Positions 1 to 64,000 of a DNA stretch of 64,000 bases are shown here, piece after piece. The stretch spans positions 36,461-100,460 of the forward strand of contig CAVTNR010000019.1 of NCBI GenBank assembly GCA_963736115.1. Reading direction: 5' to 3'. Made by a program: the position numbers and the translations under genes. Position 1 is the first letter of the stretch; the number at the start of each line of letters is the position of its first letter. The stretch comes from an uncultured bacterium (GTDB lineage: Bacteria; Zhuqueibacterota; QNDG01; DTFT01). Below the pieces are notes generated by a model, which ran no database searches, was not told the origin of the DNA, and saw nothing but the letters and a program-made list of their open reading frames with translations.

Positions 1-828
<828 letters not shown>

Positions 829-858
829 TCCGTTCGGTCTGAAGGCGCCGGGGTTCAC

Positions 859-893
859 GTGCGACGCACCTTCAGGTGCGTCGCACCTTTTTT
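859..893 (+). terminator. Palindromic hairpin plus T-tract after the acyl-CoA dehydrogenase; member of the GTGC..ACCTTC repeat family
   Basis: GTGCGACGCACC-TTCA-GGTGCGTCGCAC followed by CTTTTTT. Confidence 0.7.
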
Positions 894-1091
894 ATCATGC
901 GGATCCGATTGCCGGCGCGGTCACGAACGGAGTTCAGTCCGGCGTATGAGACAGCCGTTTATTCCTGTTGCCTTTGCCGCCTCTGTTTATTATATTTTTG
1001 GAAAATGCGGGGTTCCGGGCCGGACCGGCGCCGGGAATCCCGGAACGGTTTCCAGTCCGGCACTCCATTATCCTTCGAACGGAAACGACAC

Positions 1092-2657
1092 TTGAAAAAG
1101 AAATCCATTCTTCTCATCCTTGTTCCTGTTCTGCTGCACGGCCAATCCGCGAACCTCCCGTTGGGCCACTGGGCGTACGGATTCATCGAGCGCATGGAGG
1201 CGAAGGGCCTGGTCTCGGATTTTCACGCCGGCACCCGGCCCTACAGCCGAAGCCGGGCGGCCGCGATTGCGGTCGAACTCTCCAGTGCCGCGGCCGCGGA
1301 TCCCGGTGTGTTGTCGTCCACGGAAGAGGCTTACCTCGAGCGGTTGAAGGGGGAACTTGCGGACGAGCTCTCGGGGACCGGCGTCAGGATCGAGGCATCC
1401 GAGCGGGAGCCGCATCTGGCTTCGTGGCACTGGGAAGATTCCCGCCTCCATCTCGACGCTCTGGCCGGCGGCGGCGTGTGGCTCCGGTCCGGCGGCGCGG
1501 CCGAGGCCGAGCGGCGTGTGGTTCAGCCGTATTACGGCGCGGCCGCCAGGGGCCGGATCGGGGGCGTCGCATTCTATTCCGACAACCGCATCTTCGCGGA
1601 ATGGGGGAGCGGACAGTACGGGCAGAATTACGACGCTTCGCTCGGGTATCCCAGGAACGCGGAACTGGATTCGAGCCGGGCCACCTGGGACAAATCGGAA
1701 AGTTATTTCACTCTCGGGATAAGGGGCATCGGATTCGAATACGGAAGGGGCAATACCGCCTGGGGTCCGTGCCCGGACGGCGGACTCATGTTCTCCGGCC
1801 TGGCGCCGGCCATGGACATGCTCCGGCTCACATACGACGCGGGTCCGGTGTTCCTCACGTGGTTCCACGGACAGGTCCGCGGCCAGCCGGACCGCAAATG
1901 GGTATCCGGTCACCGCGTCGAGTTTTCGCCGTTCCGGGGCGCGTCCTTCGGCCTGCATGACGCCGTGGTGTACGCGGACCGCGGGCTCGAGCCCGCTTAT
2001 CTCAATCCGGTCATGCCCTTCGTGTTTTCCCAGCATTCCCTGGGCGACCGCGACAATGTGGTTTTCGGCCTGGACGCGGCCTATAGCCGGATCCGCGGCC
2101 TGAAGCTGTACGGTGAAATGCTCGTGGATGATTTCACCTCGCCGTGGGGTCTGTTTTCCGACACCTGGTCGAACAAGATCGCGTTCACGGCAGGCGGCCT
2201 GTGGGCGGATCCGGCCGGTGTGCGGGACAGCCAGCTCAGGCTGGAATACACGCGCATCGATCCATTCGTCTACACCCATCGTTTTCCGTCCAACGTGTTC
2301 GAGAATTACGACAGCGGCCTGGGTTCGGACCTTCAGCCGAATTCCGACCGTCTGAAGCTCCGATGGGAGCACTGGTTCGGCATTTGCGTGCGGGCCGGAG
2401 CGTCCGGGCGTATCGAGCGGCACGGGAACGGCGATCGACGGACATCGCATACCGAAGCGGACGGGGACGTGAAGCGGTTTCTGAAGGGCACGGTGGAGCG
2501 CAAGGCCGCGGCATCCGTCCATATGGAGTTGGAGCCGATGCGCGATATGGTGTTCCGGCTCGAGGCCGGGAAGGTCGGCGTATGGAACCGCGGACTTGCC
2601 GAAGGTTCCGACGCATCCTGGAACGAACTGGTCCTGCGGGCGGCCTGGAATTGGTGA
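1092..2657 (+). CDS. Capsule assembly Wzi family outer-membrane beta-barrel protein
   Basis: TTG start with signal peptide. N-terminal HWAY..IERM..G..RPYSR helical part, then GRGNTAWGP, GHRVE, YLNPV, DRDN, YGEMLVDD, EYTRIDPFVY and a C-terminal aromatic residue. Confidence 0.8.
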   Translation: MKKKSILLILVPVLLHGQSANLPLGHWAYGFIERMEAKGLVSDFHAGTRPYSRSRAAAIAVELSSAAAADPGVLSSTEEAYLERLKGELADELSGTGVRIEASEREPHLASWHWEDSRLHLDALAGGGVWLRSGGAAEAERRVVQPYYGAAARGRIGGVAFYSDNRIFAEWGSGQYGQNYDASLGYPRNAELDSSRATWDKSESYFTLGIRGIGFEYGRGNTAWGPCPDGGLMFSGLAPAMDMLRLTYDAGPVFLTWFHGQVRGQPDRKWVSGHRVEFSPFRGASFGLHDAVVYADRGLEPAYLNPVMPFVFSQHSLGDRDNVVFGLDAAYSRIRGLKLYGEMLVDDFTSPWGLFSDTWSNKIAFTAGGLWADPAGVRDSQLRLEYTRIDPFVYTHRFPSNVFENYDSGLGSDLQPNSDRLKLRWEHWFGICVRAGASGRIERHGNGDRRTSHTEADGDVKRFLKGTVERKAAASVHMELEPMRDMVFRLEAGKVGVWNRGLAEGSDASWNELVLRAAWNW

Positions 2658-2726
2658 TCGCGGATCTGCGGCGCCGAAGCCGTACGTCGTACGATCACTG
2701 GGGATCCGGATAAGGACAACCCATCG

Positions 2727-3455
2727 ATGCGGATTTCACCCCACATCCACGCTGTGACCGGTCTGGGCTTTATTCCTCCCTGGTCGGTGAACGCGGGATT
2801 CATCGTGGGAGCGGAACGGACCCTGGTTGTGGACACCGGGCCCTCCGCCAACGCGGCCCGGACCATACTGGGGTATGCCCGGGCAGTCCGTCCGTCGAAC
2901 ACCCTCCTCGCGGTCAATACGGAACGCCATACGGATCACATGCTCGGCAACGGTTTCTTCCGGGCAAACGGGATAGACGTGTACGGCCATCCTGCCATAC
3001 ACCGGACGGCCGCGGACCTCGCCGCGGAAATCGAGGAGCTGAACCGCTGCATACCCCAGCCATTCCGCAGGGAGAGAGGCGAGGCGGCCGTGTTCTTCAA
3101 CGGCACGACCGTCGAGAATCCGAACCGGCCCGTCGAAGCGGAAACGCTTCTGGATCTCGGCGCCTGTGAGGCGCGGCTCATCCCCACGCCCGGGCATACA
3201 GCCTCGAATCTGTCGGTGTTCTGTCCGGCGGACGGCGTCCTTTTCTCGGGCGACTGTGTGGTCGCGGGTTACGCCCCGAACCTGGACGATCCCGGAATGG
3301 ACCGGCAGGCCTGGCTGGATTCACTGAACCTTCTGTCCGCGCTCCATGCGGCCGTGTTGATACCCGGCCACGGCGATGTCCTGACCGGAGACGCGGTGCT
3401 GGAGGGCATTGACCGGATGAAGAGGGAGATCGACGATCGTCTGAACCGGTCGTAA
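2727..3455 (+). CDS. MBL-fold metallo-hydrolase
   Basis: VVDTG, TERHTDH (variant of THxHxDH), TPGHT, LFSGD and IPGHG motifs. Confidence 0.9.
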   Translation: MRISPHIHAVTGLGFIPPWSVNAGFIVGAERTLVVDTGPSANAARTILGYARAVRPSNTLLAVNTERHTDHMLGNGFFRANGIDVYGHPAIHRTAADLAAEIEELNRCIPQPFRRERGEAAVFFNGTTVENPNRPVEAETLLDLGACEARLIPTPGHTASNLSVFCPADGVLFSGDCVVAGYAPNLDDPGMDRQAWLDSLNLLSALHAAVLIPGHGDVLTGDAVLEGIDRMKREIDDRLNRS

Positions 3456-3509
3456 GCGCCGGACACCTTCAAGTTGCCTGGCACCTGCGCCTGGCGTTTA
3501 AAAATTCCC

Positions 3510-3538
3510 TTGAGATCACATCGATTCCTTCGTACATT
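3510..3538 (+). promoter_or_regulatory. Putative sigma70 promoter for ndk
   Basis: TTGAGA-N17-TACATT about 45 nt upstream of the ATG. Confidence 0.45.
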
Positions 3539-3584
3539 GTGGCCGTTGATTTGAAATTATCCGGATCATTGAAAGGAACAAGGA

Positions 3585-4319
3585 ATGCAGGAGAAAGAGC
3601 TGGAGCAGACACTGGTGCTCATCAAGCCCGACGCATTGAAGAACTCTTTGACCGGATACGTGCTTTCGCAATTGTCCGAGTTCCACACCGGCCTGCGCTT
3701 CGCGGGAGCGAAAATCGTGCAGGTGAGCAAAATGCTCGCTGAGGAGCATTATGCCGAGCACCGCGGCAAGTTGTTCTTCCCCGCGCTCCTTGAATACCTC
3801 ACGGGATGCGTCCACTACCCGGATGCGCCGGCCCTCAGGCGCGTCGTCGCGTTCGTGTATCAGGGGCCGGGCGCGATCCAGAAGATCCGGGACCTCGCGG
3901 GCCCGACCAATCCGCACGTCGCGCGCGAGAAGAAACCCGGGTGCGTCCGGGCGCTGGGCACCCTGGTACCCCTCAAGTCCACGGACGGACAGACCATCGG
4001 CGAGCGCATGGACAACCTGATCCACGCCTCGGCAACGGCGCCCGAGGCCGAGCGGGAGATCAAGCTGTGGTTCAAGCCCAACGACATACCGCCGCCCATG
4101 CGTGAATACAAGTCCGTACAGTGTGATGAGCATTTCTATTTCAGGGACGGCCGACTGTACCGGAAACACGAAACGGGTTCCGTCTGCCTGCTCGCGCCCG
4201 GAGACGCGGTGTGGACCTCGGATCTGGAGGCACTGCACAAAATCGCCGAAGGCCGTGAGGCGCACTGCACACTGCAGGCCGTTGCCGCGAAGTATCTCAT
4301 CAATGAGACGAGGGAATAG
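3585..4319 (+). CDS. ndk: Nucleoside-diphosphate kinase with insertions and a C-terminal extension
   Basis: EQTLVLIKPDA, AEEHYAEH.GK.FF, GPTNP and NLIHAS (catalytic His), then EREIKLWF. About 80 extra C-terminal residues. Confidence 0.9.
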   Translation: MQEKELEQTLVLIKPDALKNSLTGYVLSQLSEFHTGLRFAGAKIVQVSKMLAEEHYAEHRGKLFFPALLEYLTGCVHYPDAPALRRVVAFVYQGPGAIQKIRDLAGPTNPHVAREKKPGCVRALGTLVPLKSTDGQTIGERMDNLIHASATAPEAEREIKLWFKPNDIPPPMREYKSVQCDEHFYFRDGRLYRKHETGSVCLLAPGDAVWTSDLEALHKIAEGREAHCTLQAVAAKYLINETRE

Positions 4320-4325
4320 AATAAC

Positions 4326-4461
4326 AGTTCATGGTTCATAGTTCATAGTTCATAAAAAAAGCTTCCGGGAATCTGAAATATCCGGGAGCTTTTTCTGTTT
4401 TTCTTATGAACCATGAACTATGAACTATGAAATATGAACTATGAACTATGAACTATGAACT
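4326..4461. repeat. Inverted heptamer tandem arrays (AGTTCAT)4 ... (ATGAACT)8 around a bidirectional terminator
   Basis: Read directly: left array 4326-4353, hairpin AAAAAAAGCTTCCGGGA..TCCGGGAGCTTTTT at 4354-4394, right array 4406-4461. Confidence 0.9.
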
Positions 4462-4468
4462 TCTCTCC

Positions 4469-4939
4469 TCACCTCCCCGCAATCCTTTCCGCAGCCTGCT
4501 CGAGATGCATTTTCTGATGAGAAACGTACGCGGGGATCAGTTCCCTGAGCGTCACCGGAGATTCCGAGCCTTCGGTCCATGCGTGATTCAGGGCATCCGG
4601 CCGCACCCGTCGGAGCAAACGCACGATGTGCAGGTTCAATGCGGACCACAGGTCAATGAGACGGATCCAGTCCCCGTCCCGGTACCCTTGAATCGCCACC
4701 CATTCCTCATTGTGCCGGGTGTAGTCCGGAAAAGACAGTTCTTTGGCATATTGAAGGCGGACGAAGCGCTGGATGTTGTTCCCAGCCGAGTCCGTGAGAT
4801 GGCCGATGATTTCCTTGACGGACCACCGTTCCTCGCTCTCCTTCGCGGAGACGCCGCTATCGGGCCATCCGTACAGGACCGGCCGCCAATGACCGACCAG
4901 TTCCTCGAGTTCATCCGCGGTTTTCAGCACGTTGTCCAT
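4469..4939 (-). CDS. DinB family protein
   Basis: WSVKEIIGHLTDSAGNNIQRF and Y..H.K.HL.Q motifs. Start refined to the ATG at 4939, preceded by GGAGG. Confidence 0.85.
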   Translation of the reverse strand: MDNVLKTADELEELVGHWRPVLYGWPDSGVSAKESEERWSVKEIIGHLTDSAGNNIQRFVRLQYAKELSFPDYTRHNEEWVAIQGYRDGDWIRLIDLWSALNLHIVRLLRRVRPDALNHAWTEGSESPVTLRELIPAYVSHQKMHLEQAAERIAGR

Positions 4940-4970
4940 TTTTACGCGAATCCTCCGATGATCGGACGCA

Positions 4971-5321
4971 TCACGGCCTGAGCAGTAGGTCCGCAACGAG
5001 GGCCGCGAACAACAGACCGAATCCCAGGCCGGCCATCCAGAATATGGCTTTCTGCCGCGCCGCCATGATCCGGACCGTCAACGTGAGGGCCTCCACCTGT
5101 TCAGCGAGTTGTTTGACCAGTTCCGCGTCCCTGCGGTCATGCGCCTCCAGCGCGGAAATCCGTTCCCGGAGCGAGGCGGTCTCATCCGAGGCCGATCCGT
5201 CCTTCCGGCCGCGCGTCGTACCCAGGAGAAGCGCTTCCGCCATCTGGACCAGCAGGGGCGCGCGCTTGAGCAGAGCCGGCCAGGGGATGGACACGAGCGT
5301 TTTGAACAGGGGAAGAGACAT
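4971..5321 (-). CDS. Hypothetical protein with coiled coil and C-terminal TM helix
   Basis: GGAGG RBS before the ATG at 5321. IPW..LLK.AP N-terminus, heptad region and hydrophobic C-terminus. Confidence 0.7.
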   Translation of the reverse strand: MSLPLFKTLVSIPWPALLKRAPLLVQMAEALLLGTTRGRKDGSASDETASLRERISALEAHDRRDAELVKQLAEQVEALTLTVRIMAARQKAIFWMAGLGFGLLFAALVADLLLRP

Positions 5322-5370
5322 TGAAATCAAACCTCCATGCGGGGCGGCCGTTCTTTTAGGCCCGACGCAT

Positions 5371-5420
5371 TGTCCGAAAGCCTCGCCCCGCAAAGCGGGG
5401 CTCGGCATTTCGGATCTGCA
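5371..5420 (-). repeat. Dispersed REP of the RAYT-associated family
   Basis: TGTCCGAAAGCCTCGC..GCTCGGCATTTCGGA matches the copies at 20890-22707. Confidence 0.9.
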
Positions 5421-5478
5421 TTCCTTAACGGTTGCATTGTCCTGTAATCCGCCGCTCCCGGGATAAGGGCGTCCGGGC

Positions 5479-6978
5479 TCAGCGCCGTCTGCTACGGCCG
5501 TCGCGCCTTCCGTCTCGGCTGTCCCTCCGGGGTCCCCGTCCGGCCGGCTTCACTTCTGTCTGGTATGACTTTTCCGCGGCCGGTGTATCCGACGGACGCG
5601 GAACGGGCGCATGGAGCAGCTGCTGATAATAATCGTCGAGCAGCATGGCGACCACCGCCGATTCCTCCTCGTTCTCGGCCAGGCTGCGGGCGAGCGGCAC
5701 GAAACGCAGGCTGCGTTCCGCCTGCAGTTTGTCCCGGTCGCGAAGCCGCGCCTCGAGCAGGGCCGTCAGCCGCTCGGCCACGATGTTCTCGACGTCCGCG
5801 TCTGTCGGAAGCGGACGCTCATTCATCTCGATGCCGTACCGCTTCGCGATCCGGTCGAGGTCGAACCGCTCGAGCGTCGTGACGAACGAAACGGCCGTGC
5901 CGGCCGCGCCCGCCCGTCCGGTTCTTCCGGAACGGTGGATGTATCCCTCCGGATCCTCAGGCGGCTCGTAATGAATGACGTGCGAGAGGTCCGGGATATC
6001 GAGGCCCCGGGCGGCGACGTCCGTGGCCACCAGGAAGCGGAGCGTACCGCCGCGCACGCGGTCCAGGACGCGTTCGCGGTCGTTCTGCGAGAGGTCGGCG
6101 CTCAGCTCGTCCGCGTCATAGCCGTACCGCTGGAGCAACACGGACACGAAATGGACGCGGGTCTTGGTGTTGCAGAACACGATGGCGGAGGTGGGATTCT
6201 CGATTTCGATGAAACGGACCAGACTGCGCTCCTTGTCCATCGGCGGAACCGTGTAGAATACGTGCTCGGTGTCGGTGACGTGGACGTGGTCGCGGCTCAG
6301 ACTGAGGAATTCGGGCTGGTGCAGGAATTCGGCCGCGGTGTGGATCACGTCCGAAGGGAAAGTGGCCGAGAACATGCAGGTGTGCACGGGCCGGTTCGGA
6401 AGGTGGCTCTGCACCTTCCGCATGTCCGGGTAGAAACCCATGGACAGCATGCGGTCGGCTTCGTCGAAAACCAGCATTTCCAGACGGTCCAGGGAGAAGG
6501 TCCGTCGGAGCAGGTGGTCGAGCACCCGGCCCGGGGTTCCGACCACGATATGCGCGCCTTTCTTCAGAGCGTCCGTCTGACTGCCGTACCCGACACCGCC
6601 GTACACGGCCACTGACCTAAGGCCCGCGGGCACGCACAGGGTCTCGGTTTCCCGGAACACCTGGACGGCCAGCTCGCGCGTGGGAACCATAATCAGGGCC
6701 TGGCAGCGGTCCTTGGAGGCGTCGAGCCGCTCGAGCATGGGAAGCAGAAAGGCGCCGGTCTTGCCGCTGCCGGTGCGTGCCTGTATCATCATGTCCTTCC
6801 GGGCCAGGAGATAGGGGATGCCTCGGGCCTGCACGGGCATGAGGGTGGTCCATCCCGCGCGGCTCGCCGCTTCCCGGAGCAGGCTGGGAAGGGTTTCCAC
6901 TGTCAGCTCAGGCAGGGATTCGGACGGTTCCATGCCTGTTGTTTGAGTCGTTTCGTTCAATGAATCCTCTCTTGTCAT
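5479..6978 (-). CDS. DEAD-box RNA helicase
   Basis: Q motif, ARTGSGKT, PTRELA, TPGR, DEAD, SAT, ARGLD and HRSGRTGRAG, plus a basic tail. Start uncertain (6978 or 6933). Confidence 0.95.
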   Translation of the reverse strand: MTREDSLNETTQTTGMEPSESLPELTVETLPSLLREAASRAGWTTLMPVQARGIPYLLARKDMMIQARTGSGKTGAFLLPMLERLDASKDRCQALIMVPTRELAVQVFRETETLCVPAGLRSVAVYGGVGYGSQTDALKKGAHIVVGTPGRVLDHLLRRTFSLDRLEMLVFDEADRMLSMGFYPDMRKVQSHLPNRPVHTCMFSATFPSDVIHTAAEFLHQPEFLSLSRDHVHVTDTEHVFYTVPPMDKERSLVRFIEIENPTSAIVFCNTKTRVHFVSVLLQRYGYDADELSADLSQNDRERVLDRVRGGTLRFLVATDVAARGLDIPDLSHVIHYEPPEDPEGYIHRSGRTGRAGAAGTAVSFVTTLERFDLDRIAKRYGIEMNERPLPTDADVENIVAERLTALLEARLRDRDKLQAERSLRFVPLARSLAENEEESAVVAMLLDDYYQQLLHAPVPRPSDTPAAEKSYQTEVKPAGRGPRRDSRDGRRDGRSRRR

Positions 6979-7163
6979 TGTATCGGGTTCGGCCTGCCGG
7001 GGCTCAACGGCCCAGTCAGAATTGTCGCCTATCTGGACAATATAAAGAAAGCACGATGAAAGGTCAAATGAATATTCAATTTGCAGCGATATAGAGAGGG
7101 CCGGAGACAAGGCCTGCGGATTATGAAGATTTCGTCATAGATGTAAAATGAGTTTCGGTCATG

Positions 7164-7192
7164 TTGACTTTTCAGGCAGGATATATTATATT
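7164..7192 (+). promoter_or_regulatory. Putative sigma70 promoter for the pilin gene
   Basis: TTGACT-N17-TATATT. Confidence 0.55.
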
Positions 7193-7262
7193 TTTCACCA
7201 TGCAATACCGGATCGGGCTGGCTACCCGATCCGCAGCACCGGGGAAAAGGAAAGGAATTCAC

Positions 7263-7604
7263 ATGAACCGCTCGATTTCCGAGCGCGGTTTCACCGTGCT
7301 CGAATTGGCCGTTGTCATCACCATTATCGGTGTGATGGCGGCTATCGCTGTGCCCAGGTTTGTGGGTTTGAACGAGAACGCCGAAGCTGCGGCCTGCAGG
7401 CAGAACCAGGGGACGATCGAAAGCGCCTGCGTCATGTACGTTCTGGACGAAGCGAACCCGAATCCCGGGCATTATCCGTCGCAGGTCGGCGACCTGGTGC
7501 CGCGCTACTTCGACGCGGAGCCGGAATGTCCGGCGGCAGGCGGATATGGATACGATCCGGTCATGGGGAACGTTTTCTGCGACGAAGCCGGACACGGCGC
7601 CTGA
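7263..7604 (+). CDS. Type IV pilin / pseudopilin with prepilin cleavage-methylation motif
   Basis: ERG|FTVLELAVVITIIGVMAAIAVP class III signal, AAGGA RBS and C-terminal Cys pair. Confidence 0.9.
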   Translation: MNRSISERGFTVLELAVVITIIGVMAAIAVPRFVGLNENAEAAACRQNQGTIESACVMYVLDEANPNPGHYPSQVGDLVPRYFDAEPECPAAGGYGYDPVMGNVFCDEAGHGA

Positions 7605-7609
7605 ACGAA

Positions 7610-8725
7610 TCAGGGTTCGAAGGGGAAACGGATCTCCGTCAGTTTCAGTTCATCCCGCACTTTCAGAAATTCCCTGCACAGGGGCGCGTCCATGGACACG
7701 CCCTTTTCTTTTCTCTCCAGCCAGGCCAGGTATTCCTTCTCTCCAGCCGTAAAAATGCGGTCCCGGCCCGGGATTTTGGCGGATGCGCGCAACTCCCGCA
7801 GGATGTCCCCCGCGTGCCTTCGGAACGATGCCGGATCCGTGAATGACGCGACATCGACGGCGATGAAGAAATGGCCGAGCCCGAGAGGCGACGGTTCTCC
7901 GTTTTCCGCCGAACCGGAGAGTCCGGACAGAAACGCACCGCCCGCCAGGGCGGAGGAGAGGATTTCCACAACCGTCGCGTACCCGTATCCCTTGTGCCCG
8001 CCCGTGGTTTCCCCTTTGCCGCCCAGCGGCAGGAGTGAGGCGGTTCCCGCATTCAGGTCTTTCAGCAGGGCAGCCGCGTCGTGAACGTCATTTCCACGGC
8101 TGTCCACGGCCCAGCCGTCCGGAACCGGTCGGCCGGTTCTTGCGGCCACCTCGATTTTTCCCCTCTGCGATGCGGATGTGGCGCAATCCAGGATGAAGGG
8201 GAAGTCCTCGTCCGTCGGAATCCCGAACGCGAGCGGATTCGTGCCCAGCATGGGTTCGGATCCGAAAGTCGGCGCCACGGAGGGCCTGGCGTTGGTGCCG
8301 GTGATGCCGATCAGCCCCCCGGAAGCGGCCATGGAGACGTAATACCCCGCGATGCCGTAATGATTGGAGTTCTTCACGACGACCATGCCCATGCCCGTAT
8401 TGCGGGCCATTTCCATGGCCGCGGACATGGCCGTTTTTGAAATCACCTGACCCATCCCGTTATGGCCGTCGATGACCGCGGTCGATGGACCGCGGCGGAC
8501 GAATTCCGGCACCGCACGTGGATCCACCTGTCCTGCGGCGATGCGGTCCACGTAAATGGATTTGAATCGGCTGACGCCGTGCGTGTCAATGCCCTGCTTG
8601 TCCGCTGTGATCAGCACATCGGCCGAGATTGCGGAATCCGCCTCGGACATCCCGAGCCTGCGGAAGGCGTCCGACATGAAGCGTTCGAGCAGTTCAAAGG
8701 GTACGCGGATCTCCTGATCGGACAT
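7610..8725 (-). CDS. Ldh_2 (malate/L-lactate dehydrogenase type 2) family oxidoreductase
   Basis: GIDTHG, DGHNGMG, NSNHYGIAGYY, GTNPLAFGIP, DCATS and LLPLGG..GGHKGYG motifs. Confidence 0.92.
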   Translation of the reverse strand: MSDQEIRVPFELLERFMSDAFRRLGMSEADSAISADVLITADKQGIDTHGVSRFKSIYVDRIAAGQVDPRAVPEFVRRGPSTAVIDGHNGMGQVISKTAMSAAMEMARNTGMGMVVVKNSNHYGIAGYYVSMAASGGLIGITGTNARPSVAPTFGSEPMLGTNPLAFGIPTDEDFPFILDCATSASQRGKIEVAARTGRPVPDGWAVDSRGNDVHDAAALLKDLNAGTASLLPLGGKGETTGGHKGYGYATVVEILSSALAGGAFLSGLSGSAENGEPSPLGLGHFFIAVDVASFTDPASFRRHAGDILRELRASAKIPGRDRIFTAGEKEYLAWLERKEKGVSMDAPLCREFLKVRDELKLTEIRFPFEP

Positions 8726-9180
8726 GGAATCTCCTGCATGGATGGGGTGCGGCTGGTCTTGGATTGCAGCGGCCGGGTTGGCGCCTCGGATTTCGGGCAG
8801 AACCCGGCCCGGAGCGGGCATAAACCGATGTAAATTTAAGGAAAACAATTTTCAATATCAACCGTAAAAGAGAAAAAAGAGTTGGCTTTTGGCGGTTCAT
8901 TAATTAAATTAAAGTTCTTTCGATCGGGCTGTCAGAAGCCCGCTTACCATTAATAAAATAACGCTCATAAGTCGGTTGATGCGGGCTTCTGGCAGCTCCG
9001 ACGAGTCTGATTCACCGCCGCTCGCGGCGCCCGGTATTGAATTTTCCTGTAAACCTCCGCCGTTTGCGGCGGGATCATGTATTTTCCTGAAATCATAAAA
9101 TCCGTCTGATGTGACTCAGAACCACGGGCCGATTTGCGGATACGGTTTCCGATCTCCGGCCTGAATATAAAGGAAGCGCA

Positions 9181-10455
9181 ATGAGTTTTCAGTCTCCCAA
9201 AGGCACCAAGGACGTTCTTCCGGACGAACAGCCGTACTGGGAAAGGGTCGAAACGGCCGCCCGCCGCATCGCCCGGCTGTACGGGTATGAACGGATCGAT
9301 CTCCCGGTTTTCGAGGACACCGGCCTGTACAAGCGGGGCGTGGGCGCGGGCACGGACATCGTGGAAAAGGAAATGTACACGTTCGAGGACAAGGGCGGTT
9401 CGTCCATCACGCTCCGGCCCGAATTCACCGCAGGCGTCATGCGGGCCTATCTCGAGAACGGCCTCGCCAGCTGGCCGAAGCCCGTCAAGGTCTGGTCGAT
9501 CGGCCCGGTTTTCCGCTACGAAAGGCCCCAGGCCGGCCGGTTCCGCCAGCACACCCAGTTCAACGTCGAGGCCATCGGAGAGTCCGACCCGGCCCTCGAT
9601 TTCGAGATCATGTCCGTCGCCTTTCACCTGTACGAGGAACTGGGATTTCGGAACCTGTCCTTTCAGATCAACAGCATCGGATGCCCGAAATGCAGGCCGG
9701 CCTATCTCGAGAAACTGTCCGGTTACTACCGTTCCCGTGAAGCCGGTCTCTGTTCCGATTGCGGCCAGCGGCTTCTCCGGAATCCTCTCCGTCTCCTGGA
9801 CTGCAAGAATCCCGCCTGCCAGGCCGGGATTGCGGCCGCTCCGGCCATATCCGATTCCCTATGCGGCGAATGTGAAGCCCATTTCAGGACGCTCCGTTCC
9901 TTTTTGGACGACCGGAAGCGGCCGTACACGCTCAACCACAGGCTTGTCCGGGGTCTGGATTACTACACCAAGACGGTTTTCGAAGTGTGGGCCGAGGGCA
10001 TCGGATCGCAGAACGCGGTGTGCGGAGGCGGCCGTTACGACGGACTGGCCGAGGCCGTGGGCGGGCCCGCCACTCCCGGCGTCGGGTTCGCTTCCGGCAT
10101 CGAGCGGATCGTGCTCACGCTGAAACAGCAGACCGCCGGTGAAGGGACGCTGGCCAGGCCGAAGCCGGCCGTATATTTCGTCCACTTGGGCGAAGCCGCC
10201 GGCCGTCAGGCCGTGGCCCTGCTCACCGAATGCCGCGCCGCCGGAATTGAAGCGGTCATGGGATTCGGCGAACGGAGCCTCAAGTCCCAGATGCGCGAGG
10301 CGAACACGCGCGGTGCGGCCCGGGTGGCCGTGATCGGCGAATCCGAAATCGCGGGCCGCATCGTGCAGTTGAAATCCATGGAAGACGGCGGACAGGTCGC
10401 CGTGCAGTGGGCGGAACTGATCGCAACACTGAAGGCGAAGGAGGCCGGCCTATGA
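9181..10455 (+). CDS. hisS: Histidine--tRNA ligase
   Basis: PKGTKD, KEMYTF.D, LRPEFTA, FRYERPQAGRFRQ, LVRGLDYYT and GGGRYDGL motifs. Confidence 0.98.
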   Translation: MSFQSPKGTKDVLPDEQPYWERVETAARRIARLYGYERIDLPVFEDTGLYKRGVGAGTDIVEKEMYTFEDKGGSSITLRPEFTAGVMRAYLENGLASWPKPVKVWSIGPVFRYERPQAGRFRQHTQFNVEAIGESDPALDFEIMSVAFHLYEELGFRNLSFQINSIGCPKCRPAYLEKLSGYYRSREAGLCSDCGQRLLRNPLRLLDCKNPACQAGIAAAPAISDSLCGECEAHFRTLRSFLDDRKRPYTLNHRLVRGLDYYTKTVFEVWAEGIGSQNAVCGGGRYDGLAEAVGGPATPGVGFASGIERIVLTLKQQTAGEGTLARPKPAVYFVHLGEAAGRQAVALLTECRAAGIEAVMGFGERSLKSQMREANTRGAARVAVIGESEIAGRIVQLKSMEDGGQVAVQWAELIATLKAKEAGL

Positions 10456-11246
10456 CCGCAGGGCCGGGACGTTTTCCTCGGAGCCGTGACGTTTTCGCCG
10501 TGGTGACGGCGACCTTTCTGCTTTACATCGGCTTTACGCTGGCATTCGGCGGATCGGAAAACAAGCCGATCATACTGCTGATGGAGTTTTCCCTGATCGT
10601 GCCGGCCCTCCTGTTCATCATCCTGGGGCGCTACCCGTTCCGCCCGGCGTTCCGGCTCTCTCCCGTGAAACCCGGCCTGCTCGCCGCTTCCGTGCCCCTC
10701 GGCCTGGGGCTGGGCATACTCGGGGACGAGCTCGACCGCATGGTGCAGTCCGTGGTCCCGATGCCCGAGCACATCCTTCGTGCGTTGAAGGAGTTCATGA
10801 CGGTCGACAGTTTCGCCGAGGCTGCGCTGGTTGTCGGAATGGCCGTGGTCGTCGCCGGCGTCGTGGAGGAGATGCTGTTCCGGGGATTCCTGCAGGCGTC
10901 GCTCGAGCGCAACGGCCCGCCGGGCAAGGCGATCGGCGTGACCGCGGCCGTGTTCGCCTTTCTGCATTTCAATCCCTGGTGGACTTTTCAGATTTTCGCG
11001 CTCGGTGTCGTGCTGGGCATTCTGGCCTGGCGCAGCCGGAGCATCTGGCCGGCTGTGGTGATCCACGCGCTCAACAACGCGGTTTCCATGCTCTTCATCA
11101 ATCTCGACGAATCCAGGCTCCAGTGGTATGTGTACCGCGATCATGTGTCGCCCGTCTGCTTCATCTCGGGGCTGGTTCTGACTTACGCCGGACTGCGCCT
11201 GTTTTTCCGGCTCACCGGGCCTGCCGCCGGAACGGCGTCTAATTGA
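10452..11246 (+). CDS. CPBP (CAAX/Abi) family intramembrane metalloprotease
   Basis: EEMLFRG, FAFLH and HALNN motifs in a multi-TM protein; ATGA overlap with hisS. Confidence 0.92.
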   Translation: MTAGPGRFPRSRDVFAVVTATFLLYIGFTLAFGGSENKPIILLMEFSLIVPALLFIILGRYPFRPAFRLSPVKPGLLAASVPLGLGLGILGDELDRMVQSVVPMPEHILRALKEFMTVDSFAEAALVVGMAVVVAGVVEEMLFRGFLQASLERNGPPGKAIGVTAAVFAFLHFNPWWTFQIFALGVVLGILAWRSRSIWPAVVIHALNNAVSMLFINLDESRLQWYVYRDHVSPVCFISGLVLTYAGLRLFFRLTGPAAGTASN

Positions 11247-11403
11247 AGCTCCCCGCCGCAAGCGGCGGGGAATCTTCTATCTGTAAAGAAAGGACATCTT
11301 ATATTCGCTCGCTTACCCCGGGGCCCGTTGCGCGGGATCTATCTATTATATTTACGAATTATCGAAGACAAGCCCCGGGGAATCCGCTCGCTGACAGATT
11401 CAT
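11243..11403. repeat. Structured ~160 bp intergenic element (MITE-like candidate)
   Basis: TTGAA...TTCAT ends, hairpin CCCCGCCGC-AA-GCGGCGGGG, and two CGCTCGCT direct repeats flanking a CCCCGGGGC/GCCCCGGGG stem. Confidence 0.45.
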
Positions 11404-11416
11404 GAAGGGGGGAATC

Positions 11417-13036
11417 ATGAAAGGGACATTGATTCGGATCTGGAGCGCGGCCGCGTTGTTTCTGGCGGGAGCCGCAATCGGCGGCCAGGCCGTTCTTGAA
11501 AATGCGGTACAGGAATCACGTGCGATGAGGGCCGAAGGCAGGTTCAAGGAGGCGGTTTTCGTTCTCCGGCAGGCCGTTGCGGCTCTGCCGGACAACGCGG
11601 ACGCCCATTACCGGCTGGCCGAATCCCTCGGAGAATTCTCGGGGAAACAGGCCGAAGCCGGTGATTTTTCCGGCGCCATGGCGAACGTCATCGAGGCATT
11701 CGCGGAGTTGGACCGCGCGACCACGCTGGATCCGGGTCACTTTGACGCTCACTTGTATTACGGCGTGTACGCGGTCAGTGTGCCTCCTCTGTTCGGAAAA
11801 CAGCAGGACGGTCTCATGCACCTGGAAACCGCGAAGTCGCTGGCCGAGCAGAATACCGGGAACCGGCCCGCGGCCCAGACGGCTGTGCTGTACCGCTTTC
11901 TCGGGCAGGCCTATCTGGCGGCCGGACGCTCGGAAGAGGCGCGGGTTGCCTGGGAAAGGACCCTGTCCCTCGAACCCGATGGCGAAAACGCGGCGGCCGC
12001 GAAAAAAGGACTGGCCGGCCTGAAAGCGACGCCGGCTTCAACCGGGAAAACCGCTCCAGTGGAGACCGTAGACACCGCGTCCCTGAAGGCCGGGGGAAAG
12101 GCGGCTGTTGCGGCGGGTCATTGGGCCGAAGCCGCCGATCTGCTGCGTCGGGCCGTTCTGCTGGACACGACGGACGTGGAATCCATCCTGCTGCTCGCCC
12201 GTGCGCTCGGGGTGGAGGCGGATCTCGGGTATGACAAGCGGATTTACGCGGACCAGAACTGGCGGACCAACCTGGCTTTCGAAGTCGCTCGCGTGCTGGA
12301 AACCGCGCACCGGCGCATTCCGGATGATCCGAACATACAGCTCACCTACGCGAGCGTGTGCGTCGGTATGCCGTTTTTCGTCGGTAAGATCGACGAGGGG
12401 CTGGCCATTCTCGAAAAACTGACGAAGAACCCGAACCTGCCCGATTCCCTGCAGGCCGAAGCCGCCTATCAGCTGGGTTTCGGATACCGGAAGAAGGGGA
12501 GGGGCGTGTGGGCCGGCCTTGCAAAAAACAGCCCGGATGCGCCCCAGGTCGCTTCCGTATACCGGGAATTCGGATTGCGGGAAAATAAAAAACCTGCGGC
12601 CGCGGGCGAGCGGGTCGAGGTTTCCTTCCATCTCGGTTTTCAGGACGAACTCGAACCCCAGACCGCGGTCTGGGTGGAGGATGCCTCGGGACGGCACATC
12701 CGGACACTGTACGTGTCCGGTTTCTCGGGATTCGCGAAGGAAAAGCAGGTGGTGCTCCCCGAATTCGCGGAACGCACCCGGTTTGAGGATACGGACGGGG
12801 TCACGGGCGCGAGCCTCGACTGGGGAAAGCATTCGGTTTCCTGGAATCTGCTCGACCGGCAGGGGAAACGCGTCCCGTCCGGCCGCTATGCCATCCGGAT
12901 CGAGGTGTCGTATTGGCCGAGCATGCGGTACGAGACGTCCGCGGCGGACATACAGGTGGGCGGCAAGCCCGCCGAGGCATCGGCGCAGAAGGAGCCGCTG
13001 ATTCCGTTCTATCACGTCCGGTATCTGAAAAAATAA
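11417..13036 (+). CDS. Secreted TPR protein with C-terminal DUF2271-like domain
   Basis: Signal peptide and duplicated TPR blocks (..VPPLFGK / ..MPFFVGK). C-terminal QTAVWVED..G.HIRTLYV..DGVTGAS..W...D.QGK.VP.G.Y. Confidence 0.75.
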   Translation: MKGTLIRIWSAAALFLAGAAIGGQAVLENAVQESRAMRAEGRFKEAVFVLRQAVAALPDNADAHYRLAESLGEFSGKQAEAGDFSGAMANVIEAFAELDRATTLDPGHFDAHLYYGVYAVSVPPLFGKQQDGLMHLETAKSLAEQNTGNRPAAQTAVLYRFLGQAYLAAGRSEEARVAWERTLSLEPDGENAAAAKKGLAGLKATPASTGKTAPVETVDTASLKAGGKAAVAAGHWAEAADLLRRAVLLDTTDVESILLLARALGVEADLGYDKRIYADQNWRTNLAFEVARVLETAHRRIPDDPNIQLTYASVCVGMPFFVGKIDEGLAILEKLTKNPNLPDSLQAEAAYQLGFGYRKKGRGVWAGLAKNSPDAPQVASVYREFGLRENKKPAAAGERVEVSFHLGFQDELEPQTAVWVEDASGRHIRTLYVSGFSGFAKEKQVVLPEFAERTRFEDTDGVTGASLDWGKHSVSWNLLDRQGKRVPSGRYAIRIEVSYWPSMRYETSAADIQVGGKPAEASAQKEPLIPFYHVRYLKK

Positions 13037-13193
13037 CAATGGAACACGGATCGCGCGGATTTGCGCGGATAAAGAGGTTGGAATAGGGTATTTCACTGAT
13101 TGGAATTGCCGGTGGGTCCGCATGAGGCGGTTCCCCTGACGGACTCCGTGTTCAGGGTCTAACAGACTCCCATCGTTCTTATGATATTTTTCA

Positions 13194-13243
13194 ACACGGA
13201 ACCCGGAACTCGGAACCCGGAACTTCCTGAACCATGAACCATG
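13194..13243. repeat. Heptamer tandem repeats (ACCCGGA-type x4, then GAACCAT x2) upstream of etfB
   Basis: ACACGGA ACCCGGA ACTCGGA ACCCGGA ... GAACCAT GAACCAT. Confidence 0.75.
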
Positions 13244-13256
13244 ATCTGAGGCATCC

Positions 13257-14048
13257 ATGAACCTGATCGTCTGCGTCAAGCAGGTCCCGGACACCACGGA
13301 CGTTAAAATCGACCCCGAGACCAACACGCTCGTGCGCCAGGGCGTGGCTGCCGTTCTCAATCCCTTTGACGCGTATGCGGTCGAAGAGGCGGTGCGCATC
13401 CGTGAAAAACACGGTGGAAAGGTGACGGCGCTCACCATGGGGCCTCCCCAGGCCGTCCAGGTCCTCCGCGACGCGATCGCGGTGGGCGCGGACGAGGGCA
13501 TTCTGCTGTCCGACCGCGCTTTCGCGGGAGCCGACACGCTCGCCACTTCGAACACCCTGGCCCAGGCCATACGTAAAATCGGCGCCTTCGACCTGATCCT
13601 GTGCGGCAAGCAGGCCGTGGACGGGGACACCGCGCAGGTGGGGCCGGGCATCGCGGCTCTGCTCGACATCCCCCAGATCATTTTCGTGCGCGCGATACGC
13701 GAGCTGACGGCGGATAAAATCGTCGCTGAGCGGATGACCGAAGACGGCTTCGACGTGGTGGAGTCGTCCCTGCCCTGCCTGATTTCCGTGGTCAAGGGCA
13801 TCAATGAACCCCGCCTGCCCTCCCTGCGGGGCGTCATGACCTCCAAGAAAGCCGTCATCCCCACCTGGACCGTTCAGGACACGGGTGCGGATCCGGAACG
13901 CATCGGGCTCAAGGGTTCGCCGACTTACGTCCATAAAATATTCACGCCCCCGGCCCGGCCCGGCGGTCGCAGATTCGAGGGTGAAACCGCCCAGGTCGTC
14001 GAGGCTTTCGTGAAGGCGGCGGTCGAGGACCAGCTGTTCGCGCCCTGA
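13257..14048 (+). CDS. etfB: Electron transfer flavoprotein beta subunit
   Basis: VCVKQVPD, NPFD, DRAFAGADTLATS, GKQAVDGDTAQVGP and GLKGSPT motifs. Confidence 0.96.
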   Translation: MNLIVCVKQVPDTTDVKIDPETNTLVRQGVAAVLNPFDAYAVEEAVRIREKHGGKVTALTMGPPQAVQVLRDAIAVGADEGILLSDRAFAGADTLATSNTLAQAIRKIGAFDLILCGKQAVDGDTAQVGPGIAALLDIPQIIFVRAIRELTADKIVAERMTEDGFDVVESSLPCLISVVKGINEPRLPSLRGVMTSKKAVIPTWTVQDTGADPERIGLKGSPTYVHKIFTPPARPGGRRFEGETAQVVEAFVKAAVEDQLFAP

Positions 14049-14082
14049 GGCGCGCCGGCCGGATCCCCAAGGAGTTGAGACC

Positions 14083-14568
14083 TTGCGCCGAAAGGACAGG
14101 GAAATCACCGATCCCGCGGAATGGCGGGAGGTCCTGGACAAGGCGGATTCGTGCCGGATCGGTTTCGCGGTCGGGGACGAGTCCTATGTTGTGGCCATGA
14201 ATTTCGGGTACCGGTGGACGGATGAACGGCTGTTGCTGTATTTTCACTGTGCCCGCGAGGGCAGAAAGCTCGAATTCCTGTCAAAGAATGACCGCGTCAG
14301 CTTTCAGCTGGATACGGACCGGAAAATCGTAGCCGGGGAGGAGGCCTGCCGGTGGAGCATGGAATACCGGAGCCTGGCCGGGACGGGGCGGCTAATCCGG
14401 GTTTCGGAACCCGGGGAGAGAATCGAAGGGCTGAACCGCATTCTCGCGCATTACGGCGGTGCGGGGCAGGCCGAATACGAAGCAGGCGCGCTCGAGGCCG
14501 TTCTGATTCTGCGCCTCGACGTGGAAACCTTGAGCGGAAAAAGGCAACCGGGTCGTCTCACGGCGTGA
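14083..14568 (+). CDS. Pyridoxamine 5'-phosphate oxidase-like / NimA-family flavin-binding protein
   Basis: MRRKDREI, YVVAMNFGY, YFHCAREGRKL and WSMEYRS motifs; TTG start after AAGGAG. Confidence 0.9.
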   Translation: MRRKDREITDPAEWREVLDKADSCRIGFAVGDESYVVAMNFGYRWTDERLLLYFHCAREGRKLEFLSKNDRVSFQLDTDRKIVAGEEACRWSMEYRSLAGTGRLIRVSEPGERIEGLNRILAHYGGAGQAEYEAGALEAVLILRLDVETLSGKRQPGRLTA

Positions 14569-14616
14569 CGCAGCCGTCCGCGTACCCGACACCCATTGAT
14601 TCGAGGAGAAGCATCC

Positions 14617-15819
14617 GTGGCCCCCATTCAGGTTATCGGAGACAAGTGCATCGGTTGTAAAAAATGCGTGAAAGCCTGTCCGTTCGGCGCCATTGAGATG
14701 CAGGGCAGGCTGGCGGTGATCGATCTTTCCAAATGCACCCTGTGCGGCGCGTGCGTGGAACCCTGCCCGGTCGAGGCCATCGTCCTGGACCGCGGCGGCC
14801 GGTCGGCCGGTGCCGCGGACGGCAGCCGCGGCGTCTGGGTATTCGCGGAACAGCGCGGCGGCGAGATTCAGTCCGTGGTGTTCGAGCTCCTGGGCGCGGG
14901 CCGCATGCTGGCAACCGCCCGCGGATGCGAGCTCGCGGCCGTGCTGATCGGTTCCGGGGTGGAGGAGAAGGCCGGCGTCCTGTTCCGGCGCGGCGCGGAC
15001 AAGGTCTATTTGGCGGACCATCCCGGACTCCGCGACTACCGGGACGAGCCGTACGCCCGTCTCCTGACGCGGATGATCCGGGAATACAAGCCGGAAATCG
15101 TGCTCACCGGCGCTACTTCGATCGGCCGATCGCTCATCCCGCGGACAGCCGTCCAGGTCCCGACCGGACTTACGGCCGACTGCACGGGTCTGGAAATCGA
15201 TCCATCCACCGGACTCCTCCTGCAGACGCGCCCCGCATTCGGCGGTAATATCATGGCCACCATTAAATGCGAGCATCACCGCCCCCAGATGGCCACGGTG
15301 CGGCACAAAGTGATGGAGGAGGCGCCGGAAGATCCGAGCCGGCCGGCCGGCTCGCTGGTCCGGGTACCCGTCACGGACGCGGATCTCGCGTCCCGGACGA
15401 CCGTGCTGGAAACCGTCAAGGAACTCGAGGAAACGGTGAACATCGTCGAGGCGGATGTCATCGTGGCCGGGGGCCGGGGCGTGAAAGGTCCCGAGCACTT
15501 CGCCATGCTCGGCGAACTGGCCAAAACGCTGGGCGGCGCGGTGGGCGCGTCCCGCGCGGCCGTGGACGCCGGATGGGTTCCCTACTCGCATCAGGTCGGA
15601 CAGACGGGCAAGACGGTGAAGCCCAAGATCTATTTCGCCTGCGGCATTTCAGGCGCCATCCAGCACCTGGTCGGCATGTCGTCCTCGGACATCATTGTCG
15701 CCATCAACAAGAATCCGGACGCGCCTATTTTCAACGTGGCGACGTATGGACTGGTCGGCGACCTGTTCGAAATCGTTCCGGAACTGACCCGGCGGTTCAA
15801 GGAAACGATCCGCCGCTGA
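14617..15819 (+). CDS. etfA: Electron transfer flavoprotein alpha subunit with N-terminal 2[4Fe-4S] ferredoxin
   Basis: Two CxxCxxCxxxCP motifs, [23 protein letters not shown] and GISGAIQH. Confidence 0.96.
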
Positions 15820-15862
15820 GCCATCCGGATGCCGGAACCGCGTCGGATCCCGGAGGAATATA

Positions 15863-16954
15863 ATGAAGATGCGGACGGCCGCCCTGCGCCGACCGATTCT
15901 GCCTCCCGCCGTTGCGGTACTGCTTCTTCTGCTGACCCGCTGCGGCTCGGACCGATCTCCGTCAGCTCCGTCCGGAATCCGGACCGTTCCGCTGAACAGC
16001 GGTCCGCCCGCCGTGACCGTCTGCCGATGGCCGATGGACAAAGCCGCGGCCTATACGATCGGATTCGACGATTTCCGCGCCAGCCATTTCGATGTGGCCC
16101 GGCCCGAGCTGAACCGGGTCGGAATCCGCGGCACCTTCTACATTCAAACGCACTCGGTGACCCGGTGGAACAGCCTCAGGCGGTTGGCCGAAGAGGGCCA
16201 CGAGGTCGCGTCCCACACATGGTCCCACGCGCGCTGCACCCGGATCGGGGAAAACGAATTGCGGCGGGAAATCGAGCGCGCGATCGAGGACATCCGCAAC
16301 CACCTGCCCGCCGTACAAAAGGTCCCCAGTTTTTCCTATCCCTTCGGACTTCTGGATGAATCCGGCAAGGCCGTAGTATCCCGCTACCATCTCTGCGCAC
16401 GATCCGGGATTGAGGGCATCGAAACGGGAGACGCGGAACACACGGATTTCCAGGCGCTGAAAGCCGTCGGCGTTTATCCTCCCTATGCGATCGACCGGTT
16501 GAACGCTTTCGTGATGGAAGCAATCGGATCCAGCGGATGGATCATCGTCTATTTCCATTCCGTATCGGACCGGAACCGGAGCGGTCCGACGACCATTCCC
16601 CTCGATTTGTTCAGGCAGCACCTGTCTTTCGTCCGCGGCCGCGGGGAAGATTTATGGATCGCAACACTAGGACAGGCGGCCAGCTATATCCTCATGAGAC
16701 AGACGGCTTTTGTGTCCGCATTGGTGAAGAACGGGGACCGCATCGAGGTGCGCCTGGAAGGGAAAGTGCCGAAACTCGGCCTCCCGATTCCGCTCTGCGT
16801 CGCTATAAACAGGCCTCCTGAATGGATCGGCCGAGAGATCATCGCGGAAATGGACGGCAGTGGCCGCAGGATTCAGGTTCACGAACCGGACCCGTCCCGT
16901 CTCCTGCTCGACATGCCGGTTCCATCGACCTGCAGGTTATATGCGGTGCAATGA
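15863..16954 (+). CDS. Polysaccharide deacetylase (CE4/NodB-like) lipoprotein
   Basis: Hydrophobic leader ending in Cys, [19 protein letters not shown] and GWIIVYFH. Confidence 0.85.
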
Positions 16955-17345
16955 TGCGGACCCGATTGGATGGCGGGTGCCGCTGAATCCGAGCGTGATA
17001 CGGACCGGACCTGCGGGACGGCCGGTGGGGGAGGTCAGGCGGATCGAGCCGATTAAGGACAAATCAATAATATGGAAAATTTTACCTACAAAAATGTCAT
17101 TGTCGCAAGAGGAAAGATTTTTTTGTAGAGATTATATATCGGTTATATGATATGTCAACAAAATAATTTTATTTTTACAAGCCCTTTTGACTTGACATTC
17201 GGCTTTCATTTCGCTTAATTACGCTCCGATCCGTCAGCCTTTACGGTAGGGCGACTCTGTAAATCTCCCTACCGTTTTCCTTTTTATGGAATTAGGCACA
17301 ATTATCACGAATTCGATCCTAAGCTCAGTCATAATAAATAGTTAT

Positions 17346-17380
17346 TAAAAAAGGACGGGAATACAACCCCGTCCTTTTTT
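17346..17380. terminator. Bidirectional intrinsic terminator
   Basis: AAAAAAGGACGGG-loop-CCCGTCCTTTTTT between convergent genes. Confidence 0.85.
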
Positions 17381-17419
17381 AATAAAACTGAAGAGTTTGT
17401 GACGTCGATCCGAGCCTGA

Positions 17420-20400
17420 TCAGGCCCCCGCCTTCATAAACACATCCAATCTTCTGATACCGCCTGTCCTTTCGAAAACAGCCTCGCTCCATTTGCGCTC
17501 CAGAACCAGGCCGGGTGTCTCGATTTCCCGTTCGTCCCTCATCTTCATCCGGATTTTTTCCAGGCGCGACCGGTGCAGAACCACAGGCACCTGGCAGAAC
17601 GTGTAAGCCAGAGTCCCGGCTTCCAATGCGATCTGCTCTGTTCCGCCGTCCGCTCCGATGCATTCGAAAATTTCCGGCTTTTTCAGGAATTCCGCGAAGT
17701 CCAGCAGTTCCGCGCCGAATGAAAGCTTTCCGTCCGCGATCCGAATCCCGAGTTCCGCGAGACGGATGAGAATGTCCTCCTTCACCTGGCCGGTCATGCC
17801 GGGCTGCTGCACGCCCGCGAATCCCGGCGTATGGGAATAGGGGTCCGTGGGAAATGCGCCGTACCGGTCGGGCTGCTTGTGCACGCCGATGCCTTCCCGT
17901 ATTTCGCGTGTGCGCTTCTTCAGCCGCCGGATGACGGCCGGGTCCGCGCCGGAACGCAGGGCTTCGAGAACCGCCTCCTGGCCGGCCAGGCAGAGCTTGG
18001 ACACCATGTGCCAGTAAATGCAGCCGAGTCCCTCGTACTTGTAGAATGTTCCCGAACGGCCGGTGAATGACTTGTGGTCGAACATCCGCTCATACAGACC
18101 GAGCAGGAACGGCGCTTCCTTCTGCGCCGCTTCCCGCCATTCCGGGTCTTCCAGGTTTTGAAGAGCCTTCAGAAGGTGTCCGGCGTTCCGGAAATCGGCG
18201 TTGAAGTGCAGAACGCCACTGGAGTCGGCCGTCACGATGCGGCGGTCGTTTTCAGCCGCGCATTTCCGGAGGAAGACCGATTCCCGCACTGCTTCGGCCG
18301 GGATGATGTTCTTTTCCGTGAAACGGGGGAGCCTGCGGTCCGGATACAGGAGGTAGCTGTTCTGGTCCTTGCGGTGGAGGCGGCTCGACCGGAGCGCATC
18401 CAGCACATCCGCGCATTCCTCCGCTTTGAGCAGGCCGGAGCTGAGGACCGCGACCTGGCCCTCCAGCATTTCGTACAGCCTGCGGATGGAGATCCCGCCG
18501 TCCGGCTCCACGGTCATCAGGTTATAGGCGTGGTAAAGTCCGTCCGGCCTCCGGTTGGCCCGAAGGGTGCTGTCCGCGGCCCGGAGCGCGAGGCCGCAGA
18601 AAGCGGAAAGGTCCGCGAGGCTTGTCTCCCGTTTTTCCCCGGACAGGCCTTCCGCATACAGCTTCGAACGGAATTTGCCTGCCGCTTCTCCGAACCGGTC
18701 CAGCGCTTTCCGTCTCCGGACGTCCGTCATCGGTTCATCCGGTCCGGACACGAGCGATTCGAGCGCGGACCGCGTCGCGTCGAGCCAGTCCGAGACCTCG
18801 GCCGCGAGCGGAACCGGGTCCGGGCCGGAACGGTCGAGCAGGTCCCGGAAAAAGGACAGGTACCGCCGCATGTGGCACAGGGTGACCACGGATACGCCCG
18901 ATCCGACCAGGGCGTTGTTGGCGTCATTCCATTCAGGCCTCTGGGTGTTCATCCAGATGCCGGCTTCGGGCATGAAATTCGCGAGCTTGGCGAGAAGGGG
19001 AACCAGCATTTTTTCCGCCAGGCCGGCCCGCACCCGGACGCCGTCCGGCCGTGTGAGGAATTTCCCGTCCTCTCCGATCCCGCGAACACGCTCCCGGACC
19101 CGGCCGTCCTGTTCCGCGTCGAAGCGGATGGTGTCGGCTGGATCGCGGATCAGGTCCGCGTAGGGCCGGATCCGGTAGGGCACGTCCGCATACGTGAAGA
19201 AATCACGCCGGAACAGGCCGGACAGCATGCCCGGATGATACCGGTCCGACCATTCCAGCAGGCGGAGCAGGTAGACGATCTGGTGATCGCCCCAGTACCC
19301 GATGTAGGACCAGGGATCGGCCGGATCGAGAACCTCCCAGTCGAATCCGTCGCGGGTCACGCGGTAGGGATTGTACCCGTCGGCAGTCGAGGCGTCGACG
19401 AATTTGGCGATCATGCTCTCGATGAACCCCGGGAAGCTCTGGGCCAGCGCTTCCCAGTTCTGGAACAGGTCGCGCCAGTTGCCCTGATAGTTCAGGACCT
19501 TGCGGCCGAACCTGTCCTTGATGCCGATGGAAAACAGATTCCAGGGCCTGCTGGGATCGCCGTGCCTGCGGCTGAAGGTGAGCGGAAGATACTCGAAAGC
19601 CAGGCGTTCGAGATCGGGATCCCCTGCGGACGCGGCACGGGAGAGGAGCTCCCCGTGCGGGAGCGTGACGGGAAGCGAACGGAGCCATTCCGCCTGTGTC
19701 CGGGCCAGCGGCCGGTTCGCTTTTTCGACAAAGTCGCGGAAGTCGGATGCGGTGATGGCGGTTCCGTTGTCCGGGATGCCGCCGCGCATGACATTGAACA
19801 GCACGTTTGAAAAGTGCCTGGACGCGCTGAGCCGGTCTGCCGTGGCCTGCCGGCCGTCCGCGGCCGCCACTACGGCCTCGATGCCGGCCGTGCCGGCGGC
19901 GATATCCTCCAGAATGAGCTCCTGCAGGTCCCCGGGACGATGGAGTGTCCCGGACAGGTCCGCCACGGCGGCCGAGTCCAGGCCGACGTCGGCCGCGAAA
20001 AACCATTCCCGGCCCGTGGACGGCTTGAGCAGGAAGCCGGTCGCGGCGAAATAAGCGCCCCGAACGCCGCGCATGTCTTTTTCCGGACGCAGCGGTCGGC
20101 CGCTCCTGAAGGCTTCCAGTTGCAGGGATGAAAGGATGTGTGTCGGCCGGACCAGGCCCGCGCACCAGACCGCTGTCGCGCGAAGGGATTCGCTCGGTTC
20201 GGCTTTGTCCGTGGGCACCGAACTCAGGGTGAACAGCCCGAGCCCCGTGTCCTCCAGCAGTTCGTTCTTCTTGTATCCGTCGGCAAGCGTGCTGTATTCG
20301 AGCTGAAACCGCCGCTGGATGCCGTCCGGCAGCAGGTTCTGCATCCCGTCCATAATTTCGACGCGGGCTTCGCGGCGGCCGATATTGACCAGGAACGAGT

Positions 20401-20875
20401 GCTTGATAAATCCGAACCGTTCGCCCGTCATCCAGGCGGTGCGGAAAACGAGCCCGAGATCACGGTTGACTTCCTCGAACATCAGCTTGTTGCCGGTGGC
20501 GTTCTTGTACAGATTCCGCTCCGTCCGGAATGCGGCAGCATCCCGAGCGGAAAAGGGCTCCCACACCCGGATCCGGGAACCGGACTTCAGACGGACGATG
20601 GTTTTGGAACCGGTTATTTCCGCGGAATCGTGGATCTTATCGTCGGTCACGTAGGGGAAGAGAGCGTGGTCCGGGTCCCGGCGGCCCGCGGTCAACCCGC
20701 CGTTGCTCGAAATGAACATCCAGTGGTCGGACCCGCTGACCAGACTCACGAGAAAAGGCGGCATGCGGTCGACGTTCGAAATCCGGTACCAGGATTCACC
20801 GTCGATCGTGACGAAACCGCCGGTCACGGCTTCGGCTTTTTTTGTGCTTTTTGAGGCGTTTCGGACAGACCGCAT
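17420..20875 (-). CDS. Probable GH149 beta-1,3-glucan phosphorylase
   Basis: About 1150 aa with no signal peptide. Motifs FSRRHGDPSRPWN, YQGNWRD.FQNWEAL, GYWGDHQ, NTQRPEWNDANNALVG and GAFPTDPYSHTP are recognised as GH149-like; neighbours GH17. Confidence 0.78.
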   Translation of the reverse strand: MRSVRNASKSTKKAEAVTGGFVTIDGESWYRISNVDRMPPFLVSLVSGSDHWMFISSNGGLTAGRRDPDHALFPYVTDDKIHDSAEITGSKTIVRLKSGSRIRVWEPFSARDAAAFRTERNLYKNATGNKLMFEEVNRDLGLVFRTAWMTGERFGFIKHSFLVNIGRREARVEIMDGMQNLLPDGIQRRFQLEYSTLADGYKKNELLEDTGLGLFTLSSVPTDKAEPSESLRATAVWCAGLVRPTHILSSLQLEAFRSGRPLRPEKDMRGVRGAYFAATGFLLKPSTGREWFFAADVGLDSAAVADLSGTLHRPGDLQELILEDIAAGTAGIEAVVAAADGRQATADRLSASRHFSNVLFNVMRGGIPDNGTAITASDFRDFVEKANRPLARTQAEWLRSLPVTLPHGELLSRAASAGDPDLERLAFEYLPLTFSRRHGDPSRPWNLFSIGIKDRFGRKVLNYQGNWRDLFQNWEALAQSFPGFIESMIAKFVDASTADGYNPYRVTRDGFDWEVLDPADPWSYIGYWGDHQIVYLLRLLEWSDRYHPGMLSGLFRRDFFTYADVPYRIRPYADLIRDPADTIRFDAEQDGRVRERVRGIGEDGKFLTRPDGVRVRAGLAEKMLVPLLAKLANFMPEAGIWMNTQRPEWNDANNALVGSGVSVVTLCHMRRYLSFFRDLLDRSGPDPVPLAAEVSDWLDATRSALESLVSGPDEPMTDVRRRKALDRFGEAAGKFRSKLYAEGLSGEKRETSLADLSAFCGLALRAADSTLRANRRPDGLYHAYNLMTVEPDGGISIRRLYEMLEGQVAVLSSGLLKAEECADVLDALRSSRLHRKDQNSYLLYPDRRLPRFTEKNIIPAEAVRESVFLRKCAAENDRRIVTADSSGVLHFNADFRNAGHLLKALQNLEDPEWREAAQKEAPFLLGLYERMFDHKSFTGRSGTFYKYEGLGCIYWHMVSKLCLAGQEAVLEALRSGADPAVIRRLKKRTREIREGIGVHKQPDRYGAFPTDPYSHTPGFAGVQQPGMTGQVKEDILIRLAELGIRIADGKLSFGAELLDFAEFLKKPEIFECIGADGGTEQIALEAGTLAYTFCQVPVVLHRSRLEKIRMKMRDEREIETPGLVLERKWSEAVFERTGGIRRLDVFMKAGA

Positions 20876-20889
20876 TAGTATTCCCTCAT

Positions 20890-20928
20890 GTAGGTCCGAT
20901 ATGCCGAGCGTAGCGAGGCTATCGGACA
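20890..20928 (+). repeat. GTAG-REP downstream of RAYT
   Basis: GTAG-GTCCGATATGCC-GAGCGTAGCGA-GGCTATCGGAC imperfect hairpin. Confidence 0.9.
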
Positions 20929-20932
20929 TCAA

Positions 20933-21442
20933 TTATTCCGGATTCATCCCGCGTATGCCGGGGATTTCCTTCCAACCCCATCCGAACTCGTAATGACCTT
21001 GCTTCACGAAATCAATATAACTGGAATGGGGCCATCGCTCCGGTTTGTCTGTCAATCCGTGTTTGACCGGGTTGAAATGAATGTAATCCAGATGTCTGTT
21101 TATGTCTTCATGATTTCGGATCACATGGTCGTAGAAACGATGTTGGGCGAGAGTCACGGGAGTCCTGATCTGATGATGACTCTTGAAATTGCATGTAAAA
21201 TTTCGGCGAAGAGATTGAATGATAACGGAGAGTGCGGATTGTTCCGGTTCCAAAAGAAAGTGAAAATGATCAGGCAGAATGACATAGGCATATAACCGGT
21301 GGGGATAATGTTTGCGGACTCTGGAGAGGGTGTCCATCAGGATGCCCGAATTGACCGGATCGGAGAAGATGGGTTGTCGATCATGGTTGACGCACGTTAT
21401 GAAATACACCGCTCCGATTATATGGTAACGGCGAATATCCAT
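20933..21442 (-). mobile_element. REP-associated tyrosine transposase (RAYT / TnpA-REP, Y1 HUH)
   Basis: YFIT, VILPDHFH (HUH), RFYDHVIRN, YIHFNPVKHGL and WPHSSY motifs. More AT-rich than its flanks and flanked by inverted REPs. Confidence 0.92.
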
Positions 21443-21454
21443 GTGTCTTTCTAT

Positions 21455-21630
21455 TGTCCGAAAGCCTCGCCCCTGCGGGGCTCGGCATTTCGGACCTAGA
21501 AATTATTTAATGATAAACGTTCTTTTTGTAGGTCCGATATGCCCGGCATGTCTTTTCATGCCGGGCTATCGGACGTTTATTTCGGGGATTTGTCCGAAAG
21601 CCTCGCTTCGCTCGGCATTTCGGACCTACA
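21455..21630. repeat. Three REP copies upstream of RAYT (21455-21499; inverted pair 21528-21574 and 21591-21630, REPIN-like)
   Basis: Same stem GTCCGA(A/T)ATGCC...GGCT(A/T)TCGGAC with variable loops. Confidence 0.9.
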
Positions 21631-22633
21631 TTTCATAGGACGGGGACGTCGGTTCGTCCGTGACCCTCTCCGGATACCACTCCCGCATCGCCTTCTTGGC
21701 CTTGCGGTCCTCGGAAAAAAGGCCCCAGTGCCCCTCGGTGCCAGTGCCCTTCCATGGCTCGTCGAATGCCTCGAAATAGAAAACATGGACTCCGTTCGCC
21801 TTCGCCCATTCGTTGAGTTCGCGGAAGTACCGCTCCTGCTTGTCCTCGTCCCCGGCTTTCGGCGCGTGCGCCGGCCCCACCGTGTAGGTCGCCCAGCCCG
21901 CCTCGCCGATGACGAGCGTTATTCCCGGGAGCGCTTTTTGGACGCTTTTCACGTGGCGCACGGTGTGGGTCAGGGCGCTGTCGATGTCCGATCCGCCCCA
22001 CATCGGGTAGGTGTGCACGGCCACGAAATCCACATGCTGCGCCAGCGACGCTCCGTCCGGCTCACGCCAGAACGTGAAATCGTCGTCCACGGTCACGGGA
22101 ACGGAAACCGAATCGCGGACGCGATCCACGGCCCGGATCGCGTCCGTTAGCGTCATCCGGTGGTCCGACCAGGAAACCAGGATTTCATTGCCCACGCTGA
22201 CCGCGGCGACGACATCCGGGTATTGATTGGCGAGCCGGATGCAGTTTTGGATCTGCTCCTCATTTTCTATTTCCTTGCCTGCGGACCCGCTCAGCCAGGC
22301 GCCGAGCATGACCCGGATCGGGATTTTATTTGTCCGTATCACCTGCAGGACATCCTCACTGTGGCGGTCCGAACCATAGGTCCGGATCATCCGCCAGTGA
22401 CGCTCAAGAATGCGCATGTCCTCCAATATTTCCGCCTGAGACGGATATGTCTGCGTCTGCGGGCTCTGGCCGGCGCGGTATCCTGAATAGCAGATCATGT
22501 GGCCGGCCCATTTCTGGGCGGTGAGGTCGATGTTCCGGGGACGCGGTCCGCAGCCCGCACCGACGAGGCCGAGCAGTAGCAAGCCGACCGCGGCGTAGGC
22601 CCGGCTGTGGAAGGATGTCCGTTCTTGGGTCAT
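21626..22633 (-). CDS. GH17 family beta-1,3-glucanase, probable lipoprotein
   Basis: Lipobox GAGC, ICYSGYR.GQSP, IRTYG, VSVGNE (acid/base), IGEAGWAT (nucleophile), FEAFDEPWK and EGHWGLF. Confidence 0.9.
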   Translation of the reverse strand: MTQERTSFHSRAYAAVGLLLLGLVGAGCGPRPRNIDLTAQKWAGHMICYSGYRAGQSPQTQTYPSQAEILEDMRILERHWRMIRTYGSDRHSEDVLQVIRTNKIPIRVMLGAWLSGSAGKEIENEEQIQNCIRLANQYPDVVAAVSVGNEILVSWSDHRMTLTDAIRAVDRVRDSVSVPVTVDDDFTFWREPDGASLAQHVDFVAVHTYPMWGGSDIDSALTHTVRHVKSVQKALPGITLVIGEAGWATYTVGPAHAPKAGDEDKQERYFRELNEWAKANGVHVFYFEAFDEPWKGTGTEGHWGLFSEDRKAKKAMREWYPERVTDEPTSPSYEM

Positions 22634-22659
22634 GACCCGCTCCTATTCTCGTGTCCGTT

Positions 22660-22707
22660 TGTCCGAAAGCCTCGCCCCGTTCCGGGGCTCGGCATTTCGG
22701 ACCTGCA
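22660..22707 (-). repeat. REP of the RAYT-associated family between the transporter and GH17
   Basis: TGTCCGAAAGCCTCGCCCC..GGGGCTCGGCATTTCGGACCTGC. Confidence 0.9.
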
Positions 22708-22712
22708 ACCGG

Positions 22713-24062
22713 TTAAGACGCGCGCCGTTTGGCGAGATCCGCCTCGATCCGCTTCATGAACGGCTCGTCCAGCGTGTAGAAGCAGGCCGCGGCCGCGGCC
22801 AGGGCGCTGCCCACAGCCGGGATCACGCTGATGAGGAGCCGGATGCCGTTCTGCGTCGCCTCGGTCTGGACCACGTTCGCCTTGAACCCGAAATACGCGA
22901 GCAGCCAGCCCGCCAGCGCGCCGCCGATCGTGTATCCCATTTTCTGCGCGAAACTGGCCGCGGAAAACACCAGGCCGGTGGCCCGGCGGTTCCACTTCCA
23001 TTCCGAGTAGTCCGCGGTGTCCGCGTACATGGCCCAGATCAGGGGAGCGGTCGGGGCCAGGAAGAACGAGATCGCGATGTGCAGGCCGAACACGGCGACG
23101 ATGTTCTCCCGGGGGACGAAGTAGAACAGCGTCGTCAGCACGGTCGTGACTCCCATCAGCGCGATGTAGAGGTTCCGTTTGCCGAACCGGGAGGCGAAGA
23201 AATTGGTGAGCATGATGCCGACGATCACGGCCGCGGTGCCGGCCATCATGAACGCCGAGGTCAGGGACTCCCGGCCCACGTAGTACTTGAAGTAATAGAT
23301 GACGGCCCCGCTGCGGATGCAGTTGTACGTCAGCGCGAAAATGCCGATGAGGAACATGACGAGCCAGGGCCCGTTGTGCGACAGGTCGCGGAGGTCGTTT
23401 CGAAGGGGCGTCTTTTGCGCCTGCGGCGGCCGGACGCGTTCCTTCGTCAGGCGGAAGGTCAGGTAGAACAGGGCGACGGCCGCGACGGAGTAGATCATGA
23501 GCGTGCGCTGGAACCCGGCCGCCTGGCTTTCGCCGCCCAGGGCTTTGACCAGGGGGAGGGTCGCGCCCTGCACGACGAAGGTCGCGGCCATGGCCAGCAC
23601 GAAACGGTAGGAGGACAGGCTGGTTCTTTCCATCGAATCCGGGGTCATCACGCCCATCAGCGCGGAATAGGGAATATTGACCACTGTGTAGGCCATGATC
23701 ATCAGGGAGTACGTGATATAGGCATACACGAGCTTGCCGGTCATTCCGAAACCCGGCGTGGTGAACGTGAGCACGCCGATGATCCCGATGGGAAGCGCGC
23801 CCCAGATCAGCCAGGGCCGGAACTTTCCCCATCGGCTCTCCGTCCGGTCCGCGATCAGGCCCATGAGCGGATCGTTGGCCGTGTCCCATATGCGGACGAC
23901 GAGGAACATGGTGCCGGCCGCGGCCGCGGAAATGCCGAACACGTCCGTGTAGAAGAAGAGGAGGAAATTCATGAACATCTGCCAGTAGAAATTGGAGGCG
24001 GCGTCTCCCAGGCCGTACCCGATTTTTTCCTTGACTGAGAGCCGGTTGGAGCGGGTTTCCAT
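22713..24062 (-). CDS. GPH family (MelB/XynT-like) sugar:cation symporter
   Basis: KEKIGYGLGDAASN, DPLMG.IADRT.SRWGKFRPW and NIPYSAL motifs; about 12 TM helices. Confidence 0.93.
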   Translation of the reverse strand: METRSNRLSVKEKIGYGLGDAASNFYWQMFMNFLLFFYTDVFGISAAAAGTMFLVVRIWDTANDPLMGLIADRTESRWGKFRPWLIWGALPIGIIGVLTFTTPGFGMTGKLVYAYITYSLMIMAYTVVNIPYSALMGVMTPDSMERTSLSSYRFVLAMAATFVVQGATLPLVKALGGESQAAGFQRTLMIYSVAAVALFYLTFRLTKERVRPPQAQKTPLRNDLRDLSHNGPWLVMFLIGIFALTYNCIRSGAVIYYFKYYVGRESLTSAFMMAGTAAVIVGIMLTNFFASRFGKRNLYIALMGVTTVLTTLFYFVPRENIVAVFGLHIAISFFLAPTAPLIWAMYADTADYSEWKWNRRATGLVFSAASFAQKMGYTIGGALAGWLLAYFGFKANVVQTEATQNGIRLLISVIPAVGSALAAAAACFYTLDEPFMKRIEADLAKRRAS

Positions 24063-24219
24063 GAGGACCTCCAGAGTCGGAGATGAGCGGAAAGGGCGGG
24101 CGGAAGTCCGCCCCGGGGTCGTCCTTCTGCCTCCGGAAAATGGCCCGGAGGCGGCCGGACGCTTCGGATTAAAGTAGAGATTTTTAAACGGATTGTCAAG
24201 GGAGAGGTTGGCCGGAGTG

Positions 24220-24249
24220 TCCGACCCCGGGGTTCACCCAGGGGTCGGA
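24220..24249. repeat. GACCCCGGGGTC palindromic repeat family, copy 1
   Basis: TCCGACCCCGGGGTTCACCCAGGGGTCGGA. Confidence 0.75.
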
Positions 24250-24356
24250 ATGTAAGACAACAGTTCTGACAATATAATACTTGATTTTTTCCCGTATCCC
24301 GGTTATACTGAAATAACCATCCGTTCTGCACATTGAACTACTGGAGGAAGCCGGTC

Positions 24357-25565
24357 ATGAGCGATTCATCGCAGAACCGCAGGGATTTTCTGAAAACCGG
24401 ACTGGCCGGCGCGGCCGGGTTTGCGCTTCTGGGGCGCCGCGATCTGTCCGCCGGGGCGTTGAAAACGGGAGACCGGAAACCGGCCGTCCGGACGCTGGGT
24501 CGGACCGGTATCCGTCTGCCGGTTGTGAGCATGGGCGCAGGGGACACCCAGGACCCGGCCTTGGTGACGGCCGCCCTGAACGCGGGCATCGTTCTGATCG
24601 CCACATCCGCGTACTACTACAACGGCCAGAACGAAAAGATGATCGGCCAAATCATGAAGGGCCGGAAACGCGATTCCGCGGTGATCATGACCAGCGCCAT
24701 GGCCGACGGTTTCGACCACAAGGCCGGTAACTGGACCGCGTCGACCAAGGCCGAACCCTTTGTGCAAAAGTTCGAGGGCTGCCTGAAGCGGCTTGAAATG
24801 GAAACCGTGGACATCTTCCTGCTGCCTTTCGTGGCACGGCGGGAATCCGTATTTTTCGAACCGCTGCTGAAAGCGATGGAGAAGATCAAACGGGAAGGGA
24901 AGGCCCGTTTCATCGGCGTGGCCACGCACCAGTTCGAAGATGAGGCGATTCGCGCGGCTGCTGAAACCGGAATTTACGACGTGGTCATGACGGCGCTTAA
25001 TTTCCGGAAGGACAACCGTCTGGAGATTCTGGCGGCAGCGGAGGCGGCTTCGAAAGCCGGCATGGGCGTCATTGCCATGAAGACCATGGCCGGCGCATTC
25101 TGGGATAAGGAAAAGACCAGGCCGATCAACGCGGGGGCCGCGCTGAAATGGGCGGTCCAGAACCCCAGCGTAACCACGGCCGTTCCGGGAATGACCACCT
25201 ATGAACAGCTCACCGCGGACGTTGCCGTGATGCGCGATCCGTCCCTGACGGCCGGGGAGAAGGCGGAACTCCAGCTCACGCACGGCGCTCCGGCGGACGG
25301 ACCCTTCTGCCAGCAATGCGGGAAATGCGTCGGCCAGTGTCGTGACGGGCTCGATATTCCCACGATGATGCGGAGTTACATGTATGCGTACGGGTACGGC
25401 AATCTGGACCATGCCCGTCAGACGCTTCGCCTGGCTGAAAGACCTGAGAAAATCTGCGGGGAATGCAAGACGTGCGCCGTCCGATGCCCCATGCAAGCGG
25501 ACGTGCGGGGCAAGATCAGGGACATCGTGCGGCTGGAGAGCCAGGATTTGAATCGGATGGCATAG
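24357..25565 (+). CDS. Tat-signal aldo/keto reductase with C-terminal 4Fe-4S domain
   Basis: NRRDFLK Tat motif, RTLGRTG, GKARFIGVATH, GVIAMKT, and CQQCGKCVGQC / CGECKTCAVRCP. Confidence 0.9.
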   Translation: MSDSSQNRRDFLKTGLAGAAGFALLGRRDLSAGALKTGDRKPAVRTLGRTGIRLPVVSMGAGDTQDPALVTAALNAGIVLIATSAYYYNGQNEKMIGQIMKGRKRDSAVIMTSAMADGFDHKAGNWTASTKAEPFVQKFEGCLKRLEMETVDIFLLPFVARRESVFFEPLLKAMEKIKREGKARFIGVATHQFEDEAIRAAAETGIYDVVMTALNFRKDNRLEILAAAEAASKAGMGVIAMKTMAGAFWDKEKTRPINAGAALKWAVQNPSVTTAVPGMTTYEQLTADVAVMRDPSLTAGEKAELQLTHGAPADGPFCQQCGKCVGQCRDGLDIPTMMRSYMYAYGYGNLDHARQTLRLAERPEKICGECKTCAVRCPMQADVRGKIRDIVRLESQDLNRMA

Positions 25566-25665
25566 AAGAAAAAAACCTCCCGCGGGCTCCTGAAGTCCGC
25601 GGGAGGATGAAAATTTTGTCATCCCCGCGTTCTTCAGGCGGGGATCTTGATACGGTTGCACTCAG

Positions 25666-25690
25666 GACCCCGGGGTCAACCCCGGGGTCG
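25666..25690. repeat. GACCCCGGGGTC palindromic repeat family, copy 2 (doublet)
   Basis: GACCCCGGGGTC-AACCCCGGGGTC. Confidence 0.8.
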
Positions 25691-25707
25691 CCGGCTACGG
25701 AATCCGG

Positions 25708-28700
25708 TCACCGGTTCACCGCCCACAGGAGTTCCACCTTCCACGAGCCATCCGCCTGTCTTTCCCGCATCGCCTTGCGGGGGTAACCCGTGGCCGTGTA
25801 TCCGTTCATGGTGAAATTCAGGCTGTAGCTCCACCAGAAGGGCACGGGGATATCCAGATGATCGCCGGTATAATGGGCGCACGCCCACTGGCGGCCGTGC
25901 CTCCATTCGATCCGGTACGGATCTTCCACCTTCACTTCGTTTTTAATCTGCACGCCCACGTCCCAGACCAGGTCCTCGGCGGGCGTAATCTCCGGACTGT
26001 AGTGGTACTGGATGAACACGTCGCCGAGCGTTTCGATTCCCCTCTTTCGGAGGTAGGATTCGAGCCTGCGGATCGCCTCGTCCTCTCCTTTCCAGTCCCC
26101 CTTGCAGGGGAGGATCAGTTCAAGACATTCCTTATCGGAACGGAAGAACACCTCGACTGGCGGGTACGGATCTTTCATGCGCTCCACGGGCAGTTCCGCC
26201 ACGAGGCGTTCCGGTTCGCGGTTCATTTCCGGAATACCGCCGGTCCAGATCAGAACCTGCGGATGCAGGATGCGGTACTGGTTGTGGTAGGCCCATGCCG
26301 CCATTTGCATTGAGAACGTCTTCTGATCGAACCCTTTCCGGTACTGGATGCGGACCACGTTCCGGACGGGAACCCGTTCGCACTTGAACGGCGGCTTTAC
26401 GGCTGCGCTGTCCGCGACGGGAAAGCCCGCTTCCCACTGCAGCTCAGTCTGGTTCACCGTCTCAACGCTGTAATACTGCCGGGTAAACGGCGTTCCGGCC
26501 GGCTGGATGCCGAGAGCCTTCAGGGTATTCAACAGCTTCTCGAACACCACCGGATGCTGGGCCAGGGATCCGCTGACCGGGAGGAGGACCGCCCAGTAGG
26601 GATTCGTCGATTCGACCCGGAAGAGAGGTTTTGAGTCGTCCGTGGCCGAAAAGCCGGAGAAAAATCCGGAAAGCCTTTCCTTCCAGCCGGGCGCGGAATC
26701 GGTAGCCTCCGCATTCCCCGTGCTGGAAACAAACGAGCCGGCCACGTCGGAATTGACGATCAGCGCCTCCGTGAATCCGCATTGCACCGCTTGCTTTTTC
26801 AGAAGTTCGGCCTCCGCAAGGGTCCGGCAGTCCCCGATACGGATCATGCGGTTCGGCGGTTCGAATATCAGGTAAACCGGCGTTTTCAATTTCGACATCG
26901 CATCGTCCCATGTCTTCCGTGCGATTTTTTCTTCGGTCGTGGAGACGAGCTGGACGCGGTATCCCCGGAGCGCCGTGGTGCGGTTGTCAGGACCGGTGGA
27001 CTCTTCAGAGAATCGGTTTCTGCCGGACGGTGTCCCGGAAGAATAGTCGGCCGGAAATCGTCTGCCCCGCGCGGCCACTGCTTCTCCGTACGCCTGCATG
27101 CCTTCGGCGAATTCCCCGACTGAAACCACAGGCATGAACCATTCGGTTTTGCGTATCCGGCCTGCGTTCCGGCGAGGGCCGTCCTCCCAGGCCTGGCCGA
27201 CCGGACCGGCGATCAGAAAACCGCTCATTAACGTCCGGGTGATAAAGGCCGCGGCCGGGAATTCCTGATCCGGCGGATACTTGAAATCCACGGCAGCGAT
27301 GGTGTCCTTCTCGAAATACCGGAGGACAAACGGCGGATCCACTCGGAGATCCGTTCCCGGTGGATTCAGTTCGCATGCGATTTCCCACTGCAGTTGGTCG
27401 GGAGTCACCTCGGACGGATTGCTGTAAAAGAGCCGGAACCACCGGTTCGTCGCCGGAAGTCCCTTCTCGCGGATGATCCGCTTCATCCGTGACCGCGCGT
27501 CGTCCAACCGGGAAAGCGGACCGGTCACCGGTAGAGTCAGGGCCAGGACGGCCTCGGTTTCCCGGAATTGAACGTCCAGTCCCGGGTAACCTTCACCCGG
27601 CCTGAATGCCTGAATCCGCATCTCAGTGTTCTGCCAGAAAGGTTTCGACCCGTCCCAGTTACGAAACACTTCCACTGCGGGCGGGAAGGCGGGAACCAGG
27701 CCCTCGGCCTGAACTGCTTCCACGAAGGCTTTCCAGGTTCCAACCGTGGTCAGCATCCCCTGAACATCCGTCACGGCCTCCCGGAGTTCTGGGATGCGGG
27801 CGATTTCGAGCGGCGGTTTCGCTTCGGCGTCCGGGGATACCGGGACTCCCACTTCCCATATGCTCCGCTCGTCCGGCACTTGCTGGCCGTCCGTCCATAC
27901 GCGGAAGAAGAAGTCCCCGCGGGGCTTGAGGCCCTGCTTCTGCATGCGTTCCTTCAATTCCGTCAGAGCCCCTTCGAGCTGGGCATTGATGCGTCCGAAG
28001 CGGGTCAGCAGGACCACCGTCCGCGGCTCCGTGGTCTCCAGCCGAATGCGGAAGTCCGCGGGTTCGGCCTGGCCGCCTTCCGTGACGTTCAGAACGACGG
28101 GCCCCTCGGTGCTGAATTGAATGGTTCGGACCGGATCGTCCGGCAGGAGGGACACGGAGCGGGGCGACATGGGCAGGAACGCGGCCGCGACGAAGAGACT
28201 CGCGCCGGCGGACGCCGCTGGAATCCACCGGCGCCGCTTCCAGACATCCTTCTCCAGCCATTTCAGCCGCGACACCAGCCGGAACGGCTCCTCGAACACG
28301 CCGAGCAGGCCGAGTCCGGGTTCGACGTTCTCGGTCAGGAGGTCCTTGGCGGTATTCAGCAGGGTGTCGCGGTATCCGCGGGTTTTTTCGCGCAGGACGC
28401 CGGCCACGCTGAGGTCGCAGCAGATTTCACGAACGTGCTTCATCTGGCGGCGCGCCCAGATCAGCAGGGGATTGAACCAGTAGACCACATGGAGCACCAG
28501 GTACAGGCCGTGCATCCACAGGTCGCCCCGCTTGAGATGGCTGAGCTCGTGCAGGAGCACATGACGGGCCTCGTCACGCGACAGATTTTTCAGATAGCCC
28601 GATGGGAGCAGCAGCACGGGCCTGAACATACCGTACACGGCGGGTGTGGCCGCGTCCGGAGCGAATACGATGGCCGGGACGCGGCCCAGCCGCAGGGTTT

Positions 28701-29247
28701 TTGCGGTTTCGACCAGCATCCGGTAAAACCAGTCCGGAACACGGTCGTCGCGGTGCAGGCGGTGCCAGCGTCTCAGGCGCGCCATTTTCAGAATCAGCAG
28801 GAAGGCGAACATGGCCATACCGCCGATCCAGACGAGAAAAACCATGGTTTTCGCGGTCAGGCCCGCGGCCGCGCTGTCCCCGGCCGGGACCGATGACGTT
28901 CCGAACACGCCGGAGAGCGGCATCCGGTCCGGGCGTCGTGCGGTTTCCGGTTCCAGCCGTACGGATGAAGCGGCAGGTACGAGCTTTTCAACCGCGGTTC
29001 CGGTCACCGCGGACCGGAGCTCCGGTTCGACGCGGGAGAATACGCTGAATGGAGAGGCCAGGGTCGGGGGCAGGAGCAGTTTCAGGAGCACCAGCAGCCA
29101 CACCGCGTACCGCACCTGCGGCCACACCCAGCGCCGGCCGGCCCAGTCCAGAACTCCGATCAGAACAATGAGCAGGCTGACCTGCCAGAACATCGGCGCC
29201 ATCCAGGCCCACCAGATTCCGGCCCAGTTATTGAGTGTCGCGGCCAT
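25708..29247 (-). CDS. BlaR1/MecR1-type M56 metallopeptidase fused to four GyrI-like domains and a SPOR domain
   Basis: N-terminal TMs, TPAVYG..RP.LLLP, HELSH.KRGD, WFNPL and REICCD. Four ~150-aa repeats each contain W(E/D)(V/I/A)G/A, with a GYRVQL..IRIG SPOR-like segment between repeats 2 and 3. Confidence 0.85.
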   Translation of the reverse strand: MAATLNNWAGIWWAWMAPMFWQVSLLIVLIGVLDWAGRRWVWPQVRYAVWLLVLLKLLLPPTLASPFSVFSRVEPELRSAVTGTAVEKLVPAASSVRLEPETARRPDRMPLSGVFGTSSVPAGDSAAAGLTAKTMVFLVWIGGMAMFAFLLILKMARLRRWHRLHRDDRVPDWFYRMLVETAKTLRLGRVPAIVFAPDAATPAVYGMFRPVLLLPSGYLKNLSRDEARHVLLHELSHLKRGDLWMHGLYLVLHVVYWFNPLLIWARRQMKHVREICCDLSVAGVLREKTRGYRDTLLNTAKDLLTENVEPGLGLLGVFEEPFRLVSRLKWLEKDVWKRRRWIPAASAGASLFVAAAFLPMSPRSVSLLPDDPVRTIQFSTEGPVVLNVTEGGQAEPADFRIRLETTEPRTVVLLTRFGRINAQLEGALTELKERMQKQGLKPRGDFFFRVWTDGQQVPDERSIWEVGVPVSPDAEAKPPLEIARIPELREAVTDVQGMLTTVGTWKAFVEAVQAEGLVPAFPPAVEVFRNWDGSKPFWQNTEMRIQAFRPGEGYPGLDVQFRETEAVLALTLPVTGPLSRLDDARSRMKRIIREKGLPATNRWFRLFYSNPSEVTPDQLQWEIACELNPPGTDLRVDPPFVLRYFEKDTIAAVDFKYPPDQEFPAAAFITRTLMSGFLIAGPVGQAWEDGPRRNAGRIRKTEWFMPVVSVGEFAEGMQAYGEAVAARGRRFPADYSSGTPSGRNRFSEESTGPDNRTTALRGYRVQLVSTTEEKIARKTWDDAMSKLKTPVYLIFEPPNRMIRIGDCRTLAEAELLKKQAVQCGFTEALIVNSDVAGSFVSSTGNAEATDSAPGWKERLSGFFSGFSATDDSKPLFRVESTNPYWAVLLPVSGSLAQHPVVFEKLLNTLKALGIQPAGTPFTRQYYSVETVNQTELQWEAGFPVADSAAVKPPFKCERVPVRNVVRIQYRKGFDQKTFSMQMAAWAYHNQYRILHPQVLIWTGGIPEMNREPERLVAELPVERMKDPYPPVEVFFRSDKECLELILPCKGDWKGEDEAIRRLESYLRKRGIETLGDVFIQYHYSPEITPAEDLVWDVGVQIKNEVKVEDPYRIEWRHGRQWACAHYTGDHLDIPVPFWWSYSLNFTMNGYTATGYPRKAMRERQADGSWKVELLWAVNR

Positions 29248-29620
29248 CCGATTCTCCTTTCTTGTCCGCGTCGCGGAGCATGCGGATCAATTCTTTGCGC
29301 TCCCGGTCGGACAGCCTGCGGTCTTCGATGAGAAAACTCATCAGCGGCGCCACGGCCCCGTCCAGCATGCGGTCGACGACGTTCTGAAGCGCGCTTCTGC
29401 GCGTGATCTGCTGATCCACCAGTGGCGTGTAGAAGCTGGTGTTCCCGCGCTTGGTTTCTGCCACGGCTTTCTTCACGGCCAGGCGGGTCAGCATGGTCTT
29501 GACCGTGGTGTACGCCCAGCGGACGTTCCCGTCCAGGGAATCGATGATCTCCCTGGCCGTGGCCGGATTCTTCTTCCACAGGGCGTTCATGATCTGCCAT
29601 TCGGCTTCGGACAGTTTCAT
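29228..29620 (-). CDS. BlaI/MecI/CopY family repressor
   Basis: LSEAEWQIMNALW and WAYTTVKTMLTRL..K motifs; overlaps the M56 gene start. Confidence 0.95.
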   Translation of the reverse strand: MKLSEAEWQIMNALWKKNPATAREIIDSLDGNVRWAYTTVKTMLTRLAVKKAVAETKRGNTSFYTPLVDQQITRRSALQNVVDRMLDGAVAPLMSFLIEDRRLSDRERKELIRMLRDADKKGESDGRDTQ

Positions 29621-29639
29621 AGGGGCTCTCCTTGTTTTC

Positions 29640-29700
29640 TACAACCGTAAAAAATATACTACATCCGTAGAAGATTGTCAAGCGATATTTTACATTTGTA
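29640..29700. promoter_or_regulatory. Three BlaI-type operators overlapping the blaI sigma70 promoter
   Basis: TACAACCGTA (29640), TACATCCGTA (29660) and TACATTTGTA (29691) fit TACA-NN-TGTA. Minus-strand TTGACA (29681-29676)-N17-TATATT. Confidence 0.8.
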
Positions 29701-29713
29701 GAAGATCGCCCCG

Positions 29714-29767
29714 GACCCCGGGGCCGCAGGTCGCACAAGCAACCCCGGGGTTGACCCCGGGGTCGGA
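29714..29767. repeat. GACCCCGGGGTC palindromic repeat family, copy 3 (triplet)
   Basis: GACCCCGGGGCC..AACCCCGGGGTT-GACCCCGGGGTC. Confidence 0.8.
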
Positions 29768-29785
29768 ATTCCGTATTTTATCCGC

Positions 29786-30604
29786 ATGAACGCAGTTCAT
29801 GAAATCACATGCAAATCGCTCCTGAACAAGTCCGGCATTCCGGGAATCGACTATTCGGTCAATCCGTACACGGGTTGCCTGCACGCCTGCTCCTATTGCT
29901 ATGCCCGGTTCATGGCCAGGCACACGGCGCACGGGATGGAATGGGGGACTTTCTGCGATCCCAAAATCAACGCGGCCGCCGTGCTCGAAAAGGAAATCCG
30001 CAAACGGCCGCCCGGACTGGTTTCCCTGTCCACGGTCACGGATCCCTATCAGGCCGCTGAAGAAAAGTACGGCTTGACGCGTGAAATCCTCGTCCGGCTT
30101 GCGGATTCCGATTTTACGGTTTCCATACTTACGAAATCCGGACGGGTGCTCCGCGACCTCGACATCCTGAAACGATTCGGGAAGGGCCGGATCGAAGCGG
30201 GTTTCAGCATCAATACCGCGGACGAGGCTGTGCGTCAGGCTTTTGAGCCGGGCGCACCGCCGGTTTCCGATCGCCTTGAGGCGCTCTCCGTACTGCATGA
30301 TGCCGGCATTGCCACCTGGGTGTTCATCGCTCCGGTTCTACCCGGATTGACGCTCCGTTCCATCGAAGTCCTCCTGCCGGTTCTGGAGAAACATGCGGAC
30401 CGTGTGCTGATTGACGGGCTCAATGTCAAAGCCGGGAACTGGAACGGAATCGTGCTGGCCGCGGGGCGGTTGGACCCCGCGCTCGCCGCCGTATGGAAAG
30501 ACCCGCATTCCGCGGAGGCCGGAAGACGGAAAGGACTGGATGGCATCGCCGGGATGCTTTCAGACCGGTTGGGCCGGGATGTCGTATCATCGGTTGGAGA
30601 GTAA
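29786..30604 (+). CDS. Radical SAM protein (SplB / Rv2578c-like)
   Basis: NPYTGCLHACSYCYA (CxxxCxxC), STVTDPYQ..E, ILTKS and FEPGA motifs. Confidence 0.9.
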   Translation: MNAVHEITCKSLLNKSGIPGIDYSVNPYTGCLHACSYCYARFMARHTAHGMEWGTFCDPKINAAAVLEKEIRKRPPGLVSLSTVTDPYQAAEEKYGLTREILVRLADSDFTVSILTKSGRVLRDLDILKRFGKGRIEAGFSINTADEAVRQAFEPGAPPVSDRLEALSVLHDAGIATWVFIAPVLPGLTLRSIEVLLPVLEKHADRVLIDGLNVKAGNWNGIVLAAGRLDPALAAVWKDPHSAEAGRRKGLDGIAGMLSDRLGRDVVSSVGE

Positions 30605-30911
30605 GAAGGAGTCGGGTGGACCGGGATCGGTTGACGGCGTGTTGTGGGTCAGACCGCCTTTGATGATTCCTGAGCAGCAGAACGCGGGATTGCATGACGA
30701 TCTCAGAACCGAAGGTCCGGAGGCGGGATTTTGGGAATTTGCGCAAATTGGTTAAAGAATTGCAATTTTTGGCTTTCTTTTCTGGTTCCTGTGTTTTATT
30801 TTAAAACCGAATCAATCATTCCTCATTCCCGGTGACTCATTGTAACTCATTTTCTCTGCACAGGATTTCAAAGCAGAGAATAGTAATTTGTTGTTATATT
30901 TGATAGCGTTT

Positions 30912-30927
30912 AAGTAATCCATTACTT
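30912..30927. promoter_or_regulatory. Palindromic LacI-like operator upstream of the TBDR
   Basis: AAGTAAT-CC-ATTACTT, 30 nt before the ATG. Confidence 0.55.
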
Positions 30928-30956
30928 TGGCGTTTAATTTCTACAAGGAGGCAGTC

Positions 30957-33919
30957 ATGCGGGCGCAAGGATTTTTGGATCGTCTCCAATGGAGCGGTCT
31001 GTGCCTGGTTTTTGCCGCGACCATGGCATTCGCAGGCAACACGGGAAAGATCTCCGGTGTTGTTTCGGATGCCGGCGGTCGCACCGGGCTTCCCGGAGCA
31101 AACGTCATTATTGAAGGCACCGCGATCGGGGCCGTGGCCGACCTGGATGGTCGTTTCGCCATTCTGAACGTCCCGCCCGGCATCTACCGGGTCAAGGCCA
31201 GCATGATCGGTTATCGGACGATGATCGTCCAGAATGTCCGCGTCTCCGCCGATCTCACTACCGCGCTCGACGCAGCGCTTCAACCCACCACTCTCGAGTC
31301 AGGCGAGACTGTGACCATCACGGCCGAGAGGCCGCTGATCCAGATGGACAAGACCTCGTCGCTCGTCTCCGTGAGCAGCGAAGAGATCAGGAACCTCCCG
31401 GTTCAGAGCATGAACGATGTTCTGGAACTGCAGGCCGGAGTCGTGCGGAGCGGAAACGATTTCCATATCCGCGGCGGCCGGGCAGGGAGGTGTCCTACTG
31501 GGTGGACGGCGTCGCCACCAACGAAGTGTACGGCGGCGGAAACGCCGTCACGGTCGAGCGGTCGGCGGTTCAGGAGATGCAGGTGGTCAGCGGCACGTTC
31601 AATGCCGAATACGGCAACGCCATGTCGGGCATCGTCAACCTGATCACCAAGGAGGGCGGTCCGAAATGGGAGGGACAGCTGAACGTCTATACCGGCGATT
31701 ATCTGAGCGACGACAAGGTGTATTCCGTGCTGAAGGGGGTCGGGACGCGATGGGACGCGGCGGAACAGAAAACGACGGCTGTGGAGCGTCTCGAAAATCC
31801 GCTTCGGAATTTCAACCCGACGATGAACGCCGAACTCAACCTGAGCGGACCGGTTCCCCTCACCAACCGGAAACTCTCACTGCTCGTGAACGGACGCTTT
31901 TTTTCGCAGGAGGGATACCTCTACGGACGGCGATGGTACTACCCCCAGGGGATCCGCGGCGACAGCGCGCTGGTCCCGCTGAGTCCGTACGAATCCTCCT
32001 CCGGCATGGGAAAGCTGAGCTACCGGTTGAGTTCCGGAATCAAGGCCAGTTACAGTTTGTTTCTCAACCGAAGCCGTTCGGAACACTACTACAATCACGC
32101 CTTCAAATACAATCCGGACGGGACCGCCGGCGGGAGGGGCTGGGGGAACACCCACCTGTTTTCCTGGAACCATGTGCTGTCATCCAAAACCTTCTACGAG
32201 GCCCGTGTTTCCCGCGTGCAGAGCAGTTATCGCAACTACCTCTACGAAAACGCGACCCTGTCGCCGACGTACCGCATCTATGTGATCGGCAATGAAACCC
32301 AGCCGGCGCAGATTCTGCCCTATGATCTCAATTCGGCCGCCGCGGACTCGGCGCTCGAGGCCCTGGCAATTGAGGGAAGGTCGTTCACCTACGTTCCTGA
32401 TGCCGGGACCCGCGACGGGTATGTACACCCCGATTCGCTGAGGGATCCCGCGTCCTACAGCTTCTGGCGCGCGGGCACTCAGGGAGGCCGGTCGAATCGG
32501 ACCACGTCTTACTGGATCGCCAAAATCGATCTGACCAGTCAGCTCAATCCCATCCATCAGTTCAAAGCCGGTTTGGAAGCGCGGCTGCACGAGCTGAAAT
32601 ATGACAATTACACGCTGCAGCCGGCCCGGAAGGAGGGCAAGGACGAACCCATCGTGCCCTATCAGCCCTGGGTGCCGCCGTCATCCAACATCTATCACGA
32701 TCTTTACACCCGCCGGCCGCGCGAGTTCTCGGCCTACATCCAGGACAAGATCGAGCTGAAGGACATGATCGTGAACATCGGACTGCGGTTCGACTACTTC
32801 GACGCCAACGCCTCGATGCCGGTCGATCCGCGGGATCCCAGCATCTATTCGCCGTTTCAGGATCAGTTCCTGTACGTCAATCCCGCCGCTGATTCACTCG
32901 TGGAATATACCCCCGACCAGCGACGGGCCTTCATGCAGGAAAAGGTGGGCGGTAAAACCCATTTGTCTCCCAGGCTCGGGGTCGCCTACCCGATCACGGA
33001 CCGCGGCGTGGTCCATTTTTCCTACGGGCACTTCTTCCAGATCCCCGAATTCCAATACCTGTACGCGAATCCCGACTTCAAGCTGATCGTCGGCGGCGGG
33101 CGGAACATACTCGGCAACGCCGCGCTGAATCCCCAGAGGACCGTGGAGTATGAAATCGGATTTCAGCAGCAGCTGTCCGACCAGGTCGCCGTCGACATGA
33201 CTCTTTTCTACAAGGACATCCGGGACTGGGTGGGCACGGGTCCCGTGATTGAGACGCTGAAACCCAGCGTATCCTACGCGTTGTACGAGAACAAGGATTA
33301 TGCGAACGTGTACGGTCTGACGCTGAACCTGGACAGGCGGTTCCAGGGCCATTTCGGGGCCGGACTCGCGTACGCCTTCCAGATCGCGGAGGGGACCTAT
33401 TCCAATCCCACCGACGCCTTCAACGCCCTTCAGAACCTGCAGGAACCCCGGCTGGCGATGATCCCCCTGAACTGGGACCAGCGTCACACGCTCACCGGCA
33501 TGGGGACGACCGGATTCGCGGGCTGGATCGCCACCCTCCAGTACAAACTGAGGTCGGGGCGTCCCTACACGCCGTCGTACGCGAGCGGATCGTTGGTCGG
33601 AGAGTCCACTTACAGCGGGCTCCGGGACAACAGCGGCCGCCTTCCGAACACCAGTCAGTTTGACCTGATGCTCCACAAGCGGTTCAGCGTCGGAACCGCG
33701 AACGTCGGATTCCTGGTCACCGTGTACAATCTATTCGACCAGAAGGGCGAAACCTACGTCTACACCGAGACCGGTTCGGCCCGTTACAGCGCCAATATCG
33801 ATCCGCAGACCATTCCGTACGACGCAGCGCGGGTGGGAACGGTGGAGGATTACCTGCGCCAGCCGACCTGGTTCATCCCGCCGAGGCATATCCAGGCCGG
33901 TTTCACGGTTGAATTCTAA
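30957..33919 (+). CDS. TonB-dependent receptor with N-terminal CarboxypepD_reg-like domain; one frameshift at ~31486
   Basis: GKISG.V.D..LPGANV, plug IRGGR|AGEVSYWVDG (restored by adding one G to GCAGGGAG), SGTFNAEYGNAMSG, SPRLG.AYPI and a C-terminal VEF. Confidence 0.9.
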
Positions 33920-33943
33920 TCGTCCGCGGAGAAGGAGTACGAC

Positions 33944-36900
33944 ATGAAAAAGACCACAATCGGCTGGATCGCGGCCCTCTTCCTGGGTGTCGCCGTCCGG
34001 GCCGTCGCTCAGGACTCAATGGCCCGGCTGCATGGTGATGAAGACAACAGCGTCAGCGGCCTGCACTCGGGCAACCAGATCAAGGCCAGCTTTTACAATG
34101 ACGGACTGCTCGGCAAGCGGTACGTGGCCGTCACCGACATCGGCGGCGAATGGCCGATCAATTCAGGCCATGTCTACATCAACCAGCAGGTCATGTTTGT
34201 CGGGGCCGAGGTCAAGAACGACGAAGGCAGCACCATCCATATCGTTTCCGAGGGGAACGGATGCTCGGCAGGCAACTCCAACAACGCCGACTCGGGGGAT
34301 TCGGGCCCCAACGGCGAATGGTATTCCATGACGCCGCTTCCGGGATTCCACAATCCCCAGCCGCCGGCGGAAAAGAGCGCCAAACCCCGCATCGCCATGA
34401 GCCATTGGGAATGGTCCTGGCCGTCCAGCTGGCCCGACAAGACCGAGGACGTCACGGACCCGGGATGGCCGGGTTCCTGGAACGGGTATTTCGGCAAGGG
34501 CGTGATGAACGCGGACCAGGAAAGCATGTATTACATGGATGACTACAACAACCGGGAATTTTCATACTATCCCGATTCCACGGACACCCAGCGGCGCGGT
34601 CTGGGGCTCCGCGGGCAGGTGCGCGGTTTTCAGTGGTCCAACGTCCTGGTGGAGGACATTCTGTTCCTCCTGTACGACGTGAAGAACATCGGCACCCGGG
34701 ACCTGACCAAGATGAATTTCGGCATCATGTCGGGGCCGATCATGGGCAACACGGCGACCGGGGGCGGAAGCGAGGGCTCGGACGACGGCGGCGCTTACGA
34801 CCTCGAGATGGAGATCGGCTACCACCTCGACCAGGACAACCTCGGGTACGGCGGATGGAACGTGGGATTCCTGGGGCAGGCCTTCTTTGAGAGTCCGGGC
34901 AACCCCTATGACGGCATCGACAATGACGGGGACGGGATGAACGGCCCCGGTCCGGTCATCACCCAGAGTCTGTTCGACCCCCGTCCGGTTCAAGCCGGCG
35001 ACAACGTGATCGTGATCGACTATGTGACGTTTGCCCGAATCCATCGCGCAGATGCCCGCCGCGGGTGCTGGACATTCCGTTCCAGGGCCGCATCGCTTCA
35101 CATCGACGCGGGACAGGATCTTGTCGAGATCGCCGAACAACCTGTTCGACGACAACCTGAACGGCATCATCGACGAAAACAACGGCTCCACATTCGGCGA
35201 GGGCGACGCACGCCGTTGTCGCGGTTCCTGTACGAGGGCCTGAAATACATCGACTACTTCACGGGCGCCGGAAGCACAACAGCCTCGTTGACGAGCGGCG
35301 TGACGACGGCATCGACAACGACGGCGACTGGGACATCCTCACCGATGACGTGGGCATGGACGGCGTCGCGCGGTCCGGTGATGCCGGCGAAAAGGACGGT
35401 GTGCCCACGTCCGGAAGGGGCACGCTCTTCCGGGCGAACCGCATATCGACGTCACCGACATCAACGAGTCCGACCAGATCGGCCTCGACAGCCTTCAATA
35501 TCTACACGCCCTGGACGCTCTATCCGCTGTCGGATGACGAGAAACTCTGGACCGCCATCGCGCCCGGCTACCTGAACGCGATCGGGCAGATCGGCGACAC
35601 CGACATCCTCGTCGGTTCCGGGTATTTTCCGCTCAAGGTCGAACAGACCGAGCGGTTCTCCGTCGGCGTGATATTTTCCAGCAGTCTGGAAGATCTGTAC
35701 CGGAACAAGCGTTACGCGCAGAAGACCTATGTGGAGAACTACAATTTCTCCAAGGCTCCGATCATCCCGACCTGACCGCCGTGGCCGGCGACGAGCGGGT
35801 GACGCTGTACTGGGACGACGTGGCGGAAGGGTCCATCGATCCCATCACCGGAAAGGATTTCCAGGGTTACCGGATCTACCGGTCCACGGATCCCGGATTC
35901 AACGATATGACGTCGATCACCGACGGATTCGGATCCGCATCGTACCGGAAACCGGTCGCCCAGTTCGATCTCGAGGACGGGATCACTGGGATTCTCGGGA
36001 ATACATGTCCGCGGGGTTCATTTCTGGCTGGGCGAGGACACCGGTCTCCAGCATGTCTGGACGGATGAATCGGTCCGGAACGGTCAGAAATACTATTATG
36101 CCGTGACATCCTACGACAGTGGATCCGATTCCCTGGGCATCGCGCCGACGGAATGCTCGAAATATATCTCCATTTCACAGGACGGCGCGATTGACAAAGG
36201 GAAGAACGTGGCCATCGTGCGGCCCGAGGCGCCCTCCGCCGGATATCGGGCCAGCGGACCGGACCTCGTGCGGCTGCTGCCCGGCGGGGCGACGAGCGGA
36301 ACCGTCGAAATGCAGGTGATCGATCCCGCGCTGGTCAAGGGCGGCCATCTCTATCGCATTACCTTCGAGGAAAGCCTCAAAGTGGTCAAGAGCTTCGCGG
36401 ACACGCTGTATACGAAACGGCTGACGTTCACGGACGTCACGGCCGGGTCCGTTCTATACGGTCCCGAGGACTGGACGGGACTGGACCTGACGCTTCCCGT
36501 GGTCGACGGTTTCGAACTCACGCTTCGAAACGAGGCTTCGCTGGCGTTCGATTCGGCTTCGAGCGGCTGGAGCCGGCAGGGGCTCTACGCCTTCACCGTG
36601 ACGCCCTACGCCTATCGGGAGGAGAAGGAAGGGCCGCTGGCCCGCGACTTCGATGTGGTGTTCGGCGGGTTTGCCGGTTTCGATTCCTCCCGTACGTTTT
36701 TCAGGAGGGGGAGGGACCTGGCGGGAAAACCGGTCAATTTCACGGTCCTGGACGCGGAGACGCATGAGCGCATGCCGTTCGGCTTCTACGAGGCGGACGG
36801 GAACGACGGCGTTTTCAGCGGATACACCGTGAAAACCACGACGGACGAGATCACGGTTCTGAACAGGGGCTCGGACGGCGCCCTCCTGCCAAGCTGGGTC

Positions 36901-37373
36901 ATCAAGCTCGCAACCAGCGCGGACGATTCGGTCCGCTCGAATCCGGCGGAAGGGATACCCTGGCCGTGCGCCTCAGCAAGCCTTTCCTGGCGGCGGATAT
37001 TTTCGAATTCACCATGAAGAGCGAATCGATTGACGCGGAGGCGGTGAAGGATGCGATGGGCCGCATCCAGGTGGTGCCGAATCCGTACATCGTGGCCAAC
37101 TCCTGGGAAGCCCAGAATCCCTACGCGAACGGACGCGGGCCGAGGGAAATACACTTCACTCACCTTCCGGCGGTTTGCACGATCAAGATCTTCAATCTGC
37201 GCGGCCAGATGATCCGAACCCTCGAGCACGACTCGCCGGCCATCGCGGACGGCACCGAGATCTGGGACATGCAGACGAAGGACAACCTCGACGTCGCCTA
37301 CGGTGTGTACATCTATCACATCAACGCCGGGAAGACCGGGCAGAAGATCGGGAAGTTCGCGATCGTCAAATAA
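33944..37373 (+). CDS. Large secreted protein (~1140 aa) with DGIDNDGD acidic repeats and a T9SS-like C-terminal sorting domain; multiple frameshifts
   Basis: Signal peptide, two DGIDNDGD motifs, FnIII-like VTLYWD..FQGYRIYRS, and C-terminal VVPNPY..IKIFNLRG..GVYIY..KFAIVK. Coding sense hops between frames at 35040-35490, ~35772, ~36000 and ~36958. Confidence 0.75.
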
Positions 37374-37377
37374 AAAA

Positions 37378-37491
37378 AGTTCATAGTTCATGGTTCATAG
37401 TTCATAGTTGGAAGAGAATTAAGAACAGTTATTAAATGAAGCGACAAAACACCTTTTTTGACTATGAACTATGAACTATCAACCATGAACT
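37378..37491. repeat. Inverted heptamer arrays (AGTTCAT)4 ... (ATGAACT)4
   Basis: 37378-37405 and 37464-37491; same unit as 4326-4461. Confidence 0.88.
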
Positions 37492-37512
37492 GCCAATAAA
37501 AGGAGACCCGAA

Positions 37513-38528
37513 ATGAAGAAACTTTTACTGATAGGGATGGCCGTGCTCCTGTCCTTCCCGGCATACGGCCGGGAGGTGACGAAGGCGGGGACGACGTCGG
37601 CGGCGTTTCTGAACATCGACCAGGGCGCTCGTGGGGTCGGGATGGGGAGCGCGTTCGTGTCGGTGGTGGACGACATCAGCGGGGTGTACTGGAATCCGGC
37701 TGGGATCGCCCGGATGAAGGGCGGCCAGGCGTCGTTCAGCAACACGCAGTGGATCGCGGACATCGCGTACAACCACGCGGCGGTAGCGGTTCCGGTGGGT
37801 GGCGTGGGGGTTCTGGGCGTGAGCGCTCAGTTCCTGACGATGGGGGACATGGACCGGACGACGACGATGGAGCCGGAGGGGACCGGGGAGACGTTTTCGG
37901 CCGGGAGCTACGCGTTCGCGCTGAGCTACGCCCGGAATCTGACGGACCGGTTTTCGATCGGGTTCAACGCGAAGTACGTTCAGGAGAAGATCTTTCACAT
38001 GAACGCGCGGGGCATGGCGTTCGACGTGGGGACGCTGTTCGACACCCAGCTGGAGGGACTTCGTCTGGGGATGAGCATATCGAATTACGGAACGAAGATG
38101 CAGATGGGCGGCCAGGACGCGCTGGTTCAGAAGGACATCGACGCGACGGTGTCTGGGAACAACCCGAACATCAACGCGAATCTTCAGACGGACAAGTGGG
38201 ACATGCCGCTTTTGTTCCGTGTGGGGATGAGCGTGGACGTTCTGAAGGGTCTGTACGACAGCAATCTGACGCTGGCGGTGGACGCGCTTCATCCGAACGA
38301 CGACGTGGAGAGCGTGAACGTGGGCGCGGAGTACGTGTTTCACCGGATGGTGGCTCTGCGGGCGGGATACAAGTCGATGTTCGCGAAGGACAGCGAGGAG
38401 GGTCTGACGTTCGGCGGGGGCCTGCAGTACCGGATGTTCGGAACATCGTCCCTGATGCTGGACTACGCGTGGGCGGATTTCGGGGTGCTGAAGGAGATCC
38501 AGAAGTTCTCGATCGGGATGACTTCTGA
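37513..38528 (+). CDS. PorV/PorQ (UPF0164)-like outer-membrane barrel; end probably affected by a 1-nt deletion
   Basis: GTTSAAFLNI..GARGVGMG.A, YWNPAG, FSIGFNAKY, FDVG, LRAGY and DYAW.DFG. ATG ACT TCT GA would read M-T-F-stop with one extra T. Confidence 0.88.
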
Positions 38529-38530
38529 AA

Positions 38531-38560
38531 AGTTCATAGTTGATAGTTCATGGTTCATAG
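38531..38560. repeat. Heptamer array (AGTTCAT)4 directly after the PorV-like gene
   Basis: AGTTCAT AGTTGAT AGTTCAT GGTTCAT. Confidence 0.85.
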
Positions 38561-38655
38561 AAAAATGAGTGTTTCGGGATAAGGGCTGGGTGTCATCCCC
38601 GAGCTGTTCTATCGGGGATCCAGGGTGGGGTGGACAATCCCGTGATGGGTTATCA

Positions 38656-38695
38656 AAAAGACCTGAAAGGTTCGGAAGACCTTTCAGGTCTTTTT
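38656..38695. terminator. Bidirectional hairpin terminator / ACCTGAAAGG repeat
   Basis: AAAAGACCTGAAAGGT-loop-ACCTTTCAGGTCTTTTT; a similar hairpin lies at 43668-43702. Confidence 0.75.
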
Positions 38696-39052
38696 CGAAG
38701 CGCCGATAGGACGATGAGAGAAAATGATTGATGGAAATGAGGGACGGATTCGTGGTATTTACATTAATAAAAATTAAGTACCTTCATAGTGATTCGCAAA
38801 ATTTATTCATGATTGTAGCAATTGTTTAAGCAAAAAAATATCATGCGTTTAGGGCGTTTTATGTGATTTCATCTCAATCCGGCATCAGGGTCTCAGGAAA
38901 ATCTATACTCAGGAACCCTGGACGATAAAAGCAGTAAAATTAGATAGAATATCGCTTAAAAAGTTGTTACATTGGTTTGCTTCCGGTAACAATTCCGAAA
39001 AGAACAGTCTATATTCAACCTGATCAATCATTTAACAGCAACGGGAAAAACC

Positions 39053-40531
39053 ATGCGATTCAATCGTTCAGCGGTTCTTTTCACGATCCCGGCCGTCCTC
39101 CTTCTGATCGCCGCGGGATGCTCCAGGAAGTCCAATGAAGATCCGGTTCTGGCCCGCATCGGCGACAGAACCATCACCAAAAAACAGTACCAGTACCGGA
39201 CCGAGCTGACGATCCGTCCCCGGTATCCCGGCCTAAAAAGCGACTGCACGAAAGTCGAACTTCTCGACAATCTGATGATGGAAAAACTGTTCGCCATCGA
39301 GGCGGGAGATGATTACTCCCTTCTGAAACGCCGGTCCTTCCGCGATCACATCCGCGGCATCCGGGAACAGAGCATGCGGGAGGAACTGTACGGGGAAGTC
39401 GCAACGAAAAAAGTGAACGTGGACACGTCGGATCTGAAACAGCGGTATCGTCTGGCAGCCCGCGAATACGAGGTCCAGTTCTATACGATACGGAACAAAG
39501 AGACAGCCAGAAAAATTCAGGAACAGATACTGCTGAATCCGCAAAAGGCCGGTCCCATCTTCGACGGGCTGGGGCCGGAGGGATCGTCCATCCCGAAACA
39601 CGCGGTGAAGTGGAAAGATCCTGAAAACGATCTGGTGCACGAGGCCCTGTTCCGCAGGCCCGTGCCCGTGGACACGGTCATCGGCCCCATCCGCATCGGC
39701 CCGAACGAGCACCTGATCATGAAGGTGGCCGGGTGGACGGATTTCCCGGTCATCGGCGGGGAAGAGGTCCAGATGCGGTGGAACGAGGTGAAGGAGAAAA
39801 CCGTCCAGCGCAAGGCGCGCGCCGAATGGGAGCGGTACATGGGGCGCCTGCTGGGCGGAAAGGCCATCAAGTTCAACCCCCCCGTTTTCCGCCGGATGGC
39901 CGACATGGCCTGGATGATGTACGGCGCCGCGTCCGATTCGCAGATTCAGGAGATCAACAAGAATTTCTTCAACGCCCTGAAGGATTCCGCTACGGTCGAT
40001 CCGTACGGGAACGAAGAAGCTTTCCTCAAAGCGTCGTTTTTTGAGGTGGAAGGCAGGACCTGGACTGTCGATCAGTTCAAGCGCGAGCTCGCCGCGCATC
40101 CCCTGGTGTACCGGAGAAAGAACATCCCGAAAGAGGCTTTCCGCGCGGAATTCAAGAACGCGGTGACCGATTTCATGCGGGACCAGTTCCTGAACCGGGA
40201 GGCCTACAAACGGGGTCTCGACAAGCGGGATTTCGTGCGCTCGAACGCCGCCGAATGGCAGGATGCGCTGGTCGCGGTTCATTTCAGGAACGAGACGCTG
40301 AACCGGCTGGCGGAGAAGCACGGCCTGGAGGGACAACCGACGCTCCTGAAGCCGGTATATGAGGCTTACGTGGACAGCCTGTGGACGGCCAACCGGAGCC
40401 GGATTTCCTGGGATGCGGAAATACTGAAGACGATTCGGCTGTCCAGCATCGACTTCTACGCGTACAAGCCGGGCGTGCCGTTCCCGGCCGCGACGCCCCC
40501 GTTTCCGACTCTCATCACGAAATCGCACTGA
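39053..40531 (+). CDS. Lipoprotein, SurA/PrsA-like foldase candidate
   Basis: Lipobox AAGC, VLARIGDRTIT.., L.NL..EKL.A.EA and a second helical repeat. No clear PPIase motif. Confidence 0.6.
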   Translation: MRFNRSAVLFTIPAVLLLIAAGCSRKSNEDPVLARIGDRTITKKQYQYRTELTIRPRYPGLKSDCTKVELLDNLMMEKLFAIEAGDDYSLLKRRSFRDHIRGIREQSMREELYGEVATKKVNVDTSDLKQRYRLAAREYEVQFYTIRNKETARKIQEQILLNPQKAGPIFDGLGPEGSSIPKHAVKWKDPENDLVHEALFRRPVPVDTVIGPIRIGPNEHLIMKVAGWTDFPVIGGEEVQMRWNEVKEKTVQRKARAEWERYMGRLLGGKAIKFNPPVFRRMADMAWMMYGAASDSQIQEINKNFFNALKDSATVDPYGNEEAFLKASFFEVEGRTWTVDQFKRELAAHPLVYRRKNIPKEAFRAEFKNAVTDFMRDQFLNREAYKRGLDKRDFVRSNAAEWQDALVAVHFRNETLNRLAEKHGLEGQPTLLKPVYEAYVDSLWTANRSRISWDAEILKTIRLSSIDFYAYKPGVPFPAATPPFPTLITKSH

Positions 40532-40532
40532 C

Positions 40533-41171
40533 ATGGCGGCTGCCGCGCGGCGGGCCTGGATCGCGGGCGTGACCGGGGGCATCGGGAGCGGGAAGACCGT
40601 TTTCAGCCGCCGGCTCGCGGGCCGCTCCGGTCGTGTCGTGGATGCGGACCGGATTGCGGCGCGGCTGACGGATTCGGACCGGGCCGTCAGGGAAAAACTG
40701 GCGGACGCTTTCGGGGAGCGGATTTTCAAGGCCTCCGGACGTCTGGACCGCGGCCTTGTCGCCTCGATCGTCTTCGACAGTCCCGCCGCGCTCCGCGCAT
40801 TGAACCGTATCGTCTGGCCGGTCCTGGTGCGGGCGATACGCGCCGAAATCCGCCGCCTGCATCAGGAAGCACCCGGCATTCCTCTGGTTCTGGACATGGC
40901 CGTTCTTTTCGAAACCGGCTGTGATCGTCTCTGCGATACGGTGGTGACCGTGCGCGCGCCGATCAAGGCGCGCATCCGACGACTGCGGGAGTCGCGCGGA
41001 TGGGACGAAGCCCACATCCGGCTGAGGATGGCCGCGCAGATGAGTGACGAGGACCGCGTGGAACGCTCGGATTTCATCGTGAACAATGATGGAACCCCGT
41101 CCGAACTCGCCGGGAAGGCGCGTCATTTCAGACAGCGCCTGAACGCGGCCTTTCCCGGAGAACCGGCGTAA
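40533..41171 (+). CDS. coaE: Dephospho-CoA kinase
   Basis: GVTGGIGSGKT, VDADRIA, LDRG, LFE, RMAAQ and D.IVNNDG motifs. Confidence 0.93.
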   Translation: MAAAARRAWIAGVTGGIGSGKTVFSRRLAGRSGRVVDADRIAARLTDSDRAVREKLADAFGERIFKASGRLDRGLVASIVFDSPAALRALNRIVWPVLVRAIRAEIRRLHQEAPGIPLVLDMAVLFETGCDRLCDTVVTVRAPIKARIRRLRESRGWDEAHIRLRMAAQMSDEDRVERSDFIVNNDGTPSELAGKARHFRQRLNAAFPGEPA

Positions 41172-41515
41172 AACCCGACCCGGCCGAATCAGGACGGAAG
41201 AGTGTAGCGCATTTCCGAAATGCGCTTGATTTTCTGATAAATTCTTTTTACTATACGATGTTACCCCGTTCGTTCTCCGGCATGATTCAGCGGTTCCGGC
41301 CTCCCGGCCTGGACCGCCTATCGACAGGCGGATCGTATCACTCGAATCTGGTTCCAAACGCACACTCCAATTGAGGCCTTACGGCCCTTCGCCCGGTTTC
41401 TGATCCGTATCCGGGGAGCGGCCCATCCGGCAATTTCATTTGCGGATCAGAAATCGGCCGTCGGCGGAAGGCTTCGGCCGCCGCTCTCTTTACGGCCGGG
41501 GATCGGAGGTCCGTT

Positions 41516-42586
41516 TTGTACGCCGTGATCATGGCCGGCGGTTCCGGGACGCGATTCTGGCCCAGGAGCCGCGAATCGAAATCCAAACAGTTTCTGAACA
41601 TCATCGGCAGAAAAACGCTTTTCGAACAAACCCTCGACCGCTTCGCTCCCCTGGTCGGCCGGGACAATCTGTATGTGGTCGCAAAAGCCGGCCAGAAATC
41701 CCAGTTCCGTCCATTCTCCAGCCGAATTCCCAGGTCCCATTTTATCTGGGAGCCGATGGGCAAGGACACGGCCCCGTGTATCGGTCTCGCCGCCGTGGTT
41801 CTGGACCGTTCGGAACCGGACGCCGTCATGGCGGTCACGCCGGCCGATCACCTCATTCTGGATCTTCCGAGATTCCGAAAATCGATACTGGCGGCCGCCC
41901 AGCTGGCCCGGGAACAGGACAGTTTCGTGACGCTGGGCATCGTGCCGGACCGGCCGGCGACCGGTTACGGGTACATCCAGATCGACGGGAGCCAGGGATC
42001 CTTCTACGGCGTGGAGGCCTTCAAGGTGAAGACATTCGCCGAGAAGCCCAACGCCGAAACCGCGGCCATGTTTCTCGCCAGCGGCGATTTTGTCTGGAAC
42101 AGCGGCATATTCGTGTTCCGGACCTCGGTCTATCTCAAGGCCGTGGAGGAGTTCCTTCCGGACCTGTATGACGGGCTTTGCGAGATCCGGGGCGCGCTCG
42201 ACAAGCGCGGCTACGTCCGGGCGGTCCAGCGTGTGTACCGGCAGATCCGGAGCATCTCGATCGATTTCGGCATCATGGAGAAGGTCTCCAACGTGCTCTG
42301 CGTGCGGGGCGATTTCCGCTGGAGCGACCTTGGCAGCTGGGAGCAGGTGCACAAGCTCAGCGAAAAAGACGGGAAGGGGAACGTCGTGTCGGGAGACGCG
42401 GTGCTCGTCGATACGACGCAGTCGTACGTGCACACGGACGGGGGCGTCGTGGCGGTTCTCGGGCTCGACGGTGTCGTGGTCGTTCAGGAGAAGAACGTCA
42501 CGCTGGTGTGCCGGATGGACCGGTCGGAGGACGTCAAGCAAGTCGTGGAGCGGCTCAAGCGCAAAAAACTCGATTCGGTCACGTGA
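41516..42586 (+). CDS. manC: Mannose-1-phosphate guanylyltransferase
   Basis: VIMAGGSGTRFWP.SR, EP.GKDTAP, PADH, TGYGYI, F.EKP, WNSG.F and WSDLGSW motifs. Confidence 0.93.
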   Translation: MYAVIMAGGSGTRFWPRSRESKSKQFLNIIGRKTLFEQTLDRFAPLVGRDNLYVVAKAGQKSQFRPFSSRIPRSHFIWEPMGKDTAPCIGLAAVVLDRSEPDAVMAVTPADHLILDLPRFRKSILAAAQLAREQDSFVTLGIVPDRPATGYGYIQIDGSQGSFYGVEAFKVKTFAEKPNAETAAMFLASGDFVWNSGIFVFRTSVYLKAVEEFLPDLYDGLCEIRGALDKRGYVRAVQRVYRQIRSISIDFGIMEKVSNVLCVRGDFRWSDLGSWEQVHKLSEKDGKGNVVSGDAVLVDTTQSYVHTDGGVVAVLGLDGVVVVQEKNVTLVCRMDRSEDVKQVVERLKRKKLDSVT

Positions 42587-42602
42587 CGCGGGAGAAGCAG
42601 TG

Positions 42603-43064
42603 ATGAAGATCAATGAACTCGTCAAGATTCTGAAACCGGACCTGTTTATCCCGGGGATGCAGTCCGGAACCAAGCCGGCGGTCCTGGAGGAGCTGGTCCA
42701 GCCCCTGGTGACCGGCGGATTCGTCCGGAGCAAGGGACTCGTGATCGAAACCCTTTCGAAGCGGGAAACCCTCGGCAGTACGGGTATCGGAAAGGGCGTG
42801 GCGGTCCCGCACTGCAGGACCCTCGCGGTGTCCGACCTGCACATCGTGGTCGGCATCTCGAAGAAAGGCGTGGATTTCGACGCCCTCGACAAAAAACCGG
42901 CCCAGCTGTTCTTTCTCATCGTAGCGCCGCCCCTCGACGGGAACAACCTGTATCTTCCGGTGCTCGGCAAGGTTGTGGAATCGGTCCGGGATTCCAAGCT
43001 GAGGCAGGCCATGATCGCCGCCCCGGATTTCGGATCTTTCCTCAAAGCCATCCAGGGAGGCTGA
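42603..43064 (+). CDS. PTS EIIA component (PtsN / fructose-mannitol type)
   Basis: RETLGSTGIGKGVAVPH, GVDFDALD.KP and LFFLIVAP motifs. Confidence 0.92.
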   Translation: MKINELVKILKPDLFIPGMQSGTKPAVLEELVQPLVTGGFVRSKGLVIETLSKRETLGSTGIGKGVAVPHCRTLAVSDLHIVVGISKKGVDFDALDKKPAQLFFLIVAPPLDGNNLYLPVLGKVVESVRDSKLRQAMIAAPDFGSFLKAIQGG

Positions 43065-43068
43065 ATCG

Positions 43069-43407
43069 ATGACCCGCAACTTGATCGAACTGCTGGTTTT
43101 GTACCAGGATCTGGACCTGATGCTGAAGGAAACGGCCGAAGCGGAAGCCACAATGGGCTTTGAGATGGAGGGGCGCGAAAAGCTCCGCAAGGCAATGGAC
43201 GACATCGCCAAGAACATCTCTCCCCGGTTCCTGCGCACCTACCAGCGGCTTCACACCCGTTTCAAGCGGCCCATCGTGCCGGTGCAGAACGACGTGTGCC
43301 TCGGGTGTTTCGCCAAACTGCCCACATCCTACGGGGAAAAGGGACGCAAAGACCAGATGATCTACACCTGCGAGCAGTGCGGCCGCATTCTGTACTGGGT
43401 GGAATGA
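43069..43407 (+). CDS. C4-type zinc-ribbon domain protein
   Basis: L..YQRL, VPV...VCLGCF and CEQCGRILY motifs. Confidence 0.88.
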   Translation: MTRNLIELLVLYQDLDLMLKETAEAEATMGFEMEGREKLRKAMDDIAKNISPRFLRTYQRLHTRFKRPIVPVQNDVCLGCFAKLPTSYGEKGRKDQMIYTCEQCGRILYWVE

Positions 43408-43420
43408 GGCGGTTCGCGGC

Positions 43421-43663
43421 GTGAAGGACGGAACGGACGATGCCGGCCCCGCAGGCGGGAATGCCGGTGTCGGATCCTCCCGTATCCGGTTCTGCGACTT
43501 TCACTGCCCCCAAGCGGATTTCCCGAAGGAGCAGGCGGTGGACGGTTCGGACTCGTGCCGGACTTTCGCCGCGGTCTGGTGTCGGGAGCTCCAGGCGTAT
43601 ACGACGAAAAACGCGCCCTGCGCCGCACTGTTCGGAAAACGGAGGCCGAAAAGCAACTGGTGA
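43421..43663 (+). CDS. Small Cys-rich hypothetical protein
   Basis: GAGG RBS, follows 14 nt after the previous gene; FCDFHCP..SCRTF..VWC..KNAPC. Confidence 0.6.
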   Translation: MKDGTDDAGPAGGNAGVGSSRIRFCDFHCPQADFPKEQAVDGSDSCRTFAAVWCRELQAYTTKNAPCAALFGKRRPKSNW

Positions 43664-43790
43664 TTGTAAAACCCGAAAGGTCTTTCAGCCCTTTCAGGTT
43701 TTAAGCTTCAAACGCAACCTTCCCGCCCCGCGTCCGTATCCTCTCCAGAATCCTTTCTCGTCTTCCCGTCCCAACAAACCGGAGGTTTTT

Positions 43791-44369
43791 GTGAGAAAAA
43801 CCATGTTTCTCATCGCCCTGGCATTCATCGCGTCCGGCGTCGCGCGGTCTCAGACGCATGCGGCAATCGGCGAAAAACCGAAGCCACCCGAGCTCGAATC
43901 CGTTCGTCTGGTCCCGGTGGAGCCGTTTGCCTACGCCGCGCTCGAAATGAAGGGCAGTTACGACCAGCACGGGAGCGCGTTCATGGACCTGATGCAAAAC
44001 GCGGGGGCCCAGGGACTTTCCATGGGGACCGCGCCGTTCGGACTGTACTTCAACAGCCCGGATCAGGCGCCCGCGGATTCGCTGGTCTGGGATCTCGGCA
44101 TCCCCTGCCCGGACACGGCAAAGGTGACCGCTCCGCTGGTTCTCAAAAAATACGCGTATCCTCTGACAGCCGCTCTGTTCTTCGAGGGCGTATTCGGTTC
44201 ACCGGAGCAGAACGCGGCGACAGCAGCCCTGTTTGCCTGGATTCCGGTGAACGGATACAGGCCCGCGGGCCCGATGATGGAGCGTTTCGTGTCCATGCCG
44301 ATGCCCACCGGGGACGGGGGATTCACCGGCCGCGTGGAGATGGTGATACCGGTGGAGAAGGTCCAATGA
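43791..44369 (+). CDS. Secreted GyrI-like domain protein
   Basis: GGAGG + GTG start, signal peptide, KGSY, PFGLYFNSP..L.WDLG, WI..NGY.PAGP.ME and EM.IPV. Confidence 0.85.
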   Translation: MRKTMFLIALAFIASGVARSQTHAAIGEKPKPPELESVRLVPVEPFAYAALEMKGSYDQHGSAFMDLMQNAGAQGLSMGTAPFGLYFNSPDQAPADSLVWDLGIPCPDTAKVTAPLVLKKYAYPLTAALFFEGVFGSPEQNAATAALFAWIPVNGYRPAGPMMERFVSMPMPTGDGGFTGRVEMVIPVEKVQ

Positions 44370-44415
44370 CCTGTTGTTGAAGTGATCCGGGGAAGAAAAT
44401 CCCCGGCGGATCACC

Positions 44416-44461
44416 AAAAAAAGACGGTACCCTTTTTGAACAAAGGGTGCCGTCTTTTTTT
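44416..44461. terminator. Bidirectional intrinsic terminator
   Basis: AAAAAAAGACGGTACCCTTT-loop-AAAGGGTGCCGTCTTTTTTT. Confidence 0.85.
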
Positions 44462-44470
44462 GTGCTCTCC

Positions 44471-44532
44471 GACCCCGGGGTCTGACGCACGGAATCCGCC
44501 CGGACTTTCTGAAGTCCGGGACCCCGGGGTCA
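44471..44532. repeat. GACCCCGGGGTC palindromic repeat family, copy 4 (two units)
   Basis: GACCCCGGGGTC at 44471 and 44520. Confidence 0.8.
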
Positions 44533-44536
44533 GTGA

Positions 44537-46063
44537 CTACTCCTTGAACCGCTTCCCGTCTATCTTGTAATTCCGGATTTTATATCCCAGGATGCGCTCC
44601 GTCGTGTCGAGCAGGCGCGCGGCCTTGGCGACGTTTCCGCGCGTGGATTTCAGCGCGTCCTGGATAAGTTCCTTCTCGAACGTGGCCACCGCGTCCCTGA
44701 GCGACCGGGTGTTCGTGGTGCCGCTGCTCTCCGCGGTCTGCAGTGTGGGGGGCAGGTGGTAGCTGTGGATGACCTGGTCCTCGCACACGAGCACGGCGCG
44801 TCCGACGCAGTTTTCCAGCTCGCGGACGTTGCCGGGCCAGTGGTACCGCATCAGCATGTCGATGGCCGGGGTGGAGATGCGCTTCACGGATTTCGCGTGC
44901 TGGCGGCTGTACTTCAGCATGAAGTGGTCGGCCAGGAGCAGGAGGTCGGTCTTGCGTTCGCGGAGCGGCGGCAGGACGATGGAGAACACATTCAGCCGGT
45001 AGTACAGGTCCTCGCGGAACTTACCGTCCGCCATGTTCCGCTCGAGGTCGGCGTTCGTCGCGGCGATGACCCGCACGTCCGCCCGGATGGTTTCCGTTCC
45101 GCCGACGCGCTCGAATTCCTGCTCCTGCAGGACACGGAGCAGCTTCACCTGGGTCATGGCGGAGAGCTCGCCGACCTCGTCGAGGAAAATCGTGCCGCCG
45201 TCCGCAAGCTCGAACCGGCCCTTTTTACGACCGACGGCGCCCGTGAACGCGCCTTTCTCGTATCCGAAGAATTCCGACTCGATGAGGTTTTCCGGAATGG
45301 CCGCGCAGTTCACGCGGACGAAGGGCTTGTCCGCGCGCGGCGAGTTGTAATGGATGGCCTCGGCGATCAGTTCCTTGCCCGTGCCGGTCTCGCCGCGGAG
45401 CAGGACCGTCGTCTGGGTCGGGGCAACCGTGGCCACCTGCTCGTACACGTCCCGCATCTCATTGCTGTTGCCGATGATGTTGTGGAAGCTGTACTCCTCC
45501 TGCAGTTTCCGCTTGAGCGTCACGTTTTCATCCAGCAGGCTTTGGCGCTGGTTTTCCATGACATGGCGGACCCGGATGGGCTGGAGCAGGGCCGAGGCGA
45601 CCAGGGTCAGAAACTGCAGGGTGCCGTCATAGTCCCGCTTGGAATGGTGGGCGAAATTGACGATCAGCACACCGAGCGCCTTGTAATCGAGCATGATCGG
45701 GATGCCGAAGAAGCTCTGCTCGCCGGCCTCCTTGTCCCACGACGCCATGCGGTTCAGAAACAGGGGCTCCTTGCTGACCTGCGGAACGACAATGGGCTTG
45801 CCTGAAGCGACGACCCGGCCGGTCAGTCCGTCTCCCACGGTGAAACGAGTGTCGAGCACGTTCGATTTGTAACCGATGGAGGCCTCCAGGGTCAGCGCCG
45901 TTCCGGAATCGTCCATCAGGAAAATAGCCCCGGACCGGATTTTATAGGAATTCAGCAGGATCTGGAGGGTCGCGTGAAGCGCATCGTGGAGCTCGAGCGT
46001 GCGGCCGACGGCCTGGTTGATCTCGATCAGGAGGGGAAAACTCTTGGCGGTGACGGTGTTCAT
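44537..46063 (-). CDS. GAF-domain sigma54-dependent activator (NifA-like)
   Basis: N-terminal [41 protein letters not shown] and a Fis-type HTH. Confidence 0.93.
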
Positions 46064-46212
46064 GATTCACTCCTCGCAACAAGGGCGGAACGGATCGCTC
46101 GTCGGACGGGAGACGGCCGGTTCCGGCGGTTCACCAGCATCAGAAGCATGGACAAATTTGTACCACCCCTCATAAAAAGATACAAAATTGTAAATCATTA
46201 ATCAAGTACTTC

Positions 46213-46264
46213 TTGACATTGCGGATTCATTTGTTTATTTTAGACTTGTACTAAACGGTTTAGT
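46213..46264 (+). promoter_or_regulatory. Sigma70 promoter plus LacI-like palindrome upstream of the MFS transporter
   Basis: TTGACA about 17 nt before a TATTTT-like -10; ACTAAAC-G-GTTTAGT at 46250-46264. Confidence 0.55.
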
Positions 46265-46280
46265 TCATTATGGAGGAACC

Positions 46281-47567
46281 GTGGCCAAAAAAACCTTCCG
46301 AAACTTCCGCTGGGTCATCTGCGGGCTTCTTTTCGCTGCCACTACCATCAATTACATCGACCGGCAGGTCATCAGCATTCTCAAACAGAACGTCATCCTG
46401 ACCTGGCCCGGCTGGTCCGAACTGACCTACGGCCAGGTCGTCGGCTATTTTCAGCTCGCTTACGCCGTGATGATGCTTTTCGCGGGCGCCCTCATCGACC
46501 GGATCGGCATCCGCAAGGGATTCGCCATCGCCATCGTCTGGTGGAGCCTGGCGGCCATGGGGCACGCGCTGTCCGGCACGGTGTTCGCATTCGGAGCCGC
46601 GCGCATTCTGCTCGGACTGGGAGAGGCCGCGAATTTCCCCGCGTCCATCAAGGCCATCGCCGAGTGGTTCCCGAAGAAGGAAAGGGCGCTGGCGACAGCG
46701 GTCTTCAACTCCGGAACGAACATCGGGGCATTTATAACACCGATAGCCGTGGCCTGGATACTGGAGTCGCTGGGGCACTGGCAGTGGGTGTTTGTTCTCA
46801 CCGGCGCGCTGGGATTCATCTGGCTGGTGTTCTGGCTGCTGATGTACGACCATCCGGACCGGCACTCCCGCGTTTCGGCATCGGAGTTGGCGTATATCCG
46901 GAGCGAGCCGCCCGAAAAGGCGCCGCAGCAGTCCGTTTCCGAGATGTTCAAGACATGGACCGGCCTGCTGGGTCACAAGCAGACCTGGGCTTTTGCCGTC
47001 GGCAAAGGCATCACCGATCCGGTCTGGTGGGTGTGGCTGTTCTGGGTTCCGGGATTCCTCTATAAAAAATTCGGCGTCAACATCAAGGATCTGTGGTGGC
47101 CCATTCTGATCATCTACAGCATGGCCAGCGTGGGCTCCATTATCGCCGGATGGCTGCCCGGGGCCTTTCTCAAGGCCGGATGGACCGTCAACCGGGCGCG
47201 CAAGACCGCCATGCTCATCTGCGCCCTGTGCGTGGTCCCTGTGATCTACGCGGGAGTGACGGACAGCATCTGGACCGCCGTCCTGCTCATCGGCCTGGCC
47301 TGCGCGGGTCATCAGGGATGGTCTGCAAACATCTTCACCCTTAGTTCCGACATGTTCCCCAAGCGCACCGTGGCCTCGGTGGTGGGCATCGGCGGATTCA
47401 TGGGCGGGCTCGGCGGATACTTCATCTCGAACATCGTGGGCTGGATTCTCGACAAGAATCCGAACAACTACCTTCCCATTTTCATCACGGCGGGATGCAT
47501 CTATCTGATCGCGCTTGCCGTCATTCATGTGTTCGCTCCGAAACTGGAGCCGGTGAAACTCAACTGA
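46281..47567 (+). CDS. ExuT-like (ACS family) MFS hexuronate transporter
   Basis: RW.I..LLF.ATTINYIDRQ, GEAANFPA..K..AEWFPKKERALAT..FNSG, TDPVWW and HQGWSAN motifs. Confidence 0.9.
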   Translation: MAKKTFRNFRWVICGLLFAATTINYIDRQVISILKQNVILTWPGWSELTYGQVVGYFQLAYAVMMLFAGALIDRIGIRKGFAIAIVWWSLAAMGHALSGTVFAFGAARILLGLGEAANFPASIKAIAEWFPKKERALATAVFNSGTNIGAFITPIAVAWILESLGHWQWVFVLTGALGFIWLVFWLLMYDHPDRHSRVSASELAYIRSEPPEKAPQQSVSEMFKTWTGLLGHKQTWAFAVGKGITDPVWWVWLFWVPGFLYKKFGVNIKDLWWPILIIYSMASVGSIIAGWLPGAFLKAGWTVNRARKTAMLICALCVVPVIYAGVTDSIWTAVLLIGLACAGHQGWSANIFTLSSDMFPKRTVASVVGIGGFMGGLGGYFISNIVGWILDKNPNNYLPIFITAGCIYLIALAVIHVFAPKLEPVKLN

Positions 47568-47798
47568 CGCCTTCGTCCCCGGCCGTCGATGCGGCCGCGG
47601 GAACTTCGGGATAAAAAAAGCCGGGATACCGCATTCCGATTTCGGGACGGTTTCCCGGCTTTTCTTACGGAAAAGTCCCCGATTCGGCGGCATCCTACAG
47701 AATTGTTTTTTGCCGCCCGTTCTTCCCCGATCCCCGTCTTCCACGTAAACCGCTGATCCCGCGTGTCTTGAGCGCGAACACGTCTGTCCGTTCCGGAC

Positions 47799-47813
47799 TG
47801 GCACTCACTTTGC
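47799..47813 (+). promoter_or_regulatory. Sigma54 -24/-12 promoter for amtB-glnK
   Basis: TGGCAC-TCACT-TTGC matches the consensus; 60 nt before the ATG. Confidence 0.85.
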
Positions 47814-47872
47814 CTGTTTGCGGGAGTGAAGAACGACACCACTATTCAACGGTTCAGACAGGGAGTCCGATC

Positions 47873-49117
47873 ATGAACCTCGCCATTCAGCCGGGCGATG
47901 TCGCCTGGGTGCTCATGTCCGCCGCGCTCGTCATGAGCATGACCACGCCGGGCCTCGCGTTTTTTTACGGGGGACTCGTGCGCCGCAAGAACGTGCTGTC
48001 CACCATGATGCAGTCGTTTTTTCTGCTGTGCCTGATCAGCATCCAGTGGATCCTCTTCGGTTACAGCCTCTCCTTCGGTCCGGATATCGGCCATTTCATC
48101 GGAGGTCTCTCGTGGCTCGGACTGAAGGGCGTGGGCGCCGATCCGAACCCCGATTACGCGGGGACGATTCCGCACAGCCTGTTCATGGCGTATCAGATGA
48201 TGTTCGCCGTGATCACGCCGGCTCTGATCACGGGCGCGTTCGCGGAGCGCATCCGGTTCTCCACGTTCGCCGTATTCAGCCTGCTGTGGGCCACGCTCGT
48301 ATATGATCCGGTCTGCCACTGGGTCTGGGGCACGGGCGGGTGGCTGCGCTCCCTCGGAGCACTCGACTTCGCGGGCGGCACCGTGGTCCACGTTTCGTCC
48401 GGCATCTCGGCGCTGGTCTGCGCGCTGATGCTCGGCCGCCGCAAGGGTTTTCCGCACCACACGATTCCGCCGCACAACATGACGTACACGGTCCTCGGCG
48501 CCTCGATGCTCTGGTTCGGATGGTTCGGATTCAACGCGGGCAGCGCCCTGGGCGCGAACGGCCTCGCCGTGTCGGCGTTTATCGCCACGAACACATCGGC
48601 CGCGGCCGCGGCCCTCGCGTGGATGGCCATCGAGTGGGTCGTGGTCGGTCGGCCGACGGTATTGGGCGCGGCCACCGGCGCGGTCGCCGGCCTCGTCGCA
48701 GTCACTCCGGCCGCGGGTTTCGTGTCACCGCTCTCGGCGATCGGCATCGGTTTGCTGGGCGGCGCGGTTTGTTACGTATCCGTCTCGGTGATCAAGACGA
48801 AGTTCAAATACGACGACAGCCTCGATGCGTTCGGCGTGCACGGCGTGGGCGGCACGGTCGGCGCTCTGGCGACGGGCCTGTTCGCGCAGAAGGCCGTCAA
48901 CCCGGCCGGCGCGGACGGCCTTTTCTTCGGAAACGCCAATCTGCTCGGAAGCCAGGCGGCGGCCGTGGGTGTCACGGCCGTGTACGCGGCGGCCGTCACC
49001 TGGGTCCTGCTGAAGATTCTCGACAAAACCATGGGCCTTCGCGTGACCGAGGAGGACGAGGTGATCGGCCTGGATGACACGCAGCACCGGGAAAGCGCGT
49101 ACACGCTTCTCGACTGA
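47873..49117 (+). CDS. amtB: Ammonium transporter
   Basis: GLAFFYGGLVRRKNVL, QMMFA.ITPAL..GA.AER, DFAGGTVVH, WFGWFGFNAGS and DDSLD.FGVHG motifs. Confidence 0.97.
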   Translation: MNLAIQPGDVAWVLMSAALVMSMTTPGLAFFYGGLVRRKNVLSTMMQSFFLLCLISIQWILFGYSLSFGPDIGHFIGGLSWLGLKGVGADPNPDYAGTIPHSLFMAYQMMFAVITPALITGAFAERIRFSTFAVFSLLWATLVYDPVCHWVWGTGGWLRSLGALDFAGGTVVHVSSGISALVCALMLGRRKGFPHHTIPPHNMTYTVLGASMLWFGWFGFNAGSALGANGLAVSAFIATNTSAAAAALAWMAIEWVVVGRPTVLGAATGAVAGLVAVTPAAGFVSPLSAIGIGLLGGAVCYVSVSVIKTKFKYDDSLDAFGVHGVGGTVGALATGLFAQKAVNPAGADGLFFGNANLLGSQAAAVGVTAVYAAAVTWVLLKILDKTMGLRVTEEDEVIGLDDTQHRESAYTLLD

Positions 49118-49244
49118 GCGGTAAAGTGAAGACATGCGACGCGCCTGATGGCGCGCCTTACGGTGCGTCGCACGATGCCGAACCTGAACGTCAAGGGGAC
49201 CGGAAACGCGCCGCTCGAGGCGTCCGGATCCAGGGGAGAAAAAA

Positions 49245-49586
49245 ATGAAACTCATCATCGCCATCATTCAGCCGCACAAGCTCGACGACGTGATGGAGGC
49301 GCTCGACGAGAAGGAGATATACCTCAAAACCGTCAGCAATGTGCTGGGCTGCGGCCGGCAGAAGGGCATCCCGGAGACGTACCGGGGCGTGGTGGAATCG
49401 GGAAAGCTCACCAAGAAGGTGAGACTCGAAATCGCACTCAACGATCCGTACGTCGAGCCGGCCATACAGGCCATCATCAAGGCTTCGAAAACCGGCCAGA
49501 CCGGGGACGGTAAAATCTTCGTGCTGGACATGAATGAATGTGTACGGATCCGTACCGAGGAAAGGGACGGGGTGGCCATCGGTTAG
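49245..49586 (+). CDS. glnK: P-II nitrogen regulator
   Basis: [29 protein letters not shown] and RIRT motifs; adjacent to amtB. Confidence 0.93.
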
Positions 49587-49622
49587 TTGATGTGCCGGCT
49601 ACCTTCGAGTTGCGCGGCACCT

Positions 49623-49690
49623 GAAAGATAAAATCCCCTCACAAAGGAGAAGGGGCGGCGCGGAGCAATCCGTCCGTCCCTTCGCCTTTT
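49623..49690 (+). terminator. Terminator after glnK
   Basis: GAAGGGGCGG..CCGTCCCTTC stem followed by GCCTTTT. Confidence 0.55.
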
Positions 49691-49727
49691 TGGCCGGCCG
49701 CCGCGCTTCGAGACCGGCGACGTCCGA

Positions 49728-49748
49728 TTTTTATGAAATCTTTATCCC
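49728..49748 (+). promoter_or_regulatory. Putative KdpE binding site
   Basis: TTTTTATGAAATCTTTATCCC has TTTAT direct repeats 11 bp apart upstream of kdpF, resembling the T-rich KdpE box. Confidence 0.6.
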
Positions 49749-49825
49749 TCCGGGCACCGTTCCGAATGGCAAACTGATCCGTTTCCTCTTATTTTGTGTA
49801 TGATTTTTCACATCGGAGGAATTCC

Positions 49826-49915
49826 ATGGCCTTTGAATGGAACCTGGCGGGCGCGATCGCGGCCCTGCTGGCCGGATATCTGACATACGCCGCGATGAAC
49901 CCCGAGCGCTTCTGA
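49826..49915 (+). CDS. kdpF: K+-transporting ATPase subunit F (29 aa, absent from the ORF track)
   Basis: GGAGG RBS; MAFEWNLAGAIAALLAGYLTYAAMNPERF carries the KdpF YL.YA...PE.F signature; directly before kdpA. Confidence 0.92.
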   Translation: MAFEWNLAGAIAALLAGYLTYAAMNPERF

Positions 49916-49923
49916 GCCCGTCC

Positions 49924-51608
49924 ATGAAACTTGATGACTGGCTTCCGCCGGTGGTTTACTTCGCCGTTCTGGCGGTCCTGACGCCGCCGCTGGCAGCGAC
50001 TCTGGTCCGCATTTTCGGAGAGAACCGGAAACCCTTCCGGAGTCCCCTGGCACAGCTGGAGCGCGGCATTTTCCGGGCCGCGGGAATCGATCCGGCCGTT
50101 GAGATGACGGCCCGGACGTACATCTGGAGCCTGCTGGCGTTCCATGGCATCGGACTGGCGTCGTTGACGGCGCTCCAGATGCTTCAGGGCCGCCTGCCGT
50201 TCAATCCCGCAGGGCTGGCGAACGTGCCGTTTCCGCTGGCATTCAACACGGCGGTCAGCTTCGTGACCAATACGAACTGGCAGGCCTATTCCGGAGAAAT
50301 CACGCTCGGTCCCCTGGTGCAATCCTTCGGGCTGGGCGTTCAGAATTTCGTCAGCGCGGCCGCGGGAATGGCCGTACTTCTGGCCTTCATCCGCGGCGTC
50401 GGCCGGCAGGGCCGGGAGACCGTGGGCAACTTCTGGGCCGATCTGGTCAAGTCCGTCGTCCACGTCCTTCTCCCGTTGTCGCTGATTTGGGCGGTGCTCC
50501 TGACCGGACAGGGTGTGGTCCAGTCCTGGAGCGCCGGTCCCGCCGCCGTGACGCCCTCGGGCGTGACCCGGGCGGTCCCGCTCGGTCCGGTCGCTTCCCA
50601 GATCGCGATCAAGCAGCTGGGGACCGACGGCGGAGGATACTTCGGGGTCAACAGCGCTCACCCGTTCGAGAATCCGACGCCCTTCAGCGATTTTCTGGAG
50701 ATGCTCGCCATCCTGCTGATTCCGTCGGCCCTGGTTCTCATGTACGGCCGCATGACCGGACAGAAGAAGCAGGGATGGATGCTCTGGGGGGTGATGCTGT
50801 TCCTCCTGATCGCCGGACTGACCATTGCCCTGGCCGCGGAATTCCATTCACGGGGTCCGGACTGGCCAGCCATGGAGGGCAAGGAGCAGCGGTTCGGAAT
50901 CACGGACAGCGTGCTCTGGGCGGTCACCACCACCTGCGCGTCGAACGGATCGGTCAACGCCATGCACAGCAGTATTTCGCCCGCGGCGGGGGGAGTGGCG
51001 ATGCTCAACATCATGCTCGGCGAAGTCATTTTCGGCGGCGTGGGGGCCGGCCTGACCGGCATGCTGATGTTCGTGTTCGTTTCGGTCTTCATCGCCGGGC
51101 TCATGGTCGGACGCACGCCCGAATATCTGGGAAAGAAGATCGAGGCGTTCGAAATCAAGATGGCGATGATCGTCCTGCTCGTTCCCAATGCCCTGATCCT
51201 GCTGGGCGCCGGCCTGGCGGCGTCCGTCCCGGCCGGCCTGGCGGGGAGAAGCGCGGCGGGTCCGCACGGGTTTTCCGAAATCCTGTACGCCTTTGCCTCG
51301 GCGGCTGGCAACAACGGCAGCGCCTTCGCGGGGTTGGGGCCGGTTCCCCGTTTTACTGCACCACTCTGGCCGCGGCCATGCTGGCGGCCAGGCTGGCGGC
51401 GCTTCTGCCCGTCGTCGCTATCGCCGGGGCCCTGGCCGCCAAAAGACCTTCGCCGGAGACCGCCGGGACGCTCCGGACGGACACGGCGCTGTTCGCCTTC
51501 GTGCTGACCGGCGTGATCCTGATCGTCGGCGCGCTCACGTTTTTTCCCGCGCTGTGTCTGGGTCCCATCGTGGAACAGGGGCTCTTCGGACTGGGGCGGT
51601 CGTTTTAA
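49924..51608 (+). CDS. kdpA: K+-transporting ATPase subunit A; one frameshift at ~51338
   Basis: [45 protein letters not shown] and NNGSAFAG. The C-terminus ([14 protein letters not shown]) is in a shifted frame, restored by one extra G in TTGGGGCC. Confidence 0.93.
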
Positions 51609-51645
51609 AGAGGACCGGAGATGTACCGAAAAACCGAAACCCGGC

Positions 51646-53754
51646 GTGATCGACGGCCGGATTCTGCTTCGCGCGGCCGCGGACGCATTCGTGAAACTGA
51701 ACCCCAGTCGGCAGATCCGGAATCCGGTCATGTTCCTGGTCTTTGTCGGGGCCATTCTGACGACATTCGTCGCGCTGCGGGATTTCGGAATCCTTCCATT
51801 CCAAGCGGACGTTCATGGTCCGGCGCGGACCTTAGGGCCGCAGGGGACCTTCGGACTGCAGATATGCCTCTGGCTCTGGTTCACCGTTCTCTTCGCCAAT
51901 TTCGCGGAAGCCGTGGCGGAGGGCCGGGGCAAGGCCCAGGCCGACAGCCTCAAGCGGATGCGCACGGACGTCGGAGCGCGGCGACTGCACGGTTCAGTGG
52001 AGGAGCCGGTTTCCGCAAAGGACCTCGAAGTCGGGGATACCGTGGTCTGCGAGGCGGGCGACGTCATCCCTTCGGACGGGGAAGTTGTCGAGGGCATCGC
52101 CAGCGTGGACGAGTCGGCGATCACGGGTGAATCCGCTCCCGTGATACGGGAAAGCGGGGGCGACCGGAGCGCGGTAACCGGGGGAACGCGGGTCTTGAGC
52201 GACCGGATCGTGGTCCGGATCACGGCGGCACAGGGCGGGACCTTCCTGGACCGGATGATCGCGCTGATCGAGGGCGCAGAGCGGCAGAAAACGCCCAACG
52301 AGATCGCGCTCTCCATCCTGCTGTCCGTGCTGTCCCTGGTCTTCCTGCTTGTGACCGTCTCCCTGCATCCGTTCATCCGGTACGGTCTCCAGGCGTCCGG
52401 GCCGGGCGCTTCGGCCCTCCTCAGCCTGCCCGTCCTGACCGCGCTGATGGTCTGCCTCATCCCGACGACGATCGGCGGACTTCTGTCGGCCATCGGCATC
52501 AGCGGCATGGACCGCATGCTGCGTCACAACGTGATCGCCACCAGCGGCCGCGCCGTCGAAGCGGCCGGCGACATCGACATGCTGCTTCTCGACAAGACCG
52601 GCACCATTACGCTCGGCAACCGTCAGGCCGTGGCCTTCATTCCCGCCCCCGGCGTGGACCAGGCCGAACTCGCGGACGCGGCCCACCTGTCGTCCATTGC
52701 CGACGAAACACCCGAGGGCAGGTCGATCATGGTCCTGGCAAAGCGCGAATTCAATCTTCGCGGACGGGAGATTTCGGGAGAGCCGTTCCGTTTCGTGCCG
52801 TTCAGCGCGCAAACCCGGATGAGCGGCGTGGACATCGACCGTCCGGACGGCCGGACCCGGCGCATCCGGAAGGGCGCGGTCGCGGCAGTCGAGGCATTCA
52901 TCCGGGAACAGGGAGGCGTTTTTCCCGAGTCGGCTGCCCGCGACGCGGAGGACATAGCCGCCTCGGGCGGCACACCGCTGGCCGTCGCTGAGGACGGCCG
53001 GCCGCTCGGCGTCATCCACCTGAAAGACGTGGTGAAGGGGGGGCTGAAGGAGCGGTTCGACCGGATGCGCCGCATGGGGATCACCACGCTGATGATCACC
53101 GGCGACAACGTCTACACGGCCGCGGCCATCGCCGTCGAGGCGGGCGTGGACGATTTCATCGCAGACGCCCGGCCTGAAACCAAGCTGGACGTCATCCGCC
53201 GCGCGCAGGCCCAGGGGAACCGCCTCGCCATGATCGGCGACGGCACCAATGACGCGCCCGCGCTGGCGCAGGCCGACGTCGGCGTCGCCATGAACACGGG
53301 GACGCAGGCCGCCCGGGAGGCCGGCAATATGGTCGATCTCGACAGCAACCCCACGAAACTGCTCGACGTCATCGAAATCGGAAAGCAGCTGCTCGTGACG
53401 CGCGGCGCCCTGACCACGTTCAGCATCGCCAACGACGTGTCCAAGTATTTCGCCATTCTCCCAGCCCTGTTCGGGACGTTGTACGCGGGGCCGTCGGGCC
53501 GCGGGCCGCTGGCCGCTTTGGATGTGATGCATCTGCATTCGCCGGAGAGCGCCGTGCTGAGCGCGGTCATTTTCAACGCGCTGATCATCGTGGCGCTGAT
53601 CCCGCTCGCGCTGCGCGGCGCGGCCTACCGGCCGATGGGCGCGGACGCGCTTCTGAAGCGGAATCTGCTCGTCTACGGGCTCGGCGGCCTCGCGGCGCCG
53701 TTCGCGGGAATCAAGGCGATCGACATGATTCTGGCGGCGGTTCGCCTGGTGTGA
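51646..53754 (+). CDS. kdpB: K+-transporting ATPase subunit B
   Basis: [32 protein letters not shown] and TTFSIANDV motifs. Confidence 0.98.
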
Positions 53755-53805
53755 ACGCCGCCCCGCGGTCCGCCGGTCCGTACAGGGAAAAGACAAGGAA
53801 AGGCA

Positions 53806-54447
53806 ATGAAAATCCGTTCGATCTGGTTGAAGGCATTCGGGTTGTGGGCTGCGCTGACACTGCTCTGCGGCGGGGTGTACCCGCTTCTGGTCACGGCCGC
53901 CGCACGGCTTCTGTTCCCCGAAAAGGCCGGAGGCAGTCTCCTGCGGTCAGGGAATACGGTCATCGGATCCTCGCTCCTGGCACAGGCCGCGGCAGGACCG
54001 GGATATTTCCGGCCCCGGCCTTCGGCCTGCGCATGGTCCACCCTGCCTTCGGGCGCCAGCCACGCGGCGCCGACCGGCGCGGCGCTCGCCGATTCGGTCC
54101 GGAGCAGGCGGAACCGTTTCCGGACGGAGAACGGACTGACCGACAGCGCGGATGTTCCGGCCGAGATGCTTTGCGCCTCCGCTTCGGGGCTGGACCCCCA
54201 CATCAGCGTCGAATCGGCCCGGCTTCAGGCGCGCCGGGTCGCCCGCGGGAGAGGGCTGGATGAAAAGGCCGTGGCCGGTCTGCTGAATCTGATCGACCGC
54301 CGGACTGAGCCGCGGTTGTGGGGTGTGTTCGGTCTTCCGCGGGTCAACGTGACCCTGCTGAATTTCATGTTGGACACGATCCCGGAATTTCGTAATTTTC
54401 ATCAGGAGGACGGCCATGACGCACGACCGGATCCGGCGGAAAAATAA
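53806..54447 (+). CDS. kdpC: K+-transporting ATPase subunit C
   Basis: YPL.VT, FP.KA.GSL, YF.PRPSA, SASGLDPHIS and RVNV..LN motifs. Confidence 0.96.
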   Translation: MKIRSIWLKAFGLWAALTLLCGGVYPLLVTAAARLLFPEKAGGSLLRSGNTVIGSSLLAQAAAGPGYFRPRPSACAWSTLPSGASHAAPTGAALADSVRSRRNRFRTENGLTDSADVPAEMLCASASGLDPHISVESARLQARRVARGRGLDEKAVAGLLNLIDRRTEPRLWGVFGLPRVNVTLLNFMLDTIPEFRNFHQEDGHDARPDPAEK

Positions 54448-57118
54448 AGGGACGGACCGAAGCGATCCCGATGTCCTGCTCGACGCGATCCGGTCGGACG
54501 AGGACGACCGCAGCCGGGGCCGGCTGAAAATATTTTTCGGCATGTGCGCCGGCGTGGGCAAGACCACCGCCATGCTGCAGGAGGCCCGCATGCTGAAGGC
54601 CGAGGGGAAGGACGTGGCCGCGGGGATTGTCGAGACGCACGGCCGGCCGGAAACGGGCATTCTGCTCGAAGGTCTGGAGCGCCTGCCGCTTCAAGCGGTC
54701 TCCTACCGCGGGAGGACGTTCTCCGAATTCGACCTCGACGGCGCGCTCCGGCGCAAACCGGCCGTGGTCCTGGTGGACGAGCTGGCGCACACCAACGTCC
54801 CGGGATCCCGGCACATCAAGCGCTACCAGGACGTGGAGGAACTCCTCGACCACGGCATCGACGTCTACACCACGCTGAACGTCCAGCACCTGGAAAGCCG
54901 GTCCCTGACGGTGGAGGAGATCACCGGCGTTCCGGTTCACGAGACGGTTCCGGATTCCGTGCTGGACCGCGCGGCCGACATCGAACTGGTGGACATCGCG
55001 CCGAGCGAACTGCTCAAGCGTTTCACCGACGGCAAGATCTATGCGCCGGAAAACGCGGCCGCAGCGCTCCGCAATTTTTTCCGGCGGGGCAACATCACCG
55101 CCCTCCGCGAGATGGCGCTCCGCGCCACGGCCCAGCAGGTGAACCGGCACCTGGCCCGTTACAGGGCCGGCCGGAAGATCGGGGAGACCTGGAAAAGCGG
55201 GGAGCGGCTGCTGGTCGCCGTCGGTCCGAGCCCCTTCTCGACCCAGCTCATCGCGTGGACCCGGCGTATGGCCGCCACTCTGAACGCCGAATGGATGGCG
55301 GTGAACGTCGAGACGCAGGTCCGCCTGACCGAACAGCAGACCGCCCAGCTGACCGCGAATCTGCACCTGGCCCGCGAACTGGGAGCCGAGGTCGCCGTCG
55401 TCCGCGCCGACGGTCCGGTCGAAGGCATCGTGCAGACGGCCCTCGCGAACAGCATCACCCAGATCGTCATCGGAAAGACCGAGGAAGGACGACTGAGGTC
55501 CTGGCTGAAGGGCGGTTCCCTCGTCGAGCGGCTGGTCCGTTACAGCGGGAACATCGATATTACCGTCGTCCGGGGCGACGTCATCCCTGAGACGACGCGG
55601 CCGCCTCGCCGGCTCCCCCGGCTGACGTCCGGCCGGCAGGTCGGACTGGCATTCGGGGCGATCGCGGCGGTTGTCGCCGCGCTCTTTGCGGCGGGGTCGC
55701 TTCTCAATTACCTTTCCGTTGCGTTGTTTCTCCTGTTCGCCGTGACCCTGCTTTCGCTCTGGCTGACGATGGGGCCCGTGCTGATTGCCGCGGCGCTGAG
55801 CGCGCTGGCCTGGAATTTTTTCTTCATCCCGCCGCGGTACACGTTCCACATCGCCCGGTTCGAGGACCTGCTGATGTTCAGCCTGTATTTCATCATCGCC
55901 ATCGTCACGGGCACCCTGACTTCCCGTATCCGGATCAACAAGGAGGCCGTCCGCCAGCGCGAGGCCCGCGCGGCCGCCCTGTACGCGATGTCGCGGTCGC
56001 TAGCCTCCGCGGATTCCACGGACGCCATCGCCGCGATCGCTGTCCGCGAAATCGACAGGATTTTCGACGCCGATACGGCCGTCTACCTGAACGCCGCGGG
56101 TTTTCCGGTTCTTCATCCCGCGTCCGGTTTCACGCCGGACGCGAAGGAGGAATCCGTCGTCCGGTGGGTCGCGGAAAACCGGAAGCCCGCGGGGCGTTTC
56201 ACGGACACACTCCCGCTTTCCGACGCCCGGTGGCTGCCCCTGGCCACCGGACGCGACATCTACGGCGTCGCCGGCGTCCGTTTCCGCCGGACAACGGTTT
56301 TCACGCTGGACCAGGAAACCCTGCTCGAGAATCTCGCGGGACAAGTATCGTCGGCGGTCGAAAGGGAACGTTTCAACGAGGAACGCCGACGCGCGGAGAC
56401 GGCCGACGCCTCGGAGCGTCTGTTCAAGACGCTGCTCAACACGATTTCGCACGAGTTCCGCACGCCGCTCGCGGTCATTTCCGGTGTCACGGCCAGCCTC
56501 ACCGATCCCGGTCTGCGCCTGGGCGATCCGGCGCGGGACGCCCTGATGTCGGAGGTGAACGACGCGGCGAACCGGCTGAACGGTCTTGTCGAGAACCTGC
56601 TCAACATGTCACGCCTGGAGTCCGGAAACGTCCGGCCGGCGGAGGAATGGTGCGATGTTTCGGATGTTTTCCAGTCCCTGAAGCGGCGTCTGATGCGGGA
56701 GGCGTCGGGACGTCCGGTCGCGTTCGAAATGGCCCCGGGTCTTCCCATCGTCCGAATCGATTCCGCGCTTACGGAAATCGCGATCGGGAACCTGGTTCAG
56801 AACGCGCTGCGGTACACACCGCCGAATACCCCCGTGCGGGTTCGTGCCGCGGTGTCGGGATCCGATCTCGTCATCACCGTGCGCGACGAAGGTCCCGGGC
56901 TGCCGGCGGACGTCCTGCCGCGTCTGTTCGAAAAATTCTACCGCGCTCCCGGTTCCGCGGCGGGAGGCACGGGGCTGGGACTATCCATCAGCCGCGGACT
57001 CGTGGAAGCAATGGGCGGGCGTCTGACCGCGGCAAACGCGTCGCGTGGCGGGGCGGTTTTCATTGTCAGACTGCCGTCGGAGCGGCGTTCCGCAGGCATG
57101 GAGGAATCGAATGAGTGA
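54416..57118 (+). CDS. kdpD: Sensor histidine kinase KdpD
   Basis: GRLKIFFG..AGVGKT, DELAHTN, Usp-like region, 4 TMs, GAF, SHEFRTPL and GTGLGL. Confidence 0.97.
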   Translation: MTHDRIRRKNKGTDRSDPDVLLDAIRSDEDDRSRGRLKIFFGMCAGVGKTTAMLQEARMLKAEGKDVAAGIVETHGRPETGILLEGLERLPLQAVSYRGRTFSEFDLDGALRRKPAVVLVDELAHTNVPGSRHIKRYQDVEELLDHGIDVYTTLNVQHLESRSLTVEEITGVPVHETVPDSVLDRAADIELVDIAPSELLKRFTDGKIYAPENAAAALRNFFRRGNITALREMALRATAQQVNRHLARYRAGRKIGETWKSGERLLVAVGPSPFSTQLIAWTRRMAATLNAEWMAVNVETQVRLTEQQTAQLTANLHLARELGAEVAVVRADGPVEGIVQTALANSITQIVIGKTEEGRLRSWLKGGSLVERLVRYSGNIDITVVRGDVIPETTRPPRRLPRLTSGRQVGLAFGAIAAVVAALFAAGSLLNYLSVALFLLFAVTLLSLWLTMGPVLIAAALSALAWNFFFIPPRYTFHIARFEDLLMFSLYFIIAIVTGTLTSRIRINKEAVRQREARAAALYAMSRSLASADSTDAIAAIAVREIDRIFDADTAVYLNAAGFPVLHPASGFTPDAKEESVVRWVAENRKPAGRFTDTLPLSDARWLPLATGRDIYGVAGVRFRRTTVFTLDQETLLENLAGQVSSAVERERFNEERRRAETADASERLFKTLLNTISHEFRTPLAVISGVTASLTDPGLRLGDPARDALMSEVNDAANRLNGLVENLLNMSRLESGNVRPAEEWCDVSDVFQSLKRRLMREASGRPVAFEMAPGLPIVRIDSALTEIAIGNLVQNALRYTPPNTPVRVRAAVSGSDLVITVRDEGPGLPADVLPRLFEKFYRAPGSAAGGTGLGLSISRGLVEAMGGRLTAANASRGGAVFIVRLPSERRSAGMEESNE

Positions 57119-57812
57119 TGCCGTCAAGGTGCTGGTAGTCGATGACGAGACCCAGATCCGCCGTTTCCTCAGGATCGCGCTCGAGGCGCAGGGTTTCAGC
57201 CTGTCCGAGGCGGCCAACGGCCGCGACGGGCTGGTGCAGGCCGCGATGCACAGGCCGGACGTCGTGATTCTGGACCTCGGCCTCCCGGACGGGGACGGCC
57301 TGGACATACTCCGGAGGCTGAGGGAATGGTCGAATGTGCCGGTCATCGTGCTGTCGGTACGGAACGCGGAGCAGGACAAGATCGCGCTCCTGGACGCGGG
57401 CGCGGACGATTACCTGACCAAGCCGTTCAGCGCCGGCGAACTGGTCGCCCGGATACGGACCGCGCTCCGGCACGCAGCGCCCGCGGATGCGGACGGCCTG
57501 TTCCGAAACGGCCCGCTCGAAATCGACCTGGCGGCGAGAAAAGTGTCAGTCAGCGGAAAAATCGTCAAACTGACGGTGACCGAGTACGATCTGCTCCGGC
57601 TTTTTGTTCAGAACGCGGGCAAGGTTTTAACGCATCGTCAGATTCTCAAGGCCGTATGGGGGGAATCGTCAGGAGACGAAATGCAATACCTTCGGGTGTA
57701 CATGTCTCAACTCCGGCATAAAATCGAATCGGATCCGGCAAATCCGCTATTGCTCGTGACGGAAACCGGTGTCGGATACCGTATGCAAGTGATTGAAAAA
57801 CAGCGCGATTGA
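57111..57812 (+). CDS. kdpE: Response regulator KdpE
   Basis: VVDDE, LDLGLPD.DG, GADDYLTKPF, GKVLTHRQIL and YLRVYM.QLR.K.E.DP motifs. Confidence 0.96.
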   Translation: MSDAVKVLVVDDETQIRRFLRIALEAQGFSLSEAANGRDGLVQAAMHRPDVVILDLGLPDGDGLDILRRLREWSNVPVIVLSVRNAEQDKIALLDAGADDYLTKPFSAGELVARIRTALRHAAPADADGLFRNGPLEIDLAARKVSVSGKIVKLTVTEYDLLRLFVQNAGKVLTHRQILKAVWGESSGDEMQYLRVYMSQLRHKIESDPANPLLLVTETGVGYRMQVIEKQRD

Positions 57813-57919
57813 TCGGATTCGAGCCAACCGGCTGTTTGAATTCATTTCCTCAATTATTCCTAATTATCTTATCCCAATTTAAAACAATATCTTGCGTTTG
57901 GTCCGCCGCAGAATAAATT

Positions 57920-57934
57920 TGGCACTGATCTTGC
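57920..57934 (+). promoter_or_regulatory. Sigma54 -24/-12 promoter
   Basis: TGGCAC-TGATC-TTGC matches the consensus, in an AT-rich intergenic region about 100 nt before the TTG start. Confidence 0.8.
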
Positions 57935-58031
57935 TTTTTGTTTTAGTTTATTTTAGATTGTTTTTCCCGGTAACAATCGGCTGTCCTGTCCTCCCGGCAT
58001 CGGACAAAACTCACCTGGTTCGGAGAACTTC

Positions 58032-59939
58032 TTGAAACGAATTCTGATCCTCTTATTGTCCGGCGCCGTTTCCGTTGCCGCGCTCCATGGCCAGAGCAGC
58101 GCGGATTCCCTCTACCAGCGCGTCCTATCCAGAAGAGAAGACAACCGGCTTTCCCTGATCCTGATCGATCAGGCGATTGCCGTGGAAAAACAGCAGGCCG
58201 TGCCGCGTCCGGACCGGCTTGCCGGCCTTTTCTTTCTGGCCGGAGATCTGATGCATGAGCAGAAAAGACTCGATGAAGCCGTCTCAGCCTACTCGTCCAG
58301 CCTGGATTTTCAGGGCGATTCCGCGACAGCCGCGGCCGCGCATTTCCGCCGCGGCACGGCGTACGACACGCTCGGCGCCCGGCGCGCGAGAAAACGCATC
58401 GAGGAGCGTCTGCTCACGTCGCAGATGGTCTGGTTCGGCCAGAGCCGGAAGGCGGCCGGATGGCCTCTGGAATTCGGCAAGGCCGAAGCGGATTACAGGG
58501 CCGTTCCCTCCCTGGAAGCGGCCGAAAGCCTCATGCAGCTCCTTCTGATTTCAGGCAGAACGGCGGAAGCCGAGGATCAGATGCGGACGCTCCGGAACCG
58601 GCCTGAGGCCGCGGACCCTTCGTTCGGAGAACGCCTTCTGGCTTACGAGATTCTGATCTGCGAGGCACGCGAAAACTTCGAGGAGGCGGAGCGTCTGCTT
58701 GCCTCCACTCCTGCGGACCCCGGCTTGCGCCGCCATTTGATCGCTTTCCTCGACGGGCTCCGGTCCAGGCGGCTGGAAAGGCTGGTCCGCTTTGAATGGA
58801 CGGATCGGACGGATCTGGAGACGGCCGTTTCCGCGGGTCGGTTGAAATCCGGGCTTGAAGTCGAACCACAGGCGCTCCTCCAGGGCCGGGCGGTCACCAA
58901 GCGGTACCTGTTCGAGGGTAAGGGCGGCGGTTTCCTGGTGTCAGCGAAAGCGGATGCTTTCGGTCTTTTCCATGACCACCGCGGCGGGGCGGGCGTGAAT
59001 GCTGATGTGCTCGGGACCTTTCTCGGCCCGTTCTGGTCCGTGCCGGGCGCCGGGATGTCCCTCGGTTTCTCGCGGTACGGCGGAGACGGCCGGCGCGTCA
59101 TCAAACGGGGCCGCGGCTTTTTCTCCGAAACCGGCTCCTCCGGATTCGGGTTCAACATGAACGCGGGCGTGCGGCACAAACTGCTCGCGACGGTATCGTA
59201 CGGCCAGGCCGGCCACTGGATGCGGGGGCTGTCCGGCCGTCTGTCCGACGCGGACGCGATGTTCGCCCGTCTCGGCGTTTCGGCTCAGGACGGCCGCCTG
59301 ACGGACGGCGTTTACAGCATGGGCTTCGCCGGCTCCGGATGGTGGCCGGGGAAGACCCGTCTTGTTCTGTCCGATTTCGGACTCGGTGTCGACACGCGTC
59401 TGACGGCCGCATTCACCGCGGGCGCGGCGGCGCTCCTGAGGACGGCCGAGTTGACCGACCATATGGAATGGACCGCTGCCGGTTCGGGCCGCACCTATGC
59501 CCACCGGATCATTCTCGCGGAGCGCACCGGCCTGCTGAGGCTCAACGCTGCCGTCCACCTCGATGCCGCCGGTTTCCGGATGGAACTGGGAGGCCACCAC
59601 ACCTTCCACGGCGCCGGCCGCGTGATCCGCAATGACCGTTCCAGCCAGGTCGTCGAATCCGACGCGGGCGCCGACGGCGTGCACCGACTGTACGTGAACG
59701 AAGTCGGCCGGAACCTCGCGGGATCCGGTCTGGACGACGCCCGGACACTCGCCGCTTTTCTGCCCTCGTCATCCGTCCTGACTTTCAGCCTGCAGCGGGC
59801 CAATGTGTTCCTGCTGGCCCGAACCCAGATCAACGGGCTCCGGGCCCGGAACCGCGACTGGCTCGTGACGCTCGGCGTGAAACCCCGGCGCCGGACGCTG
59901 TCCCAGTGCCTCCACGACCTCGCGCCCCACAGACGCTGA
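58032..59939 (+). CDS. Secreted hypothetical protein with N-terminal TPR-like and C-terminal beta-rich regions
   Basis: GGAG RBS, signal peptide MKRILILLLSGAVSVAALHG, helical TPR-like first ~250 aa and Gly/aromatic alternating strands afterwards. Confidence 0.65.
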   Translation: MKRILILLLSGAVSVAALHGQSSADSLYQRVLSRREDNRLSLILIDQAIAVEKQQAVPRPDRLAGLFFLAGDLMHEQKRLDEAVSAYSSSLDFQGDSATAAAAHFRRGTAYDTLGARRARKRIEERLLTSQMVWFGQSRKAAGWPLEFGKAEADYRAVPSLEAAESLMQLLLISGRTAEAEDQMRTLRNRPEAADPSFGERLLAYEILICEARENFEEAERLLASTPADPGLRRHLIAFLDGLRSRRLERLVRFEWTDRTDLETAVSAGRLKSGLEVEPQALLQGRAVTKRYLFEGKGGGFLVSAKADAFGLFHDHRGGAGVNADVLGTFLGPFWSVPGAGMSLGFSRYGGDGRRVIKRGRGFFSETGSSGFGFNMNAGVRHKLLATVSYGQAGHWMRGLSGRLSDADAMFARLGVSAQDGRLTDGVYSMGFAGSGWWPGKTRLVLSDFGLGVDTRLTAAFTAGAAALLRTAELTDHMEWTAAGSGRTYAHRIILAERTGLLRLNAAVHLDAAGFRMELGGHHTFHGAGRVIRNDRSSQVVESDAGADGVHRLYVNEVGRNLAGSGLDDARTLAAFLPSSSVLTFSLQRANVFLLARTQINGLRARNRDWLVTLGVKPRRRTLSQCLHDLAPHRR

Positions 59940-59963
59940 TCATCGAAAACCGAAGGAATCCTG

Positions 59964-62900
59964 ATGAAAGTTCCGTTCCGGTCTGTTGTCCTTCTGCTGA
60001 CCTTCCTTTCATTCGGACGGATCGCGGCGCAGCATGATTCGCTGTCCTGCCAGTCCGTCCTGAGCCGGATGCTCCGCGCCAAAGCGGACATGCACGTCCT
60101 GAACGAGTATGACCCCGACACTTTCCTCAAGCGGTTTCCGGATTACCGCGCGGCTTTTTCGGCTTTTCTCGATTCCCTCGACCGCCACGGACTCTGGCGC
60201 TGCGTTTCCGATCCCCTGGAACTCCGGATCGAGAAGACACGGATCGATTTCTACGCCGATCCGACGACTGAAAAGCGGGCGGCGCGGGCCTCGCTCGAGC
60301 GGACGGTCGCCCTGCTTCGGCCCGATGTTTCCGCCGAGGGTCCGGCCGGCCGGCACCAAATGGAATATGCGGAGCTGTGCCATTACCTGGCCACCCTGTA
60401 CTATCAGAGCGGAGAGATCGAAAAGCAGATCCGGATCTGCGCGGACGCCGTTTCCGTGCTCGAACGGATGCGGGCCGGGGGCGAGCCCCCCGCGCTGTTG
60501 GAGTGGATGATCCGGACAAAGTGGGCCAATGCCCTGGCGGCCGCCGCGCCGGCCGAGGCGCTCGCCGTGATCGAACCGGTACGGTCTCTCGACGCCCGCG
60601 TCTATGACGGGTACGCCGTCAACCCCTGGCGGAAGGAGCGGCTGGAGAACACGCTGGCGGCCGCATGGGAGTCCCTGGGCGGCGCGCGGGCCGCGGTTGG
60701 CGACGTGCACGGCGCGGTCGCGGCTTATGAGAAAGCCATGGAATTCACGCGCCCGGAGCGGTTCACCTGGGACAGCATCGTGCTTGGTATCGTGAAACTG
60801 CAGGCTGAGTCGGGAAACGACATCGAAGTGGAGCGCTGGGCGCGGACCGTGGAGCGGCAAAAGCCGCGGGCCCTGCTTTCCGTTTACCTGGCGGCCGGCG
60901 GCGCCTATGACGCCAGGCGGAACCTCGAGCCGGCCTCCCGGGCGTACGGCCGCGCATTCGATCTGCTCCGCAAGGCCTCTGCGGAAGAGCAGATCCGCGT
61001 GCTGTCCTCTCTGGTCCGCGTTTACGCCGATCTGGGTCTGCAGGACCGCATCTTCGAGACGCTCAACCAGGCCATGAAGGACAGGGATTTTATCCGGAAC
61101 GACGAACTGAGCTACTCCTTCGCCGAAGCCTGTTTTTTGATCGGCACGGAGGTGCGGCGGAACGGCGGGAAGCCGGACGCGTATTACACGGCCGCGGAGC
61201 GGGTGCTCGACCGAAAAGCTTCGGAGCGCCTGGACTTCTTCAAGAATCCGTACGCCGGACGCTTCCTGGTCCTGTCTGTGCGGCTCAGCATGGCAGGGGG
61301 GGACAACAGCGACCTGGACAAAGCCTCGAGCCGGATTGACGCGATCCTCGCGGGATACCGCGATGCCGCGCGGCGCCTGGGTCTCAAGGGCGATTATGCG
61401 AGCGACGACGTGTTGTTCGCCAAGCGCATGGCCGGCCGGATCTCTGAGATCCGGGGTGACGACGCGGGAGCCGTCGCCGTCTATAAGGAACTTCTGTCGG
61501 ATTACGCGGAAACACCTGCGCGCGGGAGTCTGGTCAAATACGGATCCGCGGAGGGCGCGGATTCGGCGGCAGCGGCGCTCTTCCGTATCTCGGAACACCG
61601 CCTCCGGTCGAGGGACTTCGCCGGCGGCCTGGAGCCCTGCGAGTGGACGGCCCGGCGGGACAATCTGCCGGCTGCGATCCGCGAGAAGGCGGAGTTTCTC
61701 GCGGGTCGGGCCGCGTACCACTGGGGGTTCGCGGAACAGGATCGTTTCAGCCAGGCCCTGACGGCATTCAACCGGATCCGACCGGAGAGCCGGTACCGGC
61801 CGCAGGCCGGTTTTATGATCGCCCTCTGCCAGTGGCATCTTGGATTCCGCGACGCGGCCGTCGACAACCTGAGCGGTTGTTTCGCGGCCCTGCGGCCGGA
61901 ATCGGCCGACGGACCGATGACCGAGTTCCTGCTGGGCGAGAATGTGACGGGTTTTTCCCGCGTCATCGCCGAAAGCGTCTTCATGCTGGGCGACGCCGGC
62001 CGGGCCGAATCCCTCATGCGCTCCGTTCTGGACGCGGTCGGCCGTATCCGTCTCGACACCGCGGAGGAAGCCCAGGGACTGTATGCCCTGGCCCGGTTCA
62101 CGCTCCGCAACGGGCCGCCGGACGCCGCCAAATGGCGGAAGGCCGACGGCCTGCTCGACGCGTTTTTCGCGAACCGGCACGCCCTGGACGACCGATGGAC
62201 GTATTTTCGCGCGGGCGAGCTGAAGATGGACATCGATTTCGAACTGGGCCGGTTGACGGCGGACGCCATCCGGCGCCAGATCGGCCAGCTGCGGGAGTTC
62301 AATGATTCAGGGGAAGAGCTCCGGCGCATCGTCGCATCCCGGGAGTTCTACGGCGGCCCGGGCATGGTTTCGCTCGAAAACCCGGACGTCGCCGGCCTGA
62401 AGGAGAGCGTTCAGGAACTGCTCGCGAAATGCCACTACATGCTCGGCCGCGTCGCGGGACGCGGCCGCCGGTGGGACGAGGCCGTCGCGGCCTACGATGC
62501 CGTGCTGGACCGTTATGCCCGGTTCGATCTGTACGCGTCGCGGTCCCTGTACCAGAAAGGACTCATCTATCTCACCGCCCTGAACCGTGTGGACCGGGCC
62601 GTGGATCTCTTCATCGATCTCTTCCGGCGGTATGACGGATCCGGGCTCGCGGACCAGGCCATGGAGGATCTCCGCGACGCGGAACGCGTGGCCGTCCGGC
62701 CTTCCGAAGTCGCGGTCTGGCTCAGGGCGTGCCGCCGCATGTTCCGCGTGTCGGACGATCGGGACTTGTCCCGGTTCGCCGCCCATCTCGCCATGGTGCT
62801 TGCCGAGCGGCATGTCGGAAGGGACGACCGGTACACGCGTGACCGGGCGGTGATCGCAGCCCTGACCGATGGGCTCGCCTGGCTCACGGCGCCCAGGGAC

Positions 62901-63476
62901 ACGGTCCGGATCGGCGCCGATGACATCGCGCGCGCGAATCTCCTGCTGGCCAGGGCCTACCGCCTGGAGTCGGACCTGCGGCCCGCCTCCATTCGGCATC
63001 GGTACGGGGTGACCTACCCCGAGGCCAATGTCCGGAAGGAGAACGCGTGCTACAGCCGCGTCATGGCGCTGAACGCCTCCGCGGCCGCGTTCGACGAGGC
63101 GCAATGGCGCATGGCGGTCAACCTGGCGCTCACGGGCCGTCCGGAGGAAAGCAAGAAAGTGATGTGGACACAGCGTTCCTCGGACCGCGGCCGGCTGAAT
63201 CTGCGTGAAACCTATGAGAAGGAAATCGGTGTTCTGGTCGCCTACGCCGCGCCGGACCGCGCCCGGGCCTACAACCGCGATATCGCCGTATCGATCGAAA
63301 ACATACTCGACGCGACCCGTGGAAACGGCCTGCTCCCGTATCTCCGCGACATGTTCGACGGCACGCGGCGGCAGGTCGAGGTGCTGAAACGCAAAACCGG
63401 ACGGCCGGACATCATGCCGGAGGTGCTGGACCTGAGTTTGTACCCCGGAGGGAAATGGTCGGGGAGTGTGCTGTAA
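59964..63476 (+). CDS. Large secreted TPR-like helical repeat protein (1170 aa)
   Basis: AAGGA RBS, signal peptide, repeated A...Y..A / LY.KG..Y TPR-like helices; no catalytic motif recognised. Confidence 0.7.
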   Translation: MKVPFRSVVLLLTFLSFGRIAAQHDSLSCQSVLSRMLRAKADMHVLNEYDPDTFLKRFPDYRAAFSAFLDSLDRHGLWRCVSDPLELRIEKTRIDFYADPTTEKRAARASLERTVALLRPDVSAEGPAGRHQMEYAELCHYLATLYYQSGEIEKQIRICADAVSVLERMRAGGEPPALLEWMIRTKWANALAAAAPAEALAVIEPVRSLDARVYDGYAVNPWRKERLENTLAAAWESLGGARAAVGDVHGAVAAYEKAMEFTRPERFTWDSIVLGIVKLQAESGNDIEVERWARTVERQKPRALLSVYLAAGGAYDARRNLEPASRAYGRAFDLLRKASAEEQIRVLSSLVRVYADLGLQDRIFETLNQAMKDRDFIRNDELSYSFAEACFLIGTEVRRNGGKPDAYYTAAERVLDRKASERLDFFKNPYAGRFLVLSVRLSMAGGDNSDLDKASSRIDAILAGYRDAARRLGLKGDYASDDVLFAKRMAGRISEIRGDDAGAVAVYKELLSDYAETPARGSLVKYGSAEGADSAAAALFRISEHRLRSRDFAGGLEPCEWTARRDNLPAAIREKAEFLAGRAAYHWGFAEQDRFSQALTAFNRIRPESRYRPQAGFMIALCQWHLGFRDAAVDNLSGCFAALRPESADGPMTEFLLGENVTGFSRVIAESVFMLGDAGRAESLMRSVLDAVGRIRLDTAEEAQGLYALARFTLRNGPPDAAKWRKADGLLDAFFANRHALDDRWTYFRAGELKMDIDFELGRLTADAIRRQIGQLREFNDSGEELRRIVASREFYGGPGMVSLENPDVAGLKESVQELLAKCHYMLGRVAGRGRRWDEAVAAYDAVLDRYARFDLYASRSLYQKGLIYLTALNRVDRAVDLFIDLFRRYDGSGLADQAMEDLRDAERVAVRPSEVAVWLRACRRMFRVSDDRDLSRFAAHLAMVLAERHVGRDDRYTRDRAVIAALTDGLAWLTAPRDTVRIGADDIARANLLLARAYRLESDLRPASIRHRYGVTYPEANVRKENACYSRVMALNASAAAFDEAQWRMAVNLALTGRPEESKKVMWTQRSSDRGRLNLRETYEKEIGVLVAYAAPDRARAYNRDIAVSIENILDATRGNGLLPYLRDMFDGTRRQVEVLKRKTGRPDIMPEVLDLSLYPGGKWSGSVL

Positions 63477-63516
63477 TCGCGGCTTCCGTTTCCCGGATTT
63501 CCTAAGAAATATCATC

Positions 63517-63595
63517 ACCACGGAGGTTCACGGAATTGAACGGATGTGATATTTTATTATTGTCTTATCCGTGTGTCTCCGTGTTTTTTCGTGGT
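63517..63595. repeat. Inverted 10-bp-period arrays (CACGGA x3 / TCCGTG x3) around an AT-rich spacer
   Basis: Units at 63519, 63529, 63539 and 63568, 63578, 63588. Confidence 0.75.
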
Positions 63596-63669
63596 ATTTT
63601 TTTCGGCCGGTGAATGACCTGCCGGGGATGCGGTGACGGAATGAGAGCGGTTCCATGGGCGGAAACGAC

Positions 63670-64000
63670 ATGAATCAGGAAAGCACGGAGCCGTCCGCGC
63701 CCGCGCTCGTCCGTCCCGCGGCCGGGCTGGACGTTGATCCCGGCCTGCTCGATCCTTTTCTCCACACCGCGGCCGTGACCGCTTTTTACGGGTATTTTTC
63801 GGTCACTCCCGGACCGCCGGGCCCGGACGGGCTCGGAGAAATTCTGTCGCACTTCTCGAAGTTCCCCTACGAAAACCTCAGCAAGATCATCCGGCACCAT
63901 GAAGCCGTGGAGATGGAGAAGAAACTGCGCTTCCCGATCGAGGTCATGGACGGGTACGTCCGGCACCGCTTCGGCGGCACCTGTTTTTCCCTCACATTCT
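63670..64000 (+). CDS. Arylamine N-acetyltransferase family protein, 3'-truncated (absent from the ORF track)
   Basis: Open frame from ATG 63670 to the window end, encoding FPYENLSK and RFGGTCFSL (NAT PFENL / GGxC motifs). Confidence 0.8.
   Translation, partial: MNQESTEPSAPALVRPAAGLDVDPGLLDPFLHTAAVTAFYGYFSVTPGPPGPDGLGEILSHFSKFPYENLSKIIRHHEAVEMEKKLRFPIEVMDGYVRHRFGGTCFSLTF

Follow-up and report, generated by a model that had tools for sequence, protein, structure and literature searches.

RESULTS

An overlapping blaI and M56 protease gene pair

The window, a 64-kb stretch of DNA that was analyzed as a whole, encodes on its reverse strand a blaI-type repressor (P0002) and, directly downstream, a large M56 sensor-protease (P0001) (Table 1). 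P0002 matches Pfam Penicillinase_R (E 6.3e-32) and the MecI and BlaI structures (E 1e-13 to 2e-11). P0001 matches Peptidase_M56 over residues 22-303 (E 1.8e-39) and GyrI-like in three stretches (E 1.3e-17), with Cass2 also among the Pfam matches in its sensor. The 3′ end of blaI and the start of the protease gene share 20 nt (29228-29247), and none of the 11 neighboring ORFs scanned belongs to a β-lactamase family. The gene overlap, the HELSH protease and the missing β-lactamase had been noticed in a preliminary description of this DNA, which also claimed four GyrI-like repeats after the last transmembrane (TM) helix, a SPOR-like segment between the second and third, three operator boxes on the promoter and a C-terminal part outside the cytoplasm; each of these readings agrees with the analysis below.

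Table 1. Positions of genes, domains and regulatory elements of the blaI/M56 unit (positions of the window)
Feature	Position	Strand	Basis
blaI-type repressor gene, 130 aa (P0002)	29228..29620	-	Penicillinase_R; MecI/BlaI structure matches
M56 sensor-protease gene, 1179 aa (P0001)	25708..29247	-	Peptidase_M56 and GyrI-like; open frame, homologues align along length
Predicted membrane-embedded M56 protease domain, residues 1-360	28168..29247	-	hydropathy, K/R counts, BlaR1 8exp alignment
HELSH zinc motif, residues 233-237	28537..28551	-	aligns with BlaR1 HEXXH; 9/9 homologues
GyrI-like repeat 1 (R1), residues about 398-550	27598..28056	-	Pfam GyrI-like; model vs SbmC 1jyh
GyrI-like repeat 2 (R2), residues about 551-722	27082..27597	-	Pfam GyrI-like; hhalign to R1, R4
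SPOR domain insert, residues 754-841	26725..26988	-	identity to same-genome SPOR lipoprotein
GyrI-like repeat 3 (R3), residues about 862-1018	26194..26664	-	hhalign to R1, R2, R4; model
GyrI-like repeat 4 (R4), residues 1019-1179	25711..26193	-	Pfam GyrI-like; hhalign to R2
Sigma-70-type promoter TTGACA-17-TATATT	29653..29681	-	11/12 consensus positions; conserved in relatives
Operator box 1, TACAAATGTA on gene strand, upstream of -35	29691..29700	.	30.6 bits
Operator box 2, TACGGATGTA on gene strand, fills spacer up to -10	29660..29669	.	24.5 bits
Operator box 3, TACGGTTGTA on gene strand, just downstream of -10	29640..29649	.	22.1 / 18.3 bits, two strands

The protease core and its topology

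P0001 possesses the full BlaR1 catalytic set: H233, E234 and H237 of the HELSH motif, D242, E274 and D278 of E274xxxD278, and Y292 align with BlaR1 H201, E202, H205, D210, E242, D246 and Y261, the roles of which are described in the accessible part of PMC9834060. All seven residues are invariant in 9/9 homologues, and residues 1-360 align with the BlaR1 structure 8exp at E 5.5e-07. Hydropathy identifies hydrophobic segments at residues 11-37, 41-70 (overlapping windows), 130-158 and 342-360. The loop at 155-195 has 10 K/R versus 4 D/E and that at 265-345 has 17 versus 11, whereas the stretch after TM4 has 2 K/R versus 6 D/E. This layout agrees with that of solved BlaR1 and points strongly to four TM helices, a cytoplasmic zinc site and a C-terminal part of 819 residues outside the cytoplasm. 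At the same position, close M56 paralogues have PD40, LptD_N, secretin, PDZ or CarboxypepD_reg domains. In the relatives L024, L026 and L025 (the L025 copy is partly masked), a C-terminal DUF4440/SnoaL-like domain has paralogues encoded just downstream, with hydrophobic, signal-peptide-like N-termini. The sole other M56 protein of the host genome has a peptidoglycan-related M23 domain.

Four GyrI-like domains and a SPOR insert

The sensor of P0001 consists of four GyrI-like domains, the fold being confirmed for R1 and the others assigned by homology to R1, together with an insert. Scanned singly against Pfam GyrI-like, R1, R2 and R4 match at 3.1e-06, 7.1e-04 and 1.2e-06, and R3 alone gives no Pfam match. 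The four are pairwise homologous at 96.9-99.1% hhalign probability (R2 to R1 98.8% and to R4 99.1%; R3 to R1 98.3%, to R2 97.4% and to R4 97.7%) and are conserved to a similar degree across the homologues; the segment that separates R2 from R3 shows no relation to them. The R1 model superimposes on SbmC (1jyh) with Z 17.4 and rmsd 2.4 over 149 of 155 residues, followed by EcmrR (Z 16.2), STM3175 (15.5) and CtaZ (15.2), and its matches to GyrI-like proteins run down to Z 9.7; the match to solved structures covers R1 only. The R3 model has the same order of strands and helices as R1. The model of the whole ectodomain (mean pLDDT 57.5, pTM 0.33) is too weak for reading pockets or domain packing.

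Alone, the segment between R2 and R3 scores 12.8-14.1 bits against Pfam SPOR, under the 21-bit cut-off. A 170-residue lipoprotein encoded in the same genome clears that cut-off with 32.6 bits, and the segment shares 49% identity with this lipoprotein over 88 residues (E 3e-25). The predicted secondary structure of the segment is β-α-β-β-α-β. CwlC (1x60) and FtsN (1uta) are among its fold matches, at scores no better than those of many unrelated ferredoxin-like domains. The insert is kept in 6/6 proteins that have it, with a mean column identity of 85%, and is missing from P0008-P0010 and from every relative outside the genus; judged from these sequences, it is a genus-level addition. Because those proteins lack SPOR, wall anchoring would not be essential to the M56-GyrI family.

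A small family within an uncultured phylum

A search of other genomes for the same unit, which the preliminary description had proposed, places it in a small family within the uncultured phylum of the host. blaI lies directly upstream of the M56-GyrI gene in 12/12 loci that have upstream DNA present, and two or three boxes lie on a TTGACA promoter in 10/11 loci. Across 14 loci, no gene next to the unit is conserved; a TonB-dependent receptor gene is nearby in three of them. The homologues P0003-P0010 align along P0001 at 48-81% identity, P0004 without the N-terminus and P0008-P0010 without the SPOR segment. That the gene pair is decaying or nonfunctional, or that its repeats are a chance pattern, is hardly credible: neighboring genes do look frameshifted in the assembly (the receptor gene at 30927-33919), but the 1179-codon frame is open, homologues align with it, the catalytic residues are invariant and the promoter and boxes are conserved, data that contradict such a reading.

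Some relatives add SnoaL/NTF2-like domains, the usual role of which is to bind small molecules or to act on them. SbmC, the top structural match of R1, confers protection from microcin B17, a peptide, and from CcdB, a protein. The ligand of the GyrI-like clefts might be a peptide or a protein, for instance a toxin or bacteriocin; alternatively, the SPOR domain might report denuded peptidoglycan. In either case, the unit would answer wall damage or competitor attack. The conservation of SPOR where it is present and the M23 domain of the other M56 protein would suit this, as does ExiB, whose GyrI-like cleft can bind the glycine-zipper region of a toxin according to the accessible part of PMC12744356. 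However, most of the family lacks SPOR, which therefore cannot be the family's sensor, most characterized top matches among GyrI-like proteins bind small molecules (EcmrR, BmrR, CtaZ, STM3175, BrlR), and the added SnoaL/NTF2-like domains also speak against an envelope or protein signal, which we regard as improbable.

Operators are found at the unit itself

TACANNYGTA occurs in the window at 29640, 29660 and 29691 only, giving four matches (one palindrome is scored on both strands) versus 0.33 expected, a count that 1 of 100 shuffles reached. A scan of the 3.34-Mb assembly, again as the preliminary description had suggested, found 34 TACRNNYGTA sites, and their sole cluster is the blaI/M56 promoter. 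With a family weight matrix built from 19 sites of eight relatives, the three boxes are the top three sites in the genome (30.6, 24.5 and 22.1 bits), and the next two (20.4 and 18.7 bits) lie within ORFs. The genome has five strict single TACANNTGTA sites, versus about 19 by a rough composition-based estimate, and the four outside the promoter each score below 14 bits. A second operator of the TACRNNYGTA kind was not found in this 87% complete assembly, from which a target promoter could be missing and in which a single degenerate box would escape. A strict double box is present in 16/167 genomes of the phylum (a tally that includes the unpublished genome G162, which supports no other claim here), one per genome, and in eight genomes with an M56-GyrI gene it sits at that unit. 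Within these scans, the operators are restricted to the blaI/M56 unit itself.

This restriction bears on whether the GyrI-like array is a detector only, with BlaI controlling other genes elsewhere. CenIR behaves in this way, controlling multiple cell-envelope genes according to the accessible part of PMC13492132; a single palindrome suffices for a BlaI dimer and the genome has the five single TACANNTGTA sites, the assembly is incomplete, and a TonB-dependent receptor gene is sometimes nearby. Against pure signaling, those sites are fewer than estimated and score poorly outside the promoter, the two best nonpromoter matrix sites are within ORFs, the sole strict double box of eight relatives is at the unit, and no neighbor is conserved. 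We consider pure signaling unlikely, although it is the alternative to be taken most seriously.

The putative BlaI cleavage site

The N-F bond of staphylococcal BlaI is not kept in P0002, where the ungapped alignment gives F96-L97 and S95-F96 is one residue off. At the BlaI F102 position, 11/11 partner BlaI proteins have a conserved aromatic, F or Y, and one of them has the exact N-F. Cleavage of BlaI by the protease would fall in the dimerization helix, with the bond preceding the conserved F96 as the likeliest site.

DISCUSSION

Very probably, the blaI/M56 unit is a BlaI/BlaR1-like switch of two genes that represses itself and senses through GyrI-like domains in the periplasm. In our model, the host is a double-membraned bacterium in which BlaI dimers on three palindromic boxes would cover a strong promoter and hold the operon almost silent. 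The M56 protein would cross the inner membrane four times and place its C-terminal part in the periplasm, where the GyrI-like domains would act as ligand binders of the SbmC/BmrR type, in two pairs, with the SPOR domain between them holding the sensor to peptidoglycan. The trigger may be a peptide, or a small molecule of hydrophobic or aromatic character, in one or more of the pockets; we rate it an even bet that these domains bind the signal and that it is a small molecule or a peptide. Binding would activate the protease across the membrane, BlaI would be cut and the operon derepressed. The induced wall-anchored four-pocket binder could then be an inducible sink in the periplasm, or possibly a hydrolase. 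To the explanation as a whole, comprising the switch, small-molecule or peptide sensing and the self-effector, we assign a probability of roughly 55%.

Of the two functions that the preliminary description had proposed, a xenobiotic sensor or a self-inducing drug sink, the sink fits the finding that operators of the TACRNNYGTA kind are seen at the unit only, in eight relatives likewise, and self-only operators would argue that the induced four-pocket protein is an effector too. Taken by itself, an effector role of the sensor is possible, though doubtful. Acting as a stoichiometric sink would be an unusual task for a membrane protein. Confinement of the regulon would also suit an inducible periplasmic enzyme, in which one or more GyrI-like domains resemble YtkR7, C10R6 or Lin2189, which we take to be hydrolases, and destroy a reactive natural product, such that the switch induces its own detoxifier. 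Lin2189 (5x5m) is among the structural matches of R1 (Z 12.0, rmsd 3.9, 149 residues aligned), but binding proteins match R1 better (Z 15-17 versus 12), and an enzyme is a distinctly remote prospect. We favor a system that senses small molecules and in which the induced protein is itself the binder; the sink role is supported by precedent, since the accessible parts of PMC10414762 and PMC11721078 report protection by GyrI-like proteins through sequestration.

As in BlaR1/BlaI and MecR1/MecI of Staphylococcus aureus and Bacillus licheniformis (8EXP-8EXT; PMC9834060), the repressor and M56 protease are encoded in one self-repressed operon, and TACA/TGTA palindromic operators lie on the promoter. 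P0001 shares with BlaR1 the four predicted TM helices, the HEXXH...EXXXD zinc site, the equivalents of D210 and Y261 and the position of the sensor after the last TM helix. It lacks the penicillin-binding sensor (NCBIfam blaR1_generic reaches 111 bits versus a 400-bit cut-off, over model positions 22-270 of 585), and its sensor is instead 819 residues of GyrI-like and SPOR domains. Unlike the BlaR1/BlaI and MecR1/MecI systems, the unit resides in a diderm host, has no resistance gene under the operator and shows S-F (or F-L) in place of the staphylococcal N-F cleavage dipeptide.

M56 proteases with nonpenicillin sensors are already published as a class (PMC13492132). The accessible part of that paper counts 254 M56 domain architectures, about 6% of them with a penicillin-binding domain and 96% within five genes of BlaI. 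CenIR of Clostridioides difficile (PMC13492132), PvmSR of Pseudomonas aeruginosa (bioRxiv 10.64898/2026.08.03.742534) and the mycobacterial BlaI/BlaR cited in both pair BlaI with an M56 protease without a transpeptidase-type sensor, as here. Their sensor parts are short, disordered or missing, whereas that of P0001 is large and predicted to be folded, and its ligand-binding domains belong to named families. The accessible part of PMC13492132 names no architecture with GyrI-like, and 'GyrI' and 'SPOR' are absent from two of the supplementary files. The preliminary description knew of no described example; our literature search found no paper on the M56, GyrI-like and SPOR architecture, but the wider class is in print, and one source auto-labels homologues 'signal transducer with metallopeptidase domain/DNA gyrase inhibitor Gy...'. 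That description had named repeats without a GyrI fold, a cytoplasmic C-terminus or prior characterization as the ways in which it might fail, and the evidence above points away from all three.

The fold of R1 is shared with SbmC/GyrI, BmrR, EcmrR, Rob, STM3175, CtaZ and Cass2. To our knowledge, known GyrI-like members are cytoplasmic, alone or fused to MerR or AraC DNA-binding domains. P0001, unlike them, has four tandem copies in the predicted periplasm, fused to a membrane protease, and the literature search, in sources accessible in part, found no extracytoplasmic example. The SPOR insert shares the predicted β-α-β-β-α-β order with FtsN, DamX, DedD, RlpA and CwlC and is a close paralogue of the Pfam-positive SPOR lipoprotein, but it sits in the middle of a sensor array, whereas in those division or lytic proteins the domain is C-terminal. 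What is new here is a family unit with blaI upstream, a conserved box layout, self-only operators and a genus-level SPOR insert.

Repressor, protease and predicted topology

The unit is formed by a blaI-type repressor gene and an M56 sensor-protease gene whose ORFs share 20 nt. The repressor scores 110.8 bits with Penicillinase_R (cut-off 22.6, E 6.3e-32, Pfam), and its residues 2-121 match the solved MecI and BlaI proteins with E values from 1e-13 to 2e-11. Peptidase_M56 (PF05569) covers residues 22-303 of the protease with 136.1 bits (cut-off 31, E 1.8e-39, Pfam). Alignment of the protease with the solved BlaR1 structure 8exp (E 5.5e-07) places H233, E234, H237, D242, E274, D278 and Y292 opposite H201, E202, H205, D210, E242, D246 and Y261, respectively, the roles of which are described in the available part of a BlaR1 study (PMC9834060). 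The residues of the HEXXH...EXXXD gluzincin signature (H233, E234, H237, E274 and D278) are thus present. All seven aligned residues are invariant in an alignment of nine homologues, as is the stretch 308-322, which we infer to sit at about the position of the BlaR1 autocleavage loop. A Pfam scan of the protease found no transpeptidase (penicillin-binding) family. With 111.4 bits the protease falls short of the 400 bits required by NCBIfam blaR1_generic, and its match is confined to the N-terminal part of that model, positions 22-270 of 585, which makes it an M56 protease and not a beta-lactam sensor.

Features of the BlaI/M56 unit and of related loci (positions without a locus name are those of the window; repeats R1-R4 are given in protease residues)
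Feature	Position	Strand	Annotation or match
blaI-type repressor ORF, 130 aa	29228-29620	minus	Penicillinase_R (PF03965)
M56 sensor-protease ORF, 1179 aa	25708-29247	minus	Peptidase_M56 + GyrI-like
Promoter TTGACA-17-TATATT	29681-29653		11/12 consensus positions
Operator boxes 1, 2, 3	29691, 29660, 29640		
R1 scanned alone	~398-550		GyrI-like 3.1e-06, 28.0 bits (above cut-off 26); also Cass2 0.0043
R2 scanned alone	~551-722		GyrI-like 7.1e-04, 20.3 bits (below cut-off 26)
R3 scanned alone	~862-1018		no Pfam GyrI-like match
R4 scanned alone	1019-1179		GyrI-like 1.2e-06, 29.4 bits (above cut-off 26)
Lipoprotein-like SPOR ORF, 170 aa	L013 1736-2248 (G000:C2)	minus	Pfam SPOR
Second BlaI/M56 pair	L014 (G000:C12:247500-252500), ORFs 2867-3253 and 1386-2870	minus	
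Tandem M56-GyrI genes, 740/969 aa	L022 5651-11201		behind one blaI
Tandem M56-GyrI genes, 731/964 aa	L023 4055-9533		behind one blaI

Hydropathy analysis of the protease gives hydrophobic segments at 11-37, 41-70 (in overlapping windows), 130-158 and 342-360. Loop 155-195 holds 10 K/R against 4 D/E and loop 265-345 holds 17 against 11, and the 36 residues past the last TM helix hold 2 K/R against 6 D/E. The layout predicted from the sequence is that of BlaR1, with four TM helices, a cytoplasmic protease and a C-terminal part outside. The outside location is supported by the agreement of three lines of evidence, namely the domains of M56 paralogues, signal-peptide-like paralogues of a sensor domain, and a diderm host. 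Close M56 paralogues, with about 50% identity in the membrane domain, bear PD40, LptD_N, secretin, PDZ or CarboxypepD_reg domains after it, and some have ankyrin or LRR repeats at that position instead. In three loci of relatives (L024, L026 and L025, the last with a partly masked copy), the C-terminus of the M56 protein is formed by a DUF4440/SnoaL-like domain, and small DUF4440/SnoaL-like paralogues with hydrophobic, signal-peptide-like N-termini are encoded just downstream. These small paralogues number one or two per locus (L024 8700-9653, L026 2979-3449, L025 6119-6664), a pattern of a sensor module also supplied in trans. The host is diderm, with a TonB-dependent receptor and a PorV-like gene nearby.

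The cleavage site N101-F102 of Staphylococcus aureus BlaI, which falls within the dimerisation helix of the C-terminal part, aligns with F96-L97 of the repressor, and a one-residue shift gives S95-F96. An aromatic residue is kept at the cleavage position in all 11 partner BlaI proteins compared, one of which has N-F. Since the BlaR1 autocleavage site is S-F, according to the available part of PMC9834060, S95-F96 would by analogy be a reasonable substrate for the protease. On the BlaR1 model in that source, a signal received by the outer domain would activate the cytoplasmic zinc site, and BlaI would then be cut.

GyrI-like repeats of the ectodomain

Across the whole protease, GyrI-like (PF06445) is matched in three stretches with a total of 64.9 bits against a cut-off of 26 (E 1.3e-17, Pfam), and the repeats scanned singly differ in score (see the table). 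In a profile-profile comparison using nine homologues, R1-R4 are all pairwise homologous with probabilities of 96.9-99.1%, and the segment between R2 and R3 is unrelated to them (0.1-0.8%). With a 9-row alignment as input, AlphaFold gave a model of residues 361-1179 that has low overall confidence (pLDDT 57.5, pTM 0.33) and contains a strand-strand-helix-strand-strand duplication in each of the four repeats. R1 (model residues 38-190) superimposes on SbmC/GyrI with Z 17.4 and rmsd 2.4 over 149 of 155 residues, followed by EcmrR (Z 16.2), STM3175 (15.5), CtaZ (15.2) and SOUL (14.0); BrlR, BmrR, Rob and Cass2 are also among its structural matches. Homology to R1, together with the same order of elements in the model, supports a predicted GyrI-like fold for R2-R4. 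Relatives with two repeats align either with R1-R2 or with R3-R4, so that the four-repeat sensor looks like a duplicated pair. GyrI-like domains hold their ligand in a cleft between two halves. By analogy with this fold, the signal would be a small molecule of hydrophobic or aromatic character or perhaps a peptide or protein, for which the available part of a report on ExiB offers a precedent (PMC12744356).

The SPOR insert

The segment between R2 and R3 (the insert, residues 754-841) scores 12.8-14.1 bits on its own, below the Pfam SPOR (PF05036) cut-off of 21, and all six homologous inserts match SPOR, with a best E of 6.9e-05. A competing Pfam match to TYW3 (E 1.2e-04 to 1.4e-03), below the TYW3 cut-off, was taken as spurious. 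The model of the insert (82 residues, pLDDT 66.2) has the order beta-alpha-beta-beta-alpha-beta, fitting the RNP-like SPOR fold. Foldseek returned no match for this model at E <= 0.001, and the SPOR domain of CwlC (1x60) was ranked sixth with E 0.017 and TM 0.56-0.58. VIA-align gave only generic ferredoxin-like matches (best Z 8.4), with FtsN (1uta) at rank 49 (Z 6.2, rmsd 2.5, 74/77), and many unrelated ferredoxin-like domains equal or outscore the CwlC and FtsN SPOR domains. A search of PDB sequences with the insert profile found only CwlC, at E 0.95. Because the fold searches do not discriminate, the SPOR identity rests on a paralogue and not on the fold. This paralogue, a lipoprotein-like ORF on another contig of the same genome, exceeds the Pfam SPOR cut-off with 32.6 bits (E 1.1e-07) and is 49% identical to residues 754-841 of the protease (E 3e-25). 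This lipoprotein-like protein apparently represents the donor type of the insert. SPOR domains bind glycan strands that lack stem peptides, and the pair Q766-x-x-S769 of the insert is similar to the residues with which FtsN binds.

The ectodomain is matched in 68 of 167 phylum genomes at E <= 1e-10, about 52 of them through the SPOR segment only, in open frames of 137-266 codons, so that small ORFs similar to the lipoprotein-like one make up most matches across the phylum. Three homologues of the protease (P0008-P0010) are without the segment, and in the 167 phylum genomes no M56-GyrI gene from outside genus g1 matched it, which marks the insert as a recent acquisition at genus level.

Distribution of the family

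A word-indexed search with the ectodomain yielded no more than 8 relatives. An exhaustive HMMER search brought up 74,513 proteins at E <= 0.001; for almost all of them the M56 domain accounts for the match, and the top 17 matches extend into the ectodomain. Sixteen of these were scanned: 12 combine M56 with GyrI-like domains, one fragment shows GyrI-like alone, and three have M56 and no Pfam GyrI-like match at E <= 0.001. Multi-repeat matches occur in 16 of 167 phylum species genomes, the studied genome included. Three apparently free-standing GyrI-like relatives (P0130, P0068 and P0014) are without signal peptides, look like truncated gene fragments, and were set aside. All 12 loci with upstream DNA present have a blaI gene immediately before the M56-GyrI gene, in most cases overlapping it; two further loci end at contig ends. 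Two genomes have a single blaI followed by two tandem M56-GyrI genes, the products of which may share one repressor. The studied genome has only one other BlaI/M56 pair, whose 494-aa protease carries a Peptidase_M23 domain at its end and whose promoter has TAC/GTA boxes that differ from those of the unit and are spaced otherwise.

Operators, regulon and neighbouring DNA

TACAnnTGTA is the operator box of the BlaI/MecI/CopY family. Three TACANNYGTA boxes lie at 29640-29700, with no others in the window, and in gene-strand order the promoter region runs from box 1 through the -35 element, box 2 abutting the -10 element, and box 3 to the ribosome-binding site. The same layout, with two or three TAC-N4-GTA boxes on a TTGACA promoter, was found in 10 of 11 loci examined, and for the eleventh (L020) a mis-called start is probable. 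No RNA family reached the Rfam gathering score within the window.

The 3.34-Mb assembly, 87% complete, contains 34 TACRNNYGTA sites, and their sole cluster is the promoter of the unit. A weight matrix built from 19 sites of 8 relatives, with the window and the near-identical locus L016 left out, ranked boxes 1-3 as the top three sites of the genome (30.6, 24.5 and 22.1 bits). The next-best sites, C21:4522 and C27:162850 (20.4 and 18.7 bits), both fall within ORFs and were rejected as operators. The stretch at about 3000-5200 of contig C21 is strongly AT-rich, with AT-rich ORFs, in a genome of 60% G+C, and may be foreign DNA. A strict double box was found in 16 of 167 phylum genomes, in a tally that takes in one unpublished genome (G162), exactly once per genome; the reversed control pattern matched 2 genomes. 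In 8 genomes bearing M56-GyrI genes, the double box is located at the M56-GyrI unit. ORF clustering found no gene common to the 14 loci beyond the unit itself. One candidate output, a cluster of conserved neighbours at five loci ('Cluster 1'), proved to be merely a T9SS sorting/FlgD_ig tail on unrelated proteins, and TonB-dependent receptors are present in 3 of 14 loci. Within the reach of these scans, only the unit itself is under the control of the switch.

Short palindromes GACCCCGGGGTC flank the unit at 29714-29765 and about 25668-25690 (G000:C19:62128-62140), and a similar pair precedes the second blaI, on contig C12. Genome-wide, the sequence ACCCCGGGGT is found 48 times where about 9 copies would be expected; these copies fall into 17 clusters, several of which form hairpins followed by T runs; this palindromic element looks REP-like or terminator-like. 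Near the unit, a TonB-dependent receptor gene lies in two overlapping frames, 30927-31643 and 31490-33919 (plus strand). In L016, a relative from the same genus, this gene is a single ORF of 997 aa, and the ORF that follows in the window, 33944-35575 (543 aa), corresponds to one of 1141 aa there. The split frames and the short ORF are probable frameshifts or assembly errors. Elsewhere in the window, a 1170-aa ORF without a Pfam family (17420-20932, minus) adjoins an IS200-like Y1 transposase ORF (20933-21442, minus), and this pair is syntenic in the relative L015.

Discussion

The strong promoter, the triple repression and a regulon confined to the unit are consistent with an inducible binder or enzyme, which is a fit rather than a proof. 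We propose tentatively, with a probability of roughly one in four, that the sensor is also the effector and that its own operon is the sole target. A toxic natural product in the periplasm would induce strong expression of a wall-anchored, four-pocket GyrI-like protein, and the induced protein would bind or hydrolyse the same compound, thereby acting as a self-titrating periplasmic resistance device. Provided that the regulon is indeed self-only, the unit would exemplify regulation in which the sensor doubles as the output. Should the proposal be true, its self-titrating logic is one not described for BlaI/BlaR1 systems or GyrI-like proteins. The unit would also provide the first demonstrated case of a GyrI-like domain at work outside the cytoplasm. 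A sensor fold with well-understood binding of drugs and natural products makes the signal experimentally approachable, for instance on soluble domains of about 150 residues, and engineered reporters could draw on the family for modular periplasmic ligand sensors.

M56/BlaI switches abound beyond staphylococci, and the signal is known for almost none of them, according to the available part of a survey that counts about 15,000 M56 proteins and sorts them into 254 architectures, with a penicillin-binding domain in about 6% and a BlaI nearby in 96% (PMC13492132). GyrI-like is not among the architectures named in that part of the survey (PMC13492132). In the literature we found no description of BlaR1/M56 proteases with a GyrI-like or SPOR sensor, nor of an M56-GyrI architecture in work on periplasmic or secreted GyrI-like domains; the names of both domains already appear in the labels that one source gives to homologues. 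M56 proteases with sensors other than the penicillin-binding type are a known class, and we rate the GyrI-like/SPOR sensor as a new variant within that class.

Follow-up and report, generated by a model that had tools for sequence, protein, structure and literature searches.

Gene content of the locus

The window, a stretch of 64,000 nucleotides, contains co-oriented genes for a TonB-dependent receptor, a secreted protein of approximately 1140 aa, a PorV-like barrel and a lipoprotein, all found where a first-pass annotation of the sequence had placed them (Table 1). That annotation had also reported the absence of SusD, which was borne out: the domain search gave no SusD match within the locus, and PF07980 had 0 matches in the 87.5%-complete genome, with Bacteroides thetaiotaomicron matched as the positive control. 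The locus is almost certainly one copy of a conserved, paralogous family of SusD-less outer-membrane cassettes.

Table 1. Features of the cassette and its flanking elements (window coordinates)
Feature	Position	Strand	Evidence
Conserved upstream block with palindromes TTGCGCAA (30739-30746) and AATTGCAATT (30758-30767)	30739..30785	+	Alignment with G001, G002, G003; inverted-repeat search
Palindrome AAGTAAT-CC-ATTACTT, ~30 nt 5' of the start codon	30912..30927	+	Sequence
TonB-dependent receptor with N-terminal carboxypeptidase-regulatory-like domain	30957..33919	+	Pfam, NCBIfam
Secreted protein (~1140 aa); signal peptide, predicted mutarotase-like supersandwich, FN3/Ig-like domains, PorZ-like CTD	33944..37373	+	Translations, orthologue model
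Last 135 residues of the secreted protein: linker helix, then seven-strand beta-sandwich CTD ending GKFAIVK	36966..37373	+	Frame intact in window
PorV/PorQ-family 14-strand-type outer-membrane barrel, 351 aa, signal peptide	37513..38568	+	NF033709
Intrinsic terminator, 20-bp hairpin between a run of A and a run of T	38653..38697	+	RNA folding
Lipoprotein, 492 aa, SurA/parvulin-type relation	39053..40531	+	Lipobox LLIAAG|C

The receptor starts at an ATG preceded by AAGGAGG and matches the Pfam models CarbopepD_reg (62.7 bits) and TonB_dep_Rec_b-barrel (87.2 bits). It is present as two ORFs, split by one single-base deletion near 31483, and measures approximately 990 aa on read-through; each of its orthologues in the same-genus genomes G001, G002 and G003 is one open frame of 1000 codons. 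Assignment to the SusC/RagA family was rejected, the intact orthologue and a paralogue scoring 49.9–59.6 bits on TIGR04056 against a cut-off of 368.

The upstream block is kept in all four same-genus genomes and may serve as a promoter or as a regulatory site. The palindrome nearer the start codon had been taken for an operator. It is real: all 3 of the 3 congeners keep it (G003 with one mismatch), no second copy occurs in the genome when up to 2 mismatches are allowed, and it is absent upstream of six paralogous cassettes. As RNA it could also form a 6-bp hairpin, part of a fold with z −2.2, and it may be either an operator or a leader hairpin. Downstream of the barrel gene, the terminator hairpin (−30.6 kcal/mol, z −5.45; 0 of 200 shuffles fold as well) was not listed by a consensus terminator scan. 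It ends the receptor/large-protein/barrel unit. The four genes had been proposed as a single cassette, and this holds for the trio; the lipoprotein gene is a separate transcription unit here because a strong terminator precedes it.

Integrity of the reading frames

Thirteen single-base indels are private to the window, and none occurs in G001, G002 or G003, in which the orthologues of the broken genes are intact. Twelve indels in the gene for the large protein span 35038–36951 and leave about 12 frame pieces. Assembly error, rather than decay, is the most likely cause, since the three same-genus genomes lack all 13; contigs from public runs have the intact state at three of the sites (35275, 35487 and 35770). 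It is unlikely that the window copy is a true pseudogene, in which the indels are real mutations and the cassette is dead in the strain. The number of private indels, their location outside homopolymer runs and the lack of CAZyme partners at this copy would suit decay, as would the private nonsynonymous/synonymous changes of the large gene, which number 25/43 against 13–19/50–72 in its orthologues. The resulting ratio of 0.58 is about twice that of the orthologues (0.26–0.29) and could reflect some relaxation, or errors. Thirteen independent indels would, however, be an odd form of decay when no larger deletion is seen, amino-acid identity is 91%, and codon alignment to the orthologue P0059 gives 1037 identical codons of 1137 aligned, 11 frameshift events and no stop codons. 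The private changes of the receptor (12/43) are constrained as in the other genomes, where private changes in the two genes comprise 10–19 nonsynonymous to 36–72 synonymous; this comparison indicates purifying selection over most of the branch. The large genes of three other close cassettes (C27a, C27b and C10b) are also split while those for SprA and PorU are whole, which points towards local assembly problems among the members of a multi-copy family. The contigs pass through repeats sharing 100% identity for more than 600 nt.

The large secreted protein and its C-terminal tail

The translations contain the acidic motifs (NPYDGIDNDGDG and DDGIDNDGDWD) and the tail (VVPNPY...GVYIYH...GKFAIVK) on which the first-pass annotation had remarked. 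No Pfam or NCBIfam family matched the body of the protein. In the structure model of the orthologue P0059 (1141 aa; pLDDT 81.7), residues ~30–750 gave Z scores of 20.7 to 9ju0 and 19.9 to 1lf6 and resemble the supersandwich domains of GH15, GH94, GH65 and GH116 enzymes (Z 17–20.7); Foldseek added FN3-type matches. The N-terminus is thus modelled as a beta-supersandwich of the galactose-mutarotase (sugar-enzyme) type with acidic DxDxDG-type loops. It is followed in the model by beta-sandwich domains only, and neither an (alpha/alpha)6 nor a TIM-barrel catalytic domain is present. A supersandwich fold alone is no proof of sugar binding.

The tail, modelled with a pLDDT of 83.3, had been likened to the CTD of type IX secretion (T9SS) cargo, and the predicted fold favours this. 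Its best PDB match was the PorZ CTD (5m11, residues 684–776; Z 12.4, rmsd 2.0 Å over 90 residues), approximately 3 Z units over generic Ig-like matches and also rank 1 in Foldseek (E 2.8e-4). Other CTDs followed: PorU (Z 8.5), mirolase (8.4) and RemA (8.1). Among sequence profiles, the type A CTD model TIGR04183 reached 20.9 bits, under its cut-off of 23; PF18962 had no match in the tail at E<=0.01, and CHU_C had one match only (16.5 bits, cut-off 27).

Genes for the secretion system itself were sought as the annotation had proposed. SprA (an open frame of 2066 aa) and PorU (1316 aa) are in the genome, both above cut-off, and a PorV candidate lies just under the PorV equivalog cut-off (242.5 bits vs 250). 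Homologues of porKLMN were not found: the search, run without a positive control, gave no GldL, GldM or GldN and weak matches only for GldK, so that the usual T9SS motor is unconfirmed. About 50 other proteins of the genome bear ordinary type A tails.

The PorV/PorQ-family barrel

The barrel scored 207.6 bits on NF033709 (PorV/PorQ family; cut-off 90), under the equivalog cut-offs for PorQ (105 vs 220), PorV2 (89.3 vs 325) and PorV (84.8 vs 250). PorP/SprF (TIGR03519) did not match it at E<=0.01. From ~37650 to ~38500 its gene has 97–100% nucleotide identity to the barrel genes of two other cassettes on contig C27. The cargo bodies of these three cassettes are only 50–65% identical, and the barrel is therefore not specific to one cargo body. 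Distances between tails correlated with those between barrels (r 0.70; 45 of 50 rows); with the protein body controlled for, the partial correlation was 0.515, a value that 0 of 2000 permutations reached (again 45 of the 50 rows).

Whether the barrel anchors the tail is, in our judgement, evenly balanced. A role as a PorV-like shuttle, taking cargo from SprA to PorU so that the tail is cut and the large protein is released or attached to lipid or LPS, still for nutrient capture, appears unlikely. The family of the barrel and the presence of PorU would fit such a shuttle, PMC5562754 presents PorV as a shuttle binding CTD substrates, and one barrel sequence common to three cassettes points to a common signal being read rather than one cargo. 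This shared sequence fits a generic shuttle as well as it does an anchor. Against the shuttle, the genome has the better, separate PorV candidate (242.5 bits, compared with 84.8 for the window barrel), no own barrel is known from these data for each of the ~50 other proteins with type A tails, and the tail is nearest to the PorZ CTD. PorZ retains its C-terminal tail.

Conservation and genomic neighbourhood

By tblastn and ORF maps the genome has about 12 trio cassettes. Seven are close (the window on contig C19, one on C3, two on C10 and three on C27) and five more distant (C15, C4, C2 and two on C12); a PorV/PorQ-family barrel was detected in 11 of the 12. Conservation was counted over 80 loci kept out of 601 relatives. 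Of the 59 loci that could be assessed, which come from KSB1, Calditrichota, Marinimicrobia, Ignavibacteria and Rhodothermales, 58 carry all three genes, and on this basis the arrangement is far beyond chance neighbourhood. The receptor lies upstream of the large gene in 70/71 assessable loci and the barrel is adjacent in 67/68, in five of these between receptor and large gene; two loci (L028 and L032) have successive receptor/large-gene pairs with no barrel in between. Among 151 genomes sampled from the phylum, 147 (and 102 of the 105 high-quality ones) have a member of the large-protein family. A description of the system as a polysaccharide utilization locus (PUL) analogue of non-Bacteroidetes FCB lineages thus stands as to its FCB spread and is too narrow in the qualifier, because the trio also occurs at loci labelled Rhodothermales, Ignavibacteria and Bacteroidota.

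The expected CAZyme neighbourhoods were found at other copies and not at that in the window. Elsewhere in the genome, the C3 cassette adjoins GH97, a CBM4_9 protein and an AraC-type response regulator, one on C10 a pectate lyase, C27c a LacI regulator and GH95, and those on C4 and C2 LacI regulators. Among relatives the direct downstream gene is carbohydrate-related in 24 of 50 loci (CBM20-type in 15, GH94 in 6, and GH10, GH66 and a sugar-type solute-binding protein at one locus each). Of 45 direct upstream genes, 5 are GH13, 5 encode a CBM9 protein, 4 LacI and 1 GH43. Because the profile used to collect these loci was headed by the C3 paralogue, the counts lean towards alpha-glucan loci. An M24 peptidase gene lies upstream at one related locus and an S74 domain protein is encoded downstream at another. 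The neighbours of the window copy encode a radical SAM enzyme, a BlaR1-type sensor, CoaE, a mannose-1-phosphate guanylyltransferase-like protein and PTS EIIA. Since no CAZyme or sugar regulator lies within ~10 kb of it, only the relatives point to a glycan as the substrate of this copy.

Uptake of glycan nutrients is the likely role of the cassette family. It is rather improbable that the large protein is an enzyme or adhesin and no partner of the receptor, or that the substrate of this copy is something other than a glycan, for instance peptides or a cell-envelope polymer, with the linkage being co-regulation only. The body without a known family, the occurrence of supersandwich domains inside enzymes, the lack of a CAZyme neighbour at the window copy and the M24 and S74 genes would all be compatible with this. 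The model, however, has only beta-sandwich domains where an enzyme would continue, and the neighbours vary by glycan type while the trio is constant. The strict adjacency of receptor and large gene, with short intergenic gaps across phyla, argues for a unit rather than loose co-regulation.

The lipoprotein

The lipoprotein had been called SurA-like. Its lipobox is present; the sequence itself has no Pfam domains, and the likeness is indirect, through neighbours linked by phmmer, a paralogue and atlas features, which make it a candidate SurA-like protein. By phmmer it is related to ORFs that flank the trio in 22 of 80 loci, many of them with PPIC rotamase and SurA_N domains. A paralogue in the same genome scored 15.7 bits on SurA_N_2, under the cut-off; that of the C27c cassette is 33% identical. 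Atlas features placed the protein at 0.98 to 'PpiC domain' clusters. In 23/45 loci either a PPIC rotamase/SurA_N gene or a homologue of the lipoprotein by phmmer lies directly upstream of the cassette, and in 5/50 a PPIC rotamase gene lies directly downstream; at one further locus (L031) the direct downstream gene is a phmmer homologue that lacks a Pfam domain. The lipoprotein is a recurrent accessory of the trio.

Proposed mechanism and comparison with known systems

We infer surface display, retention of the tail, its docking on the barrel, contact with the receptor, a glycan substrate and a chaperone role from the above. The large protein would enter the periplasm by its signal peptide and then, by its CTD, be exported across the outer membrane through the type IX route. 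Its PorZ-type CTD would not be removed and would dock non-covalently on the adjacently encoded barrel, retaining the protein at the surface. There the mutarotase-like supersandwich, with its calcium-type acidic loops, may bind a polymer, most likely a glycan, and pass it to the receptor, which would import oligomers; the protein might thereby act as the substrate-capture lid that the first-pass annotation envisaged. The SurA-like lipoprotein may be a dedicated chaperone of the large cargo or of both barrels. We hold this mechanism as a whole to be slightly better than an even proposition. We read the cassette as a PUL-like unit for uptake, in which a putative binding protein exported by the type IX route is held by its own barrel. 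A literature search found no papers describing the receptor/large-protein/barrel gene set, which is widespread, unstudied and probably serves sugar-polymer capture and import in SusD-less relatives of the Bacteroidota.

Like the SusC/SusD (RagA/RagB) PULs and utilisomes, the cassette has a CarbopepD-type TonB transporter directly before its surface partner and occurs in many copies per genome, each accompanied by its own set of CAZymes and CBM proteins plus a regulator of the LacI or AraC type. It differs in that the genome has no SusD and the receptor fails the SusC/RagA model; the partner is an all-beta protein of 1140 aa that starts with a signal peptide and ends in a T9SS tail, not a TPR-like lipoprotein, and the third obligatory gene, for the barrel, has no Sus counterpart.

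SprB/SprF had been offered as the precedent for a cargo with a co-encoded barrel. In that pair and in PG1035:PorP, according to PMC9143113, a dedicated, co-encoded barrel retains a single large T9SS cargo at the surface, as is proposed for the cassette. The precedent was misfiled, SprF being PorP-like and SprB a type B CTD protein in the same source, whereas the cassette has another barrel family and a type A/PorZ tail. Closer precedents are PorU:PorV and PorZ:PorQ of the Porphyromonas gingivalis T9SS attachment complex, each a pair of CTD surface protein and barrel, for which PMC5562754 suggests that the CTD-bearing protein is held by the PorV/PorQ-family barrel. The modelled tail is nearest to the CTD of PorZ and also matches that of PorU. 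Those pairs, however, are housekeeping parts of secretion present once per genome, while the cassette pair is multiplied and tied to a nutrient receptor and its barrel falls under both equivalog cut-offs; its body is a predicted supersandwich, and the match to PorZ is confined to the CTD of the latter. BamG, a FadL-type barrel of the Bacteroidota BAM complex, is likewise described, in PMC12578637, as an attachment platform for surface lipoproteins. The cassette barrel scored only 19 bits on the BamG model (cut-off 250), and the genes it is linked with are those of a receptor and a T9SS cargo instead of BamA.

Conservation of the receptor, cargo and barrel genes

The window is positions 36461-100460 of contig C19 in the source genome, G000 (3.34 Mb in 31 contigs, 87.5% complete). 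This genome was searched with tblastn and ORF maps, and 7 close and 5 more distant cassettes were located, a PorV/PorQ-family barrel being found in 11 of the 12. The distant cassettes encode a middle protein of ~700-850 aa and an extra TIG-domain lipoprotein. The features of the cassette in the window are listed below.

Features of the cassette and its flanks (window coordinates)
Feature	Position	Strand	Remarks
Palindrome AAGTAAT-CC-ATTACTT	30912-30927	+	from sequence
TonB-dependent receptor	30957-33919	+	AAGGAGG 5 nt 5' of ATG
Large secreted protein, ~1140 aa	33944-37373	+	
PorV/PorQ-family barrel	37513-38568	+	
Strong terminator	38653-38697	+	-30.6 kcal/mol, z -5.45
Lipoprotein, 492 aa	39053-40531	+	AT-rich spacer before, coaE after

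Of 8000 candidates scored with a profile made from four intact paralogues of the large protein, at least 2264 proteins matched at E<=1e-5. Nearly all of these were annotated as hypothetical, and the named records came from KSB1, Calditrichota and Ignavibacteria. Among the matches listed for the large protein itself, the named database records read "hypothetical protein" with two exceptions, one "T9SS type A sorting domain-containing protein" and one "fibronectin type III domain-containing protein". In a collection of species genomes, 601 of 621 pattern matches encoded a relative, and from these 601 relatives 80 loci were kept (labelled KSB1, Calditrichota, Neomarinimicrobiota, Ignavibacteria/Melioribacteraceae/Kryptonium, Rhodothermales, Stahlbacteria and others). 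Loci were counted using profiles built from the paralogues of G000 itself. The receptor gene lay directly upstream of the large gene in 70 of the 71 loci having at least 600 nt upstream, and the barrel gene was adjacent in 67 of 68 assessable loci, standing between the other two genes in 5. The triplet that the first-pass annotation had proposed to count proved to be conserved, being complete in 58 of the 59 loci with both flanks. Exceptions were locus L028, where a second receptor came next and no barrel, and locus L074, with only 843 nt upstream. Of 151 genomes sampled from the phylum, 147 encode a member of the large-protein family, and among the 105 of high quality the number is 102. The tally includes the unpublished genomes G144 and G087.

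In L028 (3147-7966) and L032 (1-8688) the next receptor gene comes immediately after the large gene, and the interval lacks a PorV-like gene. Tandem cassettes may in some cases use a common barrel whose gene lies elsewhere.

The receptor and the absence of SusD

The receptor was placed in the TonB-dependent receptor superfamily (plug and TonB_dep_Rec beta-barrel, 22-strand type) by matches to CarbopepD_reg (62.7 bits) and to the TonB barrel PF00593 (87.2 bits against a cut-off of 27). The plug match was weak in the broken N-terminal fragment (17.2 against 23.9 bits), and with an intact orthologue a sequence search of the PDB matched the plugs of CirA, YncD and PqqU. It lay outside the SusC/RagA family (TIGR04056), for which a full-length match and 368 bits are required: the window fragment scored 54.3 bits, the orthologue in the same-genus genome G002 49.9 and the paralogue on contig C3 59.6, with the latter two aligned to model positions 2-209 only.

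The locus had been described as lacking SusD, and this was upheld: no SusD-type family was found among the locus proteins, and PF07980 gave 0 matches in G000 (87.5% complete) with a positive Bacteroides thetaiotaomicron control. A PUL in the strict sense of PULDB combines, in one locus, an adjacent SusC-like/SusD-like pair with CAZyme genes and a regulator that responds to sugars. The SusC/SusD pair is missing from the window locus, as no SusD was found in the locus or the genome; CAZymes and a sugar regulator are lacking at the window copy and present at paralogues and many related loci. On the features tested the cassette falls outside SusC/RagA, the SusCD-type PUL and PorV/PorQ proper, and is better said to work like these than to be one of them.

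The large secreted protein

The body of the large protein matched no Pfam or NCBIfam family. Since the window gene is broken, the structure was modelled on the orthologue P0059 (1141 aa, the closest database protein) with 54 aligned sequences (mean pLDDT 81.7, pTM 0.74). The model was almost entirely beta. Against ~48,000 PDB representatives, residues ~30-750 matched galactose-mutarotase-like supersandwich domains, those of dextran dextrinase (9ju0; Z 20.7 over 259 residues, rmsd 3.0), GH15 glucoamylase (1lf6; Z 19.9), 2cqs (Z 18.8) and GH94 phosphorylases (Z 18.5-19.4), and also those of GH116 and GH65. In several of these enzymes the matched domain precedes a catalytic domain; in the P0059 model no catalytic domain followed it. 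Such a match bears on the fold, sugar binding being a matter of function. Foldseek comparison of the whole model gave only long, poorly superposed matches to FN3 chains (TM 0.05-0.09), which indicates Ig/FN3-like domains. A low-confidence stretch (residues ~440-520) contains acidic loops of the DGIDNDGD type, which may be calcium sites.

The last 135 residues (the tail) had been taken for a type IX secretion C-terminal domain (CTD). By sequence they fell below the type A cut-off (TIGR04183, 20.9 against 23 bits; PF18962, no match at E<=0.01). The fold bore the assignment out: in a model of the window's own tail (51 sequences, pLDDT 83.3) a seven-strand Ig-like beta-sandwich was predicted at the extreme C-terminus and could be superposed on solved CTDs. 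PorZ was ranked first by Foldseek (E 2.8e-4), and alignment with PorZ residues 684-776 gave Z 12.4, rmsd 2.0 A and 24% identity over 90 residues, ~3 Z units above the generic Ig-like rows. The other CTDs scored lower (PorU, Z 8.5; mirolase, 8.4; RemA, 8.1; NucA, 7.9).

The barrel and its proposed pairing with the tail

The barrel was PorV-like, as first described, scoring 207.6 bits with NF033709 (cut-off 90); barrels of six other cassettes scored 164-206.6 bits. It remained below the cut-offs for PorV (NF033710, 84.8 against 250 bits), PorQ (NF033711, 105 against 220) and PorV2 (89.3 against 325). The SprB/SprF pair offered earlier as a precedent did not carry over, for according to excerpts of PMC9143113 SprB:SprF are of the PorP family with tails of type B, and the window barrel gave no match to PorP/SprF (TIGR03519) at E<=0.01. 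The barrel of the distant cassette on contig C2 scored 27.3 bits with this model against a cut-off of 90.55.

Co-variation of tail and barrel was examined. Five of 50 rows were dropped on account of stops in the 800 codons before the tail; across the remaining 45, which are kin, tail and barrel distances were correlated (r 0.70). Controlling for the body of the same protein left a partial correlation of 0.515 in these 45 related rows, a value reached in 0 of 2000 permutations; among kin, this speaks weakly for tail and barrel as a pair.

Between ~37650 and ~38500 the window barrel was 97-100% identical at the nucleotide level to the barrels of two cassettes on contig C27 (G000:C27:137865-138755 and C27:129382-130434), the tails of these cassettes being 72-82% and the bodies 50-65% identical to those of the window. 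Such near-identity may be due either to gene conversion, to very recent copying (partly including the tail) or to a repeat-related assembly effect. If the barrels were homogenised or recently copied, one barrel sequence serves three cargo bodies, and the barrel must then read the conserved tail. A barrel that reads the tail would fit an anchor and a shuttle equally well.

The secretion system

The search for an sprA homologue, proposed in the first-pass annotation, was positive: SprA was found in G000 at 823 bits with neighbouring matches, and PorU at 839.9 bits, both above cut-off. A separate PorV candidate on contig C17 (242.5 bits against a cut-off of 250) outscored the window barrel. About 50 further matches in G000 were to the tail end of the PorU model, which suggests that some 50 proteins carry ordinary type A tails. 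GldK was represented by weak, FGE-sulfatase-like matches (75 against 350 bits). For GldL, GldM and GldN there were 0 matches in G000, and for GldM 0 in 41 genomes of the phylum, models with which none of the control genomes gave a match either. Either the motor is too diverged for the Gld models or the translocon is driven differently in this lineage.

Accompanying genes

The lipoprotein of the window matched 0 Pfam families at E<=5, and its paralogue scored 15.7 bits with SurA_N_2 (cut-off 28.5). Its Atlas feature score against PpiC clusters was 0.98. Homologues detected by phmmer flanked the trio in 22 of the 80 loci, many of them with Rotamase, Rotamase_2, Rotamase_3 or SurA_N domains. At 29 of these 80 loci a SurA-like gene directly adjoined the trio, on the upstream side at 23 and on the downstream side at 6 (the latter including locus L031 on its phmmer match alone), and judging from gene order it is a frequent fourth member of the cassette. 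In the window the lipoprotein gene forms its own transcription unit behind the terminator.

The proposed check of CAZyme neighbourhoods was positive for paralogues and for many related loci. The window copy is an orphan: neither a CAZyme nor a sugar regulator is encoded within ~10 kb of it. An AraC-type response regulator, GH97 and a CBM4_9 protein adjoin the C3 copy, and a pectate lyase one of the copies on contig C10. Next to a third C27 copy lie LacI, GH95 and a lipoprotein paralogous to that of the window, and the copies on contigs C4 and C2 have LacI.

In the 80 loci, the neighbour scored on each side was the closest ORF in the same direction that was at least 250 aa long and no more than 500 nt from the trio edge. 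A downstream ORF was present in 50 loci, encoding starch-binding modules of the CBM20/48/53 type in 15 (most with an ordinary T9SS tail), an ordinary T9SS tail only in 15, GH94 in 6, PPIC rotamase/SurA_N in 5, GH10, GH66, a solute-binding protein and an S74 domain in 1 each, and nothing recognisable in 5. The upstream ORF, present in 45 loci, encoded a PPIC rotamase with or without SurA_N in 20, a domain-less phmmer homologue of the window's lipoprotein in 3, GH13 in 5, CBM9 with a T9SS tail in 5, a tail only in 5, LacI in 4, GH43 with CBM6 in 1 and other proteins in 2. As the search profile was led by the C3 paralogue, which has GH97 beside it, the sample is biased towards alpha-glucan loci. 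Taken with the copies in G000, these neighbours indicate that the trio is constant while the enzymes vary with the polymer; PULs likewise have a constant core with enzymes that vary by polymer.

Interpretation and precedents

SusC/SusD loci are the textbook account of the dominance of Bacteroidota in glycan turnover. Sister phyla are abundant in sediments, oceans and bioreactors and degrade the same polymers. On the best-supported reading, the cassette is a PUL-like unit for capture and import, with a binding protein exported by the T9SS in the role of SusD. This protein would be held on a dedicated PorV/PorQ-family barrel, in analogy to PorZ:PorQ and PorU:PorV. In excerpts of PMC5562754 it is suggested that PorQ and PorV retain PorZ and PorU at the cell surface, and the excerpted text on BamG (PMC12578637) shows that a barrel of the FadL type can be a platform for proteins at the surface.

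A broader proposal is put forward tentatively, as one we consider possible but somewhat short of even odds. In FCB phyla outside the Bacteroidia (KSB1, Calditrichota, Marinimicrobia, Ignavibacteria and others), the partner of the glycan TonB transporter would be a T9SS-secreted, calcium-loop supersandwich protein and not a SusD lipoprotein, its uncleaved PorZ-type tail would be plugged non-covalently into its own PorQ-like barrel, and a SurA-like chaperone would be dedicated to it. If true, there would be a second type of "utilisome", built independently of the first: part of the T9SS attachment complex would have been multiplied within each genome and turned into sockets for nutrient-capture proteins. 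A conserved receptor/cargo/barrel unit would mark substrate-specific uptake loci for the annotation of metagenomes, as is done with SusC/D pairs. Such a unit would also reveal a new role for type IX secretion parts, as surface sockets in many copies, and would be open to a tractable test in carriers that are cultivated.

No description of the trio was found in the literature on PorV/PorQ-like barrels, TonB receptors, SusD/PULs and the carrier phyla. In the excerpted text of the Caldithrix abyssi genome paper, TonB-dependent receptors are mentioned only for B12 and thiamine. Melioribacter roseus Mros0761-0759 are named "SusC, SusD and SusE" in excerpts of PMC3534657 and lie beside GH13 and GH31 genes. 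From what these excerpts give, the layout resembles the trio with its usual alpha-glucan neighbours, and the three genes may be members of the trio family named by analogy. No Melioribacter roseus record was named among the best 120 matches listed in the database search with the large protein.

Broken reading frames

In the window the receptor is divided into 2 ORFs and the large gene into ~12 pieces. Frameshift-aware alignment of the large gene with P0059 covered 1137 codons, 1037 of them identical, with 0 stops and 11 frameshift events. In the same-genus genomes G001-G003 (~89-90% nucleotide identity) the receptor is one frame of 1000 codons and the large gene one frame of 1125-1149 codons. 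Four-way alignment revealed 13 single-base indels private to the window, and none in G001-G003: deletions at 31483, 35276, 35426, 35772 and 36951, and insertions at 35038, 35067, 35096, 35130, 35210, 35221, 35486 and 35987.

Three more close copies of the large gene are split into several ORFs in the assembly (C27:139036-142529, C27:130597-133984 and C10:1265-4972). The receptors of these copies are whole, as are the long SprA and PorU genes, so the breaks cluster in the large-gene family. Contigs traverse 100% identical repeats of >600 nt. The broken frames are probably a local assembly error in a multi-copy family, the alternative being recent inactivation. Window-private substitutions in the receptor (12 nonsynonymous/43 synonymous) were as constrained as in the other genomes, and those in the large gene (25/43, against 13-19/50-72 elsewhere) somewhat less so. 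The intact state was seen at 3 indel sites in contigs of two public runs from one study; these contigs belong to relatives 88-99% alike and not to the source sample, and for that reason cannot settle the indels; the parts without cover are uninformative. No run contained more than 0.18 of the large gene's sampled words. With assembly error as the preferred reading, the large gene of the window is real, and is to be read through the assembly indels and not discarded as fragments.

Upstream DNA and flanking genes

The palindrome before the receptor and a 45-nt block at 30739-30785 are kept in the four same-genus genomes, and the stretch between them is variable in the alignment. The block, ~170 nt 5' of the receptor start, is almost invariant in these genomes, holds the palindromes TTGCGCAA and AATTGCAATT, and may from its conservation be a promoter or regulator site. 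No regulator gene adjoins these elements. Neither element was found upstream of the paralogous cassettes of G000, and the palindrome was rejected as a family-wide operator on this ground; it could be either an operator or a leader hairpin. A second candidate, the hairpin TTCTCTGC-N13-GCAGAGAA at 30852-30880, was dropped as it is not kept in G001 and G003. In a consensus promoter/terminator scan, sites were no commoner than in shuffled sequences and the strong terminator was missed.

Elsewhere in the window, the minus strand at 25708-29247 encodes a 1179-aa protein with an N-terminal BlaR1-type M56 peptidase domain (136 bits) and C-terminal GyrI-like modules. Two further minus-strand ORFs, of 1170 aa (17420-20932) and 514 aa (46260-47804), matched no Pfam family at E<=1e-5; the latter adjoins a sigma-54 activator with a GAF domain (44537-46063).
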